A DNA stretch of 64,000 nt, from the NCBI GenBank assembly GCA_964425075.1, contig CAYRKM010000002.1, positions 64,058-128,057 of the forward strand. Reading direction: 5' to 3'. This document shows positions 1 through 64,000 of this stretch, piece by piece. The notes below the pieces were generated by a model, which was not told the origin of the DNA, did not search any database, and was given only the letters and a program-made list of their open reading frames with translations. The stretch comes from an uncultured Gammaproteobacteria bacterium (GTDB taxonomy: Bacteria > Patescibacteriota > Microgenomatia > Levybacterales > GWA1-39-11). Numbering within the stretch: the first letter of the stretch is position 1; every line of letters starts with the position of its first letter. Both the position numbers and the translations under genes were made by a program.

Positions 1-61
1 TTTCCCCTTGACCTCGTGTTGTTTTTTTGCATATAGTATAAGGAAGAGCGCTTAATCATTA

Positions 62-805
62 ATGAGTAAAACAGCCATTATTATTCTCGTTGTTGGAATC
101 CTTATTTTAGGTGGTATTGGAGCAACTATTTTTGTTTTGAATCAACCACAAGACACTCGTTCTAGAGCTTCAAATCCAACTCCCGCCCCAGTAATACCTA
201 CAACAACTACTGCACCATCAATTTCTCCATCACCAAGTACCCTTGTCACTCCAACTGGCGGAATTGGCGGAGGATCAGCGCAACAATCAACTTGCGCCAC
301 TCCTACTTCAGCTCAAAATGTTTTAGTAGAATACCCGGGATGTGAAGGGGATAATTGTCTATTTACTCAAGCAAGCTGTACTTGGGACCCAAATAATGAT
401 GCTACAACATACAATCTTACTGTTACTGAAGTTGAAACAGGAAGTGTCGTTAGAAATGAGTCAATTCCTAATTCTACTACCAAAGTTTTGTTTCCAGTTA
501 CCCAGGGGAGAACTTATAAATGTGATATAAGCGTTGCAAATTCCTGTGGTAACGTCAGCGCTGTATCATCTGACCAATTACTTTGTGAAGCCGACGCGAT
601 TATTCCTACAGCAACACCTACTGTTGCTACCACTCCAGCCCCTACAGCGTCCGCAACAGCAACTATTGCACCAACTACTGCTCCGACTGTAGTACCAACA
701 ATAACACCAACCCCACCAATAGTTGGAGGACTTACTCCAACACTTAGTGTCTTTGGTGTTGTTTTGATTTTAATTATTGGTGGGATAGTATTCTTAGCGC
801 TTTAA
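62..805 (+). CDS. hypothetical Pro/Thr-rich surface protein with a hydrophobic helix at each terminus
   Basis: 247-aa ORF. N-terminal TM-like IIILVVGILILGGIGATIFVL, P/T/A-rich linkers, a Cys-containing middle module, and C-terminal TM-like VFGVVLILIIGGIVFLAL. No family recognised. Confidence 0.6.
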   Translation: MSKTAIIILVVGILILGGIGATIFVLNQPQDTRSRASNPTPAPVIPTTTTAPSISPSPSTLVTPTGGIGGGSAQQSTCATPTSAQNVLVEYPGCEGDNCLFTQASCTWDPNNDATTYNLTVTEVETGSVVRNESIPNSTTKVLFPVTQGRTYKCDISVANSCGNVSAVSSDQLLCEADAIIPTATPTVATTPAPTASATATIAPTTAPTVVPTITPTPPIVGGLTPTLSVFGVVLILIIGGIVFLAL

Positions 806-820
806 CTAAATTAGTTTTTT

Positions 821-1747
821 ATGGACCCGCAAACACAACAACCAACTTTTCAGCAAACTAATGGGTCTTTTGTGGACCCGACACAAAGAGGCACAAGTTT
901 CTTTAAGAATAAATTATTAATTTTAGTAATAATCTTAATTGTCGCCTTGGGTGCCATTGGTGGACTTTGGTTCATTCTAAGGGGGCAGTCACAAAACACT
1001 GCTAAGACACCGTCGGAGGAACAAAATGTGGTACTTGCAACAATTGGAACGACTAAAATCACAAAGGATTATGTTAGAAACATTGCCCTTGAATCATACG
1101 TTCCTACCGCAATTACAAATGATGTAATAAAACAGCAATTAGATATTGCTATTGAGAGAGTTCTTCTTGAGAAAGAGGCTTTAAAGAAAAACATAGTTTT
1201 GCCAAAAAATGTAAGTAAGTCTGAATACTATAGCTTGCTAAAAAATAAGGTAACTGAGGGGCAAATTCTTTCTGTTGAGGAGCAGGATATTAGTTGGTGG
1301 ATTCCCCCAACACCTGACTACGAACAACGCCCTGAATTTGCAGAACAAAGGAGCGTGCAGCAAGAAATGGCAAATGAAATTGAAAGAAGACTTGCGAATG
1401 ACGATGATCCACTTACAGTGGCTAAAGATATGATCGTTAAGTATCCTGTTTTTGCAAATATTTTGGGTTATAACGGACAGATTGTAAAACAAATTGATCA
1501 GTCCACAACTTCAGCTTCAAGAACTGTACAATATGATGCAATTGATGCAGAAAAGCCCTTTTTTAACCTTTTATACTCAATGGGCTCTAATGAAATAAGA
1601 AGTGGTATCTGGGAAAATGGTTCAGGTGGAGCAGTAATAAAGACAGGCACTGTTACAAGTGGCGCAAAAATTGATTATGCCAAGTGGCTTGCTGACCAAA
1701 TAAAACTTCAAGTCAAATACAACACCGAGGAGATTTCAAAATTATGA
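821..1747 (+). CDS. hypothetical membrane-anchored extracytoplasmic protein (weak SurA/PrsA N-terminal-domain resemblance)
   Basis: 308-aa ORF with one N-terminal TM helix (LLILVIILIVALGAIGGLWFIL). It starts 16 nt after the upstream ORF. The resemblance is weak and by eye only. Confidence 0.55.
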   Translation: MDPQTQQPTFQQTNGSFVDPTQRGTSFFKNKLLILVIILIVALGAIGGLWFILRGQSQNTAKTPSEEQNVVLATIGTTKITKDYVRNIALESYVPTAITNDVIKQQLDIAIERVLLEKEALKKNIVLPKNVSKSEYYSLLKNKVTEGQILSVEEQDISWWIPPTPDYEQRPEFAEQRSVQQEMANEIERRLANDDDPLTVAKDMIVKYPVFANILGYNGQIVKQIDQSTTSASRTVQYDAIDAEKPFFNLLYSMGSNEIRSGIWENGSGGAVIKTGTVTSGAKIDYAKWLADQIKLQVKYNTEEISKL

Positions 1748-2988
1748 AAAAACTACTTTTCCTATCGTCAAGTTTTTTGTTCCTATTTCTGCTAATTGCG
1801 TTCCCGCCAAAAACCGACGCACAAAATTTGGCTAACTGCTTAAAGATGAATGTTAATATTCAGGCAACTAATTGGCCAGGAGGAACAGTGAATGTGAGTT
1901 GTGCTGGGGACAATGGACCAAGTGGTTGTGTGGGAAGCTCAAATAGTGGGACACCAGGACAAACAGTACCGCTGGATAAATGTAGCTGTCCACCTTATGC
2001 TGATGGTTGTCTTCAGGCTTCATTTCCTGCTCAATGCACAGAAGTGATTAGTGGACCACGATGTGGAACGAATGGAAATGTAATTGATCCAACAATTACC
2101 GTAAATTGTCCAGAACAAAAGAAAGAGGAACCCAAATGCACAGTTGGTGAAGTTTGTGGAGCTAACGAATGTAGTACTATAAATTGTAATAAAGCATACC
2201 AAAGAAAACGAGATAAGGACTGTAATTGTGTTATAGATCAAAGTACTCAAGTTGATGATAATTCATGCACTCAAGCAGTTACTTGCCCAACACCACCAAC
2301 AACAACACCGACAGTTACAACAACAACTACGCCTCCTGTTACTACAACAACTCCACCAGTGACTACTACAACGCCCCCTGTGAGCCCAACGCCACCATTT
2401 AATGAAACCATGTGTAAGTGCGAAAATATAGAATTTACTCCGATTACATTGGGGCAAAAAACAACAATAACAGCCTTTGGGAAAGTAGAGGGGACTGATA
2501 CTCAATTTGCTAAAATTCCGAGCTTTAATTTTATATTTTATGCAGGAACTGACACGAGCGCGACTGCAATACAGCGTCAAACAGTTGCCGCAACGCAAAT
2601 TGAAAATACTGTTACAAAAGCTCGCTATAAAGCTGTGTGGGAACTCTTAATTCCTTCCAATCTAGATGCTTCCAAAATTTATCGTATTCAAGCAAAGCCA
2701 ACTTGTGTCAAGAAAACTGCTGCAATTGCTCCACCAATTAACCCCACCTCAGCAGTTTTGGCTGCAAAGGATGAAAACACAGGATTTTTTGCTCAACTTG
2801 CAAGATTCTTTGCAAATCTTTTTGGAGGCTCAAAAGATAGCACTTCTGAAGAAGCAACAGTTCAGGATACAGCATCAATACAATCCCAACAATCAAATCT
2901 TCAGATAGGTACATTCCAACCCTTAATTGCAACAAAACAGTCGGACGCGAACAACTGTTCCTTCATTAGGCTAGAATTCGCAAAATAA
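1744..2988 (+). CDS. secreted Cys-rich protein with Thr/Pro-rich linker (hypothetical)
   Basis: ATGA start/stop overlap with the upstream ORF. Signal-peptide-like N-terminus ending KTDAQ, many Cys in the first 180 aa, and a TTTPPVTTTTPPV linker. Confidence 0.6.
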   Translation: MKKLLFLSSSFLFLFLLIAFPPKTDAQNLANCLKMNVNIQATNWPGGTVNVSCAGDNGPSGCVGSSNSGTPGQTVPLDKCSCPPYADGCLQASFPAQCTEVISGPRCGTNGNVIDPTITVNCPEQKKEEPKCTVGEVCGANECSTINCNKAYQRKRDKDCNCVIDQSTQVDDNSCTQAVTCPTPPTTTPTVTTTTTPPVTTTTPPVTTTTPPVSPTPPFNETMCKCENIEFTPITLGQKTTITAFGKVEGTDTQFAKIPSFNFIFYAGTDTSATAIQRQTVAATQIENTVTKARYKAVWELLIPSNLDASKIYRIQAKPTCVKKTAAIAPPINPTSAVLAAKDENTGFFAQLARFFANLFGGSKDSTSEEATVQDTASIQSQQSNLQIGTFQPLIATKQSDANNCSFIRLEFAK

Positions 2989-3043
2989 AACTTCTTGTAT
3001 TTGTTTAGTCTGTTAGTCGGTTGGGAAAACTAACCATAAATTT

Positions 3044-3982
3044 ATGTCATTTTTTAAAAAATATTCAGGTGTTTTGGCTCTTCTAGCAGCAACTCTTTGC
3101 TGGGGACCTGCTCCTGTTGTTACAAAATTAGCGCTTGAGGAAATTCCGCAAATGCAGTTTGCTTTTATAACACGAGGAATTGCTTTTGTTTTACTGTTTC
3201 TTATCTTTTTTAGGAAGGGCTATTTTAAAATTTCCAAAAAACATCTCCCTCTTCTTATAACAGCCGGCTTGTCCGGATCTTTCTTGAATTTCTCGCTTTT
3301 CCTTGGTGGAATAAAATTAACAAATGCAATGGATGCACAAGCAATTTTTACTGTAAGTCCTGTTATAACAGCGATATTTGCACACTATTTCTTAAGGGAA
3401 AGGATAAAGTCAGTGCAGATAATAGGCGTAATTATTGGTTTTTTGGGAGCAGTGCTAATTGCAACAAAGGATTATTGGGAAACGGGAAGTTTGGTAGTTG
3501 GGAATATGTTCGGAAATTTTCTTATTTTTTTGGCTGCTGTTTCGTGGGTCGGGTATATACTGGTTAGCAAAAAGCTTTCAAAAACCTATTCTCCAATTAC
3601 TATTACAATTTATTCCTTTATGATAGGCTTTATAACCTTTATTCCTTTTGCTTTCTATGAGGCTATGGGAAATACATCCTGGATCAACTCACTTAGCAAC
3701 TCAGCCCTAATTGGGCTTGTTTATCAAGGAATATTTTCGTCCGTTCTTGCATTTCTTTTTTACCAAATTGGCCTAAAACTAACAAGTGCTTTTGCAGCGG
3801 GGGTAATTTTATACCTCAATCCTGTCTTAACTTCTGTTTTTTCAATCCCAATTTTAGGAGAAAGATTATCTCTTACATTCCTTATTGGGGCTGCACTTAT
3901 AATAGCTGGCAGCTTTACTGCAACTCAATATGAAACAGTTCGAAAGAGAGTATCCTTCGGTTTTTTCAAACCAAAAGCATGA
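3044..3982 (+). CDS. EamA/DMT-family transporter
   Basis: 312 aa, about 10 predicted TM helices in two similar halves. The sequence style is typical of drug/metabolite transporter (EamA) proteins. Confidence 0.8.
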   Translation: MSFFKKYSGVLALLAATLCWGPAPVVTKLALEEIPQMQFAFITRGIAFVLLFLIFFRKGYFKISKKHLPLLITAGLSGSFLNFSLFLGGIKLTNAMDAQAIFTVSPVITAIFAHYFLRERIKSVQIIGVIIGFLGAVLIATKDYWETGSLVVGNMFGNFLIFLAAVSWVGYILVSKKLSKTYSPITITIYSFMIGFITFIPFAFYEAMGNTSWINSLSNSALIGLVYQGIFSSVLAFLFYQIGLKLTSAFAAGVILYLNPVLTSVFSIPILGERLSLTFLIGAALIIAGSFTATQYETVRKRVSFGFFKPKA

Positions 3983-3996
3983 TGTTTTTTTGACTT

Positions 3997-4560
3997 TTAA
4001 TTCGGTTCTTGAAGTGCCCAATTGTGCGATACGGAAGGTTCTGAACACAAATTTCTGTTAAAACAACAAGGCCTTCGCATGCCTTTGCTCAGTTTTGAAA
4101 TCATGATATCTACATGCTTTTTTCGGGTTTCCTCACTTTTTACTGCCCTTACCCAACGTACCCAATCCCAACGCGCAAGCGGTGTAATGTCATTCCACAA
4201 TTTATGAATTTCTTTATCTGCAACAAGAGCTTTTTTCATATCAGGTGGCACTACTGGATTAATCCATTCTTTTGTCGGTTCTAGTGAAACTTGTACTGTG
4301 TCTCCGACTTTAACACCTGCTTCATTAAGTAATTTTTTATCAGGAGAAAACCAATGGCTCGGTTTTAGCCCCGGTCCATATTTCCCATCTGGTTCAAGCA
4401 AAGTCTTAAAGGGAATGTTATTAAAAGTGCCTTTCACCATTAACATACCGCGAGTGGGAAGTTGTGAAGAAGATTCTTCAGGTAATCTGAGAATAATCCA
4501 ATTATTTATCTTATAAAGTTTTGTTTCAAATTTAATTACAGTCATTTTTATTGATAGCAC
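3997..4560 (-). CDS. DUF1905 plus YdeI/OmpD-associated family protein
   Basis: 187 aa. The N-terminal half resembles DUF1905 (GTFNNIPFKTLLEPDG). The C-terminal half resembles the YdeI family (WDWVRWVRAVKSEETRKKH). Confidence 0.65.
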   Translation of the reverse strand: MLSIKMTVIKFETKLYKINNWIILRLPEESSSQLPTRGMLMVKGTFNNIPFKTLLEPDGKYGPGLKPSHWFSPDKKLLNEAGVKVGDTVQVSLEPTKEWINPVVPPDMKKALVADKEIHKLWNDITPLARWDWVRWVRAVKSEETRKKHVDIMISKLSKGMRRPCCFNRNLCSEPSVSHNWALQEPN

Positions 4561-4938
4561 TTATTCATTCTCTATAGCTTGTTTAAGTTTTTCTAAAACT
4601 TTTTGTGTAAATGGCTGACTGACGTCTCCTGTTTCGACATATTCAAGTCGGGTAATATTTTGGTCCGTTGGTGTAAAAGTGTACCTTACATGATAATTTC
4701 CATCTTCAGTTTTCCATTCAACATATTCGTTTTCCTTATAATCAGATAATATTATATTAAAAGAAGTATCGTCATTTTTGTGTTCTGTATAAACCGTTCC
4801 AATCTTCACGGGCCACTCATTTGTTGTTTCGTTAATAATACCTGGTACCCACAATTTGGCTTTTGGGGGTGTAATACAAAATGCAAAAACTTCTGTAAGC
4901 GGTTTGTTTATTAAAATTGTAAGCTTATTCTGTACCAC
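4561..4938 (-). CDS. SRPBCC (START/AHSA1-like) family protein
   Basis: 125-aa ORF with a GTG start. Size and pattern fit small SRPBCC ligand-binding proteins. It abuts the downstream ORF with no gap. Confidence 0.5.
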   Translation of the reverse strand: MVQNKLTILINKPLTEVFAFCITPPKAKLWVPGIINETTNEWPVKIGTVYTEHKNDDTSFNIILSDYKENEYVEWKTEDGNYHVRYTFTPTDQNITRLEYVETGDVSQPFTQKVLEKLKQAIENE

Positions 4939-4970
4939 AAAAAGATTATATCAGAGGTTTGAGTTTGTTT

Positions 4971-5046
4971 TGGGGTGGCTGACCGGATTCGAACCGGCGA
5001 CGTCCAGCTCCACAAGCTGGCGCTCTACCACTGAGCTACAACCACC
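4971..5046 (-). tRNA. tRNA-His (GTG)
   Basis: Hand-folded cloverleaf. Anticodon loop TTGTGGA, G-1 paired with C73, T-loop GGTTCGAATCC. This is the only tRNA in the window with an encoded CCA. Confidence 0.9.
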
Positions 5047-5118
5047 ATTTAGTTCTAAATTAAAATTTAACTCTAACTTAGAAAATTCCTAATTACTAAT
5101 TGCTAAAAAATGACCGTG

Positions 5119-5191
5119 CGCCCTCGAAGGGACTCGAACCCCCAACCTAATCGTTAGAACCGATGTGCTCTATCCATTGAGCTACGAGGGC
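5119..5191 (-). tRNA. tRNA-Arg (TCT)
   Basis: Hand-folded. Acceptor GCCCTCG/CGAGGGC, anticodon loop GTTCTAA, T-loop TTCGAGT. There is one mismatch at the top of the anticodon stem. Confidence 0.8.
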
Positions 5192-5282
5192 GTATCTTCA
5201 GGAAGCACAACCTATATTTTACTAAAGTTTTGAGGTAAAGTAAAACAAACAGAAGAATTTTCGGAGGTTAAAATTTGCCTAC

Positions 5283-6206
5283 CTAGGTCATTTTGCCTTT
5301 TTCAATGCTGTGCTGACCAAATTGATTACGCATTCCAGTTAAAACTTTTCCTGTAAAACTTGGTGTTTTTTGTGAAGCTTTTCGAAATTTATAACTTCCC
5401 TCAATGATTTTTGCAGGAACTTTAAATTCTCTTGCTGTCTTTGCTGTCCACTCACCTTCACCCGTTGAGCCAACTGAACCCGAAACGTCCTTCAGGTCCT
5501 GACCATATACCTTAAAAGCATCTTGAAGCCAGCCAACAAGTCGAGAGGTAACAACGCTACCATGCTGATAAATTTCAGTCACGTCAATTAAATTAAGCCT
5601 GAAGGGGGATTTTTTCATGATTTCAAAGCCTTCAGCAATTGATTGCATCATTCCATATTCAATTCCGTTATGTACCATTTTTACAAAGTGACCCGCTCCA
5701 TATCCTTCAAAATGCATAACGCCTTTTGGAATTGAAACAGCTTCAAAAAGAGGTTTTAGATATTCAAAAGTAGCTTTCTCACCACCTACCATGCTGCATG
5801 CACCATTTCTAGCGCCTCCTGGTCCACCTGAAATACCTGCGTCCAGAAACTTTATGCCAAACTTTTTAAGCTTTCTAGCCCTAACTGCAGCTTCCTTATA
5901 GAAAGAATTACCCGCATCAATTATGATGTCTCCCTTTTGAAGATAAGTCGTAAGTCCTTTTTTTCCGAAAATAACCTCATCATTTGCTTTTCCGGCAGTT
6001 AACATAACCCAAACTACACGAGGAGCGGATAACTTATTTACTAATTCTTCCAACGAATATGCACCTTCCACGCCTTTCTTTTCAAAATTTTTAGTAACTT
6101 CTGAGGTTCTGTTGTATCCGACTACTTGCCACTTATGATCAATGAGGTTTAATGCAATGCCGCCACCCATGCGGCCCAGACCCACAACACCAATTCGTTT
6201 TTTCAT
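5283..6206 (-). CDS. gnd: 6-phosphogluconate dehydrogenase, decarboxylating (short, about 300-aa form)
   Basis: N-terminal Rossmann motif GVVGLGRMGGGIA, then DAGNS, GISGGPGGAR and HFVKMVHNGIEYGMMQ, all characteristic of 6PGDH. Confidence 0.85.
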   Translation of the reverse strand: MKKRIGVVGLGRMGGGIALNLIDHKWQVVGYNRTSEVTKNFEKKGVEGAYSLEELVNKLSAPRVVWVMLTAGKANDEVIFGKKGLTTYLQKGDIIIDAGNSFYKEAAVRARKLKKFGIKFLDAGISGGPGGARNGACSMVGGEKATFEYLKPLFEAVSIPKGVMHFEGYGAGHFVKMVHNGIEYGMMQSIAEGFEIMKKSPFRLNLIDVTEIYQHGSVVTSRLVGWLQDAFKVYGQDLKDVSGSVGSTGEGEWTAKTAREFKVPAKIIEGSYKFRKASQKTPSFTGKVLTGMRNQFGQHSIEKGKMT

Positions 6207-7660
6207 GTTTTAGATTGTAATATATTTTCCTCAATTATCATAGCGTCTTGTAATACTTTTTTAGAATTTGGCTTGTATTCCAAAAGTGGTTGAGCATTTT
6301 TCTCCCAAGAGTCAATTATCGGATCTATAAAATTCCACATTGCCTGAACTTCGTCCGTTGATACAAAGAGTAATTGGTTACCCAAAATACAATCTAAAAG
6401 TAATTTTTCATATTCTTCTACATACTGAGCGCGTTTTTTCCTTTCATCCCTATAAAGAAATGATAGGCGCTGAAGCTCCATCGAATATTCAAGCCCAGGT
6501 TTTTTTGACCAAAATTCAATTGCTATTCCTTCCCGAGGGTCAAGGGAGAATATAACTTTATTTTTAAAATGCATACCTGAAGGACAAAGGCATGGTTTAT
6601 TATGCTTAAAAGTGACTACAATCTCCTTGTTGTCGACAATCTTTTTCCCTGCCTCAATTATTATCGGAACATTTTTCCATTGAGATGATTTAAGCATTGC
6701 CACCAATTTAAAATATGTTTCTGTTTTTGAATTTTTACTAACTCCTTCCTCATTTTTATAACCCACAAACTGCGCCCGAAACGTCTTCTCGGTAACTTCA
6801 CGCATGGAAAGAGGTATCAGCTCTTCAAGAACTTTTGAACGAGCTTGCCTTACGTGTATGGGCGTCAGGTCTATGGGTTGCTCCATTGTAAGAAGAGCAA
6901 GCATCTGAAGCGCATGATTTTGCCCGACATCACGAAGAGCACCAATCCCATCATAAAATCCACCACGACTGTCAATTCCCATCTTTTCGAGAAGCCGGAT
7001 TTCTATTTTTTCTATATGCTCATTATTCCAAGTTTTTTCGAATAAATCATTCGAAAATCTAAAAGAAATAATATTTTGCATCATGTCTTTACCTAAATAA
7101 TGGTCAATTCTATAAATTTGCTCTTCCTTAAATAATTTACCCAATAATTCATCTAGTTCTTGGGCAGTATGAGCATCTTTTCCAAAAGGTTTCTCAACAA
7201 TAACCCGTGTCCATCCCTCTTCAGGACTACAGGGAAGAGTAAGACCTGATGAGTGAAGGTGTTCAAAAATGCTTTGGTAGTTACTTGGGGGAACAGCAAG
7301 ATAAAAAAGCTTGTTGGAGCAGGCTCTCCACTCATCATCCACCCGGCCTAAGTATGTTGCCATTTCGTTGTACGCATCTACTTCATCAAAATTTCCTTTT
7401 CTGTATTCAAAATATTTCAAAAAAGCATCAACATCACTTACTTTTATCCTTCTGTCTCGATTGTCTGAAAGAATTTTTCTAACATGCTCCTTGTATTCAT
7501 CCTGAGATATATCTCTTCTAGAAAATGCTATGATCTTGAAAAGATTAGGAAATTTACCACTTTTGTAGAGATGGAAGAGAGCAGGGGTAATTTTCTTGGC
7601 CATCAGATCCCCCGTGGCACCGAAAATGATAAATACTGTGGGGATATTTTTGTTTTCCAT
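6203..7660 (-). CDS. zwf: glucose-6-phosphate 1-dehydrogenase
   Basis: IFGATGDLMAKK dinucleotide motif, EKPFG, and the RIDHYLGK active-site motif. It overlaps gnd by 4 nt. Confidence 0.9.
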   Translation of the reverse strand: MENKNIPTVFIIFGATGDLMAKKITPALFHLYKSGKFPNLFKIIAFSRRDISQDEYKEHVRKILSDNRDRRIKVSDVDAFLKYFEYRKGNFDEVDAYNEMATYLGRVDDEWRACSNKLFYLAVPPSNYQSIFEHLHSSGLTLPCSPEEGWTRVIVEKPFGKDAHTAQELDELLGKLFKEEQIYRIDHYLGKDMMQNIISFRFSNDLFEKTWNNEHIEKIEIRLLEKMGIDSRGGFYDGIGALRDVGQNHALQMLALLTMEQPIDLTPIHVRQARSKVLEELIPLSMREVTEKTFRAQFVGYKNEEGVSKNSKTETYFKLVAMLKSSQWKNVPIIIEAGKKIVDNKEIVVTFKHNKPCLCPSGMHFKNKVIFSLDPREGIAIEFWSKKPGLEYSMELQRLSFLYRDERKKRAQYVEEYEKLLLDCILGNQLLFVSTDEVQAMWNFIDPIIDSWEKNAQPLLEYKPNSKKVLQDAMIIEENILQSKT

Positions 7661-7808
7661 CCGTATTCATTTTAAACAAGAACATCCCTTTATTTCAAGG
7701 AAATTTTGATATTATTATAAATACATCTAGCCAAGCATATCATTTGTGCTAAAATGTAACCTAATTTTAAGTGCTTTCTAAAAATAATGAAAATACGATT
7801 ATTACACC

Positions 7809-10800
7809 TTGAGTATTATGGAGACTTTACATTCCGGTTTTGATCATCCTCCCGTTGGTCCTGCTCCACATCCTGATTCTTCAGGTAGACCCGTCACCCA
7901 CCCACTTCCTGGCGAGCTAGATGGGGAAGGAATGCTTGATCCAACATCTTTGGATTTCTGGCGAAATCTTCATGCTAACCTTACAGGCTTTATAAGCAAG
8001 AACTATCCCTTTTCAGATTTCCTTAAGAATTTCGATAGTGAGAAAGGGAAAGTGGGTCGCACACATTCAAATGGCGATACAAACGCCACATACGCATACC
8101 TTAATGCAATTTATAAACAGCGTTCATTCTCGCATCCCGGCCATCCTACTCTTGAGCAGCATATCGTCTCGCAATTCACACCTCCTACAGATGACCCCGA
8201 CTTTGCTGAAATTGTTGAAGAAACCCGCTCTCTTATTAGACAGCGTTTTCCAGAACATCAGCTTCCTAGAACGACAAGTCTTGTCAAGCTCCAAGATCCG
8301 GAATTTTGGAGCGAATTTGAGGATGAGCTTTCAAAAACTCCTTCGAGTTCAATATTTGCGGATTTTTTAAAAGGAGGAGGTGGCCTTTCTGAAGACGGTA
8401 GTCAGATGCAGGGAAAGTATCATGATGTCTGGCTTGATATATACGATCCTCGGGGTAGAACTGAATTTAGAAATGCATATAAGGAACAAACAGGAAGAGA
8501 TATAGATACTGATTCTGCAAGAGACGCTCAGAGGATTTTCTTCGAAGTAGCACCAGCACGTATAAAAGCACAGCTTATTAAGAGATATCCGAGAATTTTT
8601 AGTGGATTTGCAGTAGAGTGGGTAGGAAATTCTCAATTACCAAAAGCTGCCCAGGCTGTCATTAACACTCTCGGGTGGTTAGGTGAAGATAACCGAAAAA
8701 AAATACTTGACGTACTTTCGAAATATGTGCATATAGAAACAAGTAGTACTTCGGGTTTTGATTTTTCTGCTGAAGATACTAGCATTATTCTTGGACAAGC
8801 AGCAGAACAATCAGAAGTTGTAGCAGCAGAAGTTGGTCCGCCAACACTCGAAACTATTATTCGAGACGCAACTAATACTTTTCAGCTTGTTGAACAAGAA
8901 AAGTTGGATAATGGGAATTCTGAAAATGAACAACTGTCAAGTGAGCTAACAGCTGCCCTTGAAACATCCTATCTTTACCCAACACTTCGTAATGTTTTAT
9001 ATAAACCTTTCGCACTTTTTTGGTCAAAATATCTGGAGACTCATGGTGGGTCCTCTGTTCCCGAAGATGAAATGAGAAGTTTTCTTGACACATATGCACA
9101 TAATGAAATTGCTCAAACATCTCTATCGCCCGAAGAGCAGCAAATGCTTGAGCGTCTTAAAAAAAATGTTTTTTCCACTATTTTTAGTGAATTTATAGAA
9201 ATTGCAAATTACTCTTCTCAAATTAATCACTTCAGGGAAAGAAGCATCGACGGGAAAGCAAAGCATCTGTTTTTTCATCAGGTTGAGGGAATTAAGCATC
9301 TTGTCGAAAAAGGCGCCGGAATTTTAGCTGATGAACCAGGAACCGGCAAAACAGTGACCCTTGCGCTCGCAGCATTAAATCGAGTTGACCAAAAATTTCG
9401 AGAACCTGGAAAAATAGCAAGGGTGCTAGTTGTTGGATCAAAAACTGTTAATAACAACTGGGAGGAAGAACTTGAAATGCATGTTGCGCCAGGTGATGTC
9501 GATACAGTAAATTTCAATTCTGACGAACTTGCACAGTTAAGCCAGGCAAAACGCCTTGAAATAATGGCACAAAGATTGAAAAATCCTACAGCGGATAGAC
9601 AAGTTTTGCTTGTCAATTACGATCTGTTTCGCAATTCATTTTTTCAGGAACTCCTTCATTCTGCAGGAATTGACTGTACAATAATTGATGAAGCTCATAA
9701 TGTAAAATCGCGTTTTATGGATTCTATTGCTGAGCATAACGACGACACGTCCCATAATGCTCGACTTGCAAAACGCACAACAAATCTTTATAGATTTCTT
9801 CTTTCCAACCCGAATATGGATGTTTATTTGGGTACTAGCACTCCCTTCGTCAAAGAATTAATAGAGCCGCTTATCATGGGTCACCTGGTCGATAGGTGGA
9901 GTCTTCCAATTGACCGGGTTTCAGCTTTAAGGGAGGATCCTGCTGGAGCAAATTTGGCACTTCGTGAAGTAATGATTCGGCGACGAAAGGATGCAATCAG
10001 CGATATCCCCCCAAAAGACACAGACTTTATACCAGTAGACTTAAGCCTACTTAGTGCTGCGGAACGCTCGGAGCTTGTTTCATTGGGCCTTGATATAGAA
10101 AGAGCCGATGAAAGCTCTTTCAGAAGATTTTTTTCCATGTTGTCTATTGAAGCTCAAGCAAAAATGCCCTGGCTTATTGAGAAAATAAACGAGTTAACAT
10201 CTGATGGAAGAAAGGTAGTTGTTTTTACTCCATTCGTTAATGACCAGGAAAGACTTACAGCCTCAATAAGTACGAAGGCTATTGCAAAGCGACTTATTGA
10301 TTCAGGAATTACCTCTGTTGGAGTTCTTGATGGAACTTTAAGTGAAAGCGAAAAACTTGCTGTTCAAAGAGATTTTCATGACCCGAATGGGGTAAGAGTT
10401 TTGGTAGGTAATTATCAAACGGCAGGCGAATCAATTACACTTAATTCGCCTTTCAATAGAGCAACTGAAGTAATTATACTCGTTGCACCAAACACAATAA
10501 GTAGATACATTCAAGCAATTGATAGAGTGCATAGAATCGGACAAGATGAGAAGGTTACTATTCACGTGCCTTTTCTTACGGAAGACCCTATCGCAAGGCC
10601 AGACGGAACATATGACAGACGAATTGTTAGTCGAATGCTTAGAGAACTTTCACTCTTTAATGCTGTTGTAGATGGTTTATTTTTTGTTGAAGCTGCAGAT
10701 TATTACGATGAAATTAGACGGGGAAAAAACGGAAACTCAGAACCAAGAACCGCTCTTGAAAGTGGACAAACAGTTCGTTTGGATACAGAACAGAAGCCTC

Positions 10801-12245
10801 CTGCTGCTACTAAAAAAAGGGGCTTAACTCGGGATGTTTTTGACCAAAACACTGACGGAGCAATAGTACTACCAACAAGCAGAGAGGTAAATTTAAACAG
10901 TATTGGCATAAATCACACACGACATCACCAAATAGACAGAGAGGAAGCTTTGGCAATTACAGATTACTTCGACTCAGTGAGTCAATACCCTCTCCTTACA
11001 GTTGAGCAAGAACGTATAGCATTTAGATATCTAACTGAGGGAAAATCTGTCGCACAACTTCGTGATGATGGAGCATTTCTTGCGGCAAATCCTCGTAGCA
11101 CTGCAAAAATGCTTGCTGTACTTTCCGATAGTCGCTCCGTTAGAGATGTACTTGTTGCCTGTAATTTGAGACTCGTTGCCTCAATAGCAAATAGGTACAA
11201 AGGAAGACTTCCTTACACTGACCTGCTCCAGGAGGGAAATATTGGATTAATTAAGGGAATTGACGATTTTGACCCTGAGCGTGGATTAAAGCTTTCAACA
11301 TATGCAACCTGGTGGATTAAGCAATCAATAAGGCGTGCTATTGCTAATACGTCCCGAACTATTGACTTGCCTGTACACATGCATGAAATGGTCACAAAAA
11401 TGGTGCGTGTTTCAAATGAATTTTTTAGTAAACACCAGCGCTATCCATCTATAGAGGAGCTGGTTTCAGAAGGGTTTACTATATCCCAAGTTAACACAGC
11501 TATGCGCATAGCACGACTTGGAATTTCCAACCCCTCATCTCTTGATAGAACAATAGACGATGATGGTGAAACCACAATCGGGTCATTTGTTTCGGACGAA
11601 GGTGATCTTGAAGAAGAAACTATAGCCGCGATGGAAGAGGCTGAGCAAAGTCATATCGTTGGGCGTGCACTTTTATCTTTAAGCGAACGGGAACAGTTGG
11701 TGCTTACTCTTAGATTCGGGCTTGATGGTTCTGGCACTAGAACCCTTGAACAGGTTGGTAAAGAAATTGGTGTGACAAGAGAAAGAGCACGACAAATAGA
11801 AGTTAGTGCCCTAAAAAGACTTCGAGTAAATACCGGGCTTAGGGAGGCATACGATGGAGATTCCCCAAGTTTGCTTTGGTCAAGGGAAGTCTTGCCTACA
11901 AACGTATTGCCTCTTAGACCAGGGCCAATAGACATTGAGAGGGTCTCAGCAATCTCACAAGCTCAAGAAGTAGAAAGGTTGGAGGAGGAGAAAAACAGTC
12001 TTGAATTTGGCAGACAAGTTGTGGAACAAATAAAAATGGTACCTGATATATGGAATGCTTTAACTGATAGAGAGAAGACGCTTTTGACTCTTTATTTTAA
12101 AGGCACATTTGACCACAACACTACTAAAAGTAGACTTTCAAAAATCTTTGGCATAACCGAACAAGAGCTGTCTGTTTACATCGAGTATTCTGTTGCTTCT
12201 CTAGCCAAACACGTTGGTATGACATCCTCTGAGCTTCCTTCTTGA
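7809..12245 (+). CDS. fusion protein: unknown N-terminal region + SNF2-family ATPase + complete sigma-70 + extra C-terminal region-4-like HTH
   Basis: Single 1478-codon ORF with no internal stop. The track start is TTG at 7809, and an ATG lies at 7818. SNF2 motifs: LADEPGTGKT, IIDEAHNVK, QAIDRVHRIGQ. Sigma motifs: YPLLTVEQE, LLQEGNIGLIKGIDDFD, TYATWWIKQSIRRAI, TIDLPVHMHE, VTRERARQIEVSALKRLR. Confidence 0.85.
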   Translation: MSIMETLHSGFDHPPVGPAPHPDSSGRPVTHPLPGELDGEGMLDPTSLDFWRNLHANLTGFISKNYPFSDFLKNFDSEKGKVGRTHSNGDTNATYAYLNAIYKQRSFSHPGHPTLEQHIVSQFTPPTDDPDFAEIVEETRSLIRQRFPEHQLPRTTSLVKLQDPEFWSEFEDELSKTPSSSIFADFLKGGGGLSEDGSQMQGKYHDVWLDIYDPRGRTEFRNAYKEQTGRDIDTDSARDAQRIFFEVAPARIKAQLIKRYPRIFSGFAVEWVGNSQLPKAAQAVINTLGWLGEDNRKKILDVLSKYVHIETSSTSGFDFSAEDTSIILGQAAEQSEVVAAEVGPPTLETIIRDATNTFQLVEQEKLDNGNSENEQLSSELTAALETSYLYPTLRNVLYKPFALFWSKYLETHGGSSVPEDEMRSFLDTYAHNEIAQTSLSPEEQQMLERLKKNVFSTIFSEFIEIANYSSQINHFRERSIDGKAKHLFFHQVEGIKHLVEKGAGILADEPGTGKTVTLALAALNRVDQKFREPGKIARVLVVGSKTVNNNWEEELEMHVAPGDVDTVNFNSDELAQLSQAKRLEIMAQRLKNPTADRQVLLVNYDLFRNSFFQELLHSAGIDCTIIDEAHNVKSRFMDSIAEHNDDTSHNARLAKRTTNLYRFLLSNPNMDVYLGTSTPFVKELIEPLIMGHLVDRWSLPIDRVSALREDPAGANLALREVMIRRRKDAISDIPPKDTDFIPVDLSLLSAAERSELVSLGLDIERADESSFRRFFSMLSIEAQAKMPWLIEKINELTSDGRKVVVFTPFVNDQERLTASISTKAIAKRLIDSGITSVGVLDGTLSESEKLAVQRDFHDPNGVRVLVGNYQTAGESITLNSPFNRATEVIILVAPNTISRYIQAIDRVHRIGQDEKVTIHVPFLTEDPIARPDGTYDRRIVSRMLRELSLFNAVVDGLFFVEAADYYDEIRRGKNGNSEPRTALESGQTVRLDTEQKPPAATKKRGLTRDVFDQNTDGAIVLPTSREVNLNSIGINHTRHHQIDREEALAITDYFDSVSQYPLLTVEQERIAFRYLTEGKSVAQLRDDGAFLAANPRSTAKMLAVLSDSRSVRDVLVACNLRLVASIANRYKGRLPYTDLLQEGNIGLIKGIDDFDPERGLKLSTYATWWIKQSIRRAIANTSRTIDLPVHMHEMVTKMVRVSNEFFSKHQRYPSIEELVSEGFTISQVNTAMRIARLGISNPSSLDRTIDDDGETTIGSFVSDEGDLEEETIAAMEEAEQSHIVGRALLSLSEREQLVLTLRFGLDGSGTRTLEQVGKEIGVTRERARQIEVSALKRLRVNTGLREAYDGDSPSLLWSREVLPTNVLPLRPGPIDIERVSAISQAQEVERLEEEKNSLEFGRQVVEQIKMVPDIWNALTDREKTLLTLYFKGTFDHNTTKSRLSKIFGITEQELSVYIEYSVASLAKHVGMTSSELPS
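9264..10583 (+). other. SNF2/Swi2-type helicase core (N-lobe plus Helicase_C lobe) inside the fusion ORF
   Basis: aa ~486-925. Walker A LADEPGTGKT (nt 9324-9353), DEAH box IIDEAHNVK (nt 9681-9707), motif III-like LGTSTPF, motif VI QAIDRVHRIGQ (nt 10512-10544). Confidence 0.8.
10938..11828 (+). other. sigma-70 regions 1.2, 2, 3 and 4 inside the fusion ORF
   Basis: aa ~1044-1340. By eye this aligns block for block with RpoD-type sigma factors, including the region 2.4 and 4.2 recognition helices. Confidence 0.85.
12036..12218 (+). other. second region-4-like HTH at the C-terminus of the fusion ORF
   Basis: aa ~1410-1470. LTDREKTLLTLYFKG...SRLSKIFGITEQELSVYIEYSVASLAKHV parallels the upstream LSEREQLVLTLRFGL...LEQVGKEIGVTRERARQIEVSALKRL. 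Confidence 0.55.
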
Positions 12246-12281
12246 ATAATTCTAGCCTAAGGTGTAATATTCTTCGATATA

Positions 12282-13505
12282 ATGGCTGTAGATTTTTTTA
12301 GATACTACGTAAATCAAGAATTAATAAAACAAGCATCCGAGCTTAGCTCCAAAATCTCACAACTCTCCCTTGGTGGTCAACAAGAAGAAGCAGTGAGAAG
12401 AATGAGAGAAGCGAGACTTATATTGGAGAAAGTAAGAGGAGTTGATGCTCTAACAAACCAATTTCTTGAAGGACTCGAAGGCTTAGGAATTGAGCAACCT
12501 CCAATCAGTATTTTCTCATCCCCACCGGTCTCGCTTGAGCCCGGGATACCTTCTACAATTCCTGAAGTCACAGAACCCGAAATCCCTTTAGCATCAGGCT
12601 TCGAGACACTTCCTGATGAAAAAAAACATGCGGCAGAACCTGAGACAGATAATGCACAACTAAAACTAGATGACTTGCCTTTAGTTAAAAATGAAAGAAG
12701 AGCTCGTCGTGATTTGGGTGAAATAGAAGAACGTGTTGCATTTGCGCTTTTTGCAATTAATAGAGAGGGTAGTAATTTTGCTTTTCCTACCTATAGAGAA
12801 GTTGCTGAAGCAGTTTATGAAGGCAACACCGTAAATACAAATTATGTCAAAATGTCCGTAGCCAGAATTTTTGAAAAATTTGAGACTTTTAGTAGAAATC
12901 CTGATAATTCTTTACCTGTGCTTCAGAATTTCTACGACTGGCTTGGAACCATTTCTCAATACTCACAGGGGGAAATTCCTATTGAGGTGTTTGAGTCTAT
13001 TGCCTTACGTAAAATATCTTTTGAAGAATTCGAGGCACTTCTGAAAAATGCAGCTCCCCAAGAACCCTCCGGAAGTGATGAGTCTTCATATTTAACTTTA
13101 CCAACAACCGACACGAAAGATAACGAAACTTGGGAAGAAGAGAACCCACAGCCGATTCTTAACTTTCCTGAGATAGACATGCTTTGTCAGGTTATGCTAA
13201 GTGTTCGCAAGGATTTACTTAAGGAAGCTGGACTTGGGTGGCAGGACAGTGACTTTATGGAAATTGAGGGCATTGCAGAAAGACTAGGAATACAGGAGGG
13301 AGGTTCTGATATGGAAGCGCTGTTGCAGTCACTTAGACAAAAATTGGCAATTTTCCTACAAGCAAAGGAGGCCACTCTTGTTGTAAATGCAGACAATGAA
13401 GCAGCTCTAGCGTTATTATTCTTACTTTCAGATATAAGCTCTCAAGAACATCTCGATAAACTATTTGCTTCATTTGTAGCTCAAGCTGCAATAAACATGC
13501 ATTAA
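12282..13505 (+). CDS. hypothetical acidic protein with a sigma4/LuxR-like HTH segment
   Basis: 407-aa ORF 36 nt downstream of the fusion gene on the same strand. aa ~146-201 (nt 12717-12884), GEIEERVAFALF...PTYREVAEAVYEGNTVNTNYVKMSVARIFEKF, fits an HTH pattern. The rest is unrecognised. Confidence 0.6.
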   Translation: MAVDFFRYYVNQELIKQASELSSKISQLSLGGQQEEAVRRMREARLILEKVRGVDALTNQFLEGLEGLGIEQPPISIFSSPPVSLEPGIPSTIPEVTEPEIPLASGFETLPDEKKHAAEPETDNAQLKLDDLPLVKNERRARRDLGEIEERVAFALFAINREGSNFAFPTYREVAEAVYEGNTVNTNYVKMSVARIFEKFETFSRNPDNSLPVLQNFYDWLGTISQYSQGEIPIEVFESIALRKISFEEFEALLKNAAPQEPSGSDESSYLTLPTTDTKDNETWEEENPQPILNFPEIDMLCQVMLSVRKDLLKEAGLGWQDSDFMEIEGIAERLGIQEGGSDMEALLQSLRQKLAIFLQAKEATLVVNADNEAALALLFLLSDISSQEHLDKLFASFVAQAAINMH

Positions 13506-13871
13506 CTAAGATATTATCTTAAAACCCAATACCAAAACTCTATCATCGTCTTTTACATTCTTACCATAATATTTTTCAAATACTTTTCTTTGCTCTTCTT
13601 TGGAAGAATAAACCTCATGACCATTTCTATCTATTAGTAATTCTTCGAAAATAGTCCAATATTTTTCAATGATTTTAACTTTCGCAAAAGGCTTTCCTGT
13701 TTGACTATCTTTTACCATGATTTCATCCTCAATATTTAGAAAGTCGTACTTGTTTCCTAAGCGGTAAGTGAGTGTTTTGGAGCCATTAAGAATGAGAGGA
13801 ATTAAGTCTGTAGCAAAACCTATAGCTGTATTTTTGAAAAACATAGAAGATTTATGCGTGACATTGCTCAA
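13506..13871 (-). CDS. ASCH-domain protein
   Basis: 121 aa. LILNGSKTLTYRL and the overall size and pattern fit the ASCH (PUA-like) fold. Confidence 0.65.
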   Translation of the reverse strand: MSNVTHKSSMFFKNTAIGFATDLIPLILNGSKTLTYRLGNKYDFLNIEDEIMVKDSQTGKPFAKVKIIEKYWTIFEELLIDRNGHEVYSSKEEQRKVFEKYYGKNVKDDDRVLVLGFKIIS

Positions 13872-13981
13872 GTATTACGTATTTTCTTGCCTCACTCATC
13901 CGTCCGAAGGTCGGATGAGCGGGATAAGAACACTTCGCCCTGCTCAGAACCTTGTCCCGTCAAAAAATCCTAGATTTTTTG

Positions 13982-14052
13982 AGCGGGATAGGAGAATCGA
14001 ACTCCTTACCTCAGATTGGAAATCTGATGTTTTACCGGTAAACTAATCCCGC
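13982..14052 (-). tRNA. tRNA-Gly (TCC)
   Basis: Hand-folded. Acceptor GCGGGAT/ATCCCGC, anticodon arm TCAGA-TTTCCAA-TCTGA, T-arm AGGAG-TTCGATT-CTCCT. Confidence 0.85.
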
Positions 14053-14163
14053 TAGTATTTTCAAAGGAAATTAGTTTGCTTATTCATTTCTGAAAACCAA
14101 ACTAATAACGCTTTTGCTTAAGCTAATTAAGCTTCAAAATTATACCAAAGGAAAAAGCAGTAA

Positions 14164-15333
14164 TCAACTTTTTTTCGTGCGTTTGAGTTCAACGAAGTAA
14201 AAAAGAGCAATTCCTATAAGTACTAAAAATGCGCTAATAAAAAATGGGGCTCTTAGGCCAAAACTTGCTATAGAGTAGCCTATCACAATAGGCCCTATGA
14301 CTCTTCCCAAGCTCTCAAATGAGAATGCAAGTCCCATTGTTACTCCCTGGCCCTCAGTTGTTTGCTTTGACAAAAAAGCATTTACTGATGGCCGAGTCAG
14401 TGAGCTCCCTACAACGTAGGATATTGAAAAAATAAGAAAAAATGGCAATAGTGGAACTAGCGTTGCTGCAATTAGTCCTCCGGCAAGCAAAATAATTCCT
14501 ATCAAAATTGCATATAGATCGCCCACCTTTTTCTCAAGTTTTGCAAGAATTACCCATTGCGTAAATGCTGCTGTAAATCCAGTACCTGAAAAAAGTAATC
14601 CATTTTGTAGAGCGCTAAACCCAAAAACTCCCTGTGTATAAAATGGAATAGAAATACTAAAATTTGTAACATAGAATCCCCACACAAGCGTAAGGTAAAA
14701 AAGTACTCCAAACTTACCCTTCAGCGCAAGATACAGTGGCTTTATATTAATTAAACCCTCCCTAATACTAATGGTTTTATCCCTCTCAGTTACTGTTTCT
14801 TGAAGGAAAAACGTAATAATAAGAAGATTGACAAGTCCCACTCCAAATGCGACAAAAAATGGTGTTTGGAGCGCATGACTTCCCAAAAAACCCCCAATTG
14901 CCGGTCCCACAATAAACCCAAGCGCAAATGTACCTGTAACGCGTGAAATGTACTTCGAGCGATTATCCCCCTTTGAAACATCGGCTACATAAGCAAGGGC
15001 TGCGGGCAAAACTCCCGAAGTTCCTATTCCTTGAAAAGCCATACCTACAAAAACCCAACCAAGTGAGGGCGCAAATCCCGTTACCAGGAAAGAGAAAGCA
15101 TTTGCTCCTATTGAAAATAGTAATACAGGTTTTCTACCATACCTGTCTGAGAATTTACCCATGAGAGGAGCAAGTAAAAATTGAACAATTGCAAGAGTTG
15201 AGGCGAGAAGTCCTACTTGAAAAGAAGTTGCATTAAAGTGTTGCGCAAATAAGGGCAATATTGGAAATATCATCCCGACTCCAATAATATTTATAAAAAC
15301 TGTTACATATAACCAATAAAATTTCTTTTCCAT
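14164..15333 (-). CDS. MFS transporter
   Basis: 389 aa, about 12 TM helices. The MFS loop 2-3 signature GKFSDRYGRKP is present. Confidence 0.85.
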   Translation of the reverse strand: MEKKFYWLYVTVFINIIGVGMIFPILPLFAQHFNATSFQVGLLASTLAIVQFLLAPLMGKFSDRYGRKPVLLFSIGANAFSFLVTGFAPSLGWVFVGMAFQGIGTSGVLPAALAYVADVSKGDNRSKYISRVTGTFALGFIVGPAIGGFLGSHALQTPFFVAFGVGLVNLLIITFFLQETVTERDKTISIREGLINIKPLYLALKGKFGVLFYLTLVWGFYVTNFSISIPFYTQGVFGFSALQNGLLFSGTGFTAAFTQWVILAKLEKKVGDLYAILIGIILLAGGLIAATLVPLLPFFLIFSISYVVGSSLTRPSVNAFLSKQTTEGQGVTMGLAFSFESLGRVIGPIVIGYSIASFGLRAPFFISAFLVLIGIALFYFVELKRTKKS

Positions 15334-15571
15334 AATCTATTAGTAAATATAGGAGCCCATTAAATACACATTTTCAAATTGGCTCAATGAAGATACTATC
15401 ATTCAAATTGAGGATGAGCAACACAAAAAAATTTCACTAAAAAACAACATCCAGTAAAGGATTTTAGAAATATCAATCTTTCACAAAACCTTCACCTTAT
15501 GTCTTTTCCGGAAATAGTATGTCTACCAATTTTGCAGACATAAGGCAGATAAATGAATCCTTACTACCAAC

Positions 15572-15787
15572 CTATTTCTTTCCACCCATTTGTTTTTCCC
15601 AGAGTAGCCAAAGACCAGATAACCCAACCAAAACGTACACTAACCATTCAACTGTTGGCCAAGCTCCAAGAAGCAAATTCACTACGTTGTAATTCGTTCC
15701 GCCCATAAATCCACCAAGTCCAACGAGCAACCAGTTAACCGCACCTACTATAACTAACCACCAAGCGAGAGTTTGTAATGTTTTCAT
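15572..15787 (-). CDS. DUF378-family small membrane protein
   Basis: 71 aa. WWLVIVGAVNWLLVGL...NVVNLLLG is typical of DUF378. A strong SD (AAGGAGGTGA) lies 5 nt upstream. Confidence 0.75.
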   Translation of the reverse strand: MKTLQTLAWWLVIVGAVNWLLVGLGGFMGGTNYNVVNLLLGAWPTVEWLVYVLVGLSGLWLLWEKQMGGKK

Positions 15788-15893
15788 TTTTTATCACCTC
15801 CTTTCGTATAGCCTAATTTAATAGTAGAACTGTTTTGGAATATTAGTCAAGGGGGTAAAATATCAGTACAAGAAGCCTTAAGGTGTACATTCC

Positions 15894-16114
15894 GTCGGGG
15901 ATAAAGCAAGTTTGTCCCCTTCTTCATTTCATTCAGTCGGGGATAAGGAAACCTTGTCCCCACCAAATTCTTCGAGTTTGTCGGGGATAGAGGACTCGTT
16001 CTGTGAAACAGCCTGCAAGACAATCCGACCTGCCGAAGGCAATAATGTCGGGGATAGAGGACTCGTTCTGTGAAACAGTCTGCAAGACAATCCGACCTGC
16101 CGAAGGCAATAATG
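15894..16114 (-). repeat. tandem truncated tRNA-Pro-derived repeats downstream of tRNA-Pro
   Basis: GTCGGGGATA recurs starting at 15894, 15936, 15980, 16047 and 16114. The last copy is the true tRNA 3' end. The two 67-nt units (15980-16046, 16047-16113) differ at 1 nt and carry 19 nt of the tRNA T-arm/acceptor 3' side. Confidence 0.85.
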
Positions 16115-16187
16115 TCGGGGATAGAGGACTCGAACCTCCGACCTCACGGTCCCAAACCGCGCGCTCTACCAACTGAGCTAATCCCCG
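16115..16187 (-). tRNA. tRNA-Pro (TGG)
   Basis: Hand-folded. Acceptor CGGGGAT/ATCCCCG, anticodon loop TTTGGGA, T-loop TTCGAGT. Confidence 0.9.
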
Positions 16188-16408
16188 AATTGTTTATATT
16201 GTAATTCCTCACCTCATCAAATACAAGATTTGAGTCTAAGTGGTGTAAAGTGTATCAAACCACATAATGACCATGTGGATAAGTTCAAATAGTACTTGAC
16301 AAACAGAGTTTGAACGTGCATATTAGTATGGTAAGTTCAAATGAGCTTAAATCATTCTAAAGAATATTTAGAAAGATTATTATAATTGAAAGGAGGTGAA
16401 GTAAAGAT

Positions 16409-16585
16409 ATGAAAATGCAATTTTATGATGTAAAGACTCGAAGCAAAGTTGACGCTGAAGTAACTGAAAAGACTACTTACCAAGTAAAGGGACAAACTAA
16501 ATACGCTGTAAAGGGAAAGACTTCAGACGGACGAAATTTGACTAGATTCGTAAGCAAAGATGCATACGACTCAGCAAACGTTTAG
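16409..16585 (+). CDS. 58-aa Lys-rich small protein (not in ORF track, below 60 aa)
   Basis: ATG preceded by AAGGAGGTGA. Translation: MKMQFYDVKTRSKVDAEVTEKTTYQVKGQTKYAVKGKTSDGRNLTRFVSKDAYDSANV. A TTGACA box lies at 16296-16301, and a 13-bp hairpin at 16621-16651 follows the gene. Confidence 0.6.
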   Translation: MKMQFYDVKTRSKVDAEVTEKTTYQVKGQTKYAVKGKTSDGRNLTRFVSKDAYDSANV

Positions 16586-16650
16586 TCAGCAGTGTGTTGT
16601 ACGCAATACACTACAAATTACATTAACAGGCCGCTTGACGGTCTGTTAAT

Positions 16651-17448
16651 GTGTATAAAAAACATATGGAAGTTTTAGTATATATTCTCTTATTTAACCT
16701 TTTTGGGAGCGTCATTTCACTTTTTGGTGGAGTACTTCTTCTCCTAAATAGAAATTTTTCACATAGTGTCTCTCATTATCTTTCCTCATTTGCTGCTGGA
16801 ACACTACTTGGAGCAGCTTTTTTTGACCTTTTACCTGAAGCATTGGGTGAGGGAGAGCATTCTGGGATAAAGATAATTACAATTTTTGCTTGGACACTAA
16901 CAGGTATTTTGTTTTTCTTTCTTATTGAAAGATTTTTGCATTGGTTTCATCATCATGGCTACGAAGACCATGAAGCTACCGGAAAACCCACAATTCCACT
17001 AATTGTAATAGGAGATACAATCCATAACTTCATTGATGGGATTGCAATTGCCGCAACATTTATGCTTAGTATTCCACTTGGAATAGTTACCACCTTTGCA
17101 GTTGCCGCTCATGAAATACCTCAAGAAATTGGTGACTTTGGTATTATGCTTAAGAATGGGCTAAGCCGAAGAAAGATACTGACAGTAAATATAGGCAGCG
17201 CATTAGCCTCCTTTATTGGAGCCATTCTTGCTTTTTATTTCATAGAGCAAGTAGAGGGTCTTACTGCAATATTTCTATCTCTAACCGCCGGCTTTTTCTT
17301 ATATATAGCACTTTCAGATCTTATTCCAGAGATTCATCACGAAAACAAAAAAGGGCTTGCTCTTTGGGAAACAACTTGCCTTTTAACTGGAGTAATTGTT
17401 ATGTACCTTGCTATTTTAATTCTGGAGAGTTCATTGGGGGGACACTAG
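16651..17448 (+). CDS. ZIP-family divalent metal transporter (ZupT-like)
   Basis: HNFIDGIAIAA and HEIPQEIGDFG signatures, plus a His-rich loop HWFHHHGYEDHE. The start is probably the ATG at 16666 rather than the GTG at 16651. Confidence 0.85.
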   Translation: MYKKHMEVLVYILLFNLFGSVISLFGGVLLLLNRNFSHSVSHYLSSFAAGTLLGAAFFDLLPEALGEGEHSGIKIITIFAWTLTGILFFFLIERFLHWFHHHGYEDHEATGKPTIPLIVIGDTIHNFIDGIAIAATFMLSIPLGIVTTFAVAAHEIPQEIGDFGIMLKNGLSRRKILTVNIGSALASFIGAILAFYFIEQVEGLTAIFLSLTAGFFLYIALSDLIPEIHHENKKGLALWETTCLLTGVIVMYLAILILESSLGGH

Positions 17449-17452
17449 AAGA

Positions 17453-17959
17453 TTATTGAACAATCAAAGTTCCTACCATTCCCATTGCTCGATGATTACC
17501 AACGCTACAGTAGTATTCGAAACTTCCTTTTTTAGTAGCCTTAAATTTAATAGTTTCAGAACTTCCGGCCTGTAAAACTTTGGTTCTTGCACTAAATTCA
17601 TCAATCACCCAGTCATGTGTACCCTGAGCATTAGTAAACACTATTTCAACAATATCTCCCTCATTTACCGTAATAGTTTTGGGATCAAACTTAAAAGCGC
17701 TTCCTGTAACTTTAAAGGATTTAACTTCACCCTCAGCCATATCTCCATTTGACTCAGACTGTAATTCTTGGGCAACTGTAGGCTCGGCTTGAATATCAGT
17801 TGTGGTTTGCGTAGAAGGTTTTTGTGTTAAAAAGTAGGCTATTATTCCAATGACTGCAACCGCAGCAACAATTCCAATAATGATAGTGGTGCTCATTCCT
17901 TTCTGTGAATTTCTGAATTTCATAATAATTAATATGCCATTCTTTGAAAAAAATGTCAA
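17453..17959 (-). CDS. membrane-anchored cupredoxin (type-1 blue copper protein)
   Basis: N-terminal TM helix, then a cupredoxin-like domain with ligand pattern GTHDW ... YYCSVGNHRAMGM (His, Cys-x4-His-x3-Met). Confidence 0.75.
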   Translation of the reverse strand: MTFFSKNGILIIMKFRNSQKGMSTTIIIGIVAAVAVIGIIAYFLTQKPSTQTTTDIQAEPTVAQELQSESNGDMAEGEVKSFKVTGSAFKFDPKTITVNEGDIVEIVFTNAQGTHDWVIDEFSARTKVLQAGSSETIKFKATKKGSFEYYCSVGNHRAMGMVGTLIVQ

Positions 17960-17961
17960 GC

Positions 17962-19482
17962 CTAGAACCCTGGGAAGTAGTCGGTTACAATGTTCTGCCT
18001 TGAAACACCAAGACCCAAAAGCATTTTTCTATATCCATCTACCATTGAGATAGGCCCTGATAAATAAAACGTTCTGTTTTTATAGTCATTTACATATTTC
18101 TTAAGGTTTTCTTTGTTTAATCTTCCCACCCCACCTTTCCAATCAGGAGGAATATTCTTTTCATCAGTCAAGCAATAAATAGTAGTTATTCCTAGTTTTT
18201 TTGCCTCATTAAATAATTCTTTATAAACAATTTCTTCTTCTCGCCCATTGGAATAGAGCAAAACAATATCTCTTTTCTCATTGGAGTCAACTAGATATTT
18301 AATAATGCTTCGAAAAGGGGTTATTCCAATTCCTCCTGCAATAAATACCAATTTCTTGTTCTTTTCACTTGGTAAAATAAAGTCTCCAGTCAATTGGTCC
18401 GCTGTTATTTTTTCCTTTTCCCTAAATTCAAAGAGCCTTTGCTTAAAACTACTAGACTTTTCACTATATCGTACACCCAGTCTTAAAATATCCTCAGTCG
18501 GAGATGATGCGATAGTAAAAAATCTTCTGTTACCCCTTATGTCAGTTTTTAATTGAGGAACCGTCCACTCAAAATACTGCCCAGCTTTAAAAACCAAATT
18601 TTTTGGCTTTTCAAAAACAAACTCATAAGTGTTCTTGGCAATCTCTTTTTTTTCAATAAACGGAACTATGTATTTTTGTCTTTTGCTAATCAAAAATGAA
18701 AACAAATTTCCTATTACAAGCGAAAGTTCAGGTGAGGAAGCAATGAAACCGAAGGAAAACGGAGTTGAATATAGCGCTCCTACAAAAACCCCATATAAAA
18801 TCTGTAACCTTCTTGTTGGAGGAGTCGTATATGGTTCGGTGAGCATAATTGTAGCAAAAAAAACAGTTGGTAAAGCCATAAAAAACTCCTGAGTGGAGTC
18901 GCCCACGCTATTTACGCGAAACAATCCAAACAGAATATAAAACAAAAGTGAAGGGAGTATAAAGGAAAATAAAAAAACAAATCTTCTAATCTTTCTAACA
19001 ACTAACAACCCTAAGACAATAGTTGGGAATAACAAAAATGGATGTGCCACCCACCAAATGCCGCCTCCCAAATTTAAAAGACTTAAAACAACCAAGGTGA
19101 ATGCAACTGGGTTGAAGATATGGTGTTTTTTGTATGCAAAAATGTATTTTGAACCCATAGCTATAACTATGGCCATTAGATAAACTTTAACGTCTAAAAG
19201 TGATTGAAGGGGAATGAGTAAGAAAAAGAGAATAAGCCCCGTTATGTAGGCAGACTCAGAATTTATTGTAGCTTTGAATAATTTTGCAAAAAGGAAATTC
19301 ACAAAAAAAGTTACCCCAAAAAGAAATATGAGAGAAAACAATAGAGAAATTCCACCATCAGGCAAAATTCCCAGAAAGCCCAAAATTATTGAATAGAATG
19401 CTAAAGCAAGAAGTCCATACATCACGAGCCTATACATCGTGATGGAGTTGAGCAACTGGTCAATGCGTTGAAGGACAAACAT
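17962..19482 (-). CDS. polytopic membrane domain (RnfD/NqrB-like, tentative) fused to an FNR-type FAD/NAD(P)-binding reductase
   Basis: 506 aa. The N-terminal ~270 aa is multi-TM with HIFNPVAF and MLTEPYTTPPT. The C-terminal half has RFFTIASSP (RxYS-type FAD motif) and LVFIAGGIGITPF (NAD(P) motif). It lies 2 nt upstream of the cupredoxin gene. Confidence 0.65.
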   Translation of the reverse strand: MFVLQRIDQLLNSITMYRLVMYGLLALAFYSIILGFLGILPDGGISLLFSLIFLFGVTFFVNFLFAKLFKATINSESAYITGLILFFLLIPLQSLLDVKVYLMAIVIAMGSKYIFAYKKHHIFNPVAFTLVVLSLLNLGGGIWWVAHPFLLFPTIVLGLLVVRKIRRFVFLFSFILPSLLFYILFGLFRVNSVGDSTQEFFMALPTVFFATIMLTEPYTTPPTRRLQILYGVFVGALYSTPFSFGFIASSPELSLVIGNLFSFLISKRQKYIVPFIEKKEIAKNTYEFVFEKPKNLVFKAGQYFEWTVPQLKTDIRGNRRFFTIASSPTEDILRLGVRYSEKSSSFKQRLFEFREKEKITADQLTGDFILPSEKNKKLVFIAGGIGITPFRSIIKYLVDSNEKRDIVLLYSNGREEEIVYKELFNEAKKLGITTIYCLTDEKNIPPDWKGGVGRLNKENLKKYVNDYKNRTFYLSGPISMVDGYRKMLLGLGVSRQNIVTDYFPGF

Positions 19483-19530
19483 AGATCTAGTTTATCAAAA
19501 AAACTTAACACGGAGGGTATTTTCTCTAAA

Positions 19531-19628
19531 GAACTCGCAAAGTGAACGAAACTAAAGTGCCTGCGCTGAATGAAGCTGAAGTGCTTGCACTGAGTGAAGC
19601 TGAAGTGCTTGCACTGAGTGAAGCGAAG
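19531..19628 (-). repeat. tRNA-trailer tandem repeats (24-nt unit with AGTGCWWGCACT box)
   Basis: Units GAAGTGCTTGCACTGAGTGAAGCT at 19578-19601 and 19602-19624. A variant unit sits at 19554-19577 and a degenerate unit at 19531-19553. The array abuts the 3' end of tRNA-Ala. Confidence 0.85.
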
Positions 19629-19699
19629 TGGACCCGAGGGGAATTGAACCCCTCCCTCATCCATGCCATGGATGCATTCTACCGATGAACTACGGGCCC
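19629..19699 (-). tRNA. tRNA-Ala (GGC)
   Basis: Hand-folded. Acceptor GGGCCCG with the G3:U70 identity pair, anticodon arm CATCC-ATGGCAT-GGATG, T-loop TTCAATT. Confidence 0.9.
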
Positions 19700-19735
19700 G
19701 CTGTTTCATATTCTACAAAACTTAATACTAGATTT

Positions 19736-19800
19736 GAAGTGCCTGTGCTGAGGAACGTAAAGACGAAGTGCCTGCACTGAGAAACGTAAAGACGAAGTGC
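19736..19800 (-). repeat. 29-nt tandem repeat (2.2 copies) of the same box family, upstream of tRNA-Ala
   Basis: GAAGTGCCTGTGCTGAGGAACGTAAAGAC (19736-19764) and GAAGTGCCTGCACTGAGAAACGTAAAGAC (19765-19793), then GAAGTGC. Confidence 0.8.
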
Positions 19801-19806
19801 TACAAT

Positions 19807-21018
19807 ATGGCTACTATGCACATACCCCTCGCTGAAAAATTACGACCTCTAACTTTGGATGATTTCGTGGGGCAGGAACATTTAGTTGGAAAAGGTAAAC
19901 CTATCAGAAGGATGATTGAAACTGGAAATATAACCTCAATGATGTTCTGGGGACCTCCAGGATGTGGCAAAACAACACTTGCAACTGTAATTGCAAATTC
20001 TCTGGACGCTGAGTTTGTCTTCTTCTCCGCTGTAACAAGTGGGGTAGAGGACGTAAGAAAAGTTATAAAGCACGCTTCAACTGTCCGTGAACAGGAAAAT
20101 AAAAAAACCATTCTTTTTGTTGACGAAATTCATAGGTTTAATAAATCGCAACAAGATGCTTTTTTACCTCACGTAGAAAATGGGACGATAATTTTAATTG
20201 GTGCTACAACAGAAAACCCTGGATTCCGAATAAATGCACCTCTATTGTCTCGTAGTCAGCTATTTGTTCTTAAGCCTTTAACTAACGAGAATATTGAGCA
20301 AGTAGTAAAAAGAGCTGTTTCCTTTTTTCCAAAACATTCAATAGAGAATGAGGCCGTTGAGCATATTACGCGTATGTCAAATGGGGACGCCAGATTTGCA
20401 ATTAACGCGATAGAAGTTGCTACGTCTTTGGCTAAAAAAATTACTTTAAAAGTGGTTGAAGAGGCTATGCAAAAAAGAGCTGTGTACTATGACAAAAAGG
20501 GGGATTATCATTACGACACAATTTCAGCCTTTATAAAATCCATGCGTGGAGGAGATCCTGACGCAACTCTTCATTATCTTGCCCGCATGCTAAAAGCAGG
20601 AGAAGACCCGATGTTTATAGCCAGACGTATGGTAATATTTGCCTCAGAAGACATAGGAAACGCTCAGCCAACAGCACTTGTGCTTGCAACAAGCGCAATG
20701 CAGGCGGTACATATGATAGGACTTCCCGAGGCACAACTTATTCTTGCCCAAACCGCAACGTATCTTTCAACGGCTCAGAAATCTATCGCTTCAACTATAG
20801 GAATAAGTGAGGCTATGCAAGACGTTGAGATAGATAATCTACCAGAAATTCCACTTCACTTAAGAAATGCCGCAAATAAAGTCATGAAGAATTTGAATTA
20901 TGGAAAAGGACATGTGAGATACGCCTGGAAGGAAGAAAGAGAAACAGGAAAAAAGGTTAACCAAGACTATTTACCAGATAAGCTTAAGGGCAAGAAGTAC
21001 TACAAACGCGATTGGTAA
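19807..21018 (+). CDS. rarA: replication-associated recombination protein A (AAA+ ATPase RarA/MgsA)
   Basis: LAEKLRP, Walker A GPPGCGKTT, Walker B LFVDEIHRF, and the conserved C-terminal MgsA block DPDATLHYLARML. I use the ATG at 19807 because the track start at 19768 lies inside the repeat array. Confidence 0.85.
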   Translation: MATMHIPLAEKLRPLTLDDFVGQEHLVGKGKPIRRMIETGNITSMMFWGPPGCGKTTLATVIANSLDAEFVFFSAVTSGVEDVRKVIKHASTVREQENKKTILFVDEIHRFNKSQQDAFLPHVENGTIILIGATTENPGFRINAPLLSRSQLFVLKPLTNENIEQVVKRAVSFFPKHSIENEAVEHITRMSNGDARFAINAIEVATSLAKKITLKVVEEAMQKRAVYYDKKGDYHYDTISAFIKSMRGGDPDATLHYLARMLKAGEDPMFIARRMVIFASEDIGNAQPTALVLATSAMQAVHMIGLPEAQLILAQTATYLSTAQKSIASTIGISEAMQDVEIDNLPEIPLHLRNAANKVMKNLNYGKGHVRYAWKEERETGKKVNQDYLPDKLKGKKYYKRDW

Positions 21019-21089
21019 AAGTGTTTCAAGCTTTACTTTAAAAAAGACTAGTAAAATATTCTCTTTTTCCTATAAACTAAAATTGACTT

Positions 21090-21668
21090 ATGACAGGTAG
21101 AACTCATGATCTTGCTGCATTTACAGCTCTAACCATAACTGTTGCTTTCTTTCCTCTTGAGAAAATGACCTTAGCAACTGCATTTGTGGCAGTGGGAAGC
21201 AATATGTTGGGAGGCCTTGCTCCTGACATAGATCAGTCAACCGGTGCATTATGGAAAAAAATACGATTCGGTGCGATTTTGGGAAAATTATTATACCCCA
21301 TTTTTGGAGGTCATAGACATATTTCTCATTCCTTTTTAGGACTTATTTTCTTTGGAATTTTGGCAAAATTTCTTTTGACATTAATTTCGAATGTTTTACT
21401 AGTTGATATAAATATTGTCTGGTGGTCATTTATGATAGGAGTCGTTTCGCATTTGGTAACAGACACATTTACTCATTCGGGTGTCCCTTGGTTATTCCCA
21501 ATTCCTACGAAATTTGGAATTCCTCCAATAAAAGCATTACGATTTCATACCGGAAGTTTTGTAGAGAAGGGTCTCGTCTTCCCTGGGTTAGTTTTGGTAA
21601 ATATGTATATTGTCTACAGCAATTACCCAAGATTTCTAGAATTTATTAGGGAATATATTGTTCGCTGA
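21090..21668 (+). CDS. membrane-bound metal-dependent hydrolase (DUF457/YdjM family)
   Basis: 192 aa. MTGRTHD start, PDIDQ, and a conserved His pattern (HRHISHS, SHLVTDTFTHSG) typical of DUF457. Confidence 0.7.
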   Translation: MTGRTHDLAAFTALTITVAFFPLEKMTLATAFVAVGSNMLGGLAPDIDQSTGALWKKIRFGAILGKLLYPIFGGHRHISHSFLGLIFFGILAKFLLTLISNVLLVDINIVWWSFMIGVVSHLVTDTFTHSGVPWLFPIPTKFGIPPIKALRFHTGSFVEKGLVFPGLVLVNMYIVYSNYPRFLEFIREYIVR

Positions 21669-21679
21669 GTCTATCAAGG

Positions 21680-21754
21680 TTTGCCTGCACTGAACAAAGC
21701 TGAATGTGCTTGCACTGAACAAAGCTGAATGTGCTTGCACTGAGTGAAACGAAG
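21680..21754 (-). repeat. tRNA-trailer tandem repeats (three 25-nt units)
   Basis: Units at 21680-21704, 21705-21729 and 21730-21754 (TGTGCTTGCACTGAACAAAGCTGAA and variants). The array abuts the 3' end of tRNA-Leu(TAA). Confidence 0.85.
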
Positions 21755-21835
21755 TGCCTGGAAAGGGACTCGAACCCTTATCCCCGAAGGGACACGCTCT
21801 TAAGGCGTGCGTGTATACCATTCCACCACCCAGGC
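21755..21835 (-). tRNA. tRNA-Leu (TAA)
   Basis: Hand-folded class II tRNA. Anticodon arm CACGC-CTTAAGA-GCGTG, long variable arm, T-loop TTCGAGT. Confidence 0.9.
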
Positions 21836-21871
21836 AACAAAAAGAATTATACCAAATAATGAGGTTAAAAC

Positions 21872-22846
21872 CTACGTGTGTGGTGGAGGATGCACTCCAA
21901 GTCTCTCAAGGCTATAGTCAAGCAAGTCTTTCATTTCTTGTCTTCTATTTTCACTATTTAGAAGTACGGCAATAATTCTGTGTCCCTTGTATTCTAAATA
22001 GGTTACCAAGCACATTCCTGCCTCATCTGTATAGCCTGTTTTTACGCCCTTAACACCTGGGTAGGTTGTTAATAAATTTGTCTGATTGGAAAGAAGGAAA
22101 TATTTATGATTTGATGTTTGTTCAATCTCATGAGTGACAGTTGAAGCAATGTTTACAAAATCTTTGTTTTGAAGAGCGAGGCGGGTTAAAACCAGCAGGT
22201 CTTTTGCAGTACTATATTGTTTCCCCTCACCCTCAAGCCCACTTGGGTTCGTGAAACGAGTATCGGAAAGACCTAAATCTTCAGCTTTTTTATTCATAAG
22301 ATGCACAAAGTCTTGTCTTTGAAATTGACTTCCCTGAGCTAGTGCCTCTGCTGCATCATTTCCTGAATGCAGGATCAATCCATATAGTAAATCCTCTACG
22401 CTTACCTTCTCACCTGCAGTTAACCCCATGGCATTTTCCCCAACTTCAGCAGCTGACTTACTAATCAAAAGTTCTTCATTCAAATTCATATTCTCAAGAA
22501 CTATTACAGCAGTCATTATCTTTGTAAGCGAGGCTATTGGTAGTTTTTCAGATACATTTTTTCCATAAATAAATGTATCTGTTGTAAGGTCATATGAAAG
22601 CGCTGCTCTTGAATTCAATTTGAGGTCATTTGTACCCTTTTCGTCTTCTGGAATCCTTGGAGTCCAAAAATCGGTTGCATCAGCTTCCTTGTAAAAAGAG
22701 TTTACTAATAGAGCGGGAAGAGGTGAAAGTATTTTTGCTGCATTCTGGAATCTTGATTCACTGAAATATGAAAGACTTGAAAGAACTGTTGTTACAACAA
22801 GAAACAAAACTACGCACCAAAACAAAAAGGAGCCTAAAGTTTTCAT
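21872..22846 (-). CDS. D-alanyl-D-alanine carboxypeptidase (serine-type, PBP5-like)
   Basis: Signal/TM N-terminus, SxxK motif ASLTKIMTA, SGN motif LHSGNDAA, KTG motif VKTGYT. Confidence 0.8.
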   Translation of the reverse strand: MKTLGSFLFWCVVLFLVVTTVLSSLSYFSESRFQNAAKILSPLPALLVNSFYKEADATDFWTPRIPEDEKGTNDLKLNSRAALSYDLTTDTFIYGKNVSEKLPIASLTKIMTAVIVLENMNLNEELLISKSAAEVGENAMGLTAGEKVSVEDLLYGLILHSGNDAAEALAQGSQFQRQDFVHLMNKKAEDLGLSDTRFTNPSGLEGEGKQYSTAKDLLVLTRLALQNKDFVNIASTVTHEIEQTSNHKYFLLSNQTNLLTTYPGVKGVKTGYTDEAGMCLVTYLEYKGHRIIAVLLNSENRRQEMKDLLDYSLERLGVHPPPHT

Positions 22847-22958
22847 AGAGTTTTTAGTATATCCTTATTGGATAGTTCGTTTCAATCTTTTTGTACGTTG
22901 TAAATCCCTTCGTTTTTTTATAATCGAAGATTGCATTTCTAAGTGATATAATTAGGAA

Positions 22959-23552
22959 ATGTCTTCGACCACAAATTATCAGAAACACATCAACCAAAAT
23001 CCAATCCAACGCCTCCTTATACAAAATTTTTATAACTCATTTTTCAAAGTCATAAAACCCTTAAGAGCAAAGAGTGTGCTTGATGTAGGTTGTGGGGAGG
23101 GATTTACGCTTAAAAAGCTTGAGGAAAAAAAGATTGGACAAAACAATGTTGGAGTAGATTATTCAAATACTGCCATAAAGTTGGGTAAAAAAATGTACCC
23201 AAACCTTAAACTTCAAACCGGAAGTGTATATGATATGGATTTTAAAGATAATTCATTTGACCTTATTATTTGCACAGAAGTCCTAGAGCATCTTGATGAC
23301 CCAAATAAGGCTATTGAAGAGATGAAAAGAGTAGGAAGTAAATATTTATTGTTCTCAGTACCAAATGAACCTTTTTTTATTGGAGCTAATTTACTGAGAG
23401 GCAAATATTTAAAAACTTTTGGAAATCATCCAGAACATATTAATCATTGGACATTTTGGAGTTTCGAAAAACTACTAAGAAAGCATGGGCTAAAAATAAT
23501 GAAAAAAAGATATCCCTTTGCTTGGACGATGATTTTGGCAAAAAAAGTGTGA
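22959..23552 (+). CDS. class I SAM-dependent methyltransferase
   Basis: Motif I VLDVGCGEG and the post-I/II pattern DLIICTEVLEHL. TGATATAAT ends 6 nt before the ATG. Confidence 0.8.
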   Translation: MSSTTNYQKHINQNPIQRLLIQNFYNSFFKVIKPLRAKSVLDVGCGEGFTLKKLEEKKIGQNNVGVDYSNTAIKLGKKMYPNLKLQTGSVYDMDFKDNSFDLIICTEVLEHLDDPNKAIEEMKRVGSKYLLFSVPNEPFFIGANLLRGKYLKTFGNHPEHINHWTFWSFEKLLRKHGLKIMKKRYPFAWTMILAKKV

Positions 23553-23553
23553 A

Positions 23554-24708
23554 CTAACGACCAATAAACCTTCTGAAGTATACAAATAAAACTCCTAGTC
23601 CAAGCGTCATCGCTACAAATGATATTAACCAACCAATTATTGGAATCCAAGTTATTACCCACAACACAGGAACTCCAACAAAAGAGGCTAGTGGTAGAGA
23701 GACTTTGTATGTCTTTTTTTTATTGTAAGAAAGAATCTCGTGTCCTAAGTAAATACCTGCAAGCATTTTACTAAGCATTAATGCAATAATCCAAATAAGT
23801 CCCAATAAAACAGCAATGGGGATACCTATGAGTGTGAATAGAAGAAATATCACCAAAATTGGAGTAAGGAAAAGCACAACAAGTCCCCAACCAAAAAGAG
23901 ATATTTTATCATGCTTAATACCCTCAACTAACTCTTGAATTAGTTTTGGAAGGAAAAATGCCAACAGTATCGCAAAAAGAGTAAACGAAACCAAGGACAT
24001 GATTTGTCCCACTAACCATACTAAAGTAAAAAACTTGGCGAATTCAGAAGCTTGCTTGTTCTGTGTCTGCAACTCAATCTGCTTATAGTTAGTCCTTCCT
24101 GAAACCGTAGCGTTGTCTAAAATTTCTGCTTTTTGTGGTGAACGATAGGAGAAATTCCCTTTTATAAGTGCGTCATCAGCAAGAGTCACTTTTTGAGACT
24201 CTACATCTACTTTTCCATTAACAGTGCCTGTTACATATAAATCTTGCATGACACCTGATATGTCTCTGGAAACAACACCCATAATGTTTACAGATTGTCC
24301 CGCAGACATAATCTCACCATTTATTCTTCCGTTTTTCTCTATGATTAACTCTTGCCCCAAAAAAGCAACATTTCTTTCAACAGTACCGGCAATAATTAGT
24401 GTTTGCCCAGCAAATCTAACATCACCATTGACCGTTCCCTCAATTCGTAAAGTTTGCCCAGCACATAGTACGTCCCCTTGGACAACGCCTACAACCTTTA
24501 AACTTTGCCCGGCACAAAACACGTCGCTTGCTACATTTCCATTAACTGTTACATTTTGTCCCGTACCAATAAGAGTCTCATTGATAATTACGTCTCGTGG
24601 AACAGTAATATTGTCACCAGAACGTACGGAAATGGCATGCGAGGTTGAAGGAAAAAAAACAAAAAGGAGAACAAACGTTATCACAAAATACTGAATCAAA
24701 CGTTTCAT
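23554..24708 (-). CDS. membrane protein with bactofilin-like beta-helical repeats (hypothetical)
   Basis: Signal-like N-terminus. About 8 tandem ~19-aa repeats of the form V.G.V.GDV..AGQ.L.I.G, then a C-terminal block of about 4 TM helices. Confidence 0.55.
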   Translation of the reverse strand: MKRLIQYFVITFVLLFVFFPSTSHAISVRSGDNITVPRDVIINETLIGTGQNVTVNGNVASDVFCAGQSLKVVGVVQGDVLCAGQTLRIEGTVNGDVRFAGQTLIIAGTVERNVAFLGQELIIEKNGRINGEIMSAGQSVNIMGVVSRDISGVMQDLYVTGTVNGKVDVESQKVTLADDALIKGNFSYRSPQKAEILDNATVSGRTNYKQIELQTQNKQASEFAKFFTLVWLVGQIMSLVSFTLFAILLAFFLPKLIQELVEGIKHDKISLFGWGLVVLFLTPILVIFLLFTLIGIPIAVLLGLIWIIALMLSKMLAGIYLGHEILSYNKKKTYKVSLPLASFVGVPVLWVITWIPIIGWLISFVAMTLGLGVLFVYFRRFIGR

Positions 24709-24935
24709 AAGAGAAGATTATTACAAAGTGGTAAAGAAGTCAACCAAACAGACGACAACCCATCCCCCGTAGTTTTTAATTTGCCAGAGCGATGGGTTGT
24801 ATTTATCTTAAGTTGCCTTAAGACTCGGTAGCCCAAAACAATTCTATAATAGAATGATTTGTAACACGTGTCAACAACAGCAATACTATAAGAAACAAAT
24901 TCTTTTCATAAATAGGCTTTGCTGTTTAAAACATA

Positions 24936-24957
24936 CTGATTTAACAACCTAAATCAG
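24936..24957 (-). terminator. hairpin downstream of corA
   Basis: On the minus strand, CTGATTTA-GGTTGT-TAAATCAG is followed by TATGTTTT. The U-tract is weak. Confidence 0.35.
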
Positions 24958-24985
24958 AAAGTGGGGGGCATTAAAAAGGGATATC

Positions 24986-25927
24986 CTAGAGCCACTTTTT
25001 GTAGAAAAATATAAGAAGTATGCCAACTACTGAAATAGCCATTATCCACAATATAAAAATAAAAGCTGAAGGATTGGATGCAATGGGAAGTGATATGTTC
25101 ATTCCATAAAATCCTGTAATTATATTGGGTATTGTTACAACAATCGTAAGAGCAGTAAGAAGTTTTATTATTTTATTTAAGTTGTTTGTATAAATTACCT
25201 GATATGAGTCCCTAATTCCACGAATGCTCTTAAGACTTACAGTACAAATATCAGCAGACTGCTTAATACCAATTAAAAGGTCTTGTAGCAAATCTCTATC
25301 TTCTTCATAAACCTGTAAATACTTCTTGCTTGAAAGAGTTTCAACAACATTGTTTAGTGGCACGAGTGCCGAAAGGTATTGATTTAACAATTCTTCGCTT
25401 TCACTTAATATCAAAAAGTCCTCAGCGTTAATTTTCTTCATTTCGCGCCTTCCGTGTGGAACTCTGGCTGCAGCATTTTTAATATCAAGAGTGAATTGTT
25501 GGGCAATTTTAAGAAGTAATTTTATAAGAAGCTTCGTTTTCTGAGTAGTTGCAAGCATCGTATTTTGCTCCAAGATTTTCTGAACAAGTTGGTTTTTGGT
25601 AGGACATATTGTCACCAAATATTTATCAGTAATTACAACTGTTAGAAGTTCAGTATAAAGCTCGTCACCCTCATCAGAAGGAAATCTAAGATAAATAAGA
25701 ACACCTTCCTCTTGGCGTTCGATACGCGGAATTTCATAGATATCAAGCGCATCTTGCAAATCAAGATATTGAAGACCAGTAAGTTCACTGACTTTTTCAA
25801 GATCTTCGCGTTTTGCATTCTCAACATTCATCCAGCTTCCTGGCTTATATTTGTCCGTTTCCTTAAACTTTTTGTCTTTAAGTGTTTTGTAATAAATTGA
25901 AATCATAATTAATATTAATTGTAACAA
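24986..25927 (-). CDS. corA: CorA-family Mg2+/Co2+ transporter
   Basis: C-terminal two TM helices with the YGMN signature (FYGMNISLP). The true start is probably a downstream ATG (MISIYYK...). Confidence 0.85.
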   Translation of the reverse strand: MLQLILIMISIYYKTLKDKKFKETDKYKPGSWMNVENAKREDLEKVSELTGLQYLDLQDALDIYEIPRIERQEEGVLIYLRFPSDEGDELYTELLTVVITDKYLVTICPTKNQLVQKILEQNTMLATTQKTKLLIKLLLKIAQQFTLDIKNAAARVPHGRREMKKINAEDFLILSESEELLNQYLSALVPLNNVVETLSSKKYLQVYEEDRDLLQDLLIGIKQSADICTVSLKSIRGIRDSYQVIYTNNLNKIIKLLTALTIVVTIPNIITGFYGMNISLPIASNPSAFIFILWIMAISVVGILLIFFYKKWL

Positions 25928-25983
25928 TACTTTTCACTAAAGAACAAGAAGACACTCGTGCATTGTGGAAACATAAAAAAACA

Positions 25984-25991
25984 TGTATAAT
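25984..25991 (+). promoter_or_regulatory. extended -10 element (TGTATAAT) upstream of the RRM-protein gene
   Basis: Exact TGnTATAAT about 100 nt upstream of the ATG at 26094, which implies a long 5' UTR. Confidence 0.45.
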
Positions 25992-26093
25992 ACAAGTTGA
26001 GCAATGAAAGTAATCCCTCGGGAACTATTTCTTCTCTTTTTACTATCGATATATACATAATTTAATCCTCAGAATGAAAGGCGGTGAAATCAA

Positions 26094-26459
26094 ATGACAA
26101 AACTTTACATAGGAAATCTTCCTTATTCTGTAACCAATGATGATCTTACAAATCTTTTTGGAGAATATGGAACTGTTACCTCAGCATCCGTTGTGACCGA
26201 CAGGGAAACCGGTCGAAGCAAGGGATTTGGATTCGTAGAAATCGAAGAAGATGATAAAGCTCTTGAAGCTATCGAAAAACTCGATAAATCATCTTTCCAA
26301 GAAAGAACAATCTTTGTTTCTGTTGCTAGACCTCGCGAAGATAGACCATCAAACGGTGGTGGATATTCAGGCGGAGGCGGAGGCAGAAGCTTTGGGAATG
26401 ACAGACGTGGTGGTGGAGGAAGTGGCGGATTTAGACGCGACGACCGACGCGGTCACTAA
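26094..26459 (+). CDS. RRM-type RNA-binding protein with Gly/Arg-rich tail
   Basis: RNP2 LYIGNL and RNP1 KGFGFVE motifs, with a C-terminal GGGGRSFGNDRRGGGGSGGFRRDDRRGH tail. Confidence 0.85.
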   Translation: MTKLYIGNLPYSVTNDDLTNLFGEYGTVTSASVVTDRETGRSKGFGFVEIEEDDKALEAIEKLDKSSFQERTIFVSVARPREDRPSNGGGYSGGGGGRSFGNDRRGGGGSGGFRRDDRRGH

Positions 26460-26463
26460 ACAA

Positions 26464-26527
26464 AATACCACAAGAAAGATAGTTTTTTAAATGATATTTA
26501 ATTGACGTGACTTGTGGTATTTTTTTG
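26464..26527 (+). terminator. long-loop hairpin plus T-run after the RRM gene
   Basis: AATACCACAAG (26464-26474) pairs with CTTGTGGTATT (26511-26521), followed by TTTTTT. The loop is large. Confidence 0.45.
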
Positions 26528-26533
26528 GCAAAA

Positions 26534-27040
26534 TTAGCCCTTATTAGCTGCACCCAAATTAGCATCCGGCGCAAATACTTGCGCTACAATTTTTACCTCC
26601 GGTCTTTGCAAATGCCAATCTCTTGCTTGCCTCTCTCTTTGTAGGCCTCGCAAGTCCCCTACAGTAACTTCAATTGATTGGTGATCAATAGACAAACCAC
26701 CAGCGGGTAGCACTCCTGTCTTTGCATATTCACGATATCTATCTTGAATCATTCTGAAAGCTTTCGCTTTTTGTATTGAACCCTCTGTTACCAATAAGGC
26801 GTCCACTAAAGCACCACTTTGACTCTTAAACATAATTGCAAGGTAACCCTCCCATTCCTCGATAACCCTTCTTTCTTCAACCGTTAGGCCATCAATAGTG
26901 CCAGGAATTCTTCCACAATAAACATCAACTATGGGGGTCTCGTCGGAAAGAATAACTGCCTTAGCCCTAACACCAGTCAGAAACTCTGGAGTTAAAACTT
27001 CCATGTCTGGAGTTGTACCGACAACTTCTGCTCGTTGCAT
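26534..27040 (-). CDS. hypothetical protein (compositionally G+C-richer than its neighbours)
   Basis: 168-aa ORF, no family recognised. Hand count over 26581-26640 gives 27 G+C in 60 nt. Confidence 0.5.
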   Translation of the reverse strand: MQRAEVVGTTPDMEVLTPEFLTGVRAKAVILSDETPIVDVYCGRIPGTIDGLTVEERRVIEEWEGYLAIMFKSQSGALVDALLVTEGSIQKAKAFRMIQDRYREYAKTGVLPAGGLSIDHQSIEVTVGDLRGLQRERQARDWHLQRPEVKIVAQVFAPDANLGAANKG

Positions 27041-27089
27041 AATATAAATTGTTTGAGGGATTTTGAGGGAGATTTTTTTAAGAGAAGTA

Positions 27090-27551
27090 TTATTGTTTCC
27101 TACGAAGCTTTGCTACGTATACAATTTCCTGAACTGTCCCGTCAGCTGCTTCAAAATAATTTTGTCCAGAAAGCTGACTATATTCCTGTATATAATTAGA
27201 AAGTTCACCCTGCGTTTCTTTCAAATTTTCTTTTACTTCATTAAGTTTTTCAACAACGTGTTTTACGTCTGACCTCTTAAATATTTCTTTTTTAGTGTTT
27301 CCTTTTACTCTTGCTGCTTCCTTTGCTTTTTCCGCGTGATCCTTATATGTTGCATCATTTGCAAGTACGCTGTCAAGCATTTCCTTATGCTTTAAAGCCT
27401 CTTGGCGAAGATTTTCTATTTCACCGAGATTAGAATTTATAAGATTAGTAAGACTTATTATTGTTTGGGCCGTATTTTCTCCATCAGACACTGGAGTTTC
27501 GTTAATTACTTCTGCTTCAATTACTTCATTTTGAGGTGAATTGTCGTCCAT
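27090..27551 (-). CDS. hypothetical acidic coiled-coil-like protein
   Basis: 153-aa ORF on the same strand, 49 nt upstream of the previous ORF. No family recognised. Confidence 0.5.
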   Translation of the reverse strand: MDDNSPQNEVIEAEVINETPVSDGENTAQTIISLTNLINSNLGEIENLRQEALKHKEMLDSVLANDATYKDHAEKAKEAARVKGNTKKEIFKRSDVKHVVEKLNEVKENLKETQGELSNYIQEYSQLSGQNYFEAADGTVQEIVYVAKLRRKQ

Positions 27552-27642
27552 AGATTACCAATATACTCTAAATTAAAGTGCCAAATCAAGAGGGAAAAGA
27601 CAAAATGGGGTATAATATATTGTTTGCTTAAGCATTATTTCT

Positions 27643-29013
27643 ATGCGAAATTATTTGATCTGGAGAGTGCTATTGTATCTTCGTTTTTGGGCCAAGGTTG
27701 CATTGTTTATTGGTCGACCATATGTGATTGGAATTGCTGGTTCCGTCGGAAAATCATCCACCAGAAACGCGCTTGCTGCAGTATTGAGTGAACACTTCAA
27801 AACAAAAGTGGTTGCAGGAAATTCAGAGACCGGGGTCCCCCTTGGTATTTTAGGATTGGAACTTTCAAGCTACAGCAATAAAGAGTGGCTTTCACTTATT
27901 TATAAAGCACCACGCGCTATTTTAAATCTAAGAAAAACACAATATCTTATTGTTGAAATGGGAATAGATGATCCTTATCCACCAAAAAATATGTCATATT
28001 TACTGACAATAGTAAAACCACATATGGCAATTGACCTAAACGCAACCGCAACCCATACAATGCAGTTTGAAAAACTTTTGTCGCGTCATACAAAGGACAG
28101 TTTGGAGTTTATTTTGGGCAAAATTGCAGATGAAGACAGCAAAATCATTACGAACGGATTTACAAAGGTTGGAATATATAATAAAGACGACTTAAGACTT
28201 AAGGAAAGAATTGAGAAGAAAACGACCAAGGCAAGGCTTTTAACTTTTGGGGCCGATAACTCTAGTTCTATTTATTATAAGGATTACATCCTAACGACAA
28301 AAAAAACTAAGTTTTCTTATTTGTTTACCACAGAAAAAGGGGACAAGGAAATTGAAATATCTTTTCGTGGAATGCTTTTGCCTCCAGCATCTCGCGAGAG
28401 CTTTGCTGCAGTTATGCTTGCAGGAATAGAATTAGGATTAAAGCCAATACAAATTAAAGCGTCGCTAGAAGCAAATTTCACAATTCCAAATGGACGCTCA
28501 TCATACTTAACAGGCATTAAAAATTCACTTATTATTGACTCCTCTTATAATTCTTCAAAAAGCACAGTGCTCTCATTCCTTGACATGTTAAAGCTTTTAA
28601 AAGACCGAACTCGTAGACCAATTGTATTTGTAATGGGAGATATGCGTGAACTTGGAGCCCAGGCAAAAGAAGAGCACGAAGAAATAGCACAAAAAATCCT
28701 AAATATTGTTGATGAATTACATTGCGTTGGACCTCTAACTCAAGAGTTTGTAGTTCCCATTGTAAGGAAGGGTATGGGAAAAAAGGGAAAAACTAAAAGA
28801 GTAGAGTGGTATAAAAATGCTATTCAGGCAGGACTTCATATAAAAGAAGAGTTAAAAAAGGATTCAATTATTCTTTTTAAGGGTTCTCAAAATGAAATTT
28901 TCCTTGAGGAGGCCATCAAATTTTTACTGGAAAACCCAAATGATACGAAATTTCTATGCCGCCAGGATGAATTTTGGATGAATAAAAAATCAGAATTCTT
29001 TGATTTCTCTTAG
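27643..29013 (+). CDS. Mur-ligase-family protein (MurF-like)
   Basis: P-loop IGIAGSVGKSSTRN near the N-terminus. The central and C-terminal Mur ligase layout ends in FKGSQNEIFLEE-type sequence. The substrate assignment is tentative. Confidence 0.65.
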   Translation: MRNYLIWRVLLYLRFWAKVALFIGRPYVIGIAGSVGKSSTRNALAAVLSEHFKTKVVAGNSETGVPLGILGLELSSYSNKEWLSLIYKAPRAILNLRKTQYLIVEMGIDDPYPPKNMSYLLTIVKPHMAIDLNATATHTMQFEKLLSRHTKDSLEFILGKIADEDSKIITNGFTKVGIYNKDDLRLKERIEKKTTKARLLTFGADNSSSIYYKDYILTTKKTKFSYLFTTEKGDKEIEISFRGMLLPPASRESFAAVMLAGIELGLKPIQIKASLEANFTIPNGRSSYLTGIKNSLIIDSSYNSSKSTVLSFLDMLKLLKDRTRRPIVFVMGDMRELGAQAKEEHEEIAQKILNIVDELHCVGPLTQEFVVPIVRKGMGKKGKTKRVEWYKNAIQAGLHIKEELKKDSIILFKGSQNEIFLEEAIKFLLENPNDTKFLCRQDEFWMNKKSEFFDFS

Positions 29014-29028
29014 AAAATAGACGGCAAC

Positions 29029-29298
29029 TTAGCGTGTCTTAGATTTCTTTTTTCCACCCCAATTCCAGTAAGGCTTCTCGCCAGTTAAATAGCAAATTCC
29101 AATTAAAACAACACTTAGAATTATTACATTTGGAACAAAATTTATAATAGTATCAGTTACTGAATGGGAATTTGAATCAATTGAAAAAAACAACATTATT
29201 ACAACTAATACATACAAAATAATTACACTCCAGCCTTCCCAGGTAGCTGGAGTCCATCCCCAACCATATTTTTTGGCCTTAAACCATTTTTCTTTCAT
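29029..29298 (-). CDS. small membrane protein (hypothetical)
   Basis: 89 aa, two predicted TM helices, Trp-rich N-terminus. Confidence 0.5.
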   Translation of the reverse strand: MKEKWFKAKKYGWGWTPATWEGWSVIILYVLVVIMLFFSIDSNSHSVTDTIINFVPNVIILSVVLIGICYLTGEKPYWNWGGKKKSKTR

Positions 29299-29420
29299 AT
29301 ATTTATATTAACCAATACGCTTGTTGTATTCAATCTTCATGTATCCAATGAAGCTATGCCTTTAGAAAAACATCAGGCACTATTGAGGAATTTAAATTTT
29401 GCTGATAAGCTAAATTTAAG

Positions 29421-30080
29421 ATGTTAAGGCAACTAAGTGATAGAATTCTTCGACTTAGAATTAAAAGAGACGAGAAGGAAGTAAAAATAGGTTTTCTAAT
29501 TACTGGATTAATAATAATCTTACTTTTTGCAAATGTATTCTATCTAAATTTTATAGTCATCAAAACCAATTCCAAACCATCATATTCAGCCTCCAATCCA
29601 CAATTCCCCTCCCCAACAGAAACAATTCAACAAAAAACTGAATCTCTTACTCAAACCCCCACCCAAATTCCTGTGCAACAACCAAAGCAGAGTACTGAAA
29701 CCTACAATATTGTTTATAAAGACTATTATTTTAATTTGGGTTCAGGCTCCAATCAATCAAGCGACTGGGCAGACGTTCCAGGCGCAATTGCAACCTTTAA
29801 TATCGCTTCATATAAAAATATTAAAGAAGTTAGACTTGAAACGACTACGAATGTTCCAACAGCAAATGGAACAATATCTGTAAGACTTTTTAACAAAACG
29901 GATGGTTACGCGGTTTGGAATTCAGAACGTACTGTTCAAGCTGAATCTCAAGGAAGTCTTTTAATTTCCGAGAAAATTAATTACGATTATGGACCAAAAA
30001 TGTATCAAGTGCAGATGAAGTCGCAGCTTAATGTTCCTGCCACTCTAACTCAGGCTAGAGTACATGTTGTTGCAGAGTAA
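29421..30080 (+). CDS. hypothetical membrane-anchored protein
   Basis: 219 aa, one N-terminal TM helix, a Q/P/T-rich linker, then a beta-rich domain. Unrecognised. Confidence 0.5.
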   Translation: MLRQLSDRILRLRIKRDEKEVKIGFLITGLIIILLFANVFYLNFIVIKTNSKPSYSASNPQFPSPTETIQQKTESLTQTPTQIPVQQPKQSTETYNIVYKDYYFNLGSGSNQSSDWADVPGAIATFNIASYKNIKEVRLETTTNVPTANGTISVRLFNKTDGYAVWNSERTVQAESQGSLLISEKINYDYGPKMYQVQMKSQLNVPATLTQARVHVVAE

Positions 30081-30231
30081 TGAATTTCCCGCGGGCATCT
30101 GCCCGGGGCACTTCTCTCACTGCTTCTTCGGGAGTAAAATCCCTCGAAGCAGAAAATTTCTTCGCATTCATTCTCGGACTTGCGTCCGAGGCTTTCTGCG
30201 AAGTAAGATAAAGAAATTTACAATAAAATAA

Positions 30232-31074
30232 ATGAAAATACTTTTACTAATTCTTGTTTTATTGCTAATTCCACCCTCCGTTTTTGCACATGGAGGAAAT
30301 GATACCCCCTTTGAAATAAATGGGGAAGAGGTACTAGTTAATCCTGCACAGATAACTCGAAACGACCTTTTTGATCTTCCTCCAGATAGTGATCTTGGCC
30401 CCAAAAATTATTTAGTAAATCAAACTTTAACTTTTTCTATCGATACATCAGAACTACCTTATGAAGACAAGGAAGTCCACGATGCAAATTTTATCTGGGA
30501 CTTTGGAGACGGCACTAAACTTAATAAAAAAGGGGCAACAACTTATACATATACTTACAAAAAACCTGGAACTTATAACCTCGTTGTGTATTCAGATTAC
30601 GCGGGTGACGGAAAGCAACTCGTTAAATCTGTACTTATTAACGTCATTCCAAACCTAAATTACAAGCTTCCAATTGCTAAAATCGCTATCAATGGAATTG
30701 AACTAAAAGAGAACAAATTATCGTTACCACTTGGAAAAAACAACACTTTTGATGGATTAAGCTCAAGTGCCGCCTCATCGAAAATTGTTTCATACGAATG
30801 GGATTTTGATGATGGATCAACAAGCAAAGAGAAGACAGTCACGCACAAATATAAATTACCTCAATATTCTGCTTCTGTTGCGCTCAGAGTAACCGATGAA
30901 AATGGGTTTTATTCAGACGCCGTAGTAAACCTTACAAACAATGGAAGCAACGAACCAAGCATTTTTGATAACTTGGGAATTACTAAGAAGTTATTTGCGA
31001 TAATAATCCTAGGGGTATTAAGTTCTATTTTTCTTGTATTTATTTTAAGAAAAAGGTTATTCAACAAAAGTTAA
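30232..31074 (+). CDS. PKD-repeat surface protein with C-terminal TM anchor
   Basis: Signal peptide. Two PKD-like modules (WDFGDGT...Y.Y..PG.Y.V and WDFDDGSTS...H.Y), then a C-terminal TM helix and a basic tail. Confidence 0.7.
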   Translation: MKILLLILVLLLIPPSVFAHGGNDTPFEINGEEVLVNPAQITRNDLFDLPPDSDLGPKNYLVNQTLTFSIDTSELPYEDKEVHDANFIWDFGDGTKLNKKGATTYTYTYKKPGTYNLVVYSDYAGDGKQLVKSVLINVIPNLNYKLPIAKIAINGIELKENKLSLPLGKNNTFDGLSSSAASSKIVSYEWDFDDGSTSKEKTVTHKYKLPQYSASVALRVTDENGFYSDAVVNLTNNGSNEPSIFDNLGITKKLFAIIILGVLSSIFLVFILRKRLFNKS

Positions 31075-32256
31075 AGCAACACCTTTTTTACCGGCTCTTC
31101 CAGTTCTTCCAATTCTGTGAATATAGTCCTCGTATGAAGTTGGTGCGTCGTAATTTATAACGTGAGTTACATCTTCTACATCTATTCCACGAGACACAAC
31201 GTCAGTTGCTATAAGAACTTGTAATCTATCTGTTTTGAAGTCCTCAAGAGCCCTCTGGCGCTGATTTTGTGACTTATTACCATGAATTGCTGCTACCCTA
31301 AAACCTCTATCCGCTAAAACCTTACTAAGCTTTTCCATTCCCCATTTAGTGCGTCCAAATATAAGGACTTTATCAAAACCTGGCTGAATAAGAAGATCAT
31401 GAAGAACATCAATTTTTGCTTGTCTTCCATTAATTTTTATAATGTCCTGATCGATATTTTCAGCCGTATCATTTTGCTTTACAGAAACAGTTACGGGATC
31501 ATTTACAAAACTTTGAAGAATTTCGTTTGTTTTTCCGTCAACTGTAGCTGAGAAGAATAATGATTGACGTTTTTTGGGCAAAAGAGAAATAAGATATCGA
31601 ATTTCGCGAATAAATCCTATATCAACCATTCTATCTACCTCATCGAGCACAATGTTATTAAACAAAGCCAAGTTGAGTTTTCGTCTTTCTATCAAATCCT
31701 TAAGTCTACCTGGAGTACCTATAACAAAATGGGGGCTGTGGCGTAACTCATGCATTTGGCCTTTAATGTTAACCCCACCAATTGCTGCTACGGCTTCCAA
31801 ACCGGTTCCTTTTGCAAATATTCTAAATTCATCGGCTATTTGAACGACCAATTCACGTGTTGGTGCCACAATGAGCACGCGCTGGGTTCTGTCAAGAAAA
31901 GCCTTATTGATAAGGGTTATAAGAAAAGCTGCGGTTTTGCCTGTTCCTGTGTTGGCTATGCCAATGATATCTCGACCTGAAAGTATTTCTGGAATTGCCT
32001 TTATTTGAATTGCTGTTGGGGTGGTGTATCCGTGATCTGCAATATTTCTCTTTAATTTTTCGTCAATAGCATAATCATTGAACGAAACAGAACTATCTAC
32101 TATTTCCAAGGGTTGTGTAACTTCAGTATTTGCTTTTCTTATGAAAAGCTTTGGATCAAGTTTTTTTCCCATTCCACGACCACCACCACGTCCATTAAAT
32201 GGAGTAGGGCGACCATTATGCCTGCTATGTCCGTTATTGTTTCTTTGTTTATACAT
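31057..32256 (-). CDS. DEAD-box ATP-dependent RNA helicase
   Basis: Q-motif region, ANTGTGKTAAF, PTRELVVQ, DEVD (a DEAD variant), SAT, HRIGRTGRAG, and an N-terminal RGG-rich tail. Confidence 0.9.
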   Translation of the reverse strand: MYKQRNNNGHSRHNGRPTPFNGRGGGRGMGKKLDPKLFIRKANTEVTQPLEIVDSSVSFNDYAIDEKLKRNIADHGYTTPTAIQIKAIPEILSGRDIIGIANTGTGKTAAFLITLINKAFLDRTQRVLIVAPTRELVVQIADEFRIFAKGTGLEAVAAIGGVNIKGQMHELRHSPHFVIGTPGRLKDLIERRKLNLALFNNIVLDEVDRMVDIGFIREIRYLISLLPKKRQSLFFSATVDGKTNEILQSFVNDPVTVSVKQNDTAENIDQDIIKINGRQAKIDVLHDLLIQPGFDKVLIFGRTKWGMEKLSKVLADRGFRVAAIHGNKSQNQRQRALEDFKTDRLQVLIATDVVSRGIDVEDVTHVINYDAPTSYEDYIHRIGRTGRAGKKGVALTFVE

Positions 32257-32475
32257 ATTATTAGTTTATCTTTATAATACACAAATACGTCTGCTCCAAA
32301 ATGAAATCGTTAGAATGATAGATGATACAAGTGGAAAATGAGGTATCTTTTATCTTTTCAAAAACTAATCATCGAAAGCAGAAGTACTTATGTACTATCT
32401 GCGACTAAATGAATTATACCATAACAAAACCATCAAATCAAACTATAGGGTAATTTTTGGCTGAATTTAGCCTAG

Positions 32476-32661
32476 TTATTTCGATTTTTCTGGCAGGTAC
32501 CAAAGGAGAAATCCGCCAACCAAGAGAATTGATGAAACAATACGGCCGTCCCCAGCTGTTACATCAAATGAAGGTGCAAAAAGAAATCCATTCCAATGAG
32601 GGAAAAACCAAATAATTCCGCTCAAGACAAACAATAATATTGAATTATTCCTTTTGTTCAT
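32476..32661 (-). CDS. small membrane protein (hypothetical)
   Basis: 61-aa ORF with two hydrophobic segments. No other support. Confidence 0.4.
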   Translation of the reverse strand: MNKRNNSILLFVLSGIIWFFPHWNGFLFAPSFDVTAGDGRIVSSILLVGGFLLWYLPEKSK

Positions 32662-32688
32662 GAAGAGATTATAGCACGGCCTTAATAG

Positions 32689-33141
32689 CTACATCGAAAG
32701 TCTTTCAATTGAGGTCTGGTTATCTGAGAAGAATAGTTTTGTTGAAGGTTGAATTCTTAATTTTTTCAATTCATTAAGCCCAAAAAACTGCAATATGCGT
32801 CCTTCAGCTCTTTGCATGTTATTAACATGCTTATCGCTTAATCTTGCATGGAATAAATATTGGACTACGTCATTATGAACGACACTTGAAAGGAAAGTAA
32901 CTCTATCTAGTTTTATTTTAGTTTCACGCTCAACCTCTTGAAGAATTGTTTTTTCAGCCGATGTATCTTTAAGCTTGAATTTTTTAATAAAATGCCACGC
33001 ATCACTATTTTGTGGCTCAAGGATATTTTCTTGCTGCAAAAGAAGAACTTTACCCTTATATGTAAGAAGAATGAGGCATAAGCCTATTGTGGATGACACT
33101 AAAGATAGTATAGCACTGTGGGAGACTAAAAATTTGAGCAA
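32689..33141 (-). CDS. hypothetical protein (possible degenerate Nudix fold)
   Basis: 150 aa. N-terminal hydrophobic helix. QEVERETKI weakly recalls the Nudix-box REVxEETG. Confidence 0.4.
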   Translation of the reverse strand: MLKFLVSHSAILSLVSSTIGLCLILLTYKGKVLLLQQENILEPQNSDAWHFIKKFKLKDTSAEKTILQEVERETKIKLDRVTFLSSVVHNDVVQYLFHARLSDKHVNNMQRAEGRILQFFGLNELKKLRIQPSTKLFFSDNQTSIERLSM

Positions 33142-33210
33142 TCTGGACTGAGCTGCTTTAGTATTTTTGCTTTCCTTGTCTCCATTTTAAAAGACTCTTC
33201 CTAATTAACT

Positions 33211-33987
33211 CTAATACATACCACTGACATCACAATTTGTACCAGAAATGGGGGAACTGGTATTCCCTAAGAGCGAAAGGAATTCTGATCGAATTGGTTG
33301 GACAAATTGGTCATATGGACATACAGCTTGCTTGTCTACAAAAATACCAAAGTCAAAGTTGTGTGCGGAAGGAGTACCCGTAGTTGTTCCAATTTGTTGA
33401 CCAGCTTTTACATATATATTGTTTTTTGGTCTTGCATCCCTATCATCAAAGCCGGATCCGGGTTTTAACTCAAGTGGTTCAGATATTGGCTTTTGAGATG
33501 TGATCTCGTCAATTGGATCCGTAATATGGTTTATTCGATACATCGTATGGCAATCCACGAAGAAAACAAGGTCATAATCTGGTTTTGACAAATCTGATGA
33601 TAAATCTGCTCGCGTTTTATAAAAAATTTGTACTAACACCCCATCTGCTGGAGCAAATACTGGTATGCTTTGCCTATTTTTTATCCAAAGGTAAGTAAAG
33701 CGTGCGTCTCCAACCAACTTCCCTGGAGAGATAACGCGAATTGAGCTTGCAGTAGTAACTGCCGAAGTGAATGCACCATTCGCAGTGGATCGTGGCGCAT
33801 CAATTATTCCATAATCTGTTGAACAAGTATTCTGACTACTATCCGAATCATTTGAGGTTCCATATTTACCATCCTGGTTAGCTTTATTTTGATTATTTAC
33901 CTGTTTGTAAATATTGTTATACAGCGCCCCTCCAACCAATACCAAAACTACTATTCCTAAAGCAACAAATAAGAGTTTCCTATTCAT
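33211..33987 (-). CDS. hypothetical secreted protein (possible degenerate M23/LytM-like C-terminus)
   Basis: I use the ATG at 33987 (MNRKLLFVALGIVVLVLV...). VKAGQQIGTTTGTPSAHNFDFGIFV resembles the M23 G..IG..G.TG...HLHF block, but the catalytic residues are changed. Confidence 0.5.
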   Translation of the reverse strand: MNRKLLFVALGIVVLVLVGGALYNNIYKQVNNQNKANQDGKYGTSNDSDSSQNTCSTDYGIIDAPRSTANGAFTSAVTTASSIRVISPGKLVGDARFTYLWIKNRQSIPVFAPADGVLVQIFYKTRADLSSDLSKPDYDLVFFVDCHTMYRINHITDPIDEITSQKPISEPLELKPGSGFDDRDARPKNNIYVKAGQQIGTTTGTPSAHNFDFGIFVDKQAVCPYDQFVQPIRSEFLSLLGNTSSPISGTNCDVSGMY

Positions 33988-34128
33988 TTTTATATATTTT
34001 TTTTCAAGTTTTAGTATTACATCCTCCCAAAAAATAATCAATATGTACAAGGCTAGCGGTTAGAATTAAACAGAGCTTAAGGTGTTTTCAAAGAATTGTC
34101 GAGGCTAAAATAAGAGCAAAAACCCTTG

Positions 34129-34199
34129 CTGCCGGTCCTGGATTCGAACCAGAATAAACGGATCCAAAGTCCGTTGTCCTACCGTTAGACGAACCGGCA
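34129..34199 (-). tRNA. tRNA-Gln (TTG)
   Basis: Hand-folded. U1:A72 acceptor, anticodon arm ACGGA-CTTTGGA-TCCGT, T-loop TTCGAAT. Confidence 0.9.
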
Positions 34200-34345
34200 A
34201 AAAATAAACTCGGGCAAATCACTTCACCAGAGCCTACCAATTATATACCTGTTTTGGGATATTTTCACCTTTTGCAAAGCAAAATCGAAATCTTTTTAAG
34301 ACAAAAGTCGTGCTCTTTTTGAAGGAAAAGTTCTATGACTAAGAA

Positions 34346-34786
34346 TTATTCGCGAGTATACAAACCCAATAGTTCGGCTTTATCGATTACATGATGCTCC
34401 ATCATCTCTTCCAATTCCTGCCTAGTGATATCCTCATTTGCATCAAGCATTGTGTTAAGAGCATAAAGTCTGAAAAAATACCTATGTGGACCAGTTGGAG
34501 GACAGGGACCCCCATATCCAGCATGTCCAAAATCAGTTACGCCCTCAACACTGTCTTCAGGAACAGAATCCTCCCCAATTCCTCGGGTATGCGGATCTAT
34601 ATTAAAAACAACCCAATGAACCCAAACTTTACCAGGAGCATCAGGATCATCAACTATAAGAACAAGACTTTGGGCATCTTCTGGTACATCCTGAAACACT
34701 AACGGAGGATTTATGTCCTCTCCATCGCATGTATATTGAGTTGGAATGTTTTGGTTATGTGTAAAAGCTGGACTTGTTATTCTCAC
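34346..34786 (-). CDS. YbhB/YbcL-family PEBP (Raf-kinase-inhibitor-like) protein
   Basis: DDPDAP, HWVVFNI and GYGGPCPPTGPHRYFFRLYAL signatures. GTG start. Confidence 0.85.
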   Translation of the reverse strand: MRITSPAFTHNQNIPTQYTCDGEDINPPLVFQDVPEDAQSLVLIVDDPDAPGKVWVHWVVFNIDPHTRGIGEDSVPEDSVEGVTDFGHAGYGGPCPPTGPHRYFFRLYALNTMLDANEDITRQELEEMMEHHVIDKAELLGLYTRE

Positions 34787-34854
34787 ATATTAACTCTACC
34801 AAAAGAGTTAAATAGACACAATAATATAATTTTGGTAGAATATGTAACACGTTT

Positions 34855-34938
34855 GGGCTTGTGCTGAAATTGGTATACAGGCATGCTTGAGGTGCATGTG
34901 TCAGTAATGGCGTGGAGGTTCGAGTCCTCTCAGGCCCA
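34855..34938 (+). tRNA. tRNA-Leu (GAG)
   Basis: Hand-folded class II tRNA. Anticodon arm CATGC-TTGAGGT-GCATG, long variable arm, T-loop TTCGAGT. Confidence 0.9.
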
Positions 34939-34975
34939 CACAGAAAGGTTTGGATAGGACTCGGATTTTGTCAAA

Positions 34976-35029
34976 GAGTCCTCTCAGGCCCACTTCGTCC
35001 GCCTACCGGCGGACTCAGTGCGGGCACTT
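34976..35029 (+). repeat. displaced duplicate of the tRNA-Leu(GAG) 3' end carrying the CTTC...AGTGCGGGCACT trailer
   Basis: The 17 nt GAGTCCTCTCAGGCCCA at 34976-34992 equals 34922-34938, and the trailer-family sequence follows it. A 5'-end fragment TTTGGGCTTGTCCTGA at 35056-35071 matches 34852-34867 at 15 of 16 positions. Confidence 0.8.
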
Positions 35030-35089
35030 TTATAAATATAGAATAGGTTTTCCTTTTTGGGCTTGTCCTGAGAAGGCAAAGCCGACGAA

Positions 35090-35162
35090 GGGCGATTAGC
35101 TCAGTTGGTAGAGCGCTTCGTTTACACCGAAGATGTCAGGGGTTCGAGCCCTCTATCGCCCA
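35090..35162 (+). tRNA. tRNA-Val (TAC)
   Basis: Hand-folded. Acceptor GGGCGAT/ATCGCCC, anticodon arm CTTCG-TTTACAC-CGAAG, T-loop TTCGAGC. Confidence 0.9.
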
Positions 35163-35186
35163 CAAAGATATGACCAAGTGAGATTT

Positions 35187-35259
35187 GCCAAGATTGCCAA
35201 GTTGGTCAAGGCGCGTGTCTGAAGAACACGTTATCCGGGTTCGATTCCTGGTCTTGGCA
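35187..35259 (+). tRNA. tRNA-Phe (GAA)
   Basis: Hand-folded. Acceptor GCCAAGA/TCTTGGC, anticodon arm CGTGT-CTGAAGA-ACACG, T-loop TTCGATT. Confidence 0.85.
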
Positions 35260-35264
35260 CAAAA

Positions 35265-35519
35265 ATGCAATATTTTGTGTACATTCTTGAATGCAGTGAT
35301 GGTTCGCTTTATACAGGCTATACAACTGATATAGAGCGAAGGGTGAAAGAGCACAACAAAGGAAAGAGCGGAGCTAAGTCTGTACGAGGGAAATTACCTG
35401 CCGAATTAGTTTACTCCGAAACCTTTGTAACTCTTTCAGAGGCATTGAAACGAGAAGCTGAAATCAAAAGTTGGAAGAGATACGAAAAACAAATGTTAAT
35501 AGCGACGAAGCGGGCGTAA
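35265..35519 (+). CDS. GIY-YIG nuclease-superfamily protein (stand-alone URI domain)
   Basis: 84 aa. YVYILECSDGSLYTGYTTDIERRVKEHN is the canonical GIY-YIG block. It starts 6 nt after tRNA-Phe. Confidence 0.85.
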   Translation: MQYFVYILECSDGSLYTGYTTDIERRVKEHNKGKSGAKSVRGKLPAELVYSETFVTLSEALKREAEIKSWKRYEKQMLIATKRA

Positions 35520-35567
35520 GAACCTTTCAATTTCATTGAAAGAACCTTGACCCCGCTCACTACGTTC

Positions 35568-35639
35568 GCGGGGGTAGTTCAGTGGTAGAACGCTTCCTTG
35601 CCAAGGAAGAGGTCGCCGGTTCGAATCCGGTTCCCCGCT
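35568..35639 (+). tRNA. tRNA-Gly (GCC)
   Basis: Hand-folded. Acceptor GCGGGGG/TCCCCGC, anticodon arm CTTCC-TTGCCAA-GGAAG, T-loop TTCGAAT. Confidence 0.9.
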
Positions 35640-35668
35640 CATAAACGATTTCTTTAGTACCTCAAAAC

Positions 35669-36076
35669 CTACATTGCAGCCAAAACTGCACCCATCAAAA
35701 CCAATGTTACCAATTGATAACTTGCATTTATCCAATACAAATTCAATGATTTTCCCTCATAAAGAACTGAGCTAATCATGATTGTTGCAACAAATCCAAG
35801 CCACACCCAAAATCCAACTATAGCACCGCTCATTATGTCCATTGCACCCGCAAATGAAATAATGTTTGAGAGAACATAGGCAGTAATTATAGAGGCAACA
35901 GCTTGTACTCCATAAATCATTGGCATATTAGTCTTTGAACCATTCATTTTTTTTCGACTTATACCAGTTAACTTCATCCATTGTTTACCAAATCCAGCTG
36001 GAGAGTACCAAAAAGTTCCAAGCGCCATAGCAATCACTGCAGAAATAATAACAGCAACCCAATTTGTGTCCATCAT
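35669..36076 (-). CDS. DUF1761-family membrane protein
   Basis: 135 aa, 4 TM helices. The N-terminal WVAVIISAVIAMALGTFWYSP..FGKQW is typical of DUF1761. Confidence 0.65.
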   Translation of the reverse strand: MMDTNWVAVIISAVIAMALGTFWYSPAGFGKQWMKLTGISRKKMNGSKTNMPMIYGVQAVASIITAYVLSNIISFAGAMDIMSGAIVGFWVWLGFVATIMISSVLYEGKSLNLYWINASYQLVTLVLMGAVLAAM

Positions 36077-36207
36077 ATAACTTCACCTCCCCTCACATTT
36101 CAGATACTTTTAAAGTATCACCATAAGAGTTATGAAGTCAAATGCCTAAAACATGAGTAGATACTTCAATTTATGTTAAAAAACAATAACTCTGATATAA
36201 TGCTGCA

Positions 36208-36699
36208 ATGACTGAATTTGACCCTAAAAGAACTGGACCTGACCAAACTCCGCACTCACTTACACCAGAAAAGGTGAAAAGACTATTACCTCAAGGCGAT
36301 AGATTTAGATTTGTGAGTGAAGTTTTAGAGTATGAACCAGGGAAGCGGATCCTTGCAAGATTGGCAGATTTGGAAGGGCCTGAATTTGACTACCTAAAGG
36401 ATCACATGCCCGGAAACCCATTTATTCCAGGAACCATTCTCCAAGAAGCACTGGAACAAGCAGGAAGTTTGATTATAGCTGACTCTATTCCAGAAAATAG
36501 TTTTGCATTTCTCCGAGGAATTGATAAGTTTAGATGGTATGGATTTGTTGGGCTCGATGAGGAAGTGCTACTTGAAGCCAAAATAATCACGTTGAGATCC
36601 AATGCCGGGAAGGCTTCGCTAACAGCAACGAGGAGTGGTGAAATTGTGGCTTCAGGGCGAGTAATATTTGGTATTGGAGAAAAACCTCAGCTTGCTTAA
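36208..36699 (+). CDS. FabZ/FabA-like hotdog-fold dehydratase
   Basis: LPQGDRFRFVSEV and DHMPGNPFIPGTILQEALEQAG match the FabZ active-site region pattern (H...P..PG....E). TGATATAAT ends 6 nt before the ATG. Confidence 0.7.
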   Translation: MTEFDPKRTGPDQTPHSLTPEKVKRLLPQGDRFRFVSEVLEYEPGKRILARLADLEGPEFDYLKDHMPGNPFIPGTILQEALEQAGSLIIADSIPENSFAFLRGIDKFRWYGFVGLDEEVLLEAKIITLRSNAGKASLTATRSGEIVASGRVIFGIGEKPQLA

Positions 36700-36803
36700 G
36701 ACTTTTTTTAACATATTTGACCTTAAGTCTTCTAGACTGAGATTTTCAACAAAATCTTGCTACATAATTTTTTTCTAAGGATTAAAAATAAAGCCTATAA
36801 TAC

Positions 36804-36832
36804 TTGACATTTTGAACATCTCGTGCTAATAT
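36804..36832 (+). promoter_or_regulatory. near-consensus sigma-70 promoter for the G+C-rich RNA island
   Basis: TTGACA (36804-36809), a 17-nt spacer ending in TGC, then TAATAT (36827-36832), giving an extended -10. Confidence 0.65.
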
Positions 36833-36838
36833 GCGCCT

Positions 36839-37310
36839 ATTCTGACTGATGGAAGTTTGAAGTGGTCAGCACTTATGTGTCTGAGCAGGGAGAACCTCCA
36901 AAGGTCTAGGAAGGACGGTTCGTTGAAACAGGTGGATAGCTAGCCGGCTTCGGCCGGATCCGGTGAAGGACCGGAAATGCAGCATGCTTGTGGAAGTCGG
37001 TCCCGGAAGGGATGACAACCACGCAGCCCGGGTGAAACCGGGTACGGAAAGGAGCAAGCCACATATGCTTGCGACCAGCACCGGACGGATGCTAAAGTTC
37101 GACGCGATCGACACCGCCGACCCGAACGACGTCATCGTCGGCTACTCGCCCACCCCGGATGGGGTCAACGGCACGTAGCTCGCCGCGACCGTCCCGAACG
37201 CTGCTAGACCGCTAGCCTAGAGAGGGAAACCTTTCTTTGCTAGCCAAAGCTAGCGCCACGTTCACCGCCCCCCGTCTTGGCACTGCCAAGTCGGGGGGCA
37301 ACTCTTTTCC
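36839..37310 (+). ncRNA. unclassified G+C-rich, hairpin-dense RNA candidate (~470 nt)
   Basis: It lies between a consensus promoter and a terminator. At least 9 local hairpins are present, including C(UUCG)G at 36944-36957, a GGAA loop at 37001-37012, a GUGAAA loop at 37027-37042 and a GAAA loop at 37221-37234. Long-range complementarity links 36903-36918 with 37189-37210. No downstream same-strand gene follows. Confidence 0.55.
37268..37310 (+). terminator. intrinsic-terminator-like hairpin ending the G+C-rich island
   Basis: CCCCCCGTCTTGGC/GCCAAGTCGGGGGG stem (13 bp, 1 mismatch, 3-nt loop), followed by a CTCTTTTCC T-tract. Confidence 0.55.
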
Positions 37311-37350
37311 TCTCCAAAAAAAATTCTTGAGAAATTAAATTAGAGACAAT

Positions 37351-37491
37351 GATGTGCCTGCACTGTGCAAGAAGTGTTACGTTGTGAAACAAAGTCTCGA
37401 AGTGCTTTCATCGATCAAGAAGTGCTTGCGCTGAACGAAATGGAAGCCTGCACTGAATGAAGTTGAGGTGCTTGCACTGAACGTAGTGAAG
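37351..37491 (-). repeat. tRNA-trailer repeat array downstream of tRNA-Leu(CAG)
   Basis: On the minus strand it reads CTTCACTACGTTCAGTGCAAGCACCTCAACTTCATTCAGTGCAGGC..., with 4-5 boxes of the AGTGCWWGCACT family that degenerate with distance. Confidence 0.8.
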
Positions 37492-37574
37492 TGCCCGAAA
37501 AAGGAGTCGAACCTTCACACCCATAAGGGCACAGCGTTCTGAACACTGCGTGTCTACCATTCCACCATTCGGGC
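37492..37574 (-). tRNA. tRNA-Leu (CAG)
   Basis: Hand-folded class II tRNA. Anticodon arm CAGTG-TTCAGAA-CGCTG, long variable arm, T-loop TTCGACT. Confidence 0.9.
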
Positions 37575-37718
37575 AACAAACATATTGTAACAGAGACAAT
37601 TTATATCATAATTACTCAATTTCAAAGAAAAAAATTTGCCTGTAAATATTACCTTTAGACTATCTTATCAATCCAAACAGCACTTGACCAGAATTTTTTT
37701 TTATGGTTCTATAGAAAG

Positions 37719-38351
37719 ATGCAAGACAGGGTAAACACTAATTCCTCTAATTTTGAAAGCAAAAGCAATTCATCTCTTAAAAAGGTTTTGTTAGTAAGCA
37801 TTTATTTATCAGCCATTCCAATATTTATCGTTTTTGTAATGCTGTTTTCTCTTTACGCAAAGTACGACGTCAATGGATATATTTCTCGTCAGAATATTTC
37901 CCTTAATTACCGAGCTTTACCTGAAAATAGTAATAATAGTACTGTTTCTCTTGAAGCAGACGACGCTAGAATTCAAGCTCTCGAGGAGTTATTTGATACT
38001 TATGACTCACCTCTAGTTGGTCATGCAGCAAAAATAGTAGAAGAGGCTGATAAGCACAATATAGACTATAGACTTTTACCCTCAATCGCTATGCAAGAAA
38101 GCACTTTGTGTAAAAAAATTATAAAAGACTCTCATAATTGCTGGGGTTTTGGAATTTATGGAGGAAAAGTAACAAAATTTGATAACTATAATGAGGCAAT
38201 AGAAACTGTAACAAGAACATTATCCAAAAAATATGTTCAAGCTGGACTTGAAGAACCACATGAAATTGTAGAGAAATATACGCCATCTGATGACGGAAAA
38301 TGGGCAAATGTAGTCAATATGATGATGGAAACTATCAAAAACTCACTTTAA
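37719..38351 (+). CDS. membrane-anchored lysozyme-superfamily peptidoglycan hydrolase-like protein (paralog 1)
   Basis: 210 aa, N-terminal TM. IVEEADKHNIDYRLLPSIAMQEST...HNCWGFG resembles the SLT/glucosaminidase catalytic-Glu region. It is a paralog of the next CDS. Confidence 0.55.
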   Translation: MQDRVNTNSSNFESKSNSSLKKVLLVSIYLSAIPIFIVFVMLFSLYAKYDVNGYISRQNISLNYRALPENSNNSTVSLEADDARIQALEELFDTYDSPLVGHAAKIVEEADKHNIDYRLLPSIAMQESTLCKKIIKDSHNCWGFGIYGGKVTKFDNYNEAIETVTRTLSKKYVQAGLEEPHEIVEKYTPSDDGKWANVVNMMMETIKNSL

Positions 38352-38427
38352 TAGCCTCAAAAGCACATTTGCATCCCGTAGTATACCCCTTGACAAACCC
38401 ATAGTGTAATGATATACTTCGTACTAG

Positions 38428-38465
38428 ATCCTAAGGTAGCCCAAAACTACTTTAGGATTTTTTTT
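38428..38465 (+). terminator. intrinsic terminator between the two hydrolase-like paralogs
   Basis: 12-bp stem (38428-38439 with 38447-38458, one G-U pair), 7-nt loop, then a run of 8 T. Confidence 0.7.
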
Positions 38466-38538
38466 GCCTAAAAAACTTAGGTAATTCTTCTCATTAATTT
38501 CCCCAAATCGGCCGAGAGTAAGACTCGACCCATATCTA

Positions 38539-39129
38539 ATGCAACTTATAAAGGTTACATTAAATATGAAAAGATATATTTTACCTATTATACTTTTGGC
38601 TTTTGCCAACGCAGCTATGCCATGGGCCCTTATGCCTAGGGTGTATCAAGCCTACGCGAAAGATACTGCATATACAAATGCGGAACTTTCTGTGGCTTTA
38701 AAAAATACTTCAGGAAATGACATGCGTGTTGATGCTTTGAGAATTATTTTTGAAAAGCGCAACTCTCCTTTAGTGCCTTATGCTAAGGCATATGTAGAAC
38801 TTGCTGATAAGCACGGTGTTGACTGGAAACTTTTACCTGCTATTTCAGGTCTTGAATCCTCATTTGGTATTCATTTAATGCCTGGCTCCCACAATGGTTA
38901 TGGGTGGGGTGGTGGACATATCTACTTCTCGTCTTGGGAAGAGGGTATTGATACTATTAACAAGGCTCTTGCTGAAAAGTATTATGGCCGTGGGGCAAAT
39001 ACTGTATGGAAAATTGGTCCTATTTATGCTGAGTCGCCTACTTGGGCTGTGAGAGTAAATAGCTTTATGGAGCAAATTGAGGCCGAGCATAACAAATTGC
39101 AAAACTCTAAGCTTGCCTTGACTATTTAA
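38539..39129 (+). CDS. secreted lysozyme-superfamily peptidoglycan hydrolase-like protein (paralog 2)
   Basis: YVELADKHGVDWKLLPAISGLESSFG...HNGYGWGG parallels paralog 1. The start is probably the ATG at 38566 (MKRYILPIILLAFANA signal peptide). Confidence 0.55.
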   Translation: MQLIKVTLNMKRYILPIILLAFANAAMPWALMPRVYQAYAKDTAYTNAELSVALKNTSGNDMRVDALRIIFEKRNSPLVPYAKAYVELADKHGVDWKLLPAISGLESSFGIHLMPGSHNGYGWGGGHIYFSSWEEGIDTINKALAEKYYGRGANTVWKIGPIYAESPTWAVRVNSFMEQIEAEHNKLQNSKLALTI

Positions 39130-39170
39130 GGATAGCCTCAAACCCTCTTTTAGAGTATAATTGCCATATT

Positions 39171-39253
39171 GCCCGAGTGGTGAAATGGTATACACGCTAG
39201 TTTTAGGAACTAGTACCCTTACAGGTGTGGAGGTTCGAGTCCTCTCTCGGGCA
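39171..39253 (+). tRNA. tRNA-Leu (TAG)
   Basis: Hand-folded class II tRNA. Anticodon arm CTAGT-TTTAGGA-ACTAG, long variable arm, T-loop TTCGAGT. Confidence 0.9.
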
Positions 39254-39352
39254 CTTCACTACGTTCAGTGCAAGCACCTCAACTTCATTCAGTGCAGGCT
39301 TCCATTTCGTTCAGTGCAAGTACTTCGGGGCCTTGTTTCTCAGCGCTTGCAC
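39254..39352 (+). repeat. tRNA-trailer repeat array downstream of tRNA-Leu(TAG)
   Basis: The first 72 nt (39254-39325) match the reverse complement of 37420-37491 at all but 2 positions. Four boxes of the AGTGCWWGCACT family are present. Confidence 0.85.
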
Positions 39353-39387
39353 AAAAAATACCTATTCTCTTGCACCCATAATTTCGC

Positions 39388-40341
39388 TTGTGTTACGCTA
39401 AATACATGGTATTTCTTCAGGCTTTAGTGCTGCTTGGCTCTTTTGTAACCATTTGGTATGGGGCAGGACTTATTGTTGCTTCTGCGAATAAATTTGCGCA
39501 CAAAATACGAATTTCATCATTTGCTTTTTCTTTCCTTGTATTAGGAATTCTTACGTCAACACCTGAGTTTGGTGTCGGCGTAACTGCTGTTGCTGAAAAT
39601 AGCCCCGAAATATTTATCGGAAACCTAATCGGAGGAATACCCGTGCTTTTTCTCTTTGTAATACCAATCCTTGCTATCTTTGGGAGGGGAATAAACCTCA
39701 AAAATAAAATTAATCCCAAAAATCTTTTCTTCTCATTTATTGTTATGCTTCTGCCTGCTTTTTTTATAATCGATAAAGAGGTTACAAATTTTGAGGCTAT
39801 TATTATGATAGGTGCATACTTAGCCCTAGCTTATTCTATTCAGAAAAGTCACGGTTTTCTGGATGCAAATAATAGAAATATTCTTCACATAAAGTCATAC
39901 TCAACACAGGATATTTTAAAGATTCTCTATGGGGTTGGACTTGTTTTTGTTGCAAGTCACTATATTGTTGACGGGACTCGATTTTTTGCGGATCAATTAC
40001 AGGTATCGACATTTTATATCAGCCTTATTTTGCTCTCGATTGGTACTAATTTGCCAGAATTATCGCTTGCAATAAGAAGTATCATCTCGGGCAACAAAGA
40101 TGTAGCATTTGGAGACTATGTAGGCTCTGGAGCTGCTAATACCGTGCTCTTTGGGATATTTACACTTTTAACGCATGGTAACGTCTTGACGGTTAATCAT
40201 TTTCTTCCAGCCTTTATCCTGATGGGTGTAGGGCTTGGACTATTTTATGTATTCGCACGCTCAAAAGACATTATTTCTCAAAAGGAGGGGCTAGCTCTTT
40301 TTGCAGTATATATACTTTTTCTTATTCTTGAATTAAGTTAA
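39388..40341 (+). CDS. CaCA-family cation/Ca2+ exchanger (YrbG-like)
   Basis: About 10 TM helices. Two alpha-repeat motifs (GILTSTPEF and SIGTNLPEL) are followed by GNLIGG and GSGAANT. Confidence 0.8.
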   Translation: MCYAKYMVFLQALVLLGSFVTIWYGAGLIVASANKFAHKIRISSFAFSFLVLGILTSTPEFGVGVTAVAENSPEIFIGNLIGGIPVLFLFVIPILAIFGRGINLKNKINPKNLFFSFIVMLLPAFFIIDKEVTNFEAIIMIGAYLALAYSIQKSHGFLDANNRNILHIKSYSTQDILKILYGVGLVFVASHYIVDGTRFFADQLQVSTFYISLILLSIGTNLPELSLAIRSIISGNKDVAFGDYVGSGAANTVLFGIFTLLTHGNVLTVNHFLPAFILMGVGLGLFYVFARSKDIISQKEGLALFAVYILFLILELS

Positions 40342-40383
40342 TATTCTTTACAAACTTATCAATCCCCCCTATAATATCAACTT

Positions 40384-41244
40384 ATGGCTGAAACAAAAGC
40401 ACCCAAAACTACAAAACCAACCGAGGGAATTACAAGAAAACCCGATGGAACTATCGAGCTTACTGTTGTTATTCCTTGGTCAACGGCTTTAAAGGCACGA
40501 GAGGAAATAGAGGAGGATCTTCTTAAACACGTACAAGTTGCAGGCTTTAGAAAAGGTGCCGCTCCCAAAAATATTGCTAAAGGAAAACTAAATCCGGAGT
40601 TGGTTAGGGAAGAAATGCTTAAAAAGCTTATCGGAAAAGCATATAACGAAGCAGTAGAAAAGGAAAAACTTGTTCCTATTATTTCCCCAAGAATTCATAT
40701 AGACGTCTTTGAGGAAGGAACTGATATTGTATTTACAGCGGAAACTTGCGAAGAGCCTCAGGTTGAGCTTGGCAAATATAAAGACGACATACAGAAAGTG
40801 ACAGCGAAAGGTAAAATTATTGTACCCGGAAAAGAAGAAGAAAAGCCCTCCGTAGACGAGATACTTACCGCAGGTATTTCAGGAACAAAAATACAAATTC
40901 CCAATGTATTGGTAGAAAATGAAATCTCAAGACTTTTATCTCAAATGCTTGATGAGCTGAAGAAAATTGGCCTTACGCTTGATCAATATTTAGAATCTCG
41001 CAAACTTAATCCTGAACAACTTAGAGAAGAGTATAAAAATAAAGCTGAAAATGACCTTAAATTAGAATTCTTTTTAAGAAAAGTTGCAGATAGTGAGAAA
41101 ATAACTGTTGAAAAAGAGGATATTGAAAAGGCCCTAAACACTATAGAAAATCCAAAAGAACGTGAAGAAATTATGAAAAACCCATATCTTGTCGCCTCAA
41201 TTATAAGACAGCAAAAAACCCTCGATTTTCTTACGAAACTTTAG
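40384..41244 (+). CDS. tig: trigger factor, short form lacking a recognisable PPIase domain
   Basis: The ribosome-binding signature GFRKGAAP sits in the N-terminal domain. The protein is 286 aa in total and goes straight into the helical C-terminal arm region. Confidence 0.75.
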   Translation: MAETKAPKTTKPTEGITRKPDGTIELTVVIPWSTALKAREEIEEDLLKHVQVAGFRKGAAPKNIAKGKLNPELVREEMLKKLIGKAYNEAVEKEKLVPIISPRIHIDVFEEGTDIVFTAETCEEPQVELGKYKDDIQKVTAKGKIIVPGKEEEKPSVDEILTAGISGTKIQIPNVLVENEISRLLSQMLDELKKIGLTLDQYLESRKLNPEQLREEYKNKAENDLKLEFFLRKVADSEKITVEKEDIEKALNTIENPKEREEIMKNPYLVASIIRQQKTLDFLTKL

Positions 41245-41365
41245 ATTCTTGCATAATTCTGTCTTTTTTATTTAAGAATTTCTGATACAATTGAGAAAAG
41301 TACTGCCACTTAGAATAAATTAATATAGGTTGATTTTTGAGCTTAAATCACATATAATTTAGGTT

Positions 41366-42028
41366 ATGAAACGGCAGGGGACAACCCCAAAATTTAAATA
41401 CACTGGTGAAGAAAGGGTTCGCTCTGAGGGAAGTGACTTGCTTGAGAGATTTTTCAAAACCGCAAAAACCGCAACTGAGGCTAAGAAAGTAGTAAGCGGT
41501 GTTCAGTCTGAGGCTAAAAAAAGCTTAGAAACCGCAGCTTTTCAGCTTTTTGGTGTATCTAGAGAGCTTAAGTCTGGACAAGAAGTAAAACTTCAACACG
41601 ACAATGAGGGAAAAGCCCCACATGAAGCAAAACCACAAGTAACTGAGGCTTTTCTTGAATATAGAGCTTCTCTTAGCAAACCAGAGTCCAGAAAGGACAG
41701 AGAGGCTCAGACTGAAATAAGTCAGCAAATTGAAATGGTTTTGGCCGAACTTCGCAACCTAAAAGAATCTTCCGACGAACTAAATGCCGCTTTTAAAGAT
41801 GTTGTTGTGGATGAAGTTCCTGAAAAACCAGGTATTTACCACCTAAGATTCTTTGAGGGATTTTTGAAAATGATAATGAAATTAAGAGAAAAAGTAGACG
41901 ATGCATCCATCTTTGCTAAGCTTTTTAGAAGCCGAAAGCAGGAAAGAAGATACTCATCTATGGCCAAAAAGAGTGGCACAAGCTTTACGCTTCACCACGA
42001 TAGAGCTGTAGCAACCCAAAGCGGATAA
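41366..42028 (+). CDS. hypothetical protein
   Basis: 220-aa ORF. TATAAT (41353-41358) ends 7 nt before the ATG. No family recognised. Confidence 0.55.
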   Translation: MKRQGTTPKFKYTGEERVRSEGSDLLERFFKTAKTATEAKKVVSGVQSEAKKSLETAAFQLFGVSRELKSGQEVKLQHDNEGKAPHEAKPQVTEAFLEYRASLSKPESRKDREAQTEISQQIEMVLAELRNLKESSDELNAAFKDVVVDEVPEKPGIYHLRFFEGFLKMIMKLREKVDDASIFAKLFRSRKQERRYSSMAKKSGTSFTLHHDRAVATQSG

Positions 42029-42180
42029 CTTCCCCAATAATATTGACAAGCAGGCAGTTTCGTTGTTAAATATAATTTATTCTATGAATAAAAACCTTTA
42101 CCACATTGCTATGGTGCTCCTTCTAGGAGTGTAGTAGTGTGGGAGGAAGAGTGATCTAAAACACAAAAAATATTTATAAA

Positions 42181-42204
42181 CCTCCCACCAGGGGAGGTTT
42201 TTTT
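42181..42204 (+). terminator. intrinsic terminator (possibly bidirectional) in the leader of the micro-ORF cluster
   Basis: CCTCCC-ACCAG-GGGAGG followed by T7. An upstream A-run (ACACAAAAAA) complements the T-run. GTGGGAGG at 42139-42146 can alternatively pair with CCTCCCAC at 42181-42188. Confidence 0.6.
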
Positions 42205-42228
42205 GTGTGTAAAAAGGAGGTGAAAAAT

Positions 42229-42351
42229 ATGAGAGAAAATAAATTTACAGATGTATCTGAGACAGTGCAGGCTTTGCCTGTCATATTTAAAGTGCAAGAA
42301 AACTCTCAATTCAAAACATGTTTGAACGAAATAATTTTCCTAAAAATTTAG
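42229..42351 (+). CDS. 40-aa micro-ORF with perfect SD (not in ORF track)
   Basis: AAAGGAGGTGA lies 6 nt upstream of the ATG. Translation: MRENKFTDVSETVQALPVIFKVQENSQFKTCLNEIIFLKI. It overlaps the next ORF in a different frame. Confidence 0.4.
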   Translation: MRENKFTDVSETVQALPVIFKVQENSQFKTCLNEIIFLKI

Positions 42352-42533
42352 ACTTTCTCCCGTTGGAAGAAAGAGAAGCGTTGAGAGCATGCGGACGACT
42401 AGTTGAAGGAGATTTTGGTGGTGAGGAACCTATAAGAGTATTTGAAAGCTCAACCAATTCTTGGGAAACTAGAGAGGTTACACGTTTCGTAGCGCTGGAA
42501 AACGGTGTGCCAGTTACAATTTTTTCCTTATGA
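42318..42533 (+). CDS. 71-aa hypothetical ORF (no SD of its own)
   Basis: Track ORF. Its frame is open from 42291 and overlaps the 42229 ORF by 34 nt. It may be the 3' part of one frameshifted gene. Confidence 0.4.
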   Translation: MFERNNFPKNLDFLPLEEREALRACGRLVEGDFGGEEPIRVFESSTNSWETREVTRFVALENGVPVTIFSL

Positions 42534-42536
42534 TAC

Positions 42537-42565
42537 TTGACATAGTATTCGGAAGTTATTAGAAT
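42537..42565 (+). promoter_or_regulatory. sigma-70-type promoter
   Basis: TTGACA (42537-42542), 17-nt spacer, TAGAAT (42560-42565). Confidence 0.55.
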
Positions 42566-42616
42566 AGATTTTATGCAAAACCAGGTAAAACTATTTTCGT
42601 TTTACTTTACCTTCGC

Positions 42617-42693
42617 CTAGCGGAGGTTGGTTTTCATTGTAAAAATTAACCTCCGAAGACTCGAACAGTCGAGTCGCTAGCGGAGGTTTTTTT
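42617..42693 (+). promoter_or_regulatory. terminator/antiterminator-like leader
   Basis: CTAGCGGAGGTT occurs twice (42617-42628 and 42677-42688). Either copy can pair with AACCTCCG (42648-42655). The second pairing encloses hairpin 42658-42675 and is followed by a T-run. Confidence 0.55.
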
Positions 42694-42759
42694 GTGGATT
42701 AATGGAAAAAATTGGCTTGCCCAGAGGAAGTAAAGCCAACGAAAGGAGGTGAATTATTT

Positions 42760-42972
42760 ATGGTTATAGAAACAAGACAACAAATGAAAGCTGGTGTTAT
42801 GGACACTATGGCTATGCCAGGGCCTACAGCTAAGGGATCGAACTCTCTGTGGCTTGAAAAGGCTATTGCGTTTAATAAACTTGCACGCGAAGGAGCTGAG
42901 CATGATGCCCAAGTAATTGCTTTTGCTGAACTAGCTGCAAATGTTCCTTACACATTAAAGGTAATCCGCTAG
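42760..42972 (+). CDS. 70-aa hypothetical small protein
   Basis: ATG at 42760 preceded by GAAAGGAGGTGA. The track start (TTG at 42712) is less likely. Translation begins MVIETRQQMKAGVMDTMAMPGPTAKGS... Confidence 0.6.
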   Translation: MVIETRQQMKAGVMDTMAMPGPTAKGSNSLWLEKAIAFNKLAREGAEHDAQVIAFAELAANVPYTLKVIR

Positions 42973-43010
42973 CTAGCACACAAAATTTTAAAAGAAAGGA
43001 GGAAAAAAAT

Positions 43011-43241
43011 ATGAGCGAAATATTAAGAAGAGCAGGTTATCATAGCACTCTTGCAGACGTTGGTACTCTACGTGAAGCAAGACCAGCTAACCATCACACC
43101 ACTAATATGCCAGATGGTGATTTGCCTGTTTTTGATCAGGAACAAGCCGAATTTGGATATCCTGCGCAATCAGCATTACCAAAAGAAACGCCTATGCCAG
43201 AGTCCTTGCTTCATGCAGGAGAACCTTTGAAGATTTTATAA
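43011..43241 (+). CDS. 76-aa hypothetical small protein
   Basis: ATG preceded by AAAGGAGGAAAAAAAT. No family recognised. Confidence 0.6.
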   Translation: MSEILRRAGYHSTLADVGTLREARPANHHTTNMPDGDLPVFDQEQAEFGYPAQSALPKETPMPESLLHAGEPLKIL

Positions 43242-43299
43242 TATTAAGAGTTTCTTGATTTGAGGCAAAAAATACATTACACTACGGAAAAGTGAACAA

Positions 43300-43451
43300 T
43301 TGGTTCAGTTGGTTGCGATGAATTCATTCATCGAGCGATGTTAGAAGTGTGGAGTTGTAACTCAGTTGGGGTTCGACTTTTGAAAAATGGACTCATAAGC
43401 AGAGTTTGCTTTTTGTTTTCGAAAAGTAGCTCAGTTGGTTACATTTTGTGT
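43300..43451 (+). repeat. tRNA-fragment debris (D-arm-like pieces) upstream of tRNA-Val(GAC)
   Basis: CAGTTGG-containing D-arm-like strings at about 43302-43315, 43358-43377 (with GGTTCGAC) and 43427-43441. The last, TAGCTCAGTTGGTTA, is identical to 43459-43473 inside the tRNA. Confidence 0.7.
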
Positions 43452-43525
43452 GGACGATTAGCTCAGTTGGTTAGAGCGTTGCATTGACATTGCAAAGGTC
43501 ACAAGTTCGAATCTTGTATCGTCCA
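43452..43525 (+). tRNA. tRNA-Val (GAC)
   Basis: Hand-folded. Acceptor GGACGAT/ATCGTCC, anticodon arm TTGCA-TTGACAT-TGCAA, T-loop TTCGAAT. The flanks 43442-43451 and 43525-43534 extend the acceptor helix to 17 bp. Confidence 0.9.
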
Positions 43526-43534
43526 CACAAAATG

Positions 43535-43623
43535 CGCTGAAGCGTTGCATTGACATTGCAGAGGCCAGAGAAGGAATTTCATTAATGAAATTCGACTGTC
43601 GTCAGCGAATCCTCTTGGGTCCA
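43535..43623 (+). pseudogene. decayed tRNA-Val-like remnant
   Basis: 20 nt at 43541-43560 are identical to the anticodon arm at 43475-43494. The remnant ends in ...GGGTCCA directly followed by the CTTCACTTCGTTCAGTGCA trailer. No intact T-arm or acceptor is present. Confidence 0.45.
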
Positions 43624-43690
43624 CTTCACTTCGTTCAGTGCAGGCACTTCAGTTTCGTTCAGCACGGGTACTTCGTTACACTCAGCACAG
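43624..43690 (+). repeat. tRNA-trailer repeat array
   Basis: CTTCACTTCGTTCAGTGCAGGCACTTCAGTTTCGTTCAGCACGGGTACTTCGTTACACTCAGCACAGACAC, i.e. three progressively degenerate units. Confidence 0.8.
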
Positions 43691-43702
43691 ACACATTTTC
43701 CC

Positions 43703-43751
43703 ATACTTGATACATACTTCAAAATACTTAATACTTAATACTAAATACTTA
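43703..43751 (+). repeat. ATACTTA heptamer microsatellite just upstream of the HD-domain gene
   Basis: ATACTTA/ATACTTA/ATACTAA/ATACTTA in tandem at 43724-43751, plus ATACTTG at 43703-43709. It ends 10 nt before the ATG at 43762. Confidence 0.7.
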
Positions 43752-43761
43752 ATTCTTTCTT

Positions 43762-44340
43762 ATGACCCGGCAAGAGGCATATCAAACACTACAGCTATAT
43801 ACAAAGTCTCAAACTCTAATTCGCCATCATTTGGCAGTTGAGGCAGCCATGCGTGCTGTTGCAAAAAAACTCATTTCTAAAGGTATTGAAAACATTGATA
43901 TTGAGCTTTGGGGGTTAACTGGACTGTTGCATGACGCAGACTACGAGATTACACGCAAAAATCCTGAAAGACATACTCTTTATCTCGAAGAAAAACTAGG
44001 CAAAACCCTTCCCCCAGGCGTAATTCAAGCAATAAAATCTCATAACAGCAAACACACAAACACTCAGCCCCAAACACCTATGGACTGGGCACTTTTCTGC
44101 GTAGATGAGCTTACAGGATTTGTTATCAAAACTGCGATGCTTACGAATGACAAGAGAATAGCAAGCCTTTCCTCGGACGGAGTGATATTACAGATAAACG
44201 ATAAATCAAATGCGAAATATGTAAAAAAAGAGCAAATTCTCGCATGCGAAACTCAACTTCACATTCCACTAAAAGAATTTGTAGAGCTCGTCCTTAACTC
44301 GATGAAGACTGTTGCAAACCAGCTTGGATTTACTCAATAA
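43762..44340 (+). CDS. HD-domain phosphohydrolase
   Basis: HHLAVEAAMRAVA ... LTGLLHDADYE (H...HD...D pattern). Confidence 0.75.
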   Translation: MTRQEAYQTLQLYTKSQTLIRHHLAVEAAMRAVAKKLISKGIENIDIELWGLTGLLHDADYEITRKNPERHTLYLEEKLGKTLPPGVIQAIKSHNSKHTNTQPQTPMDWALFCVDELTGFVIKTAMLTNDKRIASLSSDGVILQINDKSNAKYVKKEQILACETQLHIPLKEFVELVLNSMKTVANQLGFTQ

Positions 44341-44347
44341 TAGAAAT

Positions 44348-44569
44348 ATGGAACCTGTTGAAAAAATACACCGCTCTAGGGGGAAAATGATGTTTGAAAA
44401 TTTCCTGGGTGGTATTGCTTGGTCGCTTGGGGTTACATTTGGATGGGCTATAATAATTGCGATAATTGCTATAGTCCTTTCAAAAATCAACTATGTGCCC
44501 GTAGTTGGCGATTTTATTTTAAATATAATAAATTATGTTGCAAAACATCAAAGCCCTTTTTCTTTTTAA
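44348..44569 (+). CDS. small membrane protein (DUF5665-like)
   Basis: I use the ATG at 44348. FLGGIAWSLGVTFGWAIIIAIIAIVL...VPVVGDFILNII resembles DUF5665 from memory. Confidence 0.55.
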   Translation: MEPVEKIHRSRGKMMFENFLGGIAWSLGVTFGWAIIIAIIAIVLSKINYVPVVGDFILNIINYVAKHQSPFSF

Positions 44570-44618
44570 AAATGCTTTCCATCTTCAATCTTGAGGCTAT
44601 TTCTGTTAGAATACATAC

Positions 44619-45869
44619 ATGGATGATTTAGCACCAAATGACCACAAAAGACTTGGCCGCGAACTTGGTCTTTTTACGTTTTCCGACACTGTAGGAAAAG
44701 GACTGCCACTTTTTACCCCAAAAGGCTCAGTTATTAGACGCGAGTTAGAGCGTTTTATTGTTGACGAGGAGTTAAAGCGAGGCTACCAACACGTATATAC
44801 CCCTGACATTGCAAAGCTTGAATTGTATAAAAAATCAGGACATTATCCCTACTACAAAGACTCTATGTATGCCCCAATCACTATAGAGGATGAGGAATTT
44901 ATGCTTCGTCCCATGACTTGCCCTCATCATTTTGAGCTTTATCTTACTCGTCCACATAGCTACAAAGAACTTCCAATGAGAATCGCAGAGCTTGCAAAAC
45001 TGTATAGATTTGAGCAATCAGGTGAGCTAATGGGCCTGCAACGCGTACGGACATTTTGCCTAGCTGATGCCCATATTATTACCTCGCTTATAAATGTTGA
45101 AGAGGAAATCCAAAGCGTCCTTGATCTTATTGAATTTATTGCAAATACATTCAAACTCGAACAAGGAAAAGACTATCGTTATCGATTATCTTTGGGGGAC
45201 AGGAAGGACAGTAAGAAATACTTTAAAGATGATGCTTCTTGGGATATGGCAGAGAAAACTTTAAAAAAGGTATTAACCGACAGAAAAGCTCACTTTGTTG
45301 AAGCTGAAAATGAAGCAGCGTTTTATGGTCCAAAAATTGATATTCAAATGAAAAACACTAATGGTAAAGAGGATACAGCCTTTACTGTCCAGCATGACTT
45401 TGTTATGCCAAAACGTTTTGAATTAAGATATATAAATGAAAAAGGAGAAGAAGAGCAACCTGTTGTCATACACCGCTCATCAATTGGTGCAATTGAGCGT
45501 GTGATGGCTTTTTTAATAGAACACTATAAAGGCGCTTTCCCAATGTGGTTATCCCCTGTCCAGGCGGTTGTAATGGCAGTTTCTGATAAGTTTGATGCAT
45601 ACGCAAAAGAAGTATTTGAGGAGTTAAAAAGCAATGGGATTAGGGTTGAATTCGACAATTCTAATAACACGCTTGGTAACAAAATCCGTGAGGCTACTTT
45701 ACAAAAAGTACCCTACATGTGTATAATAGGCGGTCAGGAAGAACAAGAGTTTAAAGAAAGTGGAAAAAGAGTAATTACAGTAAGAACCCGAGAAGGAAAG
45801 GATCTGGGCAAGAAAGAACTTGACGAATTTATCAAGGGATTAAAAAAAGAAATTGAGACCAAACAATAA
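44619..45869 (+). CDS. thrS: threonyl-tRNA synthetase, catalytic core plus anticodon-binding domain only
   Basis: The protein starts at the DHKRLGRELGLF motif. It has FMLRPMTCPHH and class II motifs and is 416 aa, with no TGS or editing domains. TGTTAGAAT ends 6 nt before the ATG. Confidence 0.85.
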   Translation: MDDLAPNDHKRLGRELGLFTFSDTVGKGLPLFTPKGSVIRRELERFIVDEELKRGYQHVYTPDIAKLELYKKSGHYPYYKDSMYAPITIEDEEFMLRPMTCPHHFELYLTRPHSYKELPMRIAELAKLYRFEQSGELMGLQRVRTFCLADAHIITSLINVEEEIQSVLDLIEFIANTFKLEQGKDYRYRLSLGDRKDSKKYFKDDASWDMAEKTLKKVLTDRKAHFVEAENEAAFYGPKIDIQMKNTNGKEDTAFTVQHDFVMPKRFELRYINEKGEEEQPVVIHRSSIGAIERVMAFLIEHYKGAFPMWLSPVQAVVMAVSDKFDAYAKEVFEELKSNGIRVEFDNSNNTLGNKIREATLQKVPYMCIIGGQEEQEFKESGKRVITVRTREGKDLGKKELDEFIKGLKKEIETKQ

Positions 45870-46386
45870 ATTTCAAAAAAAAGAGTTTTACAGACGCAAT
45901 CACCAGATCCGGGCTGTAACAGTACGAGTAATTGATGCTGAGGCAAAGCAGGTTGGAGTAATGGCACTTTCTGAAGCCTTAAAAATGGCTGAGGAACAAG
46001 AACTTGACCTAGTTGAGGTTGCGCCGCTTGCTCAACCGCCAGTTGCAAAGCTAATTGATTACTCGAAATTTTTGTATCAACTCAAAAAAAAGAAACAAGA
46101 GGAGAAAAAGGGAGCAAAGACTTCCGAAACCAAACAAATCAGATTTGGTCCCTTTATCGGAGAACATGATTTGGATATAAAAATTAAGAAGGCGAAAGAA
46201 TTTTTGACTGACGGAGATAAAGTGAAATTTACAGTAAGATACACGGGACGGCAGATGGCACATCAAGAAGTGGGAAGAAAAGTATTAGAGCAGGTTATAG
46301 AGAAGCTAGGCGACCTTGCGAAAATCGAGAGAGAAATGAAAATGGAGGGCAGACAGTTAAATATGTTTGTCACTAAAAATAAATAA
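45853..46386 (+). CDS. infC: translation initiation factor IF-3
   Basis: QIRAVTVRVIDAEAKQVGVM...ALKMAEEQELDLVEV and the C-terminal domain. TTG start that overlaps the thrS 3' end by 17 nt. Confidence 0.85.
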   Translation: MRPNNKFQKKEFYRRNHQIRAVTVRVIDAEAKQVGVMALSEALKMAEEQELDLVEVAPLAQPPVAKLIDYSKFLYQLKKKKQEEKKGAKTSETKQIRFGPFIGEHDLDIKIKKAKEFLTDGDKVKFTVRYTGRQMAHQEVGRKVLEQVIEKLGDLAKIEREMKMEGRQLNMFVTKNK

Positions 46387-46470
46387 AGTAAAAGTCAGCT
46401 AACAACTAATATATGCCAAAATTAAACAAAGTTTGGTTTTGTCATATATCATTAGATTAAATAATTGAAT

Positions 46471-46668
46471 ATGCCAAAATTAAAAACTAAAAGAAGCGTT
46501 TCGAGAAGATTCAAGGTTACCAAAACCGGAAAAGTTCTGCGTGGATCTCAAATGAGAAGTCATTTACGTTCTAAAAAATCTAAAGGAACACAAAGAGCAT
46601 CCAAAGAGCAAAAATTTGTAACAGGAAAATTTGCGAAAAAAGTGAGACAAATGCTTGGAGAAGCATAA
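46471..46668 (+). CDS. rpmI: ribosomal protein L35
   Basis: MPKLKTKRSVSRRFKVTKTGKV is the canonical L35 N-terminus. I use the ATG at 46471. Confidence 0.9.
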   Translation: MPKLKTKRSVSRRFKVTKTGKVLRGSQMRSHLRSKKSKGTQRASKEQKFVTGKFAKKVRQMLGEA

Positions 46669-46736
46669 AATCAGTTATTAGTTCTCAGGAGCAGTTGAGA
46701 ACAATAACTAATTACTAAAAACTAACAACTAAATTT

Positions 46737-47090
46737 ATGGCAAGAGTTAAAAGGGGAGTTGTTTCCCACAGAAAGCACAATAAAGTTCTAAACCTTACAA
46801 AAGGATATAGAGGAACTCGTTCAAAACTTATAAAAGTCGCGAAAGAGGCCTTACTGCACTCTGATGCATATGCTTATCATGGACGAAAGCGTCGAAAACG
46901 CGATATGCGAAGACTTTGGATTACGAGAATCGGGGAAGCAGTAAAGAAAGATGGCTACTCATACAGCGTGTTTATGAACGCATTGAAAACCAAAAAAATC
47001 GAAATTGATAGAAAGATCTTGTCACAACTTGTAACTGATGATCCTGACGCATTTACAATGGTTGTAAAAAAGGCTTTCGAGGGGAAGTAA
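46737..47090 (+). CDS. rplT: ribosomal protein L20
   Basis: MARVKRGVVSHRKHNKVL...GYRG is canonical L20. Confidence 0.9.
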   Translation: MARVKRGVVSHRKHNKVLNLTKGYRGTRSKLIKVAKEALLHSDAYAYHGRKRRKRDMRRLWITRIGEAVKKDGYSYSVFMNALKTKKIEIDRKILSQLVTDDPDAFTMVVKKAFEGK

Positions 47091-47115
47091 ATTTAGACTG
47101 AAATATACCTGAAGG

Positions 47116-47138
47116 CCTCCCAAACGGGAGGTTTTTTT
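47116..47138 (+). terminator. intrinsic terminator after rplT
   Basis: CCTCCC-AAAC-GGGAGG followed by T7. Confidence 0.8.
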
Positions 47139-47148
47139 GTTTTCAAAC

Positions 47149-47553
47149 ATGAAGCATATTGAAGAAGTCGCAGTTGTGGTTATCGTAAACAGTAATGGAG
47201 AAGTGCTTGTAACTCAAAGGGATGATCCATCTACCCCTATAATTCATCTGAAGTGGCAACTACCAGGTGGAGGCAAAGAGAAAAACGAAACGCTTGAGGA
47301 AACATGCATCAGAGAGGCAAAAGAGGAAACTGGATTAACAGTTAAACTTGTTACAAAAACTCCTCATAAAATTACTCAAGAGCTTCCAAGAAGAAATTTG
47401 TTGCTTTGTGGTTTTAAGGCCATACCAACTTCTGGTACAATTAATACTGAACTTGATAAAGAAACGAGGGACGCAAAGTGGTTATCTCGAGATGAGATAA
47501 ATAAACTCGATTTGCTACCAAAAACAATTGAAATGATTGATGCGTGTTATTAA
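47149..47553 (+). CDS. Nudix hydrolase
   Basis: Nudix box GGGKEKNETLEETCIREAKEETG. I use the ATG at 47149 because the track start lies inside the terminator. Confidence 0.8.
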   Translation: MKHIEEVAVVVIVNSNGEVLVTQRDDPSTPIIHLKWQLPGGGKEKNETLEETCIREAKEETGLTVKLVTKTPHKITQELPRRNLLLCGFKAIPTSGTINTELDKETRDAKWLSRDEINKLDLLPKTIEMIDACY

Positions 47554-47555
47554 CT

Positions 47556-48593
47556 ATGGAAGAAGAATTAATTAAAATCAAAAATGATGCTGTAGGGCTC
47601 TTGATGCATGAGACTGAGGATGGAATTGATGAAATTGCTCTGGATTTTTTGGGAAAACAAGGAAGGCTTACTACGATTATGAAAGAAATTCCAAAACTTC
47701 CTCCAGAGAAAAGACCAGAACTTGGAAAACTCGCAAATGAAATAAAAAAAACAATTGAGAGTCTGATAGAGGATAAAAGAAATGAGAAAAAAGCATCATC
47801 TTCAAGAGGTGCCAGGATAACTGGTGCAATTGATGTAACACAACCCGGTGTAAAACCTCCTCTTGGAACTCTCCATTTAGTAACACAGGCAATTAGTGAA
47901 ATTACAGCAATATTTGAGAAAATTGGATTTACTCGTGTCCGCTATCCTGAAGTAGAATTTGATTGGTACGCATTTGGCTCACTTAATTTTCCCGATAATC
48001 ATCCGGCACGGGATGACTGGGAAACTTTCTTTGTTGAACTTCCAACTGATTCACAGAAAGGTCCGATTTTACTTACTCCTCACACCTCGTCTGGTCAAGT
48101 TAGAGAGCTTGAAAAGGGTAATATGCCTGTAAAAATGCTTAACATTGCAAAATGTTATAGAAGACAAAGTGACGTTTCCCACACTCAAATGTTTCATCAA
48201 TTTGAAGGCCTTGTTGTTGCTGAAGGAATAAATATTTCTCATCTCAAAGGAGTGTTGGATTACTTTGTAAAGTCCTACTTTGGAGAGAAAAGAACGTTTC
48301 GTATTCGCCCATATCATTTCCAATTTACTGAACCATCATTTGAAATAGATATTTCCTGCGGTGTTTGTAATGGTAAGGGATGCAAGCTGTGTAAGGAAGG
48401 TTGGCTTGAATTGGGAGGAGCAGGAATGGTTCATCCTGAAGTTCTAAAAGCAGGAAAAGTAGATCCTAAGAAATATACTGGGTTTGCTTTTGGTTGGGGA
48501 GTTGAACGAGTTTTAATGATGAAAGAAGGACTTAGTATTGATGACCTTAGAATTCTTTATTCAAATGATCTTAATTTCCTAGAGCAATTCTAG
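47556..48593 (+). CDS. pheS: phenylalanyl-tRNA synthetase alpha subunit
   Basis: Class II core with HPARD..ETFF, LLTPHTSSGQVR and FGWGVERVLM. The ATG lies 2 nt after the Nudix stop. Confidence 0.9.
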   Translation: MEEELIKIKNDAVGLLMHETEDGIDEIALDFLGKQGRLTTIMKEIPKLPPEKRPELGKLANEIKKTIESLIEDKRNEKKASSSRGARITGAIDVTQPGVKPPLGTLHLVTQAISEITAIFEKIGFTRVRYPEVEFDWYAFGSLNFPDNHPARDDWETFFVELPTDSQKGPILLTPHTSSGQVRELEKGNMPVKMLNIAKCYRRQSDVSHTQMFHQFEGLVVAEGINISHLKGVLDYFVKSYFGEKRTFRIRPYHFQFTEPSFEIDISCGVCNGKGCKLCKEGWLELGGAGMVHPEVLKAGKVDPKKYTGFAFGWGVERVLMMKEGLSIDDLRILYSNDLNFLEQF

Positions 48594-48669
48594 ACTAGTC
48601 TATAGTCTTTAGTTCATGGTTTATAGTTAAAAAACTAAGGACTAAAAACTAATAACTAAAAACTGGATT

Positions 48670-50622
48670 ATGAATATTTTAATACCAAACAGTTGGCTAC
48701 AAGACCATCTTAAAACAAATGCAACTCCTGAGGAGTTTGCACGAGAAATGAGTCTTACAAGTGTCTCAATTGAGAGAATTGAGAAGGTTGGTGATGACTC
48801 TGTCTTTGATATAGAAATTACAACAAACAGACCTGACCTAATGTCTATTCAAGGAATTGCAAAGGAAGCTTCTGCTATACTTCCCCAAGCAGGTTTCAAC
48901 GCTAAATATATACCCCATGAATATAGTAAGACTTTAAAAACTGTTGAAAAAAATGACTTGTTGACAATATCTTATGACAAATCATTTATTAATCGCATTA
49001 TGGCAGTTGTAATAGACGTAAACCTTCATGATTCGTTAGATATTATTCGTGACAGACTTGAAAAAACCGGCATTCGAAGTATTAACAATATAGTTGATGT
49101 TACCAATTACATAATGCGCGAACTTGGTCATCCAACTCATGCATTTGATTATGACAAATTACAAACCCATACACTAAACATCCGAGAGTCAAAAAAAGGT
49201 GAAAAACTTACAACCTTGGACGGAAAAGAATATATTCTTCCTGGGGGAGACATAATAGCTGACAATGGAAAGGGTGAAATAGTTGATCTCTTGGGCATAA
49301 TGGGAACTGATAATATCGCAATAACTACAGACACAAAACGAATTGTACTTTTTATTAATAACAGTGACAGACATAAAATAAGAAAAACTTCTATGGCCCT
49401 TGGAATCCGTAGTGAAGCTGCGGTTTTGAACGAAAAAGGGGTCGACCCAGAGCTTGCCTTTCCTACGTTACTTAGGGGGGTAGAGCTTTACAAAGAGATA
49501 GCAAATGGAAATGTAGTTGGAGAAATTATTGATATTTATCCAAATCCCTTGAAAACAAAAAGGGTAAATATCGAAAAAGAAAAAATAAACTCAGTAATTG
49601 GAGTAGAGATAAAAGACGTAGTCATAAAAGACATATTAACCAATTTGGGGTTTGGTGTTTCTCAAAAAAATAATAGCTTCGAAATCACGGTTCCATCAAC
49701 AAGAGTTGCTGATATAGATATTCCTGAGGATATAATTGAGGAAGTTGCAAGAGTATATGGATATACAAAAATTCCAAATTTGCTCCCAACATTACCACAA
49801 CAAGCATATTATCATCAAGATAAAAATGAATTTTATTGGATTTCCAAACTTAAAGACGCATTTCAATTTTGGGGTTTTAATGAGGTGTATACATATTCAA
49901 TGGTCGCTGAAGAATTATTTGATGGTCCAATAAGTAATGCCGTTAAACTTAAGAATCCATTAACCGAAGATAGAACTTATCTTAGAAATACTATCACGCC
50001 AAGCATACTTGAAGTTGTAAGGATTAATAAGAACCGAGAATTCCTAAAGCTTTTTGAAATTGCGAATGTATACGTAAAACAAGCCAAAGGACTTCCAAAC
50101 GAGGTGCTTCATCTTGCGGGAGTTATTAAACATTCAAACATCACTTTTTATGAAATCAAAGGAATTGTTGAGCAAATTTTCTATATTCTGGGTATTGATT
50201 CCTACTCATTTAAAAAACGCACTGACGGGCTAAATGGAGCTTTCATTGTTTATGATAAAACACATATAGGTGGAATTGAAATCGAGGATGGTGAAGCGAC
50301 ATTTGAGATTGATATCCAAGAGCTAATAAAAAACGCAACAACTCACAAAAAATACAGTGAACCTACAAAATTTCCACCGGCGATTGAAGATGTAAGAATA
50401 GAAGTTTCTCAGCATTATACTTTTAAAGAAATTGCAGATATTATTTCTTCTCAAGACGATAGAATAAAAGATGTTAGCTTGCTTGATGTATATCAAAACA
50501 AAAAGACTTTCCGTGTGATTTTTATGGACAGAACAAAAAATTTAACAGCGGAAGATATAACCCCCATGAGAGAGAGAATTTATAAAGCATTAGAGTCCAA
50601 TTTTAAAGCTAAAATAGGCTGA
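48670..50622 (+). CDS. pheT: phenylalanyl-tRNA synthetase beta subunit, short form
   Basis: Contains the B3/4, B5, FDX-ACB-like C-terminus and ITTNRPDLMS motif. At 650 aa it appears to lack the OB-fold tRNA-binding insert near the N-terminus. Confidence 0.85.
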   Translation: MNILIPNSWLQDHLKTNATPEEFAREMSLTSVSIERIEKVGDDSVFDIEITTNRPDLMSIQGIAKEASAILPQAGFNAKYIPHEYSKTLKTVEKNDLLTISYDKSFINRIMAVVIDVNLHDSLDIIRDRLEKTGIRSINNIVDVTNYIMRELGHPTHAFDYDKLQTHTLNIRESKKGEKLTTLDGKEYILPGGDIIADNGKGEIVDLLGIMGTDNIAITTDTKRIVLFINNSDRHKIRKTSMALGIRSEAAVLNEKGVDPELAFPTLLRGVELYKEIANGNVVGEIIDIYPNPLKTKRVNIEKEKINSVIGVEIKDVVIKDILTNLGFGVSQKNNSFEITVPSTRVADIDIPEDIIEEVARVYGYTKIPNLLPTLPQQAYYHQDKNEFYWISKLKDAFQFWGFNEVYTYSMVAEELFDGPISNAVKLKNPLTEDRTYLRNTITPSILEVVRINKNREFLKLFEIANVYVKQAKGLPNEVLHLAGVIKHSNITFYEIKGIVEQIFYILGIDSYSFKKRTDGLNGAFIVYDKTHIGGIEIEDGEATFEIDIQELIKNATTHKKYSEPTKFPPAIEDVRIEVSQHYTFKEIADIISSQDDRIKDVSLLDVYQNKKTFRVIFMDRTKNLTAEDITPMRERIYKALESNFKAKIG

Positions 50623-51083
50623 TGGCAGTTCTTGCAACACTTTGTTATCTTCAACAAAACGGTAAGACGTTAATGATATTTCCAACTGGTAAAAAAGATT
50701 CCCATTATAATGAAAAGTGGAATGGAGTAGGGGGGAAATTTAAGAGTGGTGAAACCCCTGAAGAATGCGCAATTCGCGAAATAAAAGAGGAAACAAGCCT
50801 TGCTGCAAAAAATCCCCAATTAGCAGGCATTCTTACTTTTCCTAAAATGACAGGAGGAGAAGATTGGTATGTCTTTGTATTTGTAATAAAAGAATTTTCT
50901 GGCAAACTAAAAGCATCAAAGGAAGGAAAACTTCAGTGGTTTGCGAACGAAGAAATTTTAAAACTTAATTTATGGGAGGGGGATTATATTTTCCTTCCAT
51001 GGTTATTTGCAGGTAAATTCTTCTTAGGGGAGTTTGTTTATGACGACGGCAAACTAAAAAACCATTCAGTTACCTTTTATTAG
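50622..51083 (+). CDS. Nudix hydrolase (MutT-like)
   Basis: Nudix box GGKFKSGETPEECAIREIKEETS. The ATG overlaps the pheT TGA by 1 nt (TGATG). Confidence 0.8.
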   Translation: MAVLATLCYLQQNGKTLMIFPTGKKDSHYNEKWNGVGGKFKSGETPEECAIREIKEETSLAAKNPQLAGILTFPKMTGGEDWYVFVFVIKEFSGKLKASKEGKLQWFANEEILKLNLWEGDYIFLPWLFAGKFFLGEFVYDDGKLKNHSVTFY

Positions 51084-51099
51084 TTCGGGAAACAATCTA

Positions 51100-51348
51100 T
51101 TATTCCCCCAAAGCAAGTTTTTCTAAGCCCTCCTTTAATTGTTCGGGAGTCACCTGAAATTCATCACTAATAGTTCCGTTAACTTTATCCATAAACGACT
51201 CGTAATGTTGTCTTCTTTCCTCCAACGGAAAACTATCCATTTCTATTGGATCGGGACCTTCAAAAGTTCTGAGATAAAAAGTGTATTCTGTGTGTCCATT
51301 AAGCATTACGCTTGCTGCCACAATATTTTCTCTGTCAGGAGGCTTCAT
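51100..51348 (-). CDS. hypothetical small protein
   Basis: 82-aa ORF, no family recognised. Confidence 0.45.
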   Translation of the reverse strand: MKPPDRENIVAASVMLNGHTEYTFYLRTFEGPDPIEMDSFPLEERRQHYESFMDKVNGTISDEFQVTPEQLKEGLEKLALGE

Positions 51349-51363
51349 GTGATATACAAGACC

Positions 51364-51489
51364 TTATCCTATCTCACTGCTCACCCACCAAGAAGGTGTA
51401 TCTCCATCGTTATTAAGTGCAAGAGCATTAGCAACATCACTCCCAACAATTCCTAATGGTCCGAATATTATTCCTCGCTCATGTTGCAT
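51364..51489 (-). CDS. 41-aa candidate leaderless micro-ORF (not in ORF track)
   Basis: MQHERGIIFGPLGIVGSDVANALALNNDGDTPSWWVSSEIG. TGATATAAT on the minus strand (hexamer 51501-51496) ends 6 nt before the ATG. It lies 15 nt upstream of the 82-aa ORF. Confidence 0.3.
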   Translation of the reverse strand: MQHERGIIFGPLGIVGSDVANALALNNDGDTPSWWVSSEIG

Positions 51490-51545
51490 AGCGGCATTAT
51501 ATCAAACTCAGTGAGAGAAAGATGAAACTTTTTTATATGACGAAT

Positions 51546-53831
51546 TTACTGTTTGTAGTCTGATTTTTCTGTAATTCTCCTATATTTATCATCATCTTTA
51601 TAGTGCTCTGCTACCCACGCATCGATTGCCTCTTGCCAACGATTTTTTCCATCTGTTGAAACTGGATCGCTTTCTTCAAAATTTATGACGTCTTTTGTGT
51701 CATAATCATTTCGCGACACCTCGTCGTCTGATGCTAATTTACCTCCGTCGTGCTTTGACATTTTTAACGTTTTGTATATTGCAGCCTTTGTTGTAGGCTC
51801 TGTTCCTTTTACAAAATACTCAGTTCTTCGCGCCTGACCGTCAACAGGAAGTCCCCCACCAAGAGAATCAATCTCCATTGCAATTACATTTGATGGAACC
51901 TTAAATTCTTCATTCTTTTTACCCTTAAGGGCAGCCTGCATCACTCGATTCCATATAGGAGAAGCACCTGTTACACCCGAGGCAATGCGAGGGTCGAGTG
52001 GGGTATTGTCGTTGTTACCCACCCAAACTCCAACCACATATGATGGGGTGTATCCAACCGTCCAGTTATCCCTCTTTTGATCAGTAGTACCTGTCTTTAC
52101 AGCAACTGTCTTACCAGGAACGACAAGATAAGATCGGGTTCCAAATACATCCGCTCGTGCATTATTATCAAGAAGTATGTGGGAAATAATAAATGAAACC
52201 TCAGGGCTTAAAACTTGTTCTTCGCCTTCGTCTTTGTGCTTATATAATGTTTTTCCTTTTCTGTCTTTTACCTCAATAATCGAGAATGGTTCTTTTCTCT
52301 TGCCTTCCCTTGCAAAAACAGAATATGCAGACGTAATCTGAGTAAGGGACGCCTCGCGTCCTCCAAGAACAAGAGAAAGTCCCACGTTTTGCATATTTTT
52401 CGTTGTTGGCTCCCAATTTTCAATTCCCATTTCATACCCCTTTTGCATGACAGGTTTTATCCCAACTCGCGCAAGCATCTTAACAGCAGGCAAATTAAGA
52501 GAATTTCCTAATGCAAAACGTACCTGAACAGGACCGCGATACTTTCCATCGTAATTCACGGGTTTATAGGTCGGCTGTCCATCGATAGGAAATTCTGTAC
52601 CGACATCCATCAGGAGAGTAGAAGCTGTGTATCCCTTTTCAAGAGCTACAGCATATGTGATTGGCTTTAAAGAAGAACCCGGCTGTCTTAGAGCATTTGC
52701 TGCATTAAAATTTCCATCGTTATCAATATCAAAATAATCTTTACTTCCAACCATAGCCAAAATTCCACCACTTTTAACATCCTCCACAACTACTGCTGCA
52801 TTATTCACTTTGAAATTCTTGAACTTTTCAAACTCACTGGTGACTACCTCTTCTGCATCTGCCTGCAACTCATCATCAAGCGTTGTTGTAATACTAAGAT
52901 TACCATTCTCGACTAAATTCTCGTCGAACATGTTTACCAATTGCTGTCTTACGTACATTACGAAATGTGGTGCTTTAATACTTTCTGTTCTGCGCTCTTT
53001 AAATTGAAGTTTCTTAACTTCTTCAAGAGACTTTTCCTCCTGCTGCTTTGAAATGTATCCATCTTCCCGCATGCGTCTAAGTACTGCCTCAGTTCTTCCA
53101 ATATAAGCTTTGTCCTTGTTCTGATATGGTGAGTAATAAGATGGGAGCTGTGGAAGACCTGCTAGAAACGCGCTTTCGGCAAGAGTGAGTTCTTTTGCTT
53201 TTTTTGCAAAGTATAGGTTACTTGCAGCCTCAACGCCAACAGCTGTACCTCCATATGGAATATTATTCAAATACATTTCAAGAATTTCATCTTTTTTATA
53301 CCGGCTGTCTACCTGAATTGCGAGTATCAGTTCTTTAAGTTTTCTCGTGGCACTACGCTCAGGAGACAATAAAGCATTTTTCACTAACTGCTGAGTTATT
53401 GTTGAACCACCACTTGCGCGACCCTTAAATATGGGGTCTAACACCAAACCACGAATCGTTCCCGTAATGGAAAATCCTTGATTGGAGTAAAAATTTTTAT
53501 CTTCAATTGCGATTGTTGCATGCTTAAGATTATCGGGAATATCTTTAAGAGGAACATAAATCCTGTTGTAGTCTTTATAAAAAGAGTATAGAAGGTCTCC
53601 ATCCTTATCAAGAATTCTTGTTGAGTCCTTAATGTCTCCATTGGCAAGTTTTCCCGGCTCTGGAATATCGCGACTAACCCACAATATATAGAAAAAACCC
53701 AAAACAATAAACCCAATGAGTCCAAAAAAAGCAAATTTTGCAGCTCTATTTGCAAGAAAAGCTCTGTGTGAAGAAAGGAGTAGGCCTCGTTTTATAGCAT
53801 TGCGCTTCAGCCTACTACTATAATGTCGCAT
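51546..53831 (-). CDS. bifunctional class A penicillin-binding protein (glycosyltransferase GT51 plus transpeptidase)
   Basis: N-terminal TM. GT51 motifs EDKNFYSNQG and GGSTITQQLVKN. Transpeptidase motifs SSLKP (SxxK), SLN (SxN) and KTGTT. Confidence 0.9.
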   Translation of the reverse strand: MRHYSSRLKRNAIKRGLLLSSHRAFLANRAAKFAFFGLIGFIVLGFFYILWVSRDIPEPGKLANGDIKDSTRILDKDGDLLYSFYKDYNRIYVPLKDIPDNLKHATIAIEDKNFYSNQGFSITGTIRGLVLDPIFKGRASGGSTITQQLVKNALLSPERSATRKLKELILAIQVDSRYKKDEILEMYLNNIPYGGTAVGVEAASNLYFAKKAKELTLAESAFLAGLPQLPSYYSPYQNKDKAYIGRTEAVLRRMREDGYISKQQEEKSLEEVKKLQFKERRTESIKAPHFVMYVRQQLVNMFDENLVENGNLSITTTLDDELQADAEEVVTSEFEKFKNFKVNNAAVVVEDVKSGGILAMVGSKDYFDIDNDGNFNAANALRQPGSSLKPITYAVALEKGYTASTLLMDVGTEFPIDGQPTYKPVNYDGKYRGPVQVRFALGNSLNLPAVKMLARVGIKPVMQKGYEMGIENWEPTTKNMQNVGLSLVLGGREASLTQITSAYSVFAREGKRKEPFSIIEVKDRKGKTLYKHKDEGEEQVLSPEVSFIISHILLDNNARADVFGTRSYLVVPGKTVAVKTGTTDQKRDNWTVGYTPSYVVGVWVGNNDNTPLDPRIASGVTGASPIWNRVMQAALKGKKNEEFKVPSNVIAMEIDSLGGGLPVDGQARRTEYFVKGTEPTTKAAIYKTLKMSKHDGGKLASDDEVSRNDYDTKDVINFEESDPVSTDGKNRWQEAIDAWVAEHYKDDDKYRRITEKSDYKQ

Positions 53832-54036
53832 AAGATATATTATAGCAGTTTTCGCTTTGAGGGCGAAAACTGATACAAGCTGTGCTTAAAGCAGTTTTCG
53901 CTTTGCGCAGATTTCAATAAAAATTATTTCAGCGTTTTATTGTTGAAATAAGGTTCAAATTCAGCGTATAATGTAGTTATTATATAAACAAACCCATGAA
54001 TTTCATCTTGAAGAGTTTGCGAAATATAATTATCAC

Positions 54037-55215
54037 ATGAATGAGATCACTGAATTATTGACACGAGGTGTTGCAAACATAATCCCATCCAAAGAGAAGC
54101 TAGAAGAACTTCTTAAATCTGGGAAAAAGCTTAATATTTATATGGGTATTGACCCGACTGCAGTAAATATCCATCTTGGACATGCTGTAACGCTTCGCAA
54201 ACTGCAAAAGTTTGCAGATCTTGGCCACAATGTAACATTTCTAGTTGGGGACTTTACAGCAAGAATTGGAGATACTTCTGATAAAGAAACTGAACGTCCA
54301 CAATTAACTACAGAGGAGATAGCGCAAAATCTTGCAACTTATAAAGAGCAGGCATCTAAAATCCTGGACTTTTCAAAAGTTACGGTTAAATTCAATAGTG
54401 AATGGTTACAAGAATTGAAGTTTGGTGAAGTTTTAAAACTCGTCAAGCATTTCACATTAAATGATTTTATTTCTCGAGAACTTATTAAAAAGCGCTTAAC
54501 TGAAGGCAAAAGCGTAGGGCTTTTGGAAACAATGTATCCCTTAATGCAAGGCTATGACAGTTATATGCTTGATACTGATATACAACTTGGTGGAACTGAT
54601 CAGACATTTAACATGCAGGCGGGGAGAACTTTAATAAAAAACTTAAAAGGGAAAGAATCCTTTATTATCACTAATGAATTTTTATCGGGAACTGATGGGC
54701 GAAAGATGAGTAAAACATGGGGAAATGCAATTTGGCTTACGGATACCGCTTCTGATATGTATGGAAAAGTGATGTCCTTAAAGGATGAATTAATTATTGA
54801 GTATTTTACCCTTGCGACGAATGTATTACTTGATGAAATAAAGGAGATTGGGAACAGAGTAAAAACTGCTCCAATGGAGGAAAAGAAGAAATTAGCATAT
54901 ATTATTGTGTCCCAGTTTTATGGAGAGAAAACTGCTGATAAAGCACAGGAAGAATTTGAAAAAGTAGTACAGCACAAGGAAACGCCTGAAGATATTGAAA
55001 GTCTAGAGTTTAAAGAAAATCAACCTCTTTCAAAGTTTATTATAGAAAGTGGTCATGTCTCGTCAATATCTGAATGGAAGCGCCTCATAGAGCAGCATGG
55101 TGTAGAATATAACGACGAAAAGATCGATAATCCTTTTATAAATACTAATGAACTTGAAAATGAAGGCATTTTAAAAATAGGCAAAAGAACATTTTTAAAA
55201 TTAAAGAAAGGATAA
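54037..55215 (+). CDS. tyrS: tyrosyl-tRNA synthetase
   Basis: HIGH-type HLGH, KMSKT, and a C-terminal S4-like domain. TATAAT (54025-54030) ends 6 nt before the ATG. Confidence 0.9.
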   Translation: MNEITELLTRGVANIIPSKEKLEELLKSGKKLNIYMGIDPTAVNIHLGHAVTLRKLQKFADLGHNVTFLVGDFTARIGDTSDKETERPQLTTEEIAQNLATYKEQASKILDFSKVTVKFNSEWLQELKFGEVLKLVKHFTLNDFISRELIKKRLTEGKSVGLLETMYPLMQGYDSYMLDTDIQLGGTDQTFNMQAGRTLIKNLKGKESFIITNEFLSGTDGRKMSKTWGNAIWLTDTASDMYGKVMSLKDELIIEYFTLATNVLLDEIKEIGNRVKTAPMEEKKKLAYIIVSQFYGEKTADKAQEEFEKVVQHKETPEDIESLEFKENQPLSKFIIESGHVSSISEWKRLIEQHGVEYNDEKIDNPFINTNELENEGILKIGKRTFLKLKKG

Positions 55216-55221
55216 ACTAAC

Positions 55222-55329
55222 TTGGATTTTATTCGCAAAAATAAATGGATTTGGAGGATACTTATCATTATTGTGGTTATCTCCATGATAACAACTGCAG
55301 TACTTCCATACTTACTAGGACTTTACTAA
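55222..55329 (+). CDS. 35-aa candidate single-TM micro-ORF (not in ORF track)
   Basis: TTG-initiated LDFIRKNKWIWRILIIIVVISMITTAVLPYLLGLY between tyrS and recG. The only support is the hydrophobic helix and its tight fit in the intergenic gap. Confidence 0.25.
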   Translation: MDFIRKNKWIWRILIIIVVISMITTAVLPYLLGLY

Positions 55330-55339
55330 GTATTTTTCA

Positions 55340-57370
55340 ATGGCACAACTTTCAACTCCCATCAAAGAGGCGGGCTTTGTTTATAGGGTGAAAAGTGCAC
55401 CCCTTGCGCGTCTTGGCATATTAACGCTTAATGACCTTCTGTCCCATATTCCCTTTCGATATGAGGATTATTCCAAAAGCTCTAAAATATCTGACCTTCC
55501 CATTGGAGAACTTACAACGATAAAAGCTACTGTAATCGATATAAAAAACGAGTACACAAGAAGAAAATTTGTCCTTCAAAAAGCCCATGTTAAAGATGAG
55601 ACGGGAGAAATTGAGTGCTTGTGGTTCAATCAAAGTTATATCACAAGAGTTATACACCCAGGAGATGTAGTCGGTCTTGTTGGGAAACTTGAACCCTCAG
55701 GCAGAAGGTATACTTTTCAAGTAAAAGACTATGAAGTCCTTTCTGGAAAAGAGGCGCTACATACATCTGGACTTGTACCAGTATATAGTGAAACTTACGG
55801 TATCTCATCAAAATGGATAAGGAGCAGAATATATGAAGTGTTAAATGAAAATAAAGATGATCTTGAGGACTTCATACCACCTGATACCATAAAAAGACTT
55901 TCACTTCCGACTCTTAAAGAAGCTCTTTCAACAGTTCACTTCCCAAATTCTATTGAAAATGCTATCTCTGCAAGAAAAAGAATTTCTTTTGACGAGCTTC
56001 TTCTTGCACATTTAAGCGCACTTGTTAGGCGAGATGAGTGGAAACAAAAGAAAAACGGAATACCAATGATTGTTGATAAATACGAAAAAGAGCTTTCAGA
56101 ATTTATAACCTCCCTTCCATTCACATTAACTAATGCTCAAAAAAAAGCCGTTGAAGACTTAAAAAAAGACCTTCAGAAGGATACCCCCATGAATAGACTT
56201 TTGGAGGGAGATGTCGGAAGCGGAAAAACGGTAATTGCTGCAATTGGCATGTATATAGCGTACCTTAATGGCTATCAATCTGTATTAATGGCACCAACTG
56301 AAATACTTGCACAGCAACATTTTGCTTCAATTTCAGCTTTGTTTTCAAAACACAATATGGAAATTGCACTTTTCACTTCAAGTAAAAAAACACATGAGAA
56401 TAATTACTACAATATTGCAATTGGCACTCACGCACTTCTCCAAAAAAGAGTAGCCCCCGAAAAATTGGGATTTGTTGTAATTGATGAACAGCAACGATTT
56501 GGTGTAGAACAACGTGCAATTTTGCGCGATAAGGGAAGTAACCCACACTTCCTTACAATGACTGCTACTCCTATTCCAAGAACGGTTCTTTTAGCAGTTT
56601 ATAAGGATCTTGACGTATCAGTTCTTGATGAGATGCCAAAGGGAAGAAGAACAATCAAGACATGGCTGGTTCCGCCACAAAAAAGAGAAGCTGCCTATGC
56701 GTGGGTCAAAAAACAGATTGAGGAAAGCAAATTTACAAATCAAGCATTTATTGTTTGCCCATTTATTGAAGAGTCTGAAAGCCTAACAACTGTAAAAGCT
56801 GCAAAAAGTGAGTTTGAAAGACTACAAAAAGAGGAATTTAGGGGTTTATCTTTGGGACTATTGCACGGAAAATTAAAACCAAAAGAAAAAGAAGAGGTGC
56901 TTAAAAAGTTTAGAGAAAAGGAATTTCAAATTTTAGTATCCACTCCTGTAGTTGAAGTTGGGATAGATATTCCTGATGCAACAATAATGGTGATTGAAGC
57001 TTCAGATAGATTTGGGCTTGCACAACTTCATCAATTACGTGGAAGGGTTGGAAGAAGCGAAAAAGAATCATACTGTCTCCTTTTTACTGAATCCCAAAGC
57101 GAAATTACCATAAAACGTCTTAAATATATGGAAGAGGCGCACACCGGTTTTGAATTGGCTGAATTTGACCTAAAATTACGAGGTGGAGGAGATATTTTTG
57201 GAAGAATGCAACATGGTGTTGTTGGCCTTAAAACAGCCGATTTTTCTGACTTTGAACTAGTAGATAAGGCAAAAAAAGAGGCGGAGATTATATTTCCCAA
57301 ACTATCAGCCTACAAAGAGTTGCGCGCGAGGGTAAAATCTACTATAATAGCAAGCATTACACCGGACTAA
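55340..57370 (+). CDS. recG: ATP-dependent DNA helicase RecG
   Basis: N-terminal wedge/OB region, GDVGSGKT, VIDEQQRFGV, TATPIPRT, QLRGRVGRS. Confidence 0.9.
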   Translation: MAQLSTPIKEAGFVYRVKSAPLARLGILTLNDLLSHIPFRYEDYSKSSKISDLPIGELTTIKATVIDIKNEYTRRKFVLQKAHVKDETGEIECLWFNQSYITRVIHPGDVVGLVGKLEPSGRRYTFQVKDYEVLSGKEALHTSGLVPVYSETYGISSKWIRSRIYEVLNENKDDLEDFIPPDTIKRLSLPTLKEALSTVHFPNSIENAISARKRISFDELLLAHLSALVRRDEWKQKKNGIPMIVDKYEKELSEFITSLPFTLTNAQKKAVEDLKKDLQKDTPMNRLLEGDVGSGKTVIAAIGMYIAYLNGYQSVLMAPTEILAQQHFASISALFSKHNMEIALFTSSKKTHENNYYNIAIGTHALLQKRVAPEKLGFVVIDEQQRFGVEQRAILRDKGSNPHFLTMTATPIPRTVLLAVYKDLDVSVLDEMPKGRRTIKTWLVPPQKREAAYAWVKKQIEESKFTNQAFIVCPFIEESESLTTVKAAKSEFERLQKEEFRGLSLGLLHGKLKPKEKEEVLKKFREKEFQILVSTPVVEVGIDIPDATIMVIEASDRFGLAQLHQLRGRVGRSEKESYCLLFTESQSEITIKRLKYMEEAHTGFELAEFDLKLRGGGDIFGRMQHGVVGLKTADFSDFELVDKAKKEAEIIFPKLSAYKELRARVKSTIIASITPD

Positions 57371-57392
57371 GTGTCCTGTGTTTTTTGATGTT

Positions 57393-57563
57393 ATGCCACA
57401 AGAACCAAAAAGAAGACATTCAAAACAGAGAAAGGGAAAGAGGCGCTCCTCAATCTCTTTAGCTGGAATTTCTACCTCAGTTTGTAGTAACTGTGGTTCA
57501 GTAGTTGTTCCACACACAATTTGTAAAGCATGCGGATTTTATAAAGGAAGAAAAACCATTTAA
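57393..57563 (+). CDS. rpmF: ribosomal protein L32
   Basis: MPQEPKRRHSKQRKGKRR and a CxxC...CxxC zinc ribbon. I use the ATG at 57393. Confidence 0.85.
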   Translation: MPQEPKRRHSKQRKGKRRSSISLAGISTSVCSNCGSVVVPHTICKACGFYKGRKTI

Positions 57564-57596
57564 CCTTCTTTTTTAAAAAGCGTGTCATAAACAAAT

Positions 57597-57959
57597 ATGA
57601 AAACCGCTTTTGACCCCCGGCACAAAAAAAGACAAGAGATTGTAAAACTTCTTTTTTCATTTAGTTTCCATGATCAAAACATACAAGATTCCAAAGCCAG
57701 AGAAATTATTGCCAACATCTCCAAAATCGACAAAAAAATAGAGGAGGTTGCACCAGAATTTCCAATTGATAAAATAAATAAAGTAGATCTTGCTATACTT
57801 AGACTTGCTATTTTTGAATTAGAAAATGAGAAAAAAGAACCTCCGAAAGTCGTAGTGGATGAAGCAATTGAACTTGCTAAAGAATTTGGAGGAGATACAT
57901 CCCCAGCATTTATTAATGGGGCCTTGGGAAAAGTAATTTTAAAAGTAAATAAAATTTAA
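57597..57959 (+). CDS. nusB: transcription antitermination factor NusB
   Basis: 120 aa. RHKKRQEIVKLLF, DLAILRLAIFEL and VVDEAIELAKEFG follow the NusB pattern. Confidence 0.8.
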   Translation: MKTAFDPRHKKRQEIVKLLFSFSFHDQNIQDSKAREIIANISKIDKKIEEVAPEFPIDKINKVDLAILRLAIFELENEKKEPPKVVVDEAIELAKEFGGDTSPAFINGALGKVILKVNKI

Positions 57960-57964
57960 TAAAA

Positions 57965-58630
57965 ATGCAGCTACCAACATTTAACGATTTGGCAATTAGA
58001 CAACTAGCTTTTACGCATCGTTCCTATCTAAACGAGAACAAAAATGCAACTCAATCCAACGAACGATTGGAATTTTTGGGCGATAGCATCCTTTCTTTTA
58101 TAGTCTCTTCGAACATTTACAAAACGTACACCAATCTTCCGGAGGGAGAATTAACCAGTCTTCGCTCGGTTCTCACAAACACTCAAACATTATATGAGGT
58201 TGCGAAATCACTAAATCTTGGTCAAGAACTTCTTATGTCAAAAGGGGAAGAAGAGGGTGGAGGACGAAGCAGCAAAACAATTTTGGCAAACACATACGAG
58301 GCGGTAGTTGGTGGGATTTACTTGGACCAAGGGCTTGAAGCAGCGACCACTTTTGTAACCAATACAATCCTTGATAATGCAGATAAGTTTGTTGACTCCC
58401 AAGGCCTAAAGGACCCCAAAAGCAAACTACAAGAATATATGCAAGAAAAATTTAAAACATCCCCTGATTATGAAATTCTCGAGGAAACTGGCCCAGATCA
58501 CAATAAAATATATACTTCGGGTGTTATGTATAATGGAGAACTTGTTGCAAAAGGCTCAGGACATTCAAAACAAGAAGCCGAAAAAGACGCTGCACAAAGG
58601 GCACTTGAGACTTTGACATCTTCTGCTTGA
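57965..58630 (+). CDS. rnc: ribonuclease III
   Basis: Signature ERLEFLGDS, plus a C-terminal dsRBD (DPKSKLQEY...GSGHSKQEAEKDAA). Confidence 0.9.
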   Translation: MQLPTFNDLAIRQLAFTHRSYLNENKNATQSNERLEFLGDSILSFIVSSNIYKTYTNLPEGELTSLRSVLTNTQTLYEVAKSLNLGQELLMSKGEEEGGGRSSKTILANTYEAVVGGIYLDQGLEAATTFVTNTILDNADKFVDSQGLKDPKSKLQEYMQEKFKTSPDYEILEETGPDHNKIYTSGVMYNGELVAKGSGHSKQEAEKDAAQRALETLTSSA

Positions 58631-58662
58631 TATTAAGCCTCAAAACTAGTAAAATATACCTT

Positions 58663-58932
58663 ATGCTAATTATAAGATTTACAAGAACTGGAAGAAAGGG
58701 TGAAAGAAAATTTCGTCTGGTTGTAAAAGAGAAGCGCAGCAAGCGTGACGGCAAACCAGTGGATACGCTTGGTTTTTATGAAAAAACTGCAGTTTCTGAA
58801 GTTAAAAATTTTGATAATGATAAAATCAAGTACTGGCTTTCAAAGGGAGCTCGGCTTACACCTTCAGTAAAGGATATTTTAGATGGAAAGAAAAAAGAAA
58901 AAAAACTTCCAAAAGTAAAAAATTCCAACTAA
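58663..58932 (+). CDS. rpsP: ribosomal protein S16
   Basis: MLIIRFTRTGRKGERKFRLVV is a canonical S16 N-terminus. I use the ATG at 58663. Confidence 0.9.
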   Translation: MLIIRFTRTGRKGERKFRLVVKEKRSKRDGKPVDTLGFYEKTAVSEVKNFDNDKIKYWLSKGARLTPSVKDILDGKKKEKKLPKVKNSN

Positions 58933-58933
58933 C

Positions 58934-59170
58934 ATGAAAGAACTTCTCGAGTATATTTTAGATTCTCTTTTTGCAAATCCAGCAATAACCGTAACTGAGG
59001 AGGTTGAAGACGAATATATTAACCTTATCATTAATGCACCTCAGGATGAAATTGGGAGAATAATCGGTAAAAAGGGCAAAGTTATTAATGCAATAAAACA
59101 GCTTATAAAAATTCAGGCAATTAAGGATAATAAAAGAGTAGAAATTCAGGTTTCTGAAACCGAATCTTAA
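58934..59170 (+). CDS. KH-domain RNA-binding protein (YlqC/UPF0109)
   Basis: GRIIGKKGKVINAI is a GxxG KH motif. The position between rpsP and trmD is the conserved one. Confidence 0.8.
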   Translation: MKELLEYILDSLFANPAITVTEEVEDEYINLIINAPQDEIGRIIGKKGKVINAIKQLIKIQAIKDNKRVEIQVSETES

Positions 59171-59853
59171 TGCTTATTTCTATAATCACTCTTTTTCCTG
59201 AGATATTTCCCCAAATCTTAGGACATTCAATTCTCAAACGAGCCGAGGAAAAAGGCTTGGTAAAATTCAATCTAGTTAATCATAGAGAGTTCGGTATTGG
59301 AAAACACAAAGTCGTTGATGATAGACCATATGGTGGAGGCGCTGGAATGGTCCTAAGAGTAGACGTATTGGAAAAGGCTATTTTGTCAACAAAAAAAGGG
59401 CTTAAAGACGAAATAGTAATTTTACTTGATCCAAAAGGAATTCCTTACACACAACAAGTCGCAGAAAATCTCTCAAAATATGCGCATATAATACTTGTTT
59501 GTGGACATTACGAAGGGTTTGATGAGAGAATAAGAAATCTTGTAGACCTGGAAATCTCTATTGGAGACTACGTATTAACCGGAGGAGAGATTCCTGCCAT
59601 GACGATAGTTGATAGCGTAACTAGACTTGTTCCTGGGGTTTTGAAAGACGAGACAGCTACTCAATTTGAGTCACATTCAAAAAGTGGTGACAAACGGATT
59701 CTGGAAGGTCCTCATTATACTCGCCCCGAAGAATACAACGGACAAAAAGTTCCTGAAATTCTATTGTCTGGGGATCCAAAAAAAGTACAAAAATTCAGGG
59801 CGGAGGAGGCAAGAAAAATTACAAAAAGTAGACGCCCCGAACTCCTGGACTAG
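59170..59853 (+). CDS. trmD: tRNA (guanine37-N1)-methyltransferase
   Basis: ITLFPEIF, DDRPYGGGAGMV, CGHYEGFDER, GDYVLTGGE. Confidence 0.9.
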   Translation: MLISIITLFPEIFPQILGHSILKRAEEKGLVKFNLVNHREFGIGKHKVVDDRPYGGGAGMVLRVDVLEKAILSTKKGLKDEIVILLDPKGIPYTQQVAENLSKYAHIILVCGHYEGFDERIRNLVDLEISIGDYVLTGGEIPAMTIVDSVTRLVPGVLKDETATQFESHSKSGDKRILEGPHYTRPEEYNGQKVPEILLSGDPKKVQKFRAEEARKITKSRRPELLD

Positions 59854-60507
59854 TTATTGGGTCATCCATCCGTCAAGTTGATTTAGTAAATTAGCCTCAC
59901 TTGGTGTTAATGCTTTCACGTCATTAAGAAGCGCAGTAGGCAATACGTCGTAGGGTTTAAAAAAGAATTTTACATCATAACTTCCCAGTCCTTTATCGAT
60001 TCCTATTCTTGTTAACTCTACAAGAGGCAAACTTTGATAAAGATTTTCAGCGAATTTTTTTAAATTATTATTACTACCTTCCGCCTGAATTGTAACTGTC
60101 AAATAAGGTAATCCCTCAATGGATTTATTTGAACCAATTTTCTTACCTGTATCATAAATGTCACCAACGCGAAGACTAAATCCTTGAAGCCTAACATCTG
60201 CCCTGTTTGCAGCACTATTTAGCATCGTGAACATCAGCGCTACATCTTTTTGTGGTGGAAGTGCAGTTGTTGCTACAGTAAAATTTCTATCTAATACTTC
60301 TTTTGGAGTGGTTTGGATAAGTGTTAAAGAGTTTTGTAAATTTCCTACTGCTCCTGATTTTTTTTCAATTTGCTGATTGATTAATGATATTTCAGATAAT
60401 TGTGGAAGTGCAATTCTAAATAATATAAAAAACGAAGCAAAAATTAAGGCCACAGGCAATAACTGTTCTTTATATTTTTTATAAATCTGTCTTAATTCCT
60501 TCTCCAT
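59854..60507 (-). CDS. pilO: type IV pilus assembly protein PilO-like
   Basis: 217 aa, single N-terminal TM. It sits immediately downstream of pilM-pilN. The family call rests on context and architecture. Confidence 0.5.
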   Translation of the reverse strand: MEKELRQIYKKYKEQLLPVALIFASFFILFRIALPQLSEISLINQQIEKKSGAVGNLQNSLTLIQTTPKEVLDRNFTVATTALPPQKDVALMFTMLNSAANRADVRLQGFSLRVGDIYDTGKKIGSNKSIEGLPYLTVTIQAEGSNNNLKKFAENLYQSLPLVELTRIGIDKGLGSYDVKFFFKPYDVLPTALLNDVKALTPSEANLLNQLDGWMTQ

Positions 60508-60509
60508 TT

Positions 60510-61046
60510 TTAATTATAAGTTATCCCAAATATAACACTGTAAACTTTTGTAGTAGGGTTCAGCATAAAATTCTTCATTTCAATTTTCTTTATTCCTCTT
60601 TTTTTGTCTGTGGTTAAAGTTGAGATTTTTTCATTGATAAGCTCACCAAGAGAATCGAGACTATCCGACTCAACTTGCAACTCAATTTCTTCATCGGTCC
60701 CCGTAAATGTCTCAAGAGTAGCTTTTTGAGGGATTATGGTTGCCAATTCGTCAAATTTTGATGTTATATTAAGTCTTTTTCCTATTATTCTTTGGGACTC
60801 TTCGAGACGTTCTTTTATTGTTAGCATTTTGTCCCTCTGTTCTCTAAGTGAATTCAACTGAATTATTAAAGTCTCCTCATTATTAGACAAACTCGAAAGT
60901 TTTGTGCTTAAAACTAGTCTATACGACAGTATTCCAATCGAAATTATAACTACAACACTAAAAAGAACAGAAGCACCAAGAAGAACCCTTTTGGAAAGAG
61001 TGCTTTCCTTTTTTCTTCCAAGGGTAAGATTGATTTCTTTTTTCAT
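60510..61046 (-). CDS. pilN: type IV pilus assembly protein PilN-like
   Basis: 178 aa. Short cytoplasmic N-terminus (KKEINLTLG), one TM, then a coiled-coil region. It follows pilM. Confidence 0.6.
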   Translation of the reverse strand: MKKEINLTLGRKKESTLSKRVLLGASVLFSVVVIISIGILSYRLVLSTKLSSLSNNEETLIIQLNSLREQRDKMLTIKERLEESQRIIGKRLNITSKFDELATIIPQKATLETFTGTDEEIELQVESDSLDSLGELINEKISTLTTDKKRGIKKIEMKNFMLNPTTKVYSVIFGITYN

Positions 61047-61054
61047 TTCGCATT

Positions 61055-62077
61055 TTAAAGCAAATCTTTTAAAGCAAGCCCTACAACAACATTAAAGCTT
61101 AAAGCCTCTGGGGCAATTTCCGGTGGAACATTTTGCATATCATATACCTGAAATGAGTTACCCAATACTACTTGAATATTTAATTGGTTTGTAAAATAAA
61201 TATCGATACCTGGAAGTTGCGCTGAACCCCCAGAAAGAATTACTTGATTAACCTGCTCTTCGGGAAACTTTTCTTTGAATAGCAATAAAGTTTTTCGTAT
61301 ATCGCCTAGAATTGACTCCAAAATTGGAAATAACGATTTTCCTATTTTTCCTTCAAATGCTTCCTTATTAAGTCCATATGCTTTTTTGTATGATTCCGCC
61401 TGCGTAAGATCAATTCCTAGATCAAGAGATATCGCGCGAGTTATTGCTAATCCACCTTTGTCCACAGTGAAAACAGTTAGAATTTCTCCATCTTTGATAA
61501 CTGCAATTGTGGTTGTTATTGCCCCCATATGCACGATAATGCTTGCAGTTGGAACATTTACCAAAGGAAATAACGCCCTAACAACTGAAAGAATTTCCGT
61601 TTCAATAGTTACTACCGTAAAACCCGCTTGCTCTATAACACCTTCGTACTTTTCAAGCAATGCGTTGGGTGCTGCAACAATAAAAACACTGGTTGTGCCC
61701 TTATTATTACTATTGGAACCCAATATTTGCCAATCTGTTTTAACTTGATCTAGTGGAAGAGGGACGTACTGTTCCATTTCGTATTTAAGGGCAGCAGCTA
61801 ATTCTTTTTCGGACAATAACGGCATCTCCACAATTTTTGTGTAAACCTGATTCTCTGGAAGCGAAAGATTAACGTTTTTCTCCTTTATGTTTGCGCCTTC
61901 AACAGCCTTTTTAATTGCATCTGCGGATTCCATTAAGTCATCAGGAGCCTCAGAGAGAATTCCTTTTGTGGGTGCGATACCAACACCCAAATTTTCCACA
62001 GCGAGACTATTCCCATTTTTTTTAAGGGATAATGCTTTAATAGATGTCGTACCGATATCAAGTCCGAATGCGCTCAT
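61055..62077 (-). CDS. pilM: type IV pilus assembly ATPase-fold protein PilM
   Basis: Actin-like fold motifs GLDIGTTSIK and ILSGGSAQLPG. 340 aa. Confidence 0.8.
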   Translation of the reverse strand: MSAFGLDIGTTSIKALSLKKNGNSLAVENLGVGIAPTKGILSEAPDDLMESADAIKKAVEGANIKEKNVNLSLPENQVYTKIVEMPLLSEKELAAALKYEMEQYVPLPLDQVKTDWQILGSNSNNKGTTSVFIVAAPNALLEKYEGVIEQAGFTVVTIETEILSVVRALFPLVNVPTASIIVHMGAITTTIAVIKDGEILTVFTVDKGGLAITRAISLDLGIDLTQAESYKKAYGLNKEAFEGKIGKSLFPILESILGDIRKTLLLFKEKFPEEQVNQVILSGGSAQLPGIDIYFTNQLNIQVVLGNSFQVYDMQNVPPEIAPEALSFNVVVGLALKDLL

Positions 62078-62922
62078 TGAGAGAGTAGAGAATATGGAAA
62101 TACTTCAAGTGGCAATTGTGGAAATGATCTAAAATAAGTAACCTTTCTTACGGTGTTTCCTGCGGTTCCTGTAGACTCAACAACCGATCCCTGGGCTGGA
62201 AACGCAATAGGCGTTCCTCCGCTTACAGCGGTAACACCAATAAGCCCGGAATTAAAAACTGGTATTACCTTCATTATAAGACCATTGGTAACAGAAATAG
62301 TTGCTGAATTTCGAAATTCTTCGCTATTTTCACCAATTGTATAGTTTCCACTCGTACCCTGAGTGGCCCCGGTTATCCTACTGCACCCGCTTGCTTCAAA
62401 TACATACCTTGCCATTGAAGGAGAATTTTTGGAGCCCTGCAATACTGCTACTTCAATTGCAGGTGAGGTAGTATCACCACTGTTTGGCAAGCATGATATC
62501 TGCGAAGGACTTCGCCAATAAATTGTCACCAAAACAGGAGCTCCTGCTCCCATAGGATTATTAAATACTTCAGATTGAGTAGTCGAATAATCTGAAAGCC
62601 ATATATCAGCTCCTACGGCTTGATCAACCTCTTGACCATTATTAATAAGAAGTGATGCTCCGCTTTCAGCAGTGAATGAGGTAGTAAATGATGCATTGTT
62701 TTCATCAAAATTTAACGAGCTTGAGATAGACTGCTCTTGCTTTAAAGTTTGTTCTATTCCAGCTTCTGCAGCCTGAAATGCTCTTTGTGATTCTTCATTC
62801 TGGCGTGAAAGTCTAAGTTCCGTTACGATTCTTGAGGCAATAGAGAGACCAACAGTAAGCGCTACAATCATAGTCAAAACAACTATAAGAAGTATTTGGC
62901 CATTCTGGCGTTTTAAATTCAT
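62074..62922 (-). CDS. PilX-like minor pilin / pilus-associated protein
   Basis: The N-terminal RQNGQILLIVVLTMIVALTVGLSIASR helix is followed by a QNEESQRAFQAAEAGIE pattern typical of PilX N-terminal domains. Confidence 0.5.
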   Translation of the reverse strand: MNLKRQNGQILLIVVLTMIVALTVGLSIASRIVTELRLSRQNEESQRAFQAAEAGIEQTLKQEQSISSSLNFDENNASFTTSFTAESGASLLINNGQEVDQAVGADIWLSDYSTTQSEVFNNPMGAGAPVLVTIYWRSPSQISCLPNSGDTTSPAIEVAVLQGSKNSPSMARYVFEASGCSRITGATQGTSGNYTIGENSEEFRNSATISVTNGLIMKVIPVFNSGLIGVTAVSGGTPIAFPAQGSVVESTGTAGNTVRKVTYFRSFPQLPLEVFPYSLLSQ

Positions 62923-62978
62923 GCTGCTTTAATAATAGGGTCAAATGGGCAATTATGTCAAGCTCACTTGGCTAAAAA

Positions 62979-63575
62979 TTACTTAGGATTAAAATTGCGC
63001 ATCGTAGTTGATGTGGTAAAGACAGCAGTTGAACTGTTTTCTACAGTAGCATTTGCGTTTAGCTGAGAAAGTGTAAAAGTAATGTTAATTATGGGTATTG
63101 AATAAGGATTATTATCGCTTTGCTTACAGACAAAACTACAAGTAGCACTATCTGCCTTAACCGTGTTGTTGTCAATTAAATATGTTGTTGAAGATGCACT
63201 TGTTGATGCTATTGTGTCGTTCTGGCAAGCAAAAGTTATTAGGGACCCAGTTGATTGCTTTAGCTCTATACTACTTCCACTAGGATTTGCTGTACAATCG
63301 GTTATGGATACTCCTCCAATTTGTGTTACTGATTCTGAAAGGAGAATAGTATTTGAAATGACTGATAGGGCATAATTGCCGTTTTGCGCAACTTCATTTG
63401 TAACTTTTGATTTATTCCCACCCCTTAATGTTGAATACAATATTCCTGCAATAAGACTTGCAACGATTACGATAATTGTTGTAACTGCCAAAAGCTCAAT
63501 AAGGGTATACCCCCTATTGTCTATTGAGCATTTGACTGGATTATTAAATAAATTAAAATTTGAGATAGTTTTCAT
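62979..63575 (-). CDS. prepilin-type N-terminal cleavage/methylation-domain protein (pseudopilin)
   Basis: Class III signal RGYTLIELLAVTTIIVIVASLIAG. Confidence 0.75.
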   Translation of the reverse strand: MKTISNFNLFNNPVKCSIDNRGYTLIELLAVTTIIVIVASLIAGILYSTLRGGNKSKVTNEVAQNGNYALSVISNTILLSESVTQIGGVSITDCTANPSGSSIELKQSTGSLITFACQNDTIASTSASSTTYLIDNNTVKADSATCSFVCKQSDNNPYSIPIINITFTLSQLNANATVENSSTAVFTTSTTMRNFNPK

Positions 63576-63601
63576 TATTTTAGTATAGAATAATTTGTTA
63601 T

Positions 63602-64000
63602 TTAGGGTGTGGCATTACCAGCATAGGGAAAACACGACGAAAGGATGGAAGAATGGCAAAACGAATTGGAACTAGGACATTTACTTGAGGACCATTTACT
63701 TGTTACGGTTACCCGCGTTTCTCCATCTCTACATGGTGAAACATCTTTATTTAATTGGATAGTTCTAACATGAGTACCCCCTACGTTTACACTTGTGCAA
63801 TTTTCGGTTGTAAGGGTGGATGTATTTTCGTCAATACATGTTGTAATAAGATCATAGGACGCAAATTGCTGAATATCGTTTTGCTGCATGTTTCTTACAA
63901 ATTCCATGCCTTGCTGAGAATATTTGTTGGCAAGATTTTGATTTCTAATAAATTGGGAATTATAAATACTACTAACAACAACAATTGAAATTGCCGATAA
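63602..64000 (-). CDS. pilin-like protein, 5'-truncated by the window edge
   Basis: The reading frame stays open to nt 64000 (..LSAISIVVVSSIYNSQFIRNQNLANKYSQQGMEF..). This looks like the tail of a pilin N-terminal helix, so the track ATG at 63907 is probably internal. Confidence 0.5.
   Translation of the reverse strand, partial: LSAISIVVVSSIYNSQFIRNQNLANKYSQQGMEFVRNMQQNDIQQFASYDLITTCIDENTSTLTTENCTSVNVGGTHVRTIQLNKDVSPCRDGETRVTVTSKWSSSKCPSSNSFCHSSILSSCFPYAGNATP

Follow-up and report, generated by a model that had tools for sequence, protein, structure and literature searches.

Textbooks present sigma-70-dependent transcription initiation as the prime example of promoter opening without ATP, and the known motors of bacterial RNA polymerase (RNAP), namely RapA, HelD and Mfd, are proteins in their own right, which work at a distance from sigma or compete with it. 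The coupling of an NTPase to promoter opening is a concept known from sigma-54 with its AAA+ enhancer-binding proteins and from TFIIH with XPB/Ssl2, XPB being an SF2 dsDNA translocase that acts on the DNA flanking the polymerase. The eukaryotic Snf2 ATPase Mot1/BTAF1 takes a promoter-recognition factor, TBP, off DNA.

We analysed a stretch of 64,000 nucleotides (hereafter the window) that carries a gene for a 1475-aa protein in which an all-alpha N-terminal domain, an Snf2 ATPase, a linker, a sigma-70 module and a sigma-region-4-like HTH follow one another in this order. The sigma part resembles the group 1/2 sigmas (RpoD/SigA, RpoS and the cyanobacterial SigB-E) in having segments that align, in canonical order, with regions 1.2, 2.1-2.4, 3.0, the 3.2 finger and 4.1-4.2. 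However, the fusion has about 1040 residues, comprising the helical domain and the Snf2 ATPase, instead of region 1.1, family members add one or more sigma-4-like HTHs after region 4, and the sigma itself shares only 38-49% identity with stand-alone sigmas of any kind. With RapA it shares an Snf2-family ATPase tied to bacterial RNAP, an association implied here by the covalent sigma, but RapA competes with sigma as a protein of its own, whereas the motor of the fusion is covalently joined to one; moreover, the N-terminal domain of RapA is small and beta-rich, whereas that of the fusion is all-alpha and novel. In Mot1/BTAF1, too, an Snf2 motor follows a helical N-terminal region and is aimed at a promoter-recognition factor, and Mot1 is among the structural and profile matches of the fusion's motor. 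However, this is an analogy only; Mot1 binds TBP non-covalently and belongs to another domain of life with another polymerase system. The ATPases of the sigma-54 and TFIIH systems are AAA+ and XPB proteins on separate polypeptides, while that of the fusion is of the Snf2 type, and a need for ATP in opening by the fusion has the standing of a proposal.

The fusion gene and its relatives

The gene spans 7818..12245 on the + strand (1475 codons plus stop). A longer version of the open reading frame, 7809..12245 (+), opens at an in-frame TTG and translates without a stop into 1478 aa, but the start is probably the ATG at 7818, since translation from there gives exactly the 1475 aa of the database protein P0001. 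A preliminary description of this DNA, made from its letters alone, had reported an uninterrupted frame of 1478 codons in which an Snf2 ATPase is covalently fused to a sigma-70 factor. The frame is indeed free of stops from 7809 to 12245, while 75 and 159 stops interrupt the other two forward frames in this interval, and all motifs and coordinates of that description proved exact on re-check. Profile searches for the domain borders placed SNF2-rel_dom, Helicase_C, Sigma70_r2 and Sigma70_r4 above their Pfam cut-offs, so that both partners of the fusion are recognised, and the same architecture recurs in about 25 divergent, independently assembled homologues.

These relatives were found by an exhaustive profile (HMM) search; a word-indexed search with the 27-member alignment did not recover the family. 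At 50% identity the family falls into 27 clusters with scores of 466-2158 bits, sharply set off from the next match at 133 bits. Motor and sigma lie in one chain in 21 clusters by phmmer and likewise in 21 by Pfam Sigma70_r2, or in 22 if the reduced sigma of P0028, which has a sigma2 and sigma4-like module only, is counted; three further fused loci were found in JGI metagenomes. Complete genes for an unfused motor are present at three loci (L004, L005 and L006), and these are basal in the Snf2 tree. Judged from such sequence comparisons, the ancestral core of the family is the helical N-terminal domain plus the Snf2-type ATPase, and the sigma module was fused to it later in one large clade. 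Searches of 50,697 records of phages and 72,556 of plasmids found no relatives and yielded only generic Snf2 cores of 23-27% identity; we therefore rejected a phage or plasmid origin, the family being absent from both collections.

Metagenome-assembled genomes do contain errors by which an Snf2 ATPase gene and rpoD might be merged, be it a frameshift, a lost stop or a chimeric assembly, and P0158, the top match in a search with the sigma part only, does look chimeric, although we found no support for such an error in the fusion gene. P0158 is unrelated to the family, and it owes its high score only to a duplicated sigma region 2. P0152 was likewise discarded as a relative, being an unrelated dnaG-rpoD locus. 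On the other hand, more than 20 clusters with identities below 50% share the continuous fused architecture, and their sources (NCBI, Logan, JGI and ENA) are independent in both sample and assembler; the linker is in frame throughout the fused homologues, and the alternative frames are stop-rich. Since the fusion is kept in about 25 independently assembled, divergent homologues, and no stop or frameshift separates two genes in them, the objection of frameshift or misassembly fails, and we leave it a negligible probability. The gene is a genuine, evolutionarily conserved single-chain Snf2-sigma-70 fusion. Our full-text literature searches turned up no description of an Snf2-sigma-70 fusion, and in NCBIfam, Pfam and PADLOC no curated model covers this architecture.

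The N-terminal domain and the Snf2 motor

The N-terminal domain (aa 1-480; 7818..9257, +) is all-alpha and specific to the family. It had been noted as an acidic region of some 480 aa that resembles nothing recognised, and it is net acidic (72 D+E versus 46 K+R) and matches no Pfam family. It contains an internal repeat of about 45 aa with the motif P..FW..L..DL...F..FL...GK, the first copy lying at aa 42-87 (7941..8078, +) and the second at aa 158-200 (8289..8417, +); hhalign relates the two with a probability of 96% and an E-value of 2.5e-9. Neither a PDB relative nor a HEAT-repeat match was found for the domain, HMMs of the repeat match proteins of this family only, and no domain common with the neighbouring genes A and C (see below) was found. 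We consider it a novel domain.

The Snf2-family ATPase core follows at aa 481-955 (9258..10682, +). Pfam SNF2-rel_dom matches aa 487-632 with 56.6 bits and Helicase_C aa 787-908 with 40.2 bits, both above cut-off. The catalytic motifs are intact, namely LADEPGTGKT with the Walker A sequence GTGKT (9324-9353, +), IIDEAHNVK with the DEAH box (9681-9707, +), LGTSTPF with the STP of motif III (9828-9848, +) and QAIDRVHRIGQ of motif VI (10512-10544, +). Both lobes and motifs I, II, III and VI are thus in place, as in members of the Snf2 family. Across the 27 family members G508, G510, K511, T512, D624, E625, H627, T675 and P676 are invariant, and Q899, R903, H905, R906, G908 and Q909 are nearly so. 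The predicted fold of the motor matches Snf2h in Foldseek with a TM score of 0.73, and also ISWI, CSB and Mot1. With invariant catalytic motifs and a predicted fold that matches Snf2 remodellers, the motor is predicted to be active.

The preliminary description had placed this ATPase next to RapA/HepA, a kinship that our searches do not support. RapA is the nominal top NCBIfam match for the motor, but the score against the RapA model NF003426 is 41.5 bits versus a cut-off of 576 (53.1 bits for the unfused member P0014). When the family profile was compared with solved Snf2 proteins, RapA came out at 25 bits, at about rank 53, and an archaeal Rad54-like protein at 53 bits; RapA is also absent from the top 50 Foldseek matches of the predicted motor, and the N-terminal domain of the fusion is, as noted, all-alpha. 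On these grounds we rejected orthology with RapA. Any analogy with RapA in recycling therefore rests on the architecture, since the ATPase is not specifically RapA-like.

The linker, the sigma-70 module and the C-terminal extension

The motor is joined to sigma region 1.2 by a linker of about 95 aa (aa 956-1043; 10683..10946, +), which is mostly predicted to be disordered, with an AF2 pLDDT of 25-39 over model residues 467-562. It is the least conserved segment of the protein (mean pairwise identity 0.19) and varies in length and sequence among homologues. Sigma region 1.1 (PF03979) was not detected at E <= 0.1, and where it would lie, the fusion has the disordered linker together with the Snf2 motor. 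An in-frame TTG at nt 10950, at the start of region 1.2, is preceded by the SD-like sequence GAGAGGAA and could be a source of free sigma in the window copy. However, this arrangement is not conserved in the homologues, and we rejected a conserved internal start on that account.

The sigma-70 module occupies aa 1044-1340 (10947..11837, +) and is recognised by Pfam, NCBIfam, Foldseek and alignment with RpoDs. It contains the region 1.2 segment (10962-11012, +), region 2 (11151-11357, +, with the segment singled out in the preliminary description at 11163-11342), region 3.0 as TIDLPVHMHE (11358-11387, +), region 3 including the 3.2 finger (11397-11612, +) and region 4 (11667-11825, +, with the region 4.2 segment at 11742-11825). 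The claim that every sigma-70 block is present held above the Pfam cut-offs for regions 2 and 4, where Sigma70_r2 (PF04542) matches aa 1112-1180 with 64.5 bits (cut-off 24) and Sigma70_r4 (PF04545) matches aa 1284-1336 with 63.2 bits (cut-off 24.1), which places the module in the sigma-70 family. For the other two blocks the profiles fell short, narrowly for Sigma70_r3 (aa 1194-1265, 25.1 bits versus 25.3, a score still well beyond chance) and more clearly for Sigma70_r1_2, a weak match of 13.8 bits versus 22; the segments of regions 1.2 and 3 nevertheless align with RpoD-type full-length models (positions 1047-1337) and with sigmaA structures. Alignment with RpoDs further shows that YATWW, VHM.E and TRERARQIE are kept, and that the window's sigma retains, as far as such alignment can tell, the residues by which primary sigmas recognise the -10, extended -10 and -35 elements, along with the 3.2 finger. 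The module is predicted from these residues and from the structural matches to be functional in form.

Its best matches are primary sigmas. A search with the sigma part yielded generic primary sigmas only, of 38-49% identity, and in Foldseek the best structural match, with 34-37% identity, is sigmaA as it occurs in RNAP initiation complexes. RpoD-type NCBIfam models score about 213-235 bits on the module, but with 234.7 bits versus a cut-off of 555 for NF004208, 221.3 versus 354 for TIGR02393 (RpoD_Cterm) and 212.9 versus 572 for NF006666, it stays under every curated RpoD, RpoS and SigB cut-off of NCBIfam. Thus, neither an equivalog score nor a region 1.1, two marks of a group 1 RpoD/SigA, was found.

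These matches bear on the idea, raised in the preliminary description, that the fusion is the housekeeping sigma of its bacterium, in which case all initiation in the lineage would involve a tethered ATPase. Both in sequence and in structure, the sigma part is matched best by primary sigmas, the gene lies amid chromosomal housekeeping genes, and reduced genomes carry few sigma factors. Neither the 64-kb window nor 178 kb of related loci yielded a second sigma homologue, but of the genome itself, about 1 Mb in size, this search covers only about 6%. On the other hand, the RpoD equivalog cut-offs are missed widely, it is regulated alternative sigmas that typically have an operonic partner gene, and those relatives whose motor is unfused must have a separate primary sigma. 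In addition, primary sigmas normally rank with the most conserved proteins, but this sigma is under weaker constraint than its motor. Considering the faster evolution of the sigma, its scores below those of RpoD, the missing region 1.1, the operonic partner and the unfused relatives, we regard the housekeeping role as unlikely.

The same contrast in conservation might suggest that the motor is the heart of the protein, which would then be an RNAP-directed Snf2 remodeller whose sigma is a docking handle for core RNAP or DNA rather than a promoter-specific initiation factor; in variants of this idea it would, for example, compete with the true primary sigma or target stalled or post-termination polymerase. 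In favour of it, the motor is ancestral and the best conserved part (mean pairwise identity 0.50 versus 0.34 for the sigma, which is the less conserved in 190/190 pairs), and the basal members are unfused. The DNA-melting residues of regions 2.3/2.4 are degenerate in several members, among them P0013, P0018 and P0005, and P0028 gets by with its reduced module. Since P0013 and P0018 have lost the canonical region-2.3 aromatics, promoter melting by the sigma may not hold family-wide. However, region 1.2, YATWW, the H/E of region 3.0, the 3.2 finger and TRERxRQIE are kept in the window and in most members, and this full initiation set would be superfluous for a mere handle, which weakens the handle-only reading. 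We consider the handle, its variants included, a possibility of the second rank, somewhat ahead of the housekeeping role.

The C-terminal extension (aa 1341-1475; 11838..12242, +) carries a degenerate second sigma-region-4-like HTH at about aa 1414-1449 (12057-12164, +), which Pfam Sigma70_r4 matches with 17 bits and an E-value of 0.004 when the tail is searched alone. With the same model, the homologous tails reach 48.6 bits in P0004 and 45.2 bits in P0007, above its cut-off, and in the AF2 model the extension forms a helical domain with a pLDDT of about 80. Arrays of such sigma-4-like HTHs at the C-terminus vary among family members, a variability that also fits the view of the sigma as a handle.

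Proposed role and genomic neighbourhood

We propose, with a probability of roughly 0.45, that the fusion is a lineage-specific group-1/2-like sigma in which a tethered dsDNA translocase has taken the place of region 1.1 and serves to remodel or recycle RNAP-promoter complexes. The sigma moiety would dock the protein on core RNAP and on -35/-10-type promoters, and the Snf2 motor would hang from the N-terminus of region 1.2, the usual seat of the auto-inhibitory region 1.1, where it could grip the duplex DNA flanking the polymerase and spend ATP on remodelling the RNAP-DNA complex. This might proceed in two modes. In the first, the motor would feed or twist DNA and so aid or reverse promoter opening, by analogy with TFIIH-XPB. 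In the second, which we favour, it would strip non-productive or post-termination RNAP/sigma off DNA, by analogy with RapA and with Mot1 acting on TBP, and the release would be coupled directly to the re-formation of holoenzyme. By these analogies we infer, as did the preliminary description, that initiation or recycling may be coupled to ATP hydrolysis. The flexible 95-aa tether does not fix the motor's site of action, and the AF2 model, with a pTM of 0.41, is uninformative on contacts of the motor with sigma or RNAP.

Because the sigma is less conserved than the motor, varies at its melting positions and scores below the RpoD cut-offs, we lean towards an additional, specialised sigma over the cell's only primary sigma. 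The more far-reaching version, in which the fusion is the principal initiation factor of its lineage, with opening, escape or recycling obligatorily coupled to ATP hydrolysis and gene C as a dedicated regulator, seems improbable to us to about the same degree as the housekeeping role; if true, it would be a bacterial, sigma-70-based counterpart of TFIIH/XPB or Mot1. In any case, a conserved natural fusion amounts to a Rosetta-stone statement that an Snf2 translocase and the promoter-recognition subunit act on the same complex, and hints at ATP-powered control of bacterial transcription initiation. It also defines a new family of putatively RNAP-associated motors (unfused members included), a new N-terminal domain and a new partner protein, as well as a new sigma architecture with supernumerary sigma-4 domains. 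Should the motor act at initiation or recycling, this would be a mode of transcription control previously tied only to eukaryotes, archaea or sigma-54, and would bear on gene regulation in genome-reduced, uncultivated bacteria with few transcription factors.

Around the fusion gene, the window carries zwf, gnd, gene C, an ASCH-domain gene, a tRNA gene and an MFS transporter gene. What flanks the fusion varies from locus to locus but consists of housekeeping genes, the chromosomal context including zwf, gnd, aminoacyl-tRNA synthetase genes, infC-rplT-pheST, recG and tRNAs. Judged by its gene content, the DNA may plausibly be assigned to the Patescibacteria. Upstream, in a divergent intergenic region of 148 nt, a promoter-like element lies at 7728..7755 (+), with TAGCCA, a 16-nt spacer and TG-TAAAAT. 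We regard it as tentative, since it is a consensus match only and the region, with 16 promoter-like sites versus 13.3 expected from shuffles, is not enriched. In 6/9 fused loci a gene with a weak SAM-methyltransferase signature, gene A, abuts the fusion gene upstream.

Anti-phage systems such as MZA, DISARM, BREX and Zorya combine Snf2 helicases, methyltransferases and sigma-like HTH proteins, and one might read gene A, the Snf2-sigma protein and gene C as a defence or mobile-element module of this type. MzaA, which like the fusion is a long protein with a C-terminal sigma-70 module, is the top NCBIfam and PADLOC match; weak Snf2 matches extend to ZorD, DrmD, BrxH and DpdE, and conjugation or recombinase genes lie no more than 10 kb away in two of the loci (L003 and L009). 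However, the MzaA match is limited to the C-terminal sigma (model positions 459-703 of 726) at 237.2 bits versus a cut-off of 800, leaving the N-terminal part of MzaA unmatched by the fusion. The Snf2 matches are generic, those to DrmD, ZorD and BrxH being weak and partial matches of the ATPase core in PADLOC (E-values of 1e-5 to 1e-17), with 33-35 bits versus cut-offs of 610-1500 for NCBIfam models of these types. The partner genes of the MZA system are mzaB-E, none of which was found by PADLOC among the window neighbours, nor does a nuclease or effector or any DISARM or BREX partner gene adjoin the fusion gene there. Neither the window nor L001 has gene A, the flanking genes are variable housekeeping genes, and the family is absent from the phage and plasmid records. 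With matches that are partial or generic and no partner genes, we rejected membership in MZA, DISARM, Zorya or BREX, and a defence or mobile-element module of any kind appears highly improbable.

Gene C (12282..13505, +), which starts 36 nt downstream of the fusion gene, encodes a 407-aa protein for which no relatives were found in Pfam, PADLOC or a PDB profile search. It is 29% identical (E-value 5e-41) to the corresponding neighbour in L001. A homologue lies immediately downstream in 9/9 fused loci and is absent from the six-frame translations of 3/3 unfused loci (L004, L005 and L006), so that the presence of gene C tracks the sigma moiety, of which its product is likely to be a cognate regulator or partner.

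Snf2 motor and sigma-70 module in one chain

The open reading frame at window 7809..12245 (+) is a single uninterrupted frame, as the preliminary description had stated, and is listed as 1478 aa with a TTG start; translated from the ATG at 7818, the protein has 1475 aa and is identical to P0001, a protein on record from a 232,462-bp NCBI contig, and the remaining two forward frames hold 75 and 159 stops across this span. The motifs and nucleotide coordinates first reported were all exact on recheck. Pfam profiles support SNF2-rel_dom (aa 487-632), Helicase_C (aa 787-908), Sigma70_r2 (aa 1112-1180) and Sigma70_r4 (aa 1284-1336), with Sigma70_r3 (aa 1194-1265) slightly under threshold and region 1.2 (aa 1047-1066) weak. 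The NCBIfam RpoD, SigA and RpoS models aligned to aa 1047-1337 with 213-235 bits. The N-terminal 480 residues are indeed acidic (D+E 72 vs K+R 46) and, as described, unrecognised, having no Pfam match.

A word-indexed search returned one full-length homologue of the same architecture, P0002 (1587 aa, 46% identical), from an independent Logan assembly. In an exhaustive HMM search with an N-terminal-plus-Snf2 profile against 1.84 billion cluster representatives the family was sharply bounded, with 27 representatives at 466-2158 bits, followed by four fragments at 133-84 bits and then by generic Snf2 proteins below ~83 bits. Searching four segments of the window protein against these members showed that in 21 of the 27 (lengths 1183-2158 aa) a single chain contains the helical N-terminal domain, the motor and the sigma; Pfam detected SNF2 in 27/27, Helicase_C in 26, Sigma70_r2 in 21, r4 in 19, r3 in 10 and r1_2 in 5. 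Scanning JGI metagenomes also brought to light the fused loci L013, L014 and L015, the second of them on a contig of 765 kb. Since the one-chain architecture recurs in 21/27 members and in these three loci, a frameshift or chimeric assembly is ruled out, and the orthologous fusions that the preliminary description had proposed to seek do exist. Phage and plasmid collections contained no family member. Our literature search, with much subscription literature outside its coverage, turned up no account of an Snf2-sigma fusion, in agreement with the earlier statement that none was known. As an architecture of sigma factors and of Snf2 proteins, the Snf2-sigma-70 fusion is genuinely new, and it is of high interest for bacterial transcription.

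A reduced form occurs in P0028 (1272 aa), where regions 1.2-2 on the motor lead directly into an ECF/LuxR-like sigma-4 HTH, without region 3. Identity with MzaA was rejected, as the match is limited to the sigma part and the MZA partner genes are absent.

Motor, linker and sigma module

RapA is nominally the top NCBIfam match of the motor, yet with 41.5 bits the score stays below the cut-off of 576. When solved structures were scored against the family Snf2 profile, RapA reached 25 bits, compared with 53 bits for an archaeal Rad54-like protein, 49 bits for 8qy7 (named just 'DEAD/DEAH box helicase' in its deposition, and presumably Zorya ZorD), 45 bits for ISW1 and 44 bits for Mot1. RapA is also not among the top 50 structural matches, and the N-terminal domain of the fusion protein differs from that of RapA. 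The motor is therefore a Snf2-family ATPase but not a RapA orthologue; of the original interpretation the covalent fusion stands, and the kinship with RapA/HepA does not. In the 27 members the residues of Walker A, DEAH, motif III and motif VI vary little or not at all, and the predicted fold matches Snf2h (TM 0.73), SMARCA4, ISWI, CSB and Mot1 in Foldseek; judged by sequence and model, the motor is apparently active.

The linker (aa 956-1043), mostly predicted to be disordered (pLDDT 25-39), is the least conserved segment (mean identity 0.19) and connects the motor to sigma region 1.2. Helical domain, motor and linker therefore sit where sigma region 1.1, which Pfam did not detect in the fusion protein, would be.

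Aligned with canonical RpoDs, the window sigma keeps the core-binding motif, the region-2.3 aromatics (YATWW), the region 2.4 Q, the region 3.0 H and E, the acidic 3.2 finger and TRERARQIE of region 4.2, and has Arg at the position of E. coli T440; in several family members the melting aromatics are substituted. The best Foldseek matches are sigmaA chains of mycobacterial and Thermus initiation complexes, at 34-37% identity. From alignment and predicted fold the module appears competent, and its sequence is group-1/2-like, but it lies under all curated cut-offs for RpoD, RpoS and SigB and reaches only 38-49% identity with the nearest stand-alone sigmas, a set drawn from many phyla. One stand-alone sigma from an ENA assembly, P0158 (L093 485-1996), bears no relation to the fusion family; it carries region 2-3 twice, with two NLRLV...PVHM blocks, through a genuine internal duplication or a chimeric assembly.

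An in-frame TTG at nt 10950 (aa 1045), with GAGAGGAA 5 nt upstream, lies exactly at the start of region 1.2, and could thus serve as an internal start for a free 431-aa sigma. Homologues do not share this position; some have a comparable site, such as an ATG after GAGGAGGAAAA in L015.

The 135-aa C-terminal extension holds a degenerate second sigma-4-like HTH (Sigma70_r4 17 bits, E 0.004), and the tails of longer relatives carry several sigma-4-like modules above threshold (P0004 48.6 bits, P0007 45.2 bits) plus other HTHs. These HTH arrays span P0004 aa 1453-1892 (L011 5941-7260), P0007 aa 1439-2057 and P0009 aa 1461-1900, with at least two sigma-region-4-like domains above the Pfam threshold and a 4.2-like 'G(I/V)SRER..Q' helix repeated at the extreme C-terminus.

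Descent, neighbouring genes and possible role

Complete unfused family members were found in other genomes (L004 10001-13609; L005 101-3820; L006 10001-13579; also L007). In P0014, P0016 and P0022, complete genes within their contigs, helical domain and motor are followed by a non-sigma tail of ~230 aa, and no sigma gene lies near them in their loci. As the unfused members are basal in a rough neighbour-joining tree of Snf2 domains, where the fused ones form essentially one clade, the motor family is ancestral and a sigma was captured later. The unfused members point to a so far uncharacterised family of stand-alone motors, probably RNAP-associated.

Mean pairwise identity among 20 fused members is 0.50 for the motor, 0.34 for the whole sigma module (0.47 for region 2, 0.42 for region 4) and 0.24 for the N-terminal domain, and in 190/190 pairs the motor is the better conserved of motor and sigma. 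A serious alternative is hence centred on the motor, with the sigma merely a handle on RNAP; the features kept by the window sigma stand on the other side.

Gene C (12282-13505 (+), 407 aa) begins 36 nt downstream of the fusion gene. Its homologues directly follow the fusion gene in 9/9 distinct fused loci, and a six-frame search found none in the three unfused loci. It has no relatives in Pfam, PADLOC or PDB. Gene C is a probable cognate regulator of the fusion sigma, an anti-sigma being one candidate form. Its conserved parts are a ~75-aa N-terminal helix and a ~110-aa C-terminal region; copies differ, some having the middle module twice or an inserted winged helix (Trans_reg_C).

Gene A abuts the fusion gene upstream in six fused loci (L003 212-2074; L009 8297-9988; L011 3-1601; L013 4787-6625; L015 87-1142; L008 1159-3678), and is absent from the window and L001. 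Its 530-840-aa product bears a weak class-I SAM-methyltransferase signature (METTL6-like, E 2e-4), with additional S1 RNA-binding domains in L008. Short stretches in the N-terminal leaders of longer fusion proteins resemble parts of the gene A or gene C products encoded next to them (L011 1747-1935 vs L011 3-1601; L008 4416-4745 and 5115-5429 vs L008 10211-11491; L014 8351-8700), with the motif ...L.WF...GLL..L...FKGD...A..F..PE, which suggests that the three genes have traded a small module.

One conserved polypeptide thus tethers a Snf2 motor flexibly to a sigma and has a co-inherited partner gene; its function is inferential. The sigma moiety would bring the protein onto core RNAP and promoters, and the motor, tethered in place of region 1.1, could translocate on flanking duplex DNA and remodel the complex. 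By analogy with RapA and Mot1, our preferred reading is that ATP would power the release or recycling of RNAP that is non-productive or past termination, and that this would be linked to the re-formation of holoenzyme; TFIIH-like ATP-assisted promoter opening would be our second choice. Given the relaxed constraint on the sigma, its RpoD scores below the cut-offs, a partner gene in the same operon and the existence of unfused relatives, a specialised extra sigma is somewhat more likely than a sole primary one.

Genomic setting

The window is ordinary chromosome of a reduced bacterium (~38% GC, 14 tRNAs), with zwf, gnd, thrS-infC-rplT-pheST, tyrS, recG, PBP1A and pilM, a content compatible with Patescibacteria. 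ThrRS (44619-45869, 416 aa) matches only the C-terminal two thirds of its model, trigger factor (40384-41244, 286 aa) has N and C domains without the PPIase domain, and PheT (48670-50622) is missing ~150 N-terminal residues; such shortening is typical of genome-reduced lineages. A 506-aa protein (17453-19482 (-)) combines a NQR2/RnfD-like membrane domain with an oxidoreductase NAD-binding domain, and its gene adjoins that of a cupredoxin (plastocyanin/azurin-like), a redox pair unusual for a small genome. Three separate NUDIX hydrolase genes (32689-33141, 47137-47553, 50622-51083) lie within the 64 kb, two of them flanking the pheST operon. Three consecutive ORFs of 247, 308 and 414 aa (62-2988 (+)) have no Pfam match, and the window also encodes a 384-aa bactofilin-domain protein (23554-24708 (-)) and a 121-aa RRM-domain protein (26094-26459 (+)).

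Follow-up and report, generated by a model that had tools for sequence, protein, structure and literature searches.

A degenerate second region 4 in the tail of an SNF2–sigma70 fusion protein, with a possible role as docking site for the product of the adjacent gene

What can a sigma factor do with a second copy of region 4, the domain that in the sigma70 family reads the -35 element and binds the beta flap, and what part does the gene behind it play? This question is raised by a locus in the window analysed here (a stretch of 64,000 nucleotides), where a single ORF of 1478 aa (7809..12245, + strand; 1475 aa in the NCBI annotation, which starts at an ATG three codons downstream) joins an N-terminal domain of unassigned function (aa 1-480), an SNF2 ATPase (aa about 490-950), sigma70 regions 1.2-4 (aa 1050-1339) and a C-terminal extension (aa 1340-1478), and aligns end to end with four relatives. 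The sigma part comprises regions 1.2, 2, 3 and 4 and finds its best models in RpoD, SigA and RpoS, and is group-1/2-like; with regions 1.2 and 3 present, it does not have the ECF (group-4) architecture of regions 2 and 4 only. Region 1.1 was not recognisable with Pfam, since the SNF2 part takes up the N-terminal side. The motor is very divergent, its only sequence match in the PDB being a Rad54-like protein (E 5e-6). Canonical region 4 (11667..11825, + strand; aa 1287-1339; Pfam Sigma70_r4, E 1.6e-17) retains the -35-reading motif T-R-E-R-x-R-Q, and 139 aa follow this match, in agreement with the original prediction, which had described a continuation of about 140 aa.

Within this tail, profile, pairwise and AF2 results delimit a degenerate second region 4, hereafter r4′ (12036..12218, + strand; aa 1410-1470). 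The linker between the two copies (11826..12035, + strand; aa 1340-1409; delimited from the alignment and the AF2 model) has a conserved 'GD.PS' motif after region 4, followed by a stretch of low confidence; in the AF2 model of the tail, a long helix (aa 1376-1409) then runs into r4′. When r4′ was aligned with the window's own region 4 (Smith-Waterman), a z of 6.8 was obtained and none of 2000 shuffles scored as high. In addition, hhalign of six orthologous r4′ modules against six canonical region 4 domains gave a probability of 89.8% (P 1.8e-6) over 55 gapless columns, and the r4′ profile found S. aureus sigmaA domain 4 as its top match in the PDB (E 6.9e-4), sigma factors making up 13 of the 20 matches listed. 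Pfam Sigma70_r4 matched 4 of 6 r4′ members, all below the gathering score (18.1 bits for r4′ versus 24.1), and Pfam found no GerE match in the window's fusion tail. The AF2 model, built on a 2-sequence alignment and with a pTM of 0.39, places helices at aa 1376-1409, 1420-1429, 1436-1447 and 1451-1469 (pLDDT 74-83), that is, in the sigma-4 layout of a 4.1 helix, a helix and a helix-turn-helix. The r4′ modules share only 24-34% identity, with the consensus IW..L(T/S).REK..L.LYF…RLS.IFG(I/L)(S/T)E.E(L/I) and invariant I, R, I-F and E positions. Judged on sequence, r4′ is a homologue of region 4 above chance level, and it is a paralogue of the fusion's own region 4 in which the four-helix sigma-4 layout is kept. 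The second region-4-like segment that had been anticipated in the tail was thus confirmed by the pairwise score, the hhalign result and the sigma-rich PDB matches.

Could r4′ be a second DNA-reading head for an extra promoter element, as had also been proposed? Its sigma-4-type helix-turn-helix, seen in the profile comparisons, would suit such a role, and longer relatives (L006f, L009f, L011f and L005) end in another region 4.2-like helix-turn-helix with S-R-E-R-x-(R/S)-Q, so that, across the wider family, tail modules could plausibly read DNA. However, the window's fusion lacks this terminal module, and the -35-contact positions of r4′ are acidic or neutral in the window and in seven orthologues. 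At the positions of sigma70 R584, E585, R586, R588 and Q589 (E. coli numbering), where the -35-contacting residues were sought and not found, the window carries E1451, Q1452, E1453, S1455 and V1456. Over the eight modules, the R584 position holds E, L, T, H or V, that of R586 holds E in 8/8, that of R588 holds S, D, E, I or Q and that of Q589 holds V, N, A, I, Q, G or E, no basic residue being common to the orthologues at these four positions. The recognition helix is acidic, and the hydrophobic core motifs of sigma-4 (L..RE..L.LYF, IF) are kept. Given these losses and the acidic helix, r4′ is unlikely to read a -35 element, and we regard a second DNA-reading head for any extra promoter element as highly improbable.

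The gene that follows, ORF2 (12282-13505, + strand), begins 36 nt downstream on the same strand and encodes an acidic protein of 407 aa (pI 4.46), as originally described. Searches of Pfam, NCBIfam, PADLOC and PHROGs with ORF2 gave zero matches, no profile match was found to known anti-sigma or sigma-binding families (ASD/RsrA-like, FlgM, Rsd and others), the module profiles returned nothing relevant from the PDB, and the AF2 model, from a 2-sequence alignment, has a pLDDT of 39, too low for use. Word-indexed homologue searches, which yielded one fusion relative only and zero ORF2 relatives, were insufficient, so that an exhaustive profile search was needed to reveal the family. This family is unannotated, contains 77 clusters and is built from modules termed N, M and C. 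The N module (12282..12515, + strand; aa 1-78) is a helical hairpin of TPR-like type that lies, without exception, at the exact N-terminus, with invariant M1 and A2, and ends in G(I/L)EQPP. The M module (12699..13052, + strand; aa 140-257) is an entirely helical domain, about 125 aa long and present in 1-3 copies in relatives, for which no known relatives were found; the C module with the stop codon (aa 298-407) occupies 13173..13505 (+ strand). Trans_reg_C (PF00486, the OmpR/PhoB-type winged helix) occurs in 12/77 family members (best E 1.5e-23). The window's ORF2 lacks it, and the DNA-binding domains of this winged-helix type are found in family members from other lineages. Note that the r4′ and M-module alignments were too divergent to yield search patterns; when genomes and metagenomes were scanned with motifs of the N-terminal domain, no matches were obtained, and the motif LYKPxALFW was found at one locus in the genome scan and at one in the metagenome scan.

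A third helix-turn-helix had been proposed inside ORF2 (12717-12884), in a segment that falls within the M module, which raises the possibility that ORF2 itself is a DNA-binding protein of the sigma-4/LuxR type. A local motif likeness (L.E.EE.VAFALF versus LSEREQLVLTLRF) would fit this reading, as would the genuine winged-helix domains that replace or adjoin the M module in paralogues, meaning that M occupies a place open to DNA-binding domains. Against it, the segment aligned with region 4 at z = 0.8 (408 of 2000 shuffles as high) and with r4′ at z = 1.4, and hhalign of the M-family profile with region 4 gave a probability of 1.4% (P 0.037). Moreover, Sigma70_r4 or GerE was found at E <= 1 in 0/50 M-module family members, Pfam found no GerE in the window's ORF2, the M-family profile had zero sigma or helix-turn-helix matches in the PDB at E <= 10, and the supposed 'turn plus recognition helix' corresponds in the family alignment to an indel-rich loop of variable length. 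In all of these comparisons the likeness was no better than chance, and a DNA-binding ORF2 of this type appears improbable. A cluster of three sigma-region-4/LuxR-type modules is therefore not supported: the two in the fusion stand and the one in ORF2 falls, the profile-profile searches having detected sigma-4 similarity in the fusion tail and none in ORF2.

ORF2 nevertheless proved to be a real partner gene, linked to the fusion. In 10 of the 12 loci examined (the window, L001, L004, L005, L006, L009, L011, L013, L014 and L017), an ORF2-family gene lies downstream of a sigma gene of the fusion's family at a gap of 36-95 nt, and the other neighbours differ. At an eleventh locus, sigma and partner C module form one protein: P0069, present on 6 contigs, one of them 94.5 kb, carries the ORF2 C module (E 1.4e-30) at the N-terminus of a sigma of the fusion's family. 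For another ORF2-family member, P0030 (L012), an upstream sigma gene is absent. These data bear out the view of ORF2 as a linked candidate co-factor, which would have failed had the gene been absent or unlinked in relatives. In the window, the spacer (12246..12281, + strand) runs over 36 nt from the fusion TGA to the ORF2 ATG and no terminator-like site was found between the two genes, which are probably co-transcribed. The two lie in the same frame; stop-codon read-through was considered and rejected, because an in-frame TAA follows 4 codons past the TGA and the L001 pair is out of frame. A phage origin was likewise rejected, as viral-contig relatives were not found and housekeeping genes flank the locus.

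The association extends to individual modules. Of ten scorable loci, 8 have r4′ together with the M module and 2 have neither, which corresponds to a Fisher probability of 1/45 = 0.022 if the loci were independent, although the ten are phylogenetically non-independent. Indeed, r4′ occurs in all eight sigmas (the window's included) with a readable tail and an M-containing partner downstream, whereas in L017 the sigma stops before r4′ and the partner reads N-wHTH-wHTH-C, and in L015 the sigma is without r4′ and the M module is absent. This pattern, the invariant positions that persist at such low identity and the gene order kept in 10/12 loci among differing neighbours all speak against r4′ being a decaying, functionless remnant of a tandem duplication with ORF2 as a mere neighbour gene. 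Such decay might be read from the Pfam score below threshold, from the loss of functional residues and from the window protein's tail, the shortest in its sigma family, but of the tail elements r4′ alone persists in all eight sigmas with M-containing partners, and we give this explanation very little credence.

Because r4′ co-occurs with the M module, a partner-binding role is favoured, which was another of the roles originally proposed for the duplicate. Our tentative reading, to which we give a real chance that falls somewhat short of even, is that r4′ serves as a docking site for ORF2. In r4′, a conserved acidic face has taken the place of the basic one that reads the -35 element; under this reading, DNA would no longer be read, and the ORF2 product would dock there, most likely through its M domain, acting as a sigma-tethered accessory factor with a presumed regulatory outcome. 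Since both ORF2 and the r4′ helix are acidic, simple charge complementarity offers no explanation of binding, and the P0069 fusion, which otherwise counts in favour of the partnership, speaks against docking in that it joins the C module, and not M, to the sigma. An alternative we consider unlikely is that r4′ regulates the sigma in cis, either by competing with the genuine region 4 for the beta-flap tip helix, or by masking a DNA-binding surface of the sigma or SNF2 part with its acidic helix, ORF2 then acting elsewhere or relieving the block. A retained hydrophobic core with a DNA face turned acidic would suit this alternative, as would the lack of a recognisable region 1.1, which in sigma70 masks a DNA-binding surface, and ECF sigmas with regulatory C-terminal extensions provide a precedent. 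However, regulation in cis leaves the joint presence and absence of r4′ and the partner's M module unexplained. A more elaborate form of the docking reading, which we hold to be rather doubtful, would see the RpoD-like sigma of a barely sampled bacterial lineage built into a remodelling machine with an SNF2 motor and r4′ as a decoy sigma-4, into which an operon-encoded N-M-C adaptor plugs via M, itself then an undescribed sigma-4-binding fold; such adaptors would replace free activators or anti-sigmas, and their common scaffold would gain and lose OmpR-type DNA-binding domains.

Few bacterial proteins have been studied as thoroughly as sigma factors, and our literature searches turned up no account of a group-1-like sigma that carries a tandem region 4 copy blind to DNA, is fused to an SNF2 ATPase and has a dedicated partner gene. 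If r4′ is a docking site, sigma mimicry would be built into the sigma itself, and sigma-associated factors would gain a new class in the N-M-C family. The r4′–ORF2 pair, at 100 aa for the tail and 407 aa for the protein, is small enough for direct in vitro work.

Several known systems resemble parts of this locus. The best NCBIfam and PADLOC match for the sigma part is MzaA, the sigma-70-family protein of the MZA anti-phage system, at 237 bits versus an NCBIfam cut-off of 800 and over model positions 459-703 only; just the generic sigma portion is alike, the Mza neighbours are absent and the surroundings consist of housekeeping genes. Membership of MZA, Zorya, BREX or Dpd defence was rejected, given that the matches are confined to generic parts of the sigma or SNF2 sequence. 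RapA/HepA, the RNAP-associated Swi2/Snf2 ATPase, similarly ties an SNF2 motor to the transcription machinery, but RapA is a free protein, whereas the very divergent motor of the fusion is covalently joined to a sigma. Like the fusion, ECF sigmas of groups such as ECF41 and ECF42 bear a C-terminal extension after region 4, to which a modulating effect on the sigma in cis is ascribed; these are group-4 factors with SnoaL-, TPR- or zinc-type extensions, whereas the fusion is group-1/2-like and its extension is a copy of region 4. Compared with Sigma70 region 4 itself (Pfam PF04545), r4′ has the same helix order and core motifs over ~55 gapless residues, but it is a second copy downstream of a functional one in the same polypeptide, its DNA-contact residues are acidic or neutral, and it scores below the Pfam gathering score. 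Region 4 is a docking site for Rsd, T4 AsiA, phage G1 ORF67, PhoB and WhiB-family activators, which are precedents for dedicated partners on a sigma-4 fold, as proposed here for ORF2; OmpR/PhoB-type domains in the ORF2 family add a likeness to PhoB, although ORF2 itself is without sequence similarity to any of the five (Pfam, NCBIfam, PADLOC, PHROGs and PDB). In the 'sigma-factor mimicry' of PhyR, a degenerate ECF-sigma domain binds the anti-sigma NepR and not DNA. PhyR is a separate response regulator and its NepR is unrelated to ORF2, whereas the putative mimic r4′ is fused to the sigma, without a receiver domain.

The fusion gene (window positions 7809-12245, + strand) is a single ORF of 1478 aa in which Pfam recognizes SNF2-rel_dom and Helicase_C (aa 490-911), Sigma70 regions 1.2, 2 and 3, and a canonical region 4 (r4, aa 1287-1339), while the RpoD, SigA and RpoS models are its top NCBIfam matches, every one below its cut-off. 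Note that its N-terminal domain (aa 1-480, window 7809-9248) carries a motif, LYKPxALFW, kept in all full-length fusions, and that no relatives of this domain were found in Pfam or the PDB. C-terminal to r4, the protein continues for 139 aa up to the TGA stop (12243-12245, +), and this tail contains a genuine second region 4, hereafter r4′ (aa 1410-1470, nt 12036-12218). Indeed, r4′ aligned to the window's own r4 with z = 6.8, a score reached by none of 2000 shuffles, and a profile of the orthologous modules of six proteins (the window's fusion, P0002 and the sigmas of loci L004, L006, L009 and L011) could be aligned without gaps, across 55 columns, with a profile of six canonical r4 domains (hhalign probability 89.8%, P 1.8e-6). 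With the same r4′ profile, domain 4 of S. aureus sigmaA came first among all PDB sequences (E 6.9e-4), and sigma factors made up 13 of the 20 matches listed; taken individually, four of the six modules matched Pfam Sigma70_r4 below the gathering score (best E 0.0013). In the AF2 model of aa 1270-1478, the best defined part (aa 1376-1469, pLDDT 74-83) forms a long helix and then three more, arranged in the sigma-4 order. The second region-4-like segment of the original prediction is thus confirmed, including by profile-profile comparison of the tail.

The gapless alignment places G-I-T-E-Q-E-L-S-V of r4′ opposite G-V-T-R-E-R-A-R-Q of r4, so that the positions which we take to be R584, E585, R586, R588 and Q589 of E. 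coli sigma70 read E, Q, E, S and V. With the sigmas of L013 and L014, which also carry r4′, there are eight orthologues altogether, and they have no basic residue in common at any of these five positions. Judging from these residues, r4′ has lost its DNA-reading face. That it could serve as a second DNA reader, as originally suggested, is very improbable, since the R586 position is E in 8/8 orthologues. I1414, R1421, I1446, F1447 and E1453 are invariant at an inter-module identity of just 24-34%, which points to selection on r4′ for a role other than -35 reading; that the module is a non-functional remnant is barely credible.

The downstream gene, ORF2 (12282-13505, +), starts 36 nt past the fusion stop and encodes 407 aa (pI 4.46) without a match in Pfam, NCBIfam, PADLOC or PHROGs. 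Although the two share a frame, they are separate genes because an in-frame TAA follows the TGA after 4 codons. No terminator-like site was found on either strand in the 6.7 kb of window 7500-14200, where shuffles average 5.7 ± 2.6. A convergent 121-aa ORF (13506-13871, -) abuts the ORF2 stop codon with zero spacer, and its counterpart at L002 carries an ASCH-domain label. A third HTH had been claimed within ORF2 (12717-12884), and this part of the prediction is not supported, leaving r4 and r4′ of the three proposed modules. Pairwise, ORF2 aa 144-203 stays at chance level (z = 0.8 against r4, 1.4 against r4′). This stretch is part of a conserved ~125-aa domain, M, whose family profile reached an hhalign probability of only 1.4% against r4; 0/50 M modules matched Sigma70_r4 or GerE at E <= 1, and a PDB profile search with M returned no sigma and no HTH. 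In addition, the supposed turn and recognition helix correspond in the family alignment to a variable-length loop, which is at its shortest in the window protein. It is therefore improbable that ORF2 is an HTH protein.

Its proposed status as a linked co-factor fared better, and ORF2 is a real partner of the fusion. Word-indexed searches recovered P0002 as the only fusion homologue (44% identity) and no ORF2 homologue; on its contig, P0002 is followed by an orthologue of ORF2 (29% identity, E 5e-41). An exhaustive profile search gave an ORF2 family of 77 clusters, whose members combine a TPR-like hairpin at the N-terminus (N) with one to three M domains and a C domain. OmpR/PhoB-type winged-helix domains occur in 12/77 members (best E 1.5e-23), which places the family among transcription factors. 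A sigma of the window's family lies directly upstream of the ORF2-family gene in 10/12 loci examined, its SNF2 part being confirmed at six (window, L001, L006, L009, L011 and L017) and the sigma gene being cut by the contig end at four (L004, L005, L013 and L014); the remaining neighbour genes vary between loci. L012 has no sigma gene upstream, and at L015 a sigma of this family without SNF2 carries the C module as an N-terminal fusion (P0069, seen on 6 contigs, one of them 94.5 kb long).

Relatives have longer sigma tails (up to 620 aa) with more HTH modules, the terminal one keeping S-R-E-R-x-(R/S)-Q, and r4′ is the sole tail module retained in the window's fusion. Both r4′ and M are present at eight loci (window, L001, L004, L006, L009, L011, L013 and L014) and both absent at two, L015 and L017; in the latter, the sigma stops short of r4′ and the partner is N-wHTH-wHTH-C. 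This pattern has P = 0.022 if loci are independent, which they are not, so the co-occurrence is a lead and not a result. The reading with the best support, at somewhat less than even confidence, takes r4′ for a sigma-4 paralogue blind to DNA and a putative docking site for the operon partner, which would bind it probably through M. Cis-autoinhibition or mimicry by r4′, also raised originally, appears rather unlikely.

Four relatives have a gene of ~550-610 aa (28-42% mutual identity) immediately 5' of the sigma gene (L006:2027-3799, L009:3-1601, L011:4787-6625 and L015:8346-9983); stretches of it resemble the extreme N-terminus of the longer fusions, and neither L001 nor the region upstream of the window's fusion contains it. 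At L006:547-12725 (MAG contig CAYTZB010000001.1), this gene, the fusion and an ORF2-like gene stand between ftsA and ftsZ. P0069 (L015:10001-14158, 1385 aa), with the C module at its N-terminus, has about eight tandem HTH repeats ('RELRNQGL.N.QIA..LG.S') and three copies of a ~55-aa unit ('YREILGQIPEGKFAAIRV…VEYQGRMAYVSWI'). P0003 (872 aa, Logan contig) combines a sigma part, 40% identical to the window's, with ankyrin repeats (Pfam) in place of SNF2, and the upstream sigma of L014 (L014:1-1581) has an insertion of ~25 aa in its canonical region 4, between the 'RLGIG' helix and the HTH.

The window is a stretch of ordinary chromosome, with ThrRS, PheT, PBP1A, MurF, RecG, RarA and 14 tRNA genes. 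Its ThrRS (44619-45869, 416 aa) and PheT (48670-50622, 650 aa) match just positions 171-564 and 157-797 of their models, both being without N-terminal domains, a feature of reduced genomes, and the organism may be Patescibacteria-like. The search for viral relatives found none. Scanning for LYKPxALFW revealed the fusion in only one other genome among 185,579 GTDB species representatives and at one locus in JGI metagenomes, and the literature searched described neither an SNF2-sigma fusion nor a tandem region 4. The region-4 domain itself is already known, whereas its duplication and degeneration, and its being paired with a so far undescribed family of partners, are not.

Follow-up and report, generated by a model that had tools for sequence, protein, structure and literature searches.

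Truncated copies of its own 3' end follow a tRNA-Pro gene in a Levyibacteria-type bacterium, possibly as degenerate tandem duplicates

Our study showed that, in a Levyibacteria-type bacterium, a member of the candidate phyla radiation (CPR) with a small genome, two 67-nt units and then two short hairpin units come after a tRNA-Pro(UGG) gene, on the strand of that gene, and that all four terminate in TATCCCCGAC, the tRNA's own 3' end. We read this array, with a probability that we put at roughly 45%, as degenerate partial tandem duplicates of the 3' part of the tRNA, lying in its predicted trailer and varying in number by unequal recombination or slippage. The array is real and orderly, but probably not a new machine. 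Its units are not working tRNAs; they would be co-transcribed with tRNA-Pro, removed by ordinary 3' processing, and presumably without a function of their own.

The functional gene lies on the minus strand of the window (the whole 64-kb stretch of DNA that was analysed) at 16114/16115-16187, where it is called by ARAGORN and scores 67.2 bits with the Rfam tRNA model; CCA is not encoded past its first C. Unit 1 ('T-type', 16047..16113) and unit 2 (15980..16046), also on the minus strand, are 66/67 identical and score 77.8 and 75.8 bits, respectively, with a covariance model, R1, that we built from five units. Tandem Repeats Finder reports a period of 67 nt, 2.3 copies, 98% matches and a score of 301 at 15979-16132, and a repeat search gives 99% identity between the two copies, the sole difference being plus-strand 16012 C versus 16079 T. 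A preliminary description of this DNA had proposed just such a pair of 67-nt units differing at one nucleotide, in an array made from the 3' part of the preceding tRNA-Pro, and both observations hold. On the tRNA strand of the 64 kb, TATCCCCGAC occurs exactly five times, at 15894, 15936, 15980, 16047 and 16114; allowing one mismatch adds two sites elsewhere, with ~1.2 expected by chance. The repeated block has its first copy in the last 19-20 nt of the tRNA (CGAGTCCTCTATCCCCGAC); a search for exact repeats gives three 20-nt copies (TGTCGGGGATAGAGGACTCG when read on the plus strand), spaced 67 nt from one another, the third being the tRNA 3' end itself.

The two shorter units, on the same strand, had also been recognized as hairpin-forming, and this proved correct. 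Unit 3 (15936..15979) consists of a spacer (AAACTCGAAGAATTTGGT), a hairpin, GAC and the end TATCCCCGAC; its acceptor-like hairpin at 15939-15961 reads GGGGACAAGG-TTT-CCTTATCCCC, or GGGGACAAGG-UUU-CCUUAUCCCC as RNA. Unit 4 (15894..15935) consists of a spacer (TGAATGAAATGAAGAA), a hairpin and GAC, the hairpin at 15897-15919 reading GGGGACAAACTTGCTTTATCCCC (GGGGACAAACUUGCUUUAUCCCC as RNA). The two units are 84% alike across 32 nt, and their hairpins fold at -13.0 and -8.1 kcal/mol, slightly better than shuffled sequence (z = -1.1 and -1.8). The region of the array ends at a promoter-like site (TTGACT-18-TACTAT, 15821..15850, minus strand) for a 71-aa DUF378 gene (15572..15787, minus strand; Pfam PF04070), which is the first gene downstream. 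On the tRNA strand there is no terminator-like site between the tRNA and the units and no intrinsic terminator (GC-rich hairpin with a U run) in the array; the hairpin of unit 4 is terminator-like on the plus strand only.

Unit 1 comprises, in order, the trailer ATTAT, a mini hairpin (TGCC-TTC-GGCA), GGTCGGA, hairpin 1 (GTCT-TGC-AGAC), hairpin 2 (CTGT-TTC-ACAG) and the tRNA's last 19 nt. The generic unit has the same plan, with tRNA trailer, a small hairpin, G(T/C)CG(G/A)A, TTGT leading into hairpin 1, hairpin 2 and the tRNA end, and in relatives 6-19 nt of trailer are repeated as well. The GGTCGGA of unit 1 corresponds to the variable loop and T-stem 5' strand of the tRNA, and the right piece of the unit to the tRNA from T-loop position 56 to the end. 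Model R1 also matches the 3' ends of all genuine tRNA-Pro genes, at 23-28 bits and with its hairpins as deletions, which indicates that the unit is a tRNA tail with an insert. By its sequence, the unit is the last ~30 nt of the tRNA in which a 20-45-nt insert replaces the GGTT of the T stem/loop. The description of the unit as a ~48-nt internally deleted tRNA was thus right in spirit, but this wording is better, and the assignment of its 5' part (AGGTCGGA; TCGGATT) to the acceptor 5' strand, minus two G's, has to be abandoned: AGGTCGGA matches the variable loop and the T-stem 5' strand. In one relative, L011, tRNA and unit both read GGCCGAA at this place, and the right piece of the unit (CCTTTCACCCCGAC) likewise agrees with the tRNA of that genome.

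The insert hairpins are paired in 35/35 sequence-by-pair cells, and 4 of the 7 pairs have changed on both sides, among only five sequences. Hairpin 1 occurs as GTCT/AGAC, GTGC/GCAC or GTTCC/GGAAC, and hairpin 2 as CTGT/ACAG, CTGC/GCAG or CAGT/ACTG. For the same five sequences, the observed pairing was reached by 0 of 500 shuffles and by none of the slid registers. With the single change in unit 2, one U-A pair of hairpin 1 becomes U-G, and the pairing is kept. Model R1 finds the unit at tRNA-Pro loci only, including one in L015 that was absent from the training set (52.7 bits) and a second, diverged copy in the same genome (35 bits). A related insert is present at tRNA-Leu(GAG), and a different double hairpin is common to L001 and L010.

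Several other identities for the array were considered and rejected. ARAGORN and Rfam (E <= 1) found no tRNA and no other RNA family in 15894-16113, and Rfam at this threshold gives only tRNA for the locus; neither acceptor 5' strand nor D arm nor anticodon loop is present in the 67-nt units. A strongly structured RNA was rejected as well, the folding of the 67-nt units being no better than that of shuffled sequence (z = +0.1 and +0.5) and the whole array giving z = -0.9. They have no coding potential, 67 not being a multiple of 3 and both an ATG and a ribosome-binding site being absent. An antisense promoter in each unit (AAGACA-18-AATAAT, plus strand) is not conserved in L008 or L014. Finally, a CRISPR array was dismissed, the two 47-nt 'spacers' being the same sequence bar 1 nt; the window has no Cas family except a Cas3-like C-terminal helicase-domain match inside a RecG-type helicase.

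A conserved 58-aa gene (16409..16585, plus strand) served as synteny anchor and yielded 16 orthologous loci in relatives, where the position of tRNA-Pro is kept; the flanks covered ranged from ~4 kb at the anchor loci to 10 kb, and were ~10-15 kb at the recombinase loci described below. Comparison of unit number across relatives, which had been suggested as a check, gave zero, one or a variant, against two in the window. At least four related genomes (L008, L011, L014 and L015) have one homologous unit after tRNA-Pro, variant units are present in L013 and L018, and no unit follows the gene in L006, L007, L009, L010, L012 and L019-L021. Two unit copies in L015, 90% identical, bracket ~480 nt that include a 93-aa ORF. 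The gene content downstream of tRNA-Pro differs among relatives; the DUF378 gene directly follows tRNA-Pro, with no units between, in L006, L007 and L009, and the motif CCCTCTTGAC upstream of it is conserved in these three genomes and in L011.

In any one genome, the repeated stretch of 19-20 nt, together with 6-19 nt of trailer, matches the tRNA end at 100% identity. Between genomes, tRNA ends and trailers vary, the unit end always matching the local tRNA. Identity between genomes is 77-86% for the non-repeated part of the unit and 78-85% for the neighbouring intergenic DNA, and the unit therefore looks inherited, not freshly transferred; the about equal divergence also gives no support to an exceptional conservation of the unit. 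The downstream copies of L018 and L015 keep the D arm too, and the L018 copy spans the tRNA from about position 6 to the 3' end, like a tandem duplicate. In the window, 15915-15945 (the end of unit 3, the spacer and the start of unit 4) aligns at 90% identity with L017 sequence that comprises the tRNA-Pro end, its trailer and the first part of the hairpin, and older ends would therefore be distal and newer material proximal.

These patterns led us to infer a recombination mechanism. An old partial duplicate, comprising the tRNA from about the anticodon arm or the variable loop to its 3' end, and trailer, would persist in several relatives as a single unit with two small hairpins in place of the T-loop. 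Direct repeats of 19-38 nt make up the ends of tRNA and unit. Since these lie only ~50 nt from each other, unequal recombination of sister strands, or slippage during replication, could homogenize the ends, and delete or double the unit. Such exchange would keep both ends identical, by concerted evolution, while the single-copy middle drifts; it would delete the unit in some lineages and double it in the genome of the window, giving two 67-nt copies that are 1 nt apart. The short hairpin units may be older remains of the same kind, in which acceptor strands are joined to a shrunken T arm. Amplification by slippage was among the possibilities raised at the outset and, in the form of slippage or unequal recombination, it is supported for the 67-nt doubling, since relatives have a single copy where the window has a pair with one nucleotide of difference.

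Degenerate duplication is favoured by vertical descent, by the matching to the local tRNA, by the polarity of the copies, by the absence of an RNA family and of a separating terminator, and by the likeness to the tyrT-tyrV repeats of E. coli. Other observations fit it less well. The insert hairpins keep their pairing, which is not expected of pure debris, unless it results from template-switch mutation. The occurrence of 5' fragments upstream and 3' fragments downstream of tRNAs, a nested pattern (see below), also fits insertion into a tRNA gene. The unit copies of L015 bracket an ORF as att sites would, and tRNA-Pro is a proven recombinase target in relatives.

These last points raise the alternative that the array consists of serial integration scars at tRNA-Pro, each element having added a copy of the tRNA end, with the interiors deleted and the newest units nearest the tRNA. 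We regard this as unlikely. The 3' end of tRNA-Pro is, in relatives, a hotspot of recombination. Directly downstream of the gene in L012, and on the opposite strand, is a 514-aa large serine recombinase with Resolvase, Recombinase and Zn_ribbon_recom domains; L021 has a frameshifted version of it. The last 20 nt of the L012 ORF are the last 20 nt of tRNA-Pro, and the same overlap was found in five further contigs inspected (L104, L105, L106/L107 and L109), whereas a sixth ends in the tRNA. The family has more than 1262 homologues at E <= 1e-30, the overlapped tRNA-Pro genes have UGG, GGG or CGG anticodons, and the junction is always ...CCCCGAC|TA. Along with this recombinase family in CPR genomes, serial integration is supported by the differing gene content downstream of tRNA-Pro, by the match of 15915-15945 to L017, which places newer material proximal to an old tRNA end, by the bracketed ORF of L015, and by the copies being polar direct repeats, downstream on the same strand. 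As with att sites in tRNA genes, these copies begin in the T-loop, and the tRNA is targeted in relatives.

The details of the recombinase loci nevertheless argue against integration scars. L104 has two recombinase genes in tandem, and when they are compared, their homology with the tRNA extends to CGAC and no further; the crossover is therefore at the extreme 3' end, a position that does not duplicate 19 nt. No displaced copy of the tRNA end was found within the ~10-15 kb of flank at five recombinase loci, and searches with mismatches, by local alignment and for inverted arms found no far end of the islands of L012, L021, L104-L106 and L109 within the flank covered. The L012-type recombinase marks the hotspot, and does not alone explain the 19-nt duplicates. 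The window itself also differs from att-flanked islands and prophages. As had been stated from the sequence, there is no cargo between the copies, the units abutting each other, and no integrase: none of the window ORFs of at least 100 aa has an integrase or transposase Pfam match. At the recombinase islands of relatives, no long duplicate was found within the flank covered. A search for elements carrying an attP had been proposed; run with the unit core, it was unproductive. The pattern GGTCGGATTGTN{15,45}CRAGTCCTYT had 3 viral and 14 JGI metagenome matches, all of them attributable to chance, and CCCCGAC follows in none of the 17. The original suggestion of serial att-site scars thus gains indirect support, in that tRNA-Pro is an integration site in relatives, that the DNA downstream of it is variable, and that one relative has an ORF between unit copies; the position of the crossover and the lack of a displaced copy within the flank covered speak against it.

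It is equally unlikely, in our estimate, that the units are functional RNA modules, i.e., co-transcribed mimics of the tRNA end that are cut or marked by RNase Z, the CCA-adding enzyme and possibly RNase P, and that release small hairpin RNAs or serve as processing punctuation or decoys. Such a role, as processing punctuation or decoy, has been suggested in E. coli for rtT, the RNA of the tyrT operon. By known rules, units without a T arm or an acceptor 5' strand are poor substrates for RNase Z or RNase P, and all units here lack the T arm, the 67-nt units also lacking the acceptor 5' strand. The covariation of the two insert hairpins among five sequences, including the retention of pairing as U-G between the two copies of the window, is the main point favouring function, but it could also stem from template-switch mutation inside palindromes. 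Functional modules are further consistent with a core, ACAAGGTT, that is common to the hairpin units after tRNA-Pro and tRNA-Gly(UCC) while the arms fit each tRNA (GGGGA/TCCCC versus CGGGA/TCCCG), and with the lack of a terminator between tRNA and units. PMC3318445, with reference to Bosl and Kersten 1991, reports that one E. coli tyrT repeat, analogous to ours, encodes a stable RNA, rtT. Yet the 67-nt units fold like shuffled sequence, with the short units only slightly better, units are missing from about half of the related genomes, no Rfam family matches, and a spacer motif shared with other tRNA trailers is oppositely oriented here.

The array belongs to a pattern of tail copies that is lineage-wide and polar. 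We counted exact copies of the 8-mer made of the acceptor 3' strand and the discriminator within 300 nt of 58 tRNAs, taken both from the window and from relatives. Same-strand copies downstream numbered 16, at 13/58 tRNAs, compared with 0 upstream on the same strand, 0 downstream antisense and 1 upstream antisense (~0.3 by chance); control tRNAs from non-Levyibacteria loci were too few for use (n = 4). In a more sensitive scan, fragments of the 3' part lay downstream of intact tRNAs and those of the 5' part mostly upstream, nearly always on the same strand. In the window, tRNA-Gly(UCC) is followed by an acceptor-mimic hairpin ending in ATCCCGCTC, and tRNA-Leu(GAG) by a unit that has an insert at the same T-loop position and ends in the tRNA's own 18-nt end. 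Between 2.5 and 6 tandem units of ~24 nt follow tRNA-Ala, three tRNA-Leu genes and tRNA-Val(GAC), each unit ending in ...GCAC as does the adjoining tRNA; 14 of the 15 matches to the motif of these units adjoin tRNAs, when ~1.2 matches are expected by chance. The tRNA-Val(GAC) gene is, moreover, nested in a split pseudo-copy of itself. Our literature search on tRNA repeats of Levyibacteria found nothing.

One may therefore ask if tRNA trailers in this lineage are purpose-built from acceptor-end mimics and covarying hairpins, which would act as punctuation, as sources of small RNAs, or as decoy sites protecting the tRNA end. The units of tRNA-Pro, the mimics at tRNA-Gly and tRNA-Leu, and the 24-nt ...GCAC arrays after five other tRNAs may all be examples. 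Such trailers may be co-transcribed and recognized by the tRNA-end machinery or by recombinases specific for tRNA ends. We find this extension rather doubtful.

Repair of DNA breaks would provide another route to tRNA pieces. Endonucleases would cut the D- or T-loop DNA of tRNA genes, and copying with template switching would leave pieces, palindromic fill-ins and amplifications. The inserts of tRNA-Pro and tRNA-Leu(GAG) are at the same T-loop position (after GGA, before C/GAGTCC), and D-loop inserts occur in L015, L018 and L001. All three GIY-YIG-only ORFs in ~200 kb of the lineage are adjacent to tRNAs, and the one of L001 separates the intact tRNA-Pro gene from a 17-nt 5' copy of it. Double-hairpin elements and small palindromic insertions are known from mitochondria, not from bacteria, inside or beside structural RNA genes. 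The inserts described here resemble these organelle elements in their length (~20-45 nt), in having two adjacent small hairpins, and in stems that change with pairing kept; they were seen only inside tRNA-derived fragments. SegB, a GIY-YIG endonuclease of T-even phages, drives tandem amplification at a tRNA locus via microhomology, under selection, giving 718-bp repeats with whole genes (PMC13096335). The present array shares with that case the tandem repeats at a tRNA locus and, in the lineage, the tRNA-adjacent GIY-YIG ORFs, but its units are sub-genic and no GIY-YIG ORF or other endonuclease gene is present at the tRNA-Pro of the window. Since, in addition, the GIY-YIG proteins of the lineage have only 84-88 aa and a catalytic domain alone, and the unit seems inherited and not made anew in each genome, we consider break repair improbable as the source of the array.

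It is very improbable that mis-assembly of short reads produced the second 67-nt copy or all of the array. The two copies are not identical, having one nucleotide of difference; short tandem repeats are more often collapsed than expanded by assemblers; and at least four genomes that were assembled independently have homologous units. On the other side, the source is probably a metagenome-assembled genome, and two Logan contigs identical to the window (L002 and L003) carry the 58-aa gene and stop inside tRNA-Pro, none spanning the array. Exact-protein look-ups with the DUF378 protein and an MFS transporter returned no match, and no independent assembly of the same species that spans the array was found.

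The closest known case to the degenerate duplicates that we favour is the tyrT-tyrV repeat region of E. coli. We checked it in K-12, where the repeats of 178 bp (3.1 copies) start inside tyrV, each unit ends in the last 19 nt of tRNA-Tyr, AATCCTTCCCCCACCACCA recurs after each, and the region is annotated with the small RNA RttR and the peptide gene tpr. In both systems a tandem repeat starts in the T-loop of a tRNA, continues downstream on the same strand, and has the tRNA's last 19 nt at the end of each unit. The E. coli repeats lie inside the tRNA transcription unit, as the array described here, in its predicted trailer, would too. There are also differences: our array has no sequence similarity to tyrT/rtT and no Rfam match at E <= 1; its units have 67 and ~42 nt instead of 178 nt and encode no peptide; it contains a conserved double-hairpin insert at the T-loop position and a second class of units, the acceptor-mimic hairpins; and it belongs to a pattern found at many tRNAs of one lineage. 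We thus regard the array as a variant of the tyrT-type architecture of trailer repeats, its novelty residing in the insert, the acceptor-mimic class and the lineage-wide pattern.

If the array does consist of degenerate duplicates, it shows tRNA genes in reduced genomes shedding and homogenizing partial copies of themselves. It would also be a warning for annotation, as cargo-free copies of a tRNA end should then not be read as island borders. If, instead, the units are processed RNAs, they would provide a bacterial counterpart of tRNA-like processing signals and a relative for the unexplained rtT repeats of E. coli. Two by-products of the analysis may be worth more than the array itself. The first is a very large CPR family of serine recombinases that appears dedicated to the 3' end of tRNA-Pro, with an ORF running into the tRNA. 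The second is the pervasiveness of tRNA-linked repeats in the lineage, including the 24-nt arrays, the nested tRNA fragments and the tRNA-adjacent GIY-YIG genes.

Finally, the genes of the window are ordinary cellular ones. A phage origin was rejected, as these are housekeeping genes and the sole similarity of the window to phages is the tRNA itself. The window encodes pentose-phosphate enzymes, aminoacyl-tRNA synthetases, IF3, L20, RecG, RNase III and TrmD, as well as transporters, MgsA and a penicillin-binding protein. Its G+C content is about 37-38%, and it contains 14 dispersed tRNA genes.

Copies of tRNA sequence in the window also occur behind genes other than that of tRNA-Pro. The tRNA-Gly(UCC) gene is followed by a hairpin that mimics the acceptor (13917-13958, minus strand; GGGACAAGG...CTTATCCCGCTC), and the same hairpin stands behind tRNA-Gly in L011 and L015, two loci from related genomes. 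Behind tRNA-Leu(GAG), a trailer unit (34956-34993, plus strand) carries an insert in the T-loop where the tRNA-Pro units have theirs, in the arrangement GGA-TTTTGTCAAA-GAGTCC, and terminates in the gene's own 18-nt end. This trailer unit is broken up by a hairpin, TCCGCC-TACC-GGCGGA, related to the double hairpin TCCGCCnnnGGCGGA-TCAGCCnnGGCTGA, which two other genomes share. The double hairpin lies on the minus strand in both, at about 660-720 in the related locus L001 and downstream of tRNA-Gly (449-520) in the related locus L010, and its host in each case is a D-arm-like fragment (GTAGCT...).

Tandem units of about 24 nt (TTCnnTTCnnTCAGTGCAAGCAC) directly follow the genes for tRNA-Ala, tRNA-Leu(UAA/CAG/UAG) and tRNA-Val(GAC) in the window. 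The arrays occupy 19543-19627, 21682-21753 and about 37350-37490 on the minus strand and 39255-39350 and 43622-43694 on the plus strand, and further units lie upstream of tRNA-Ala (19736-19800, minus strand). Every unit ends in ...GCAC, which resembles the tRNA end ...CAC. Fourteen of the 15 matches to the unit motif in the window are adjacent to tRNA genes, and about 1.2 matches would be expected by chance; the motif was not found in the relatives' loci.

The intact tRNA-Val(GAC) gene (43452-43526, plus strand) is itself surrounded by a split pseudo-copy of its own sequence, the whole arrangement spanning 43427-43621 on the same strand. A D-arm piece corresponding to tRNA positions 8-22 lies 10 nt upstream, an exact copy of the anticodon arm (positions 24-43) lies 14 nt downstream, and short inverted repeats, CATTTTGT and ACAAAATG, border the intact gene. 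As for encoded 3' ends, 13 of the 14 tRNA genes in the window have the discriminator followed by one C and then a non-C base, and only tRNA-His encodes the full CCA.

Small ORFs consisting of a GIY-YIG domain only (84-88 aa; a fragment in the related locus L017, 905-1057, minus strand) all directly adjoin tRNA genes. The one in the window (35265-35516, plus strand) starts 5 nt past tRNA-Phe, and on its 3' side a copy of the tRNA-Gly(GCC) end, CCCCGCTC, stands just upstream of tRNA-Gly(GCC) itself. Its counterpart in L001 (387-653, minus strand) sits between an intact tRNA-Pro gene and a 17-nt 5' copy of tRNA-Pro.

Large serine recombinases of about 515 aa form a very large family in candidate-phyla-radiation genomes. 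Their reading frame overlaps the 3' end of an oppositely oriented tRNA-Pro gene (anticodon UGG, GGG or CGG) by 20 nt, and the conserved C-terminal SRG is encoded antisense to TCCCCGACT at this junction. Such genes lie at 2053-3597 in the related locus L012, at 13593-15125 and 10001-11665 in contig L104, and at about 10001-11557 in each of contigs L105, L106, L107 and L109; the cargo in L106 includes restriction and GmrSD-type genes. In L015 (2827-3486, minus strand), two tRNA-Pro hairpin units, 90% identical, enclose about 480 nt; this stretch holds a unit with a D-arm fragment, and also an ORF of 93 aa that had no match in Pfam.

Two further observations concern protein-coding genes in the window. 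A single ORF of 1478 aa (7809-12245, plus strand) unites two parts: an SNF2/helicase module lies at approximately residues 490-911, and sigma-70 regions 2, 3 and 4, all complete, occupy approximately residues 1115-1339. The conserved 58-aa gene (16409-16585, plus strand) has a TTGACA-type promoter (region 16280-16342, plus strand) flanked on both sides by an exact 11-nt direct repeat, TAAGTTCAAAT. Metal regulation is suggested by the FUR-family gene that some relatives carry between the 58-aa gene and a ZIP zinc transporter.
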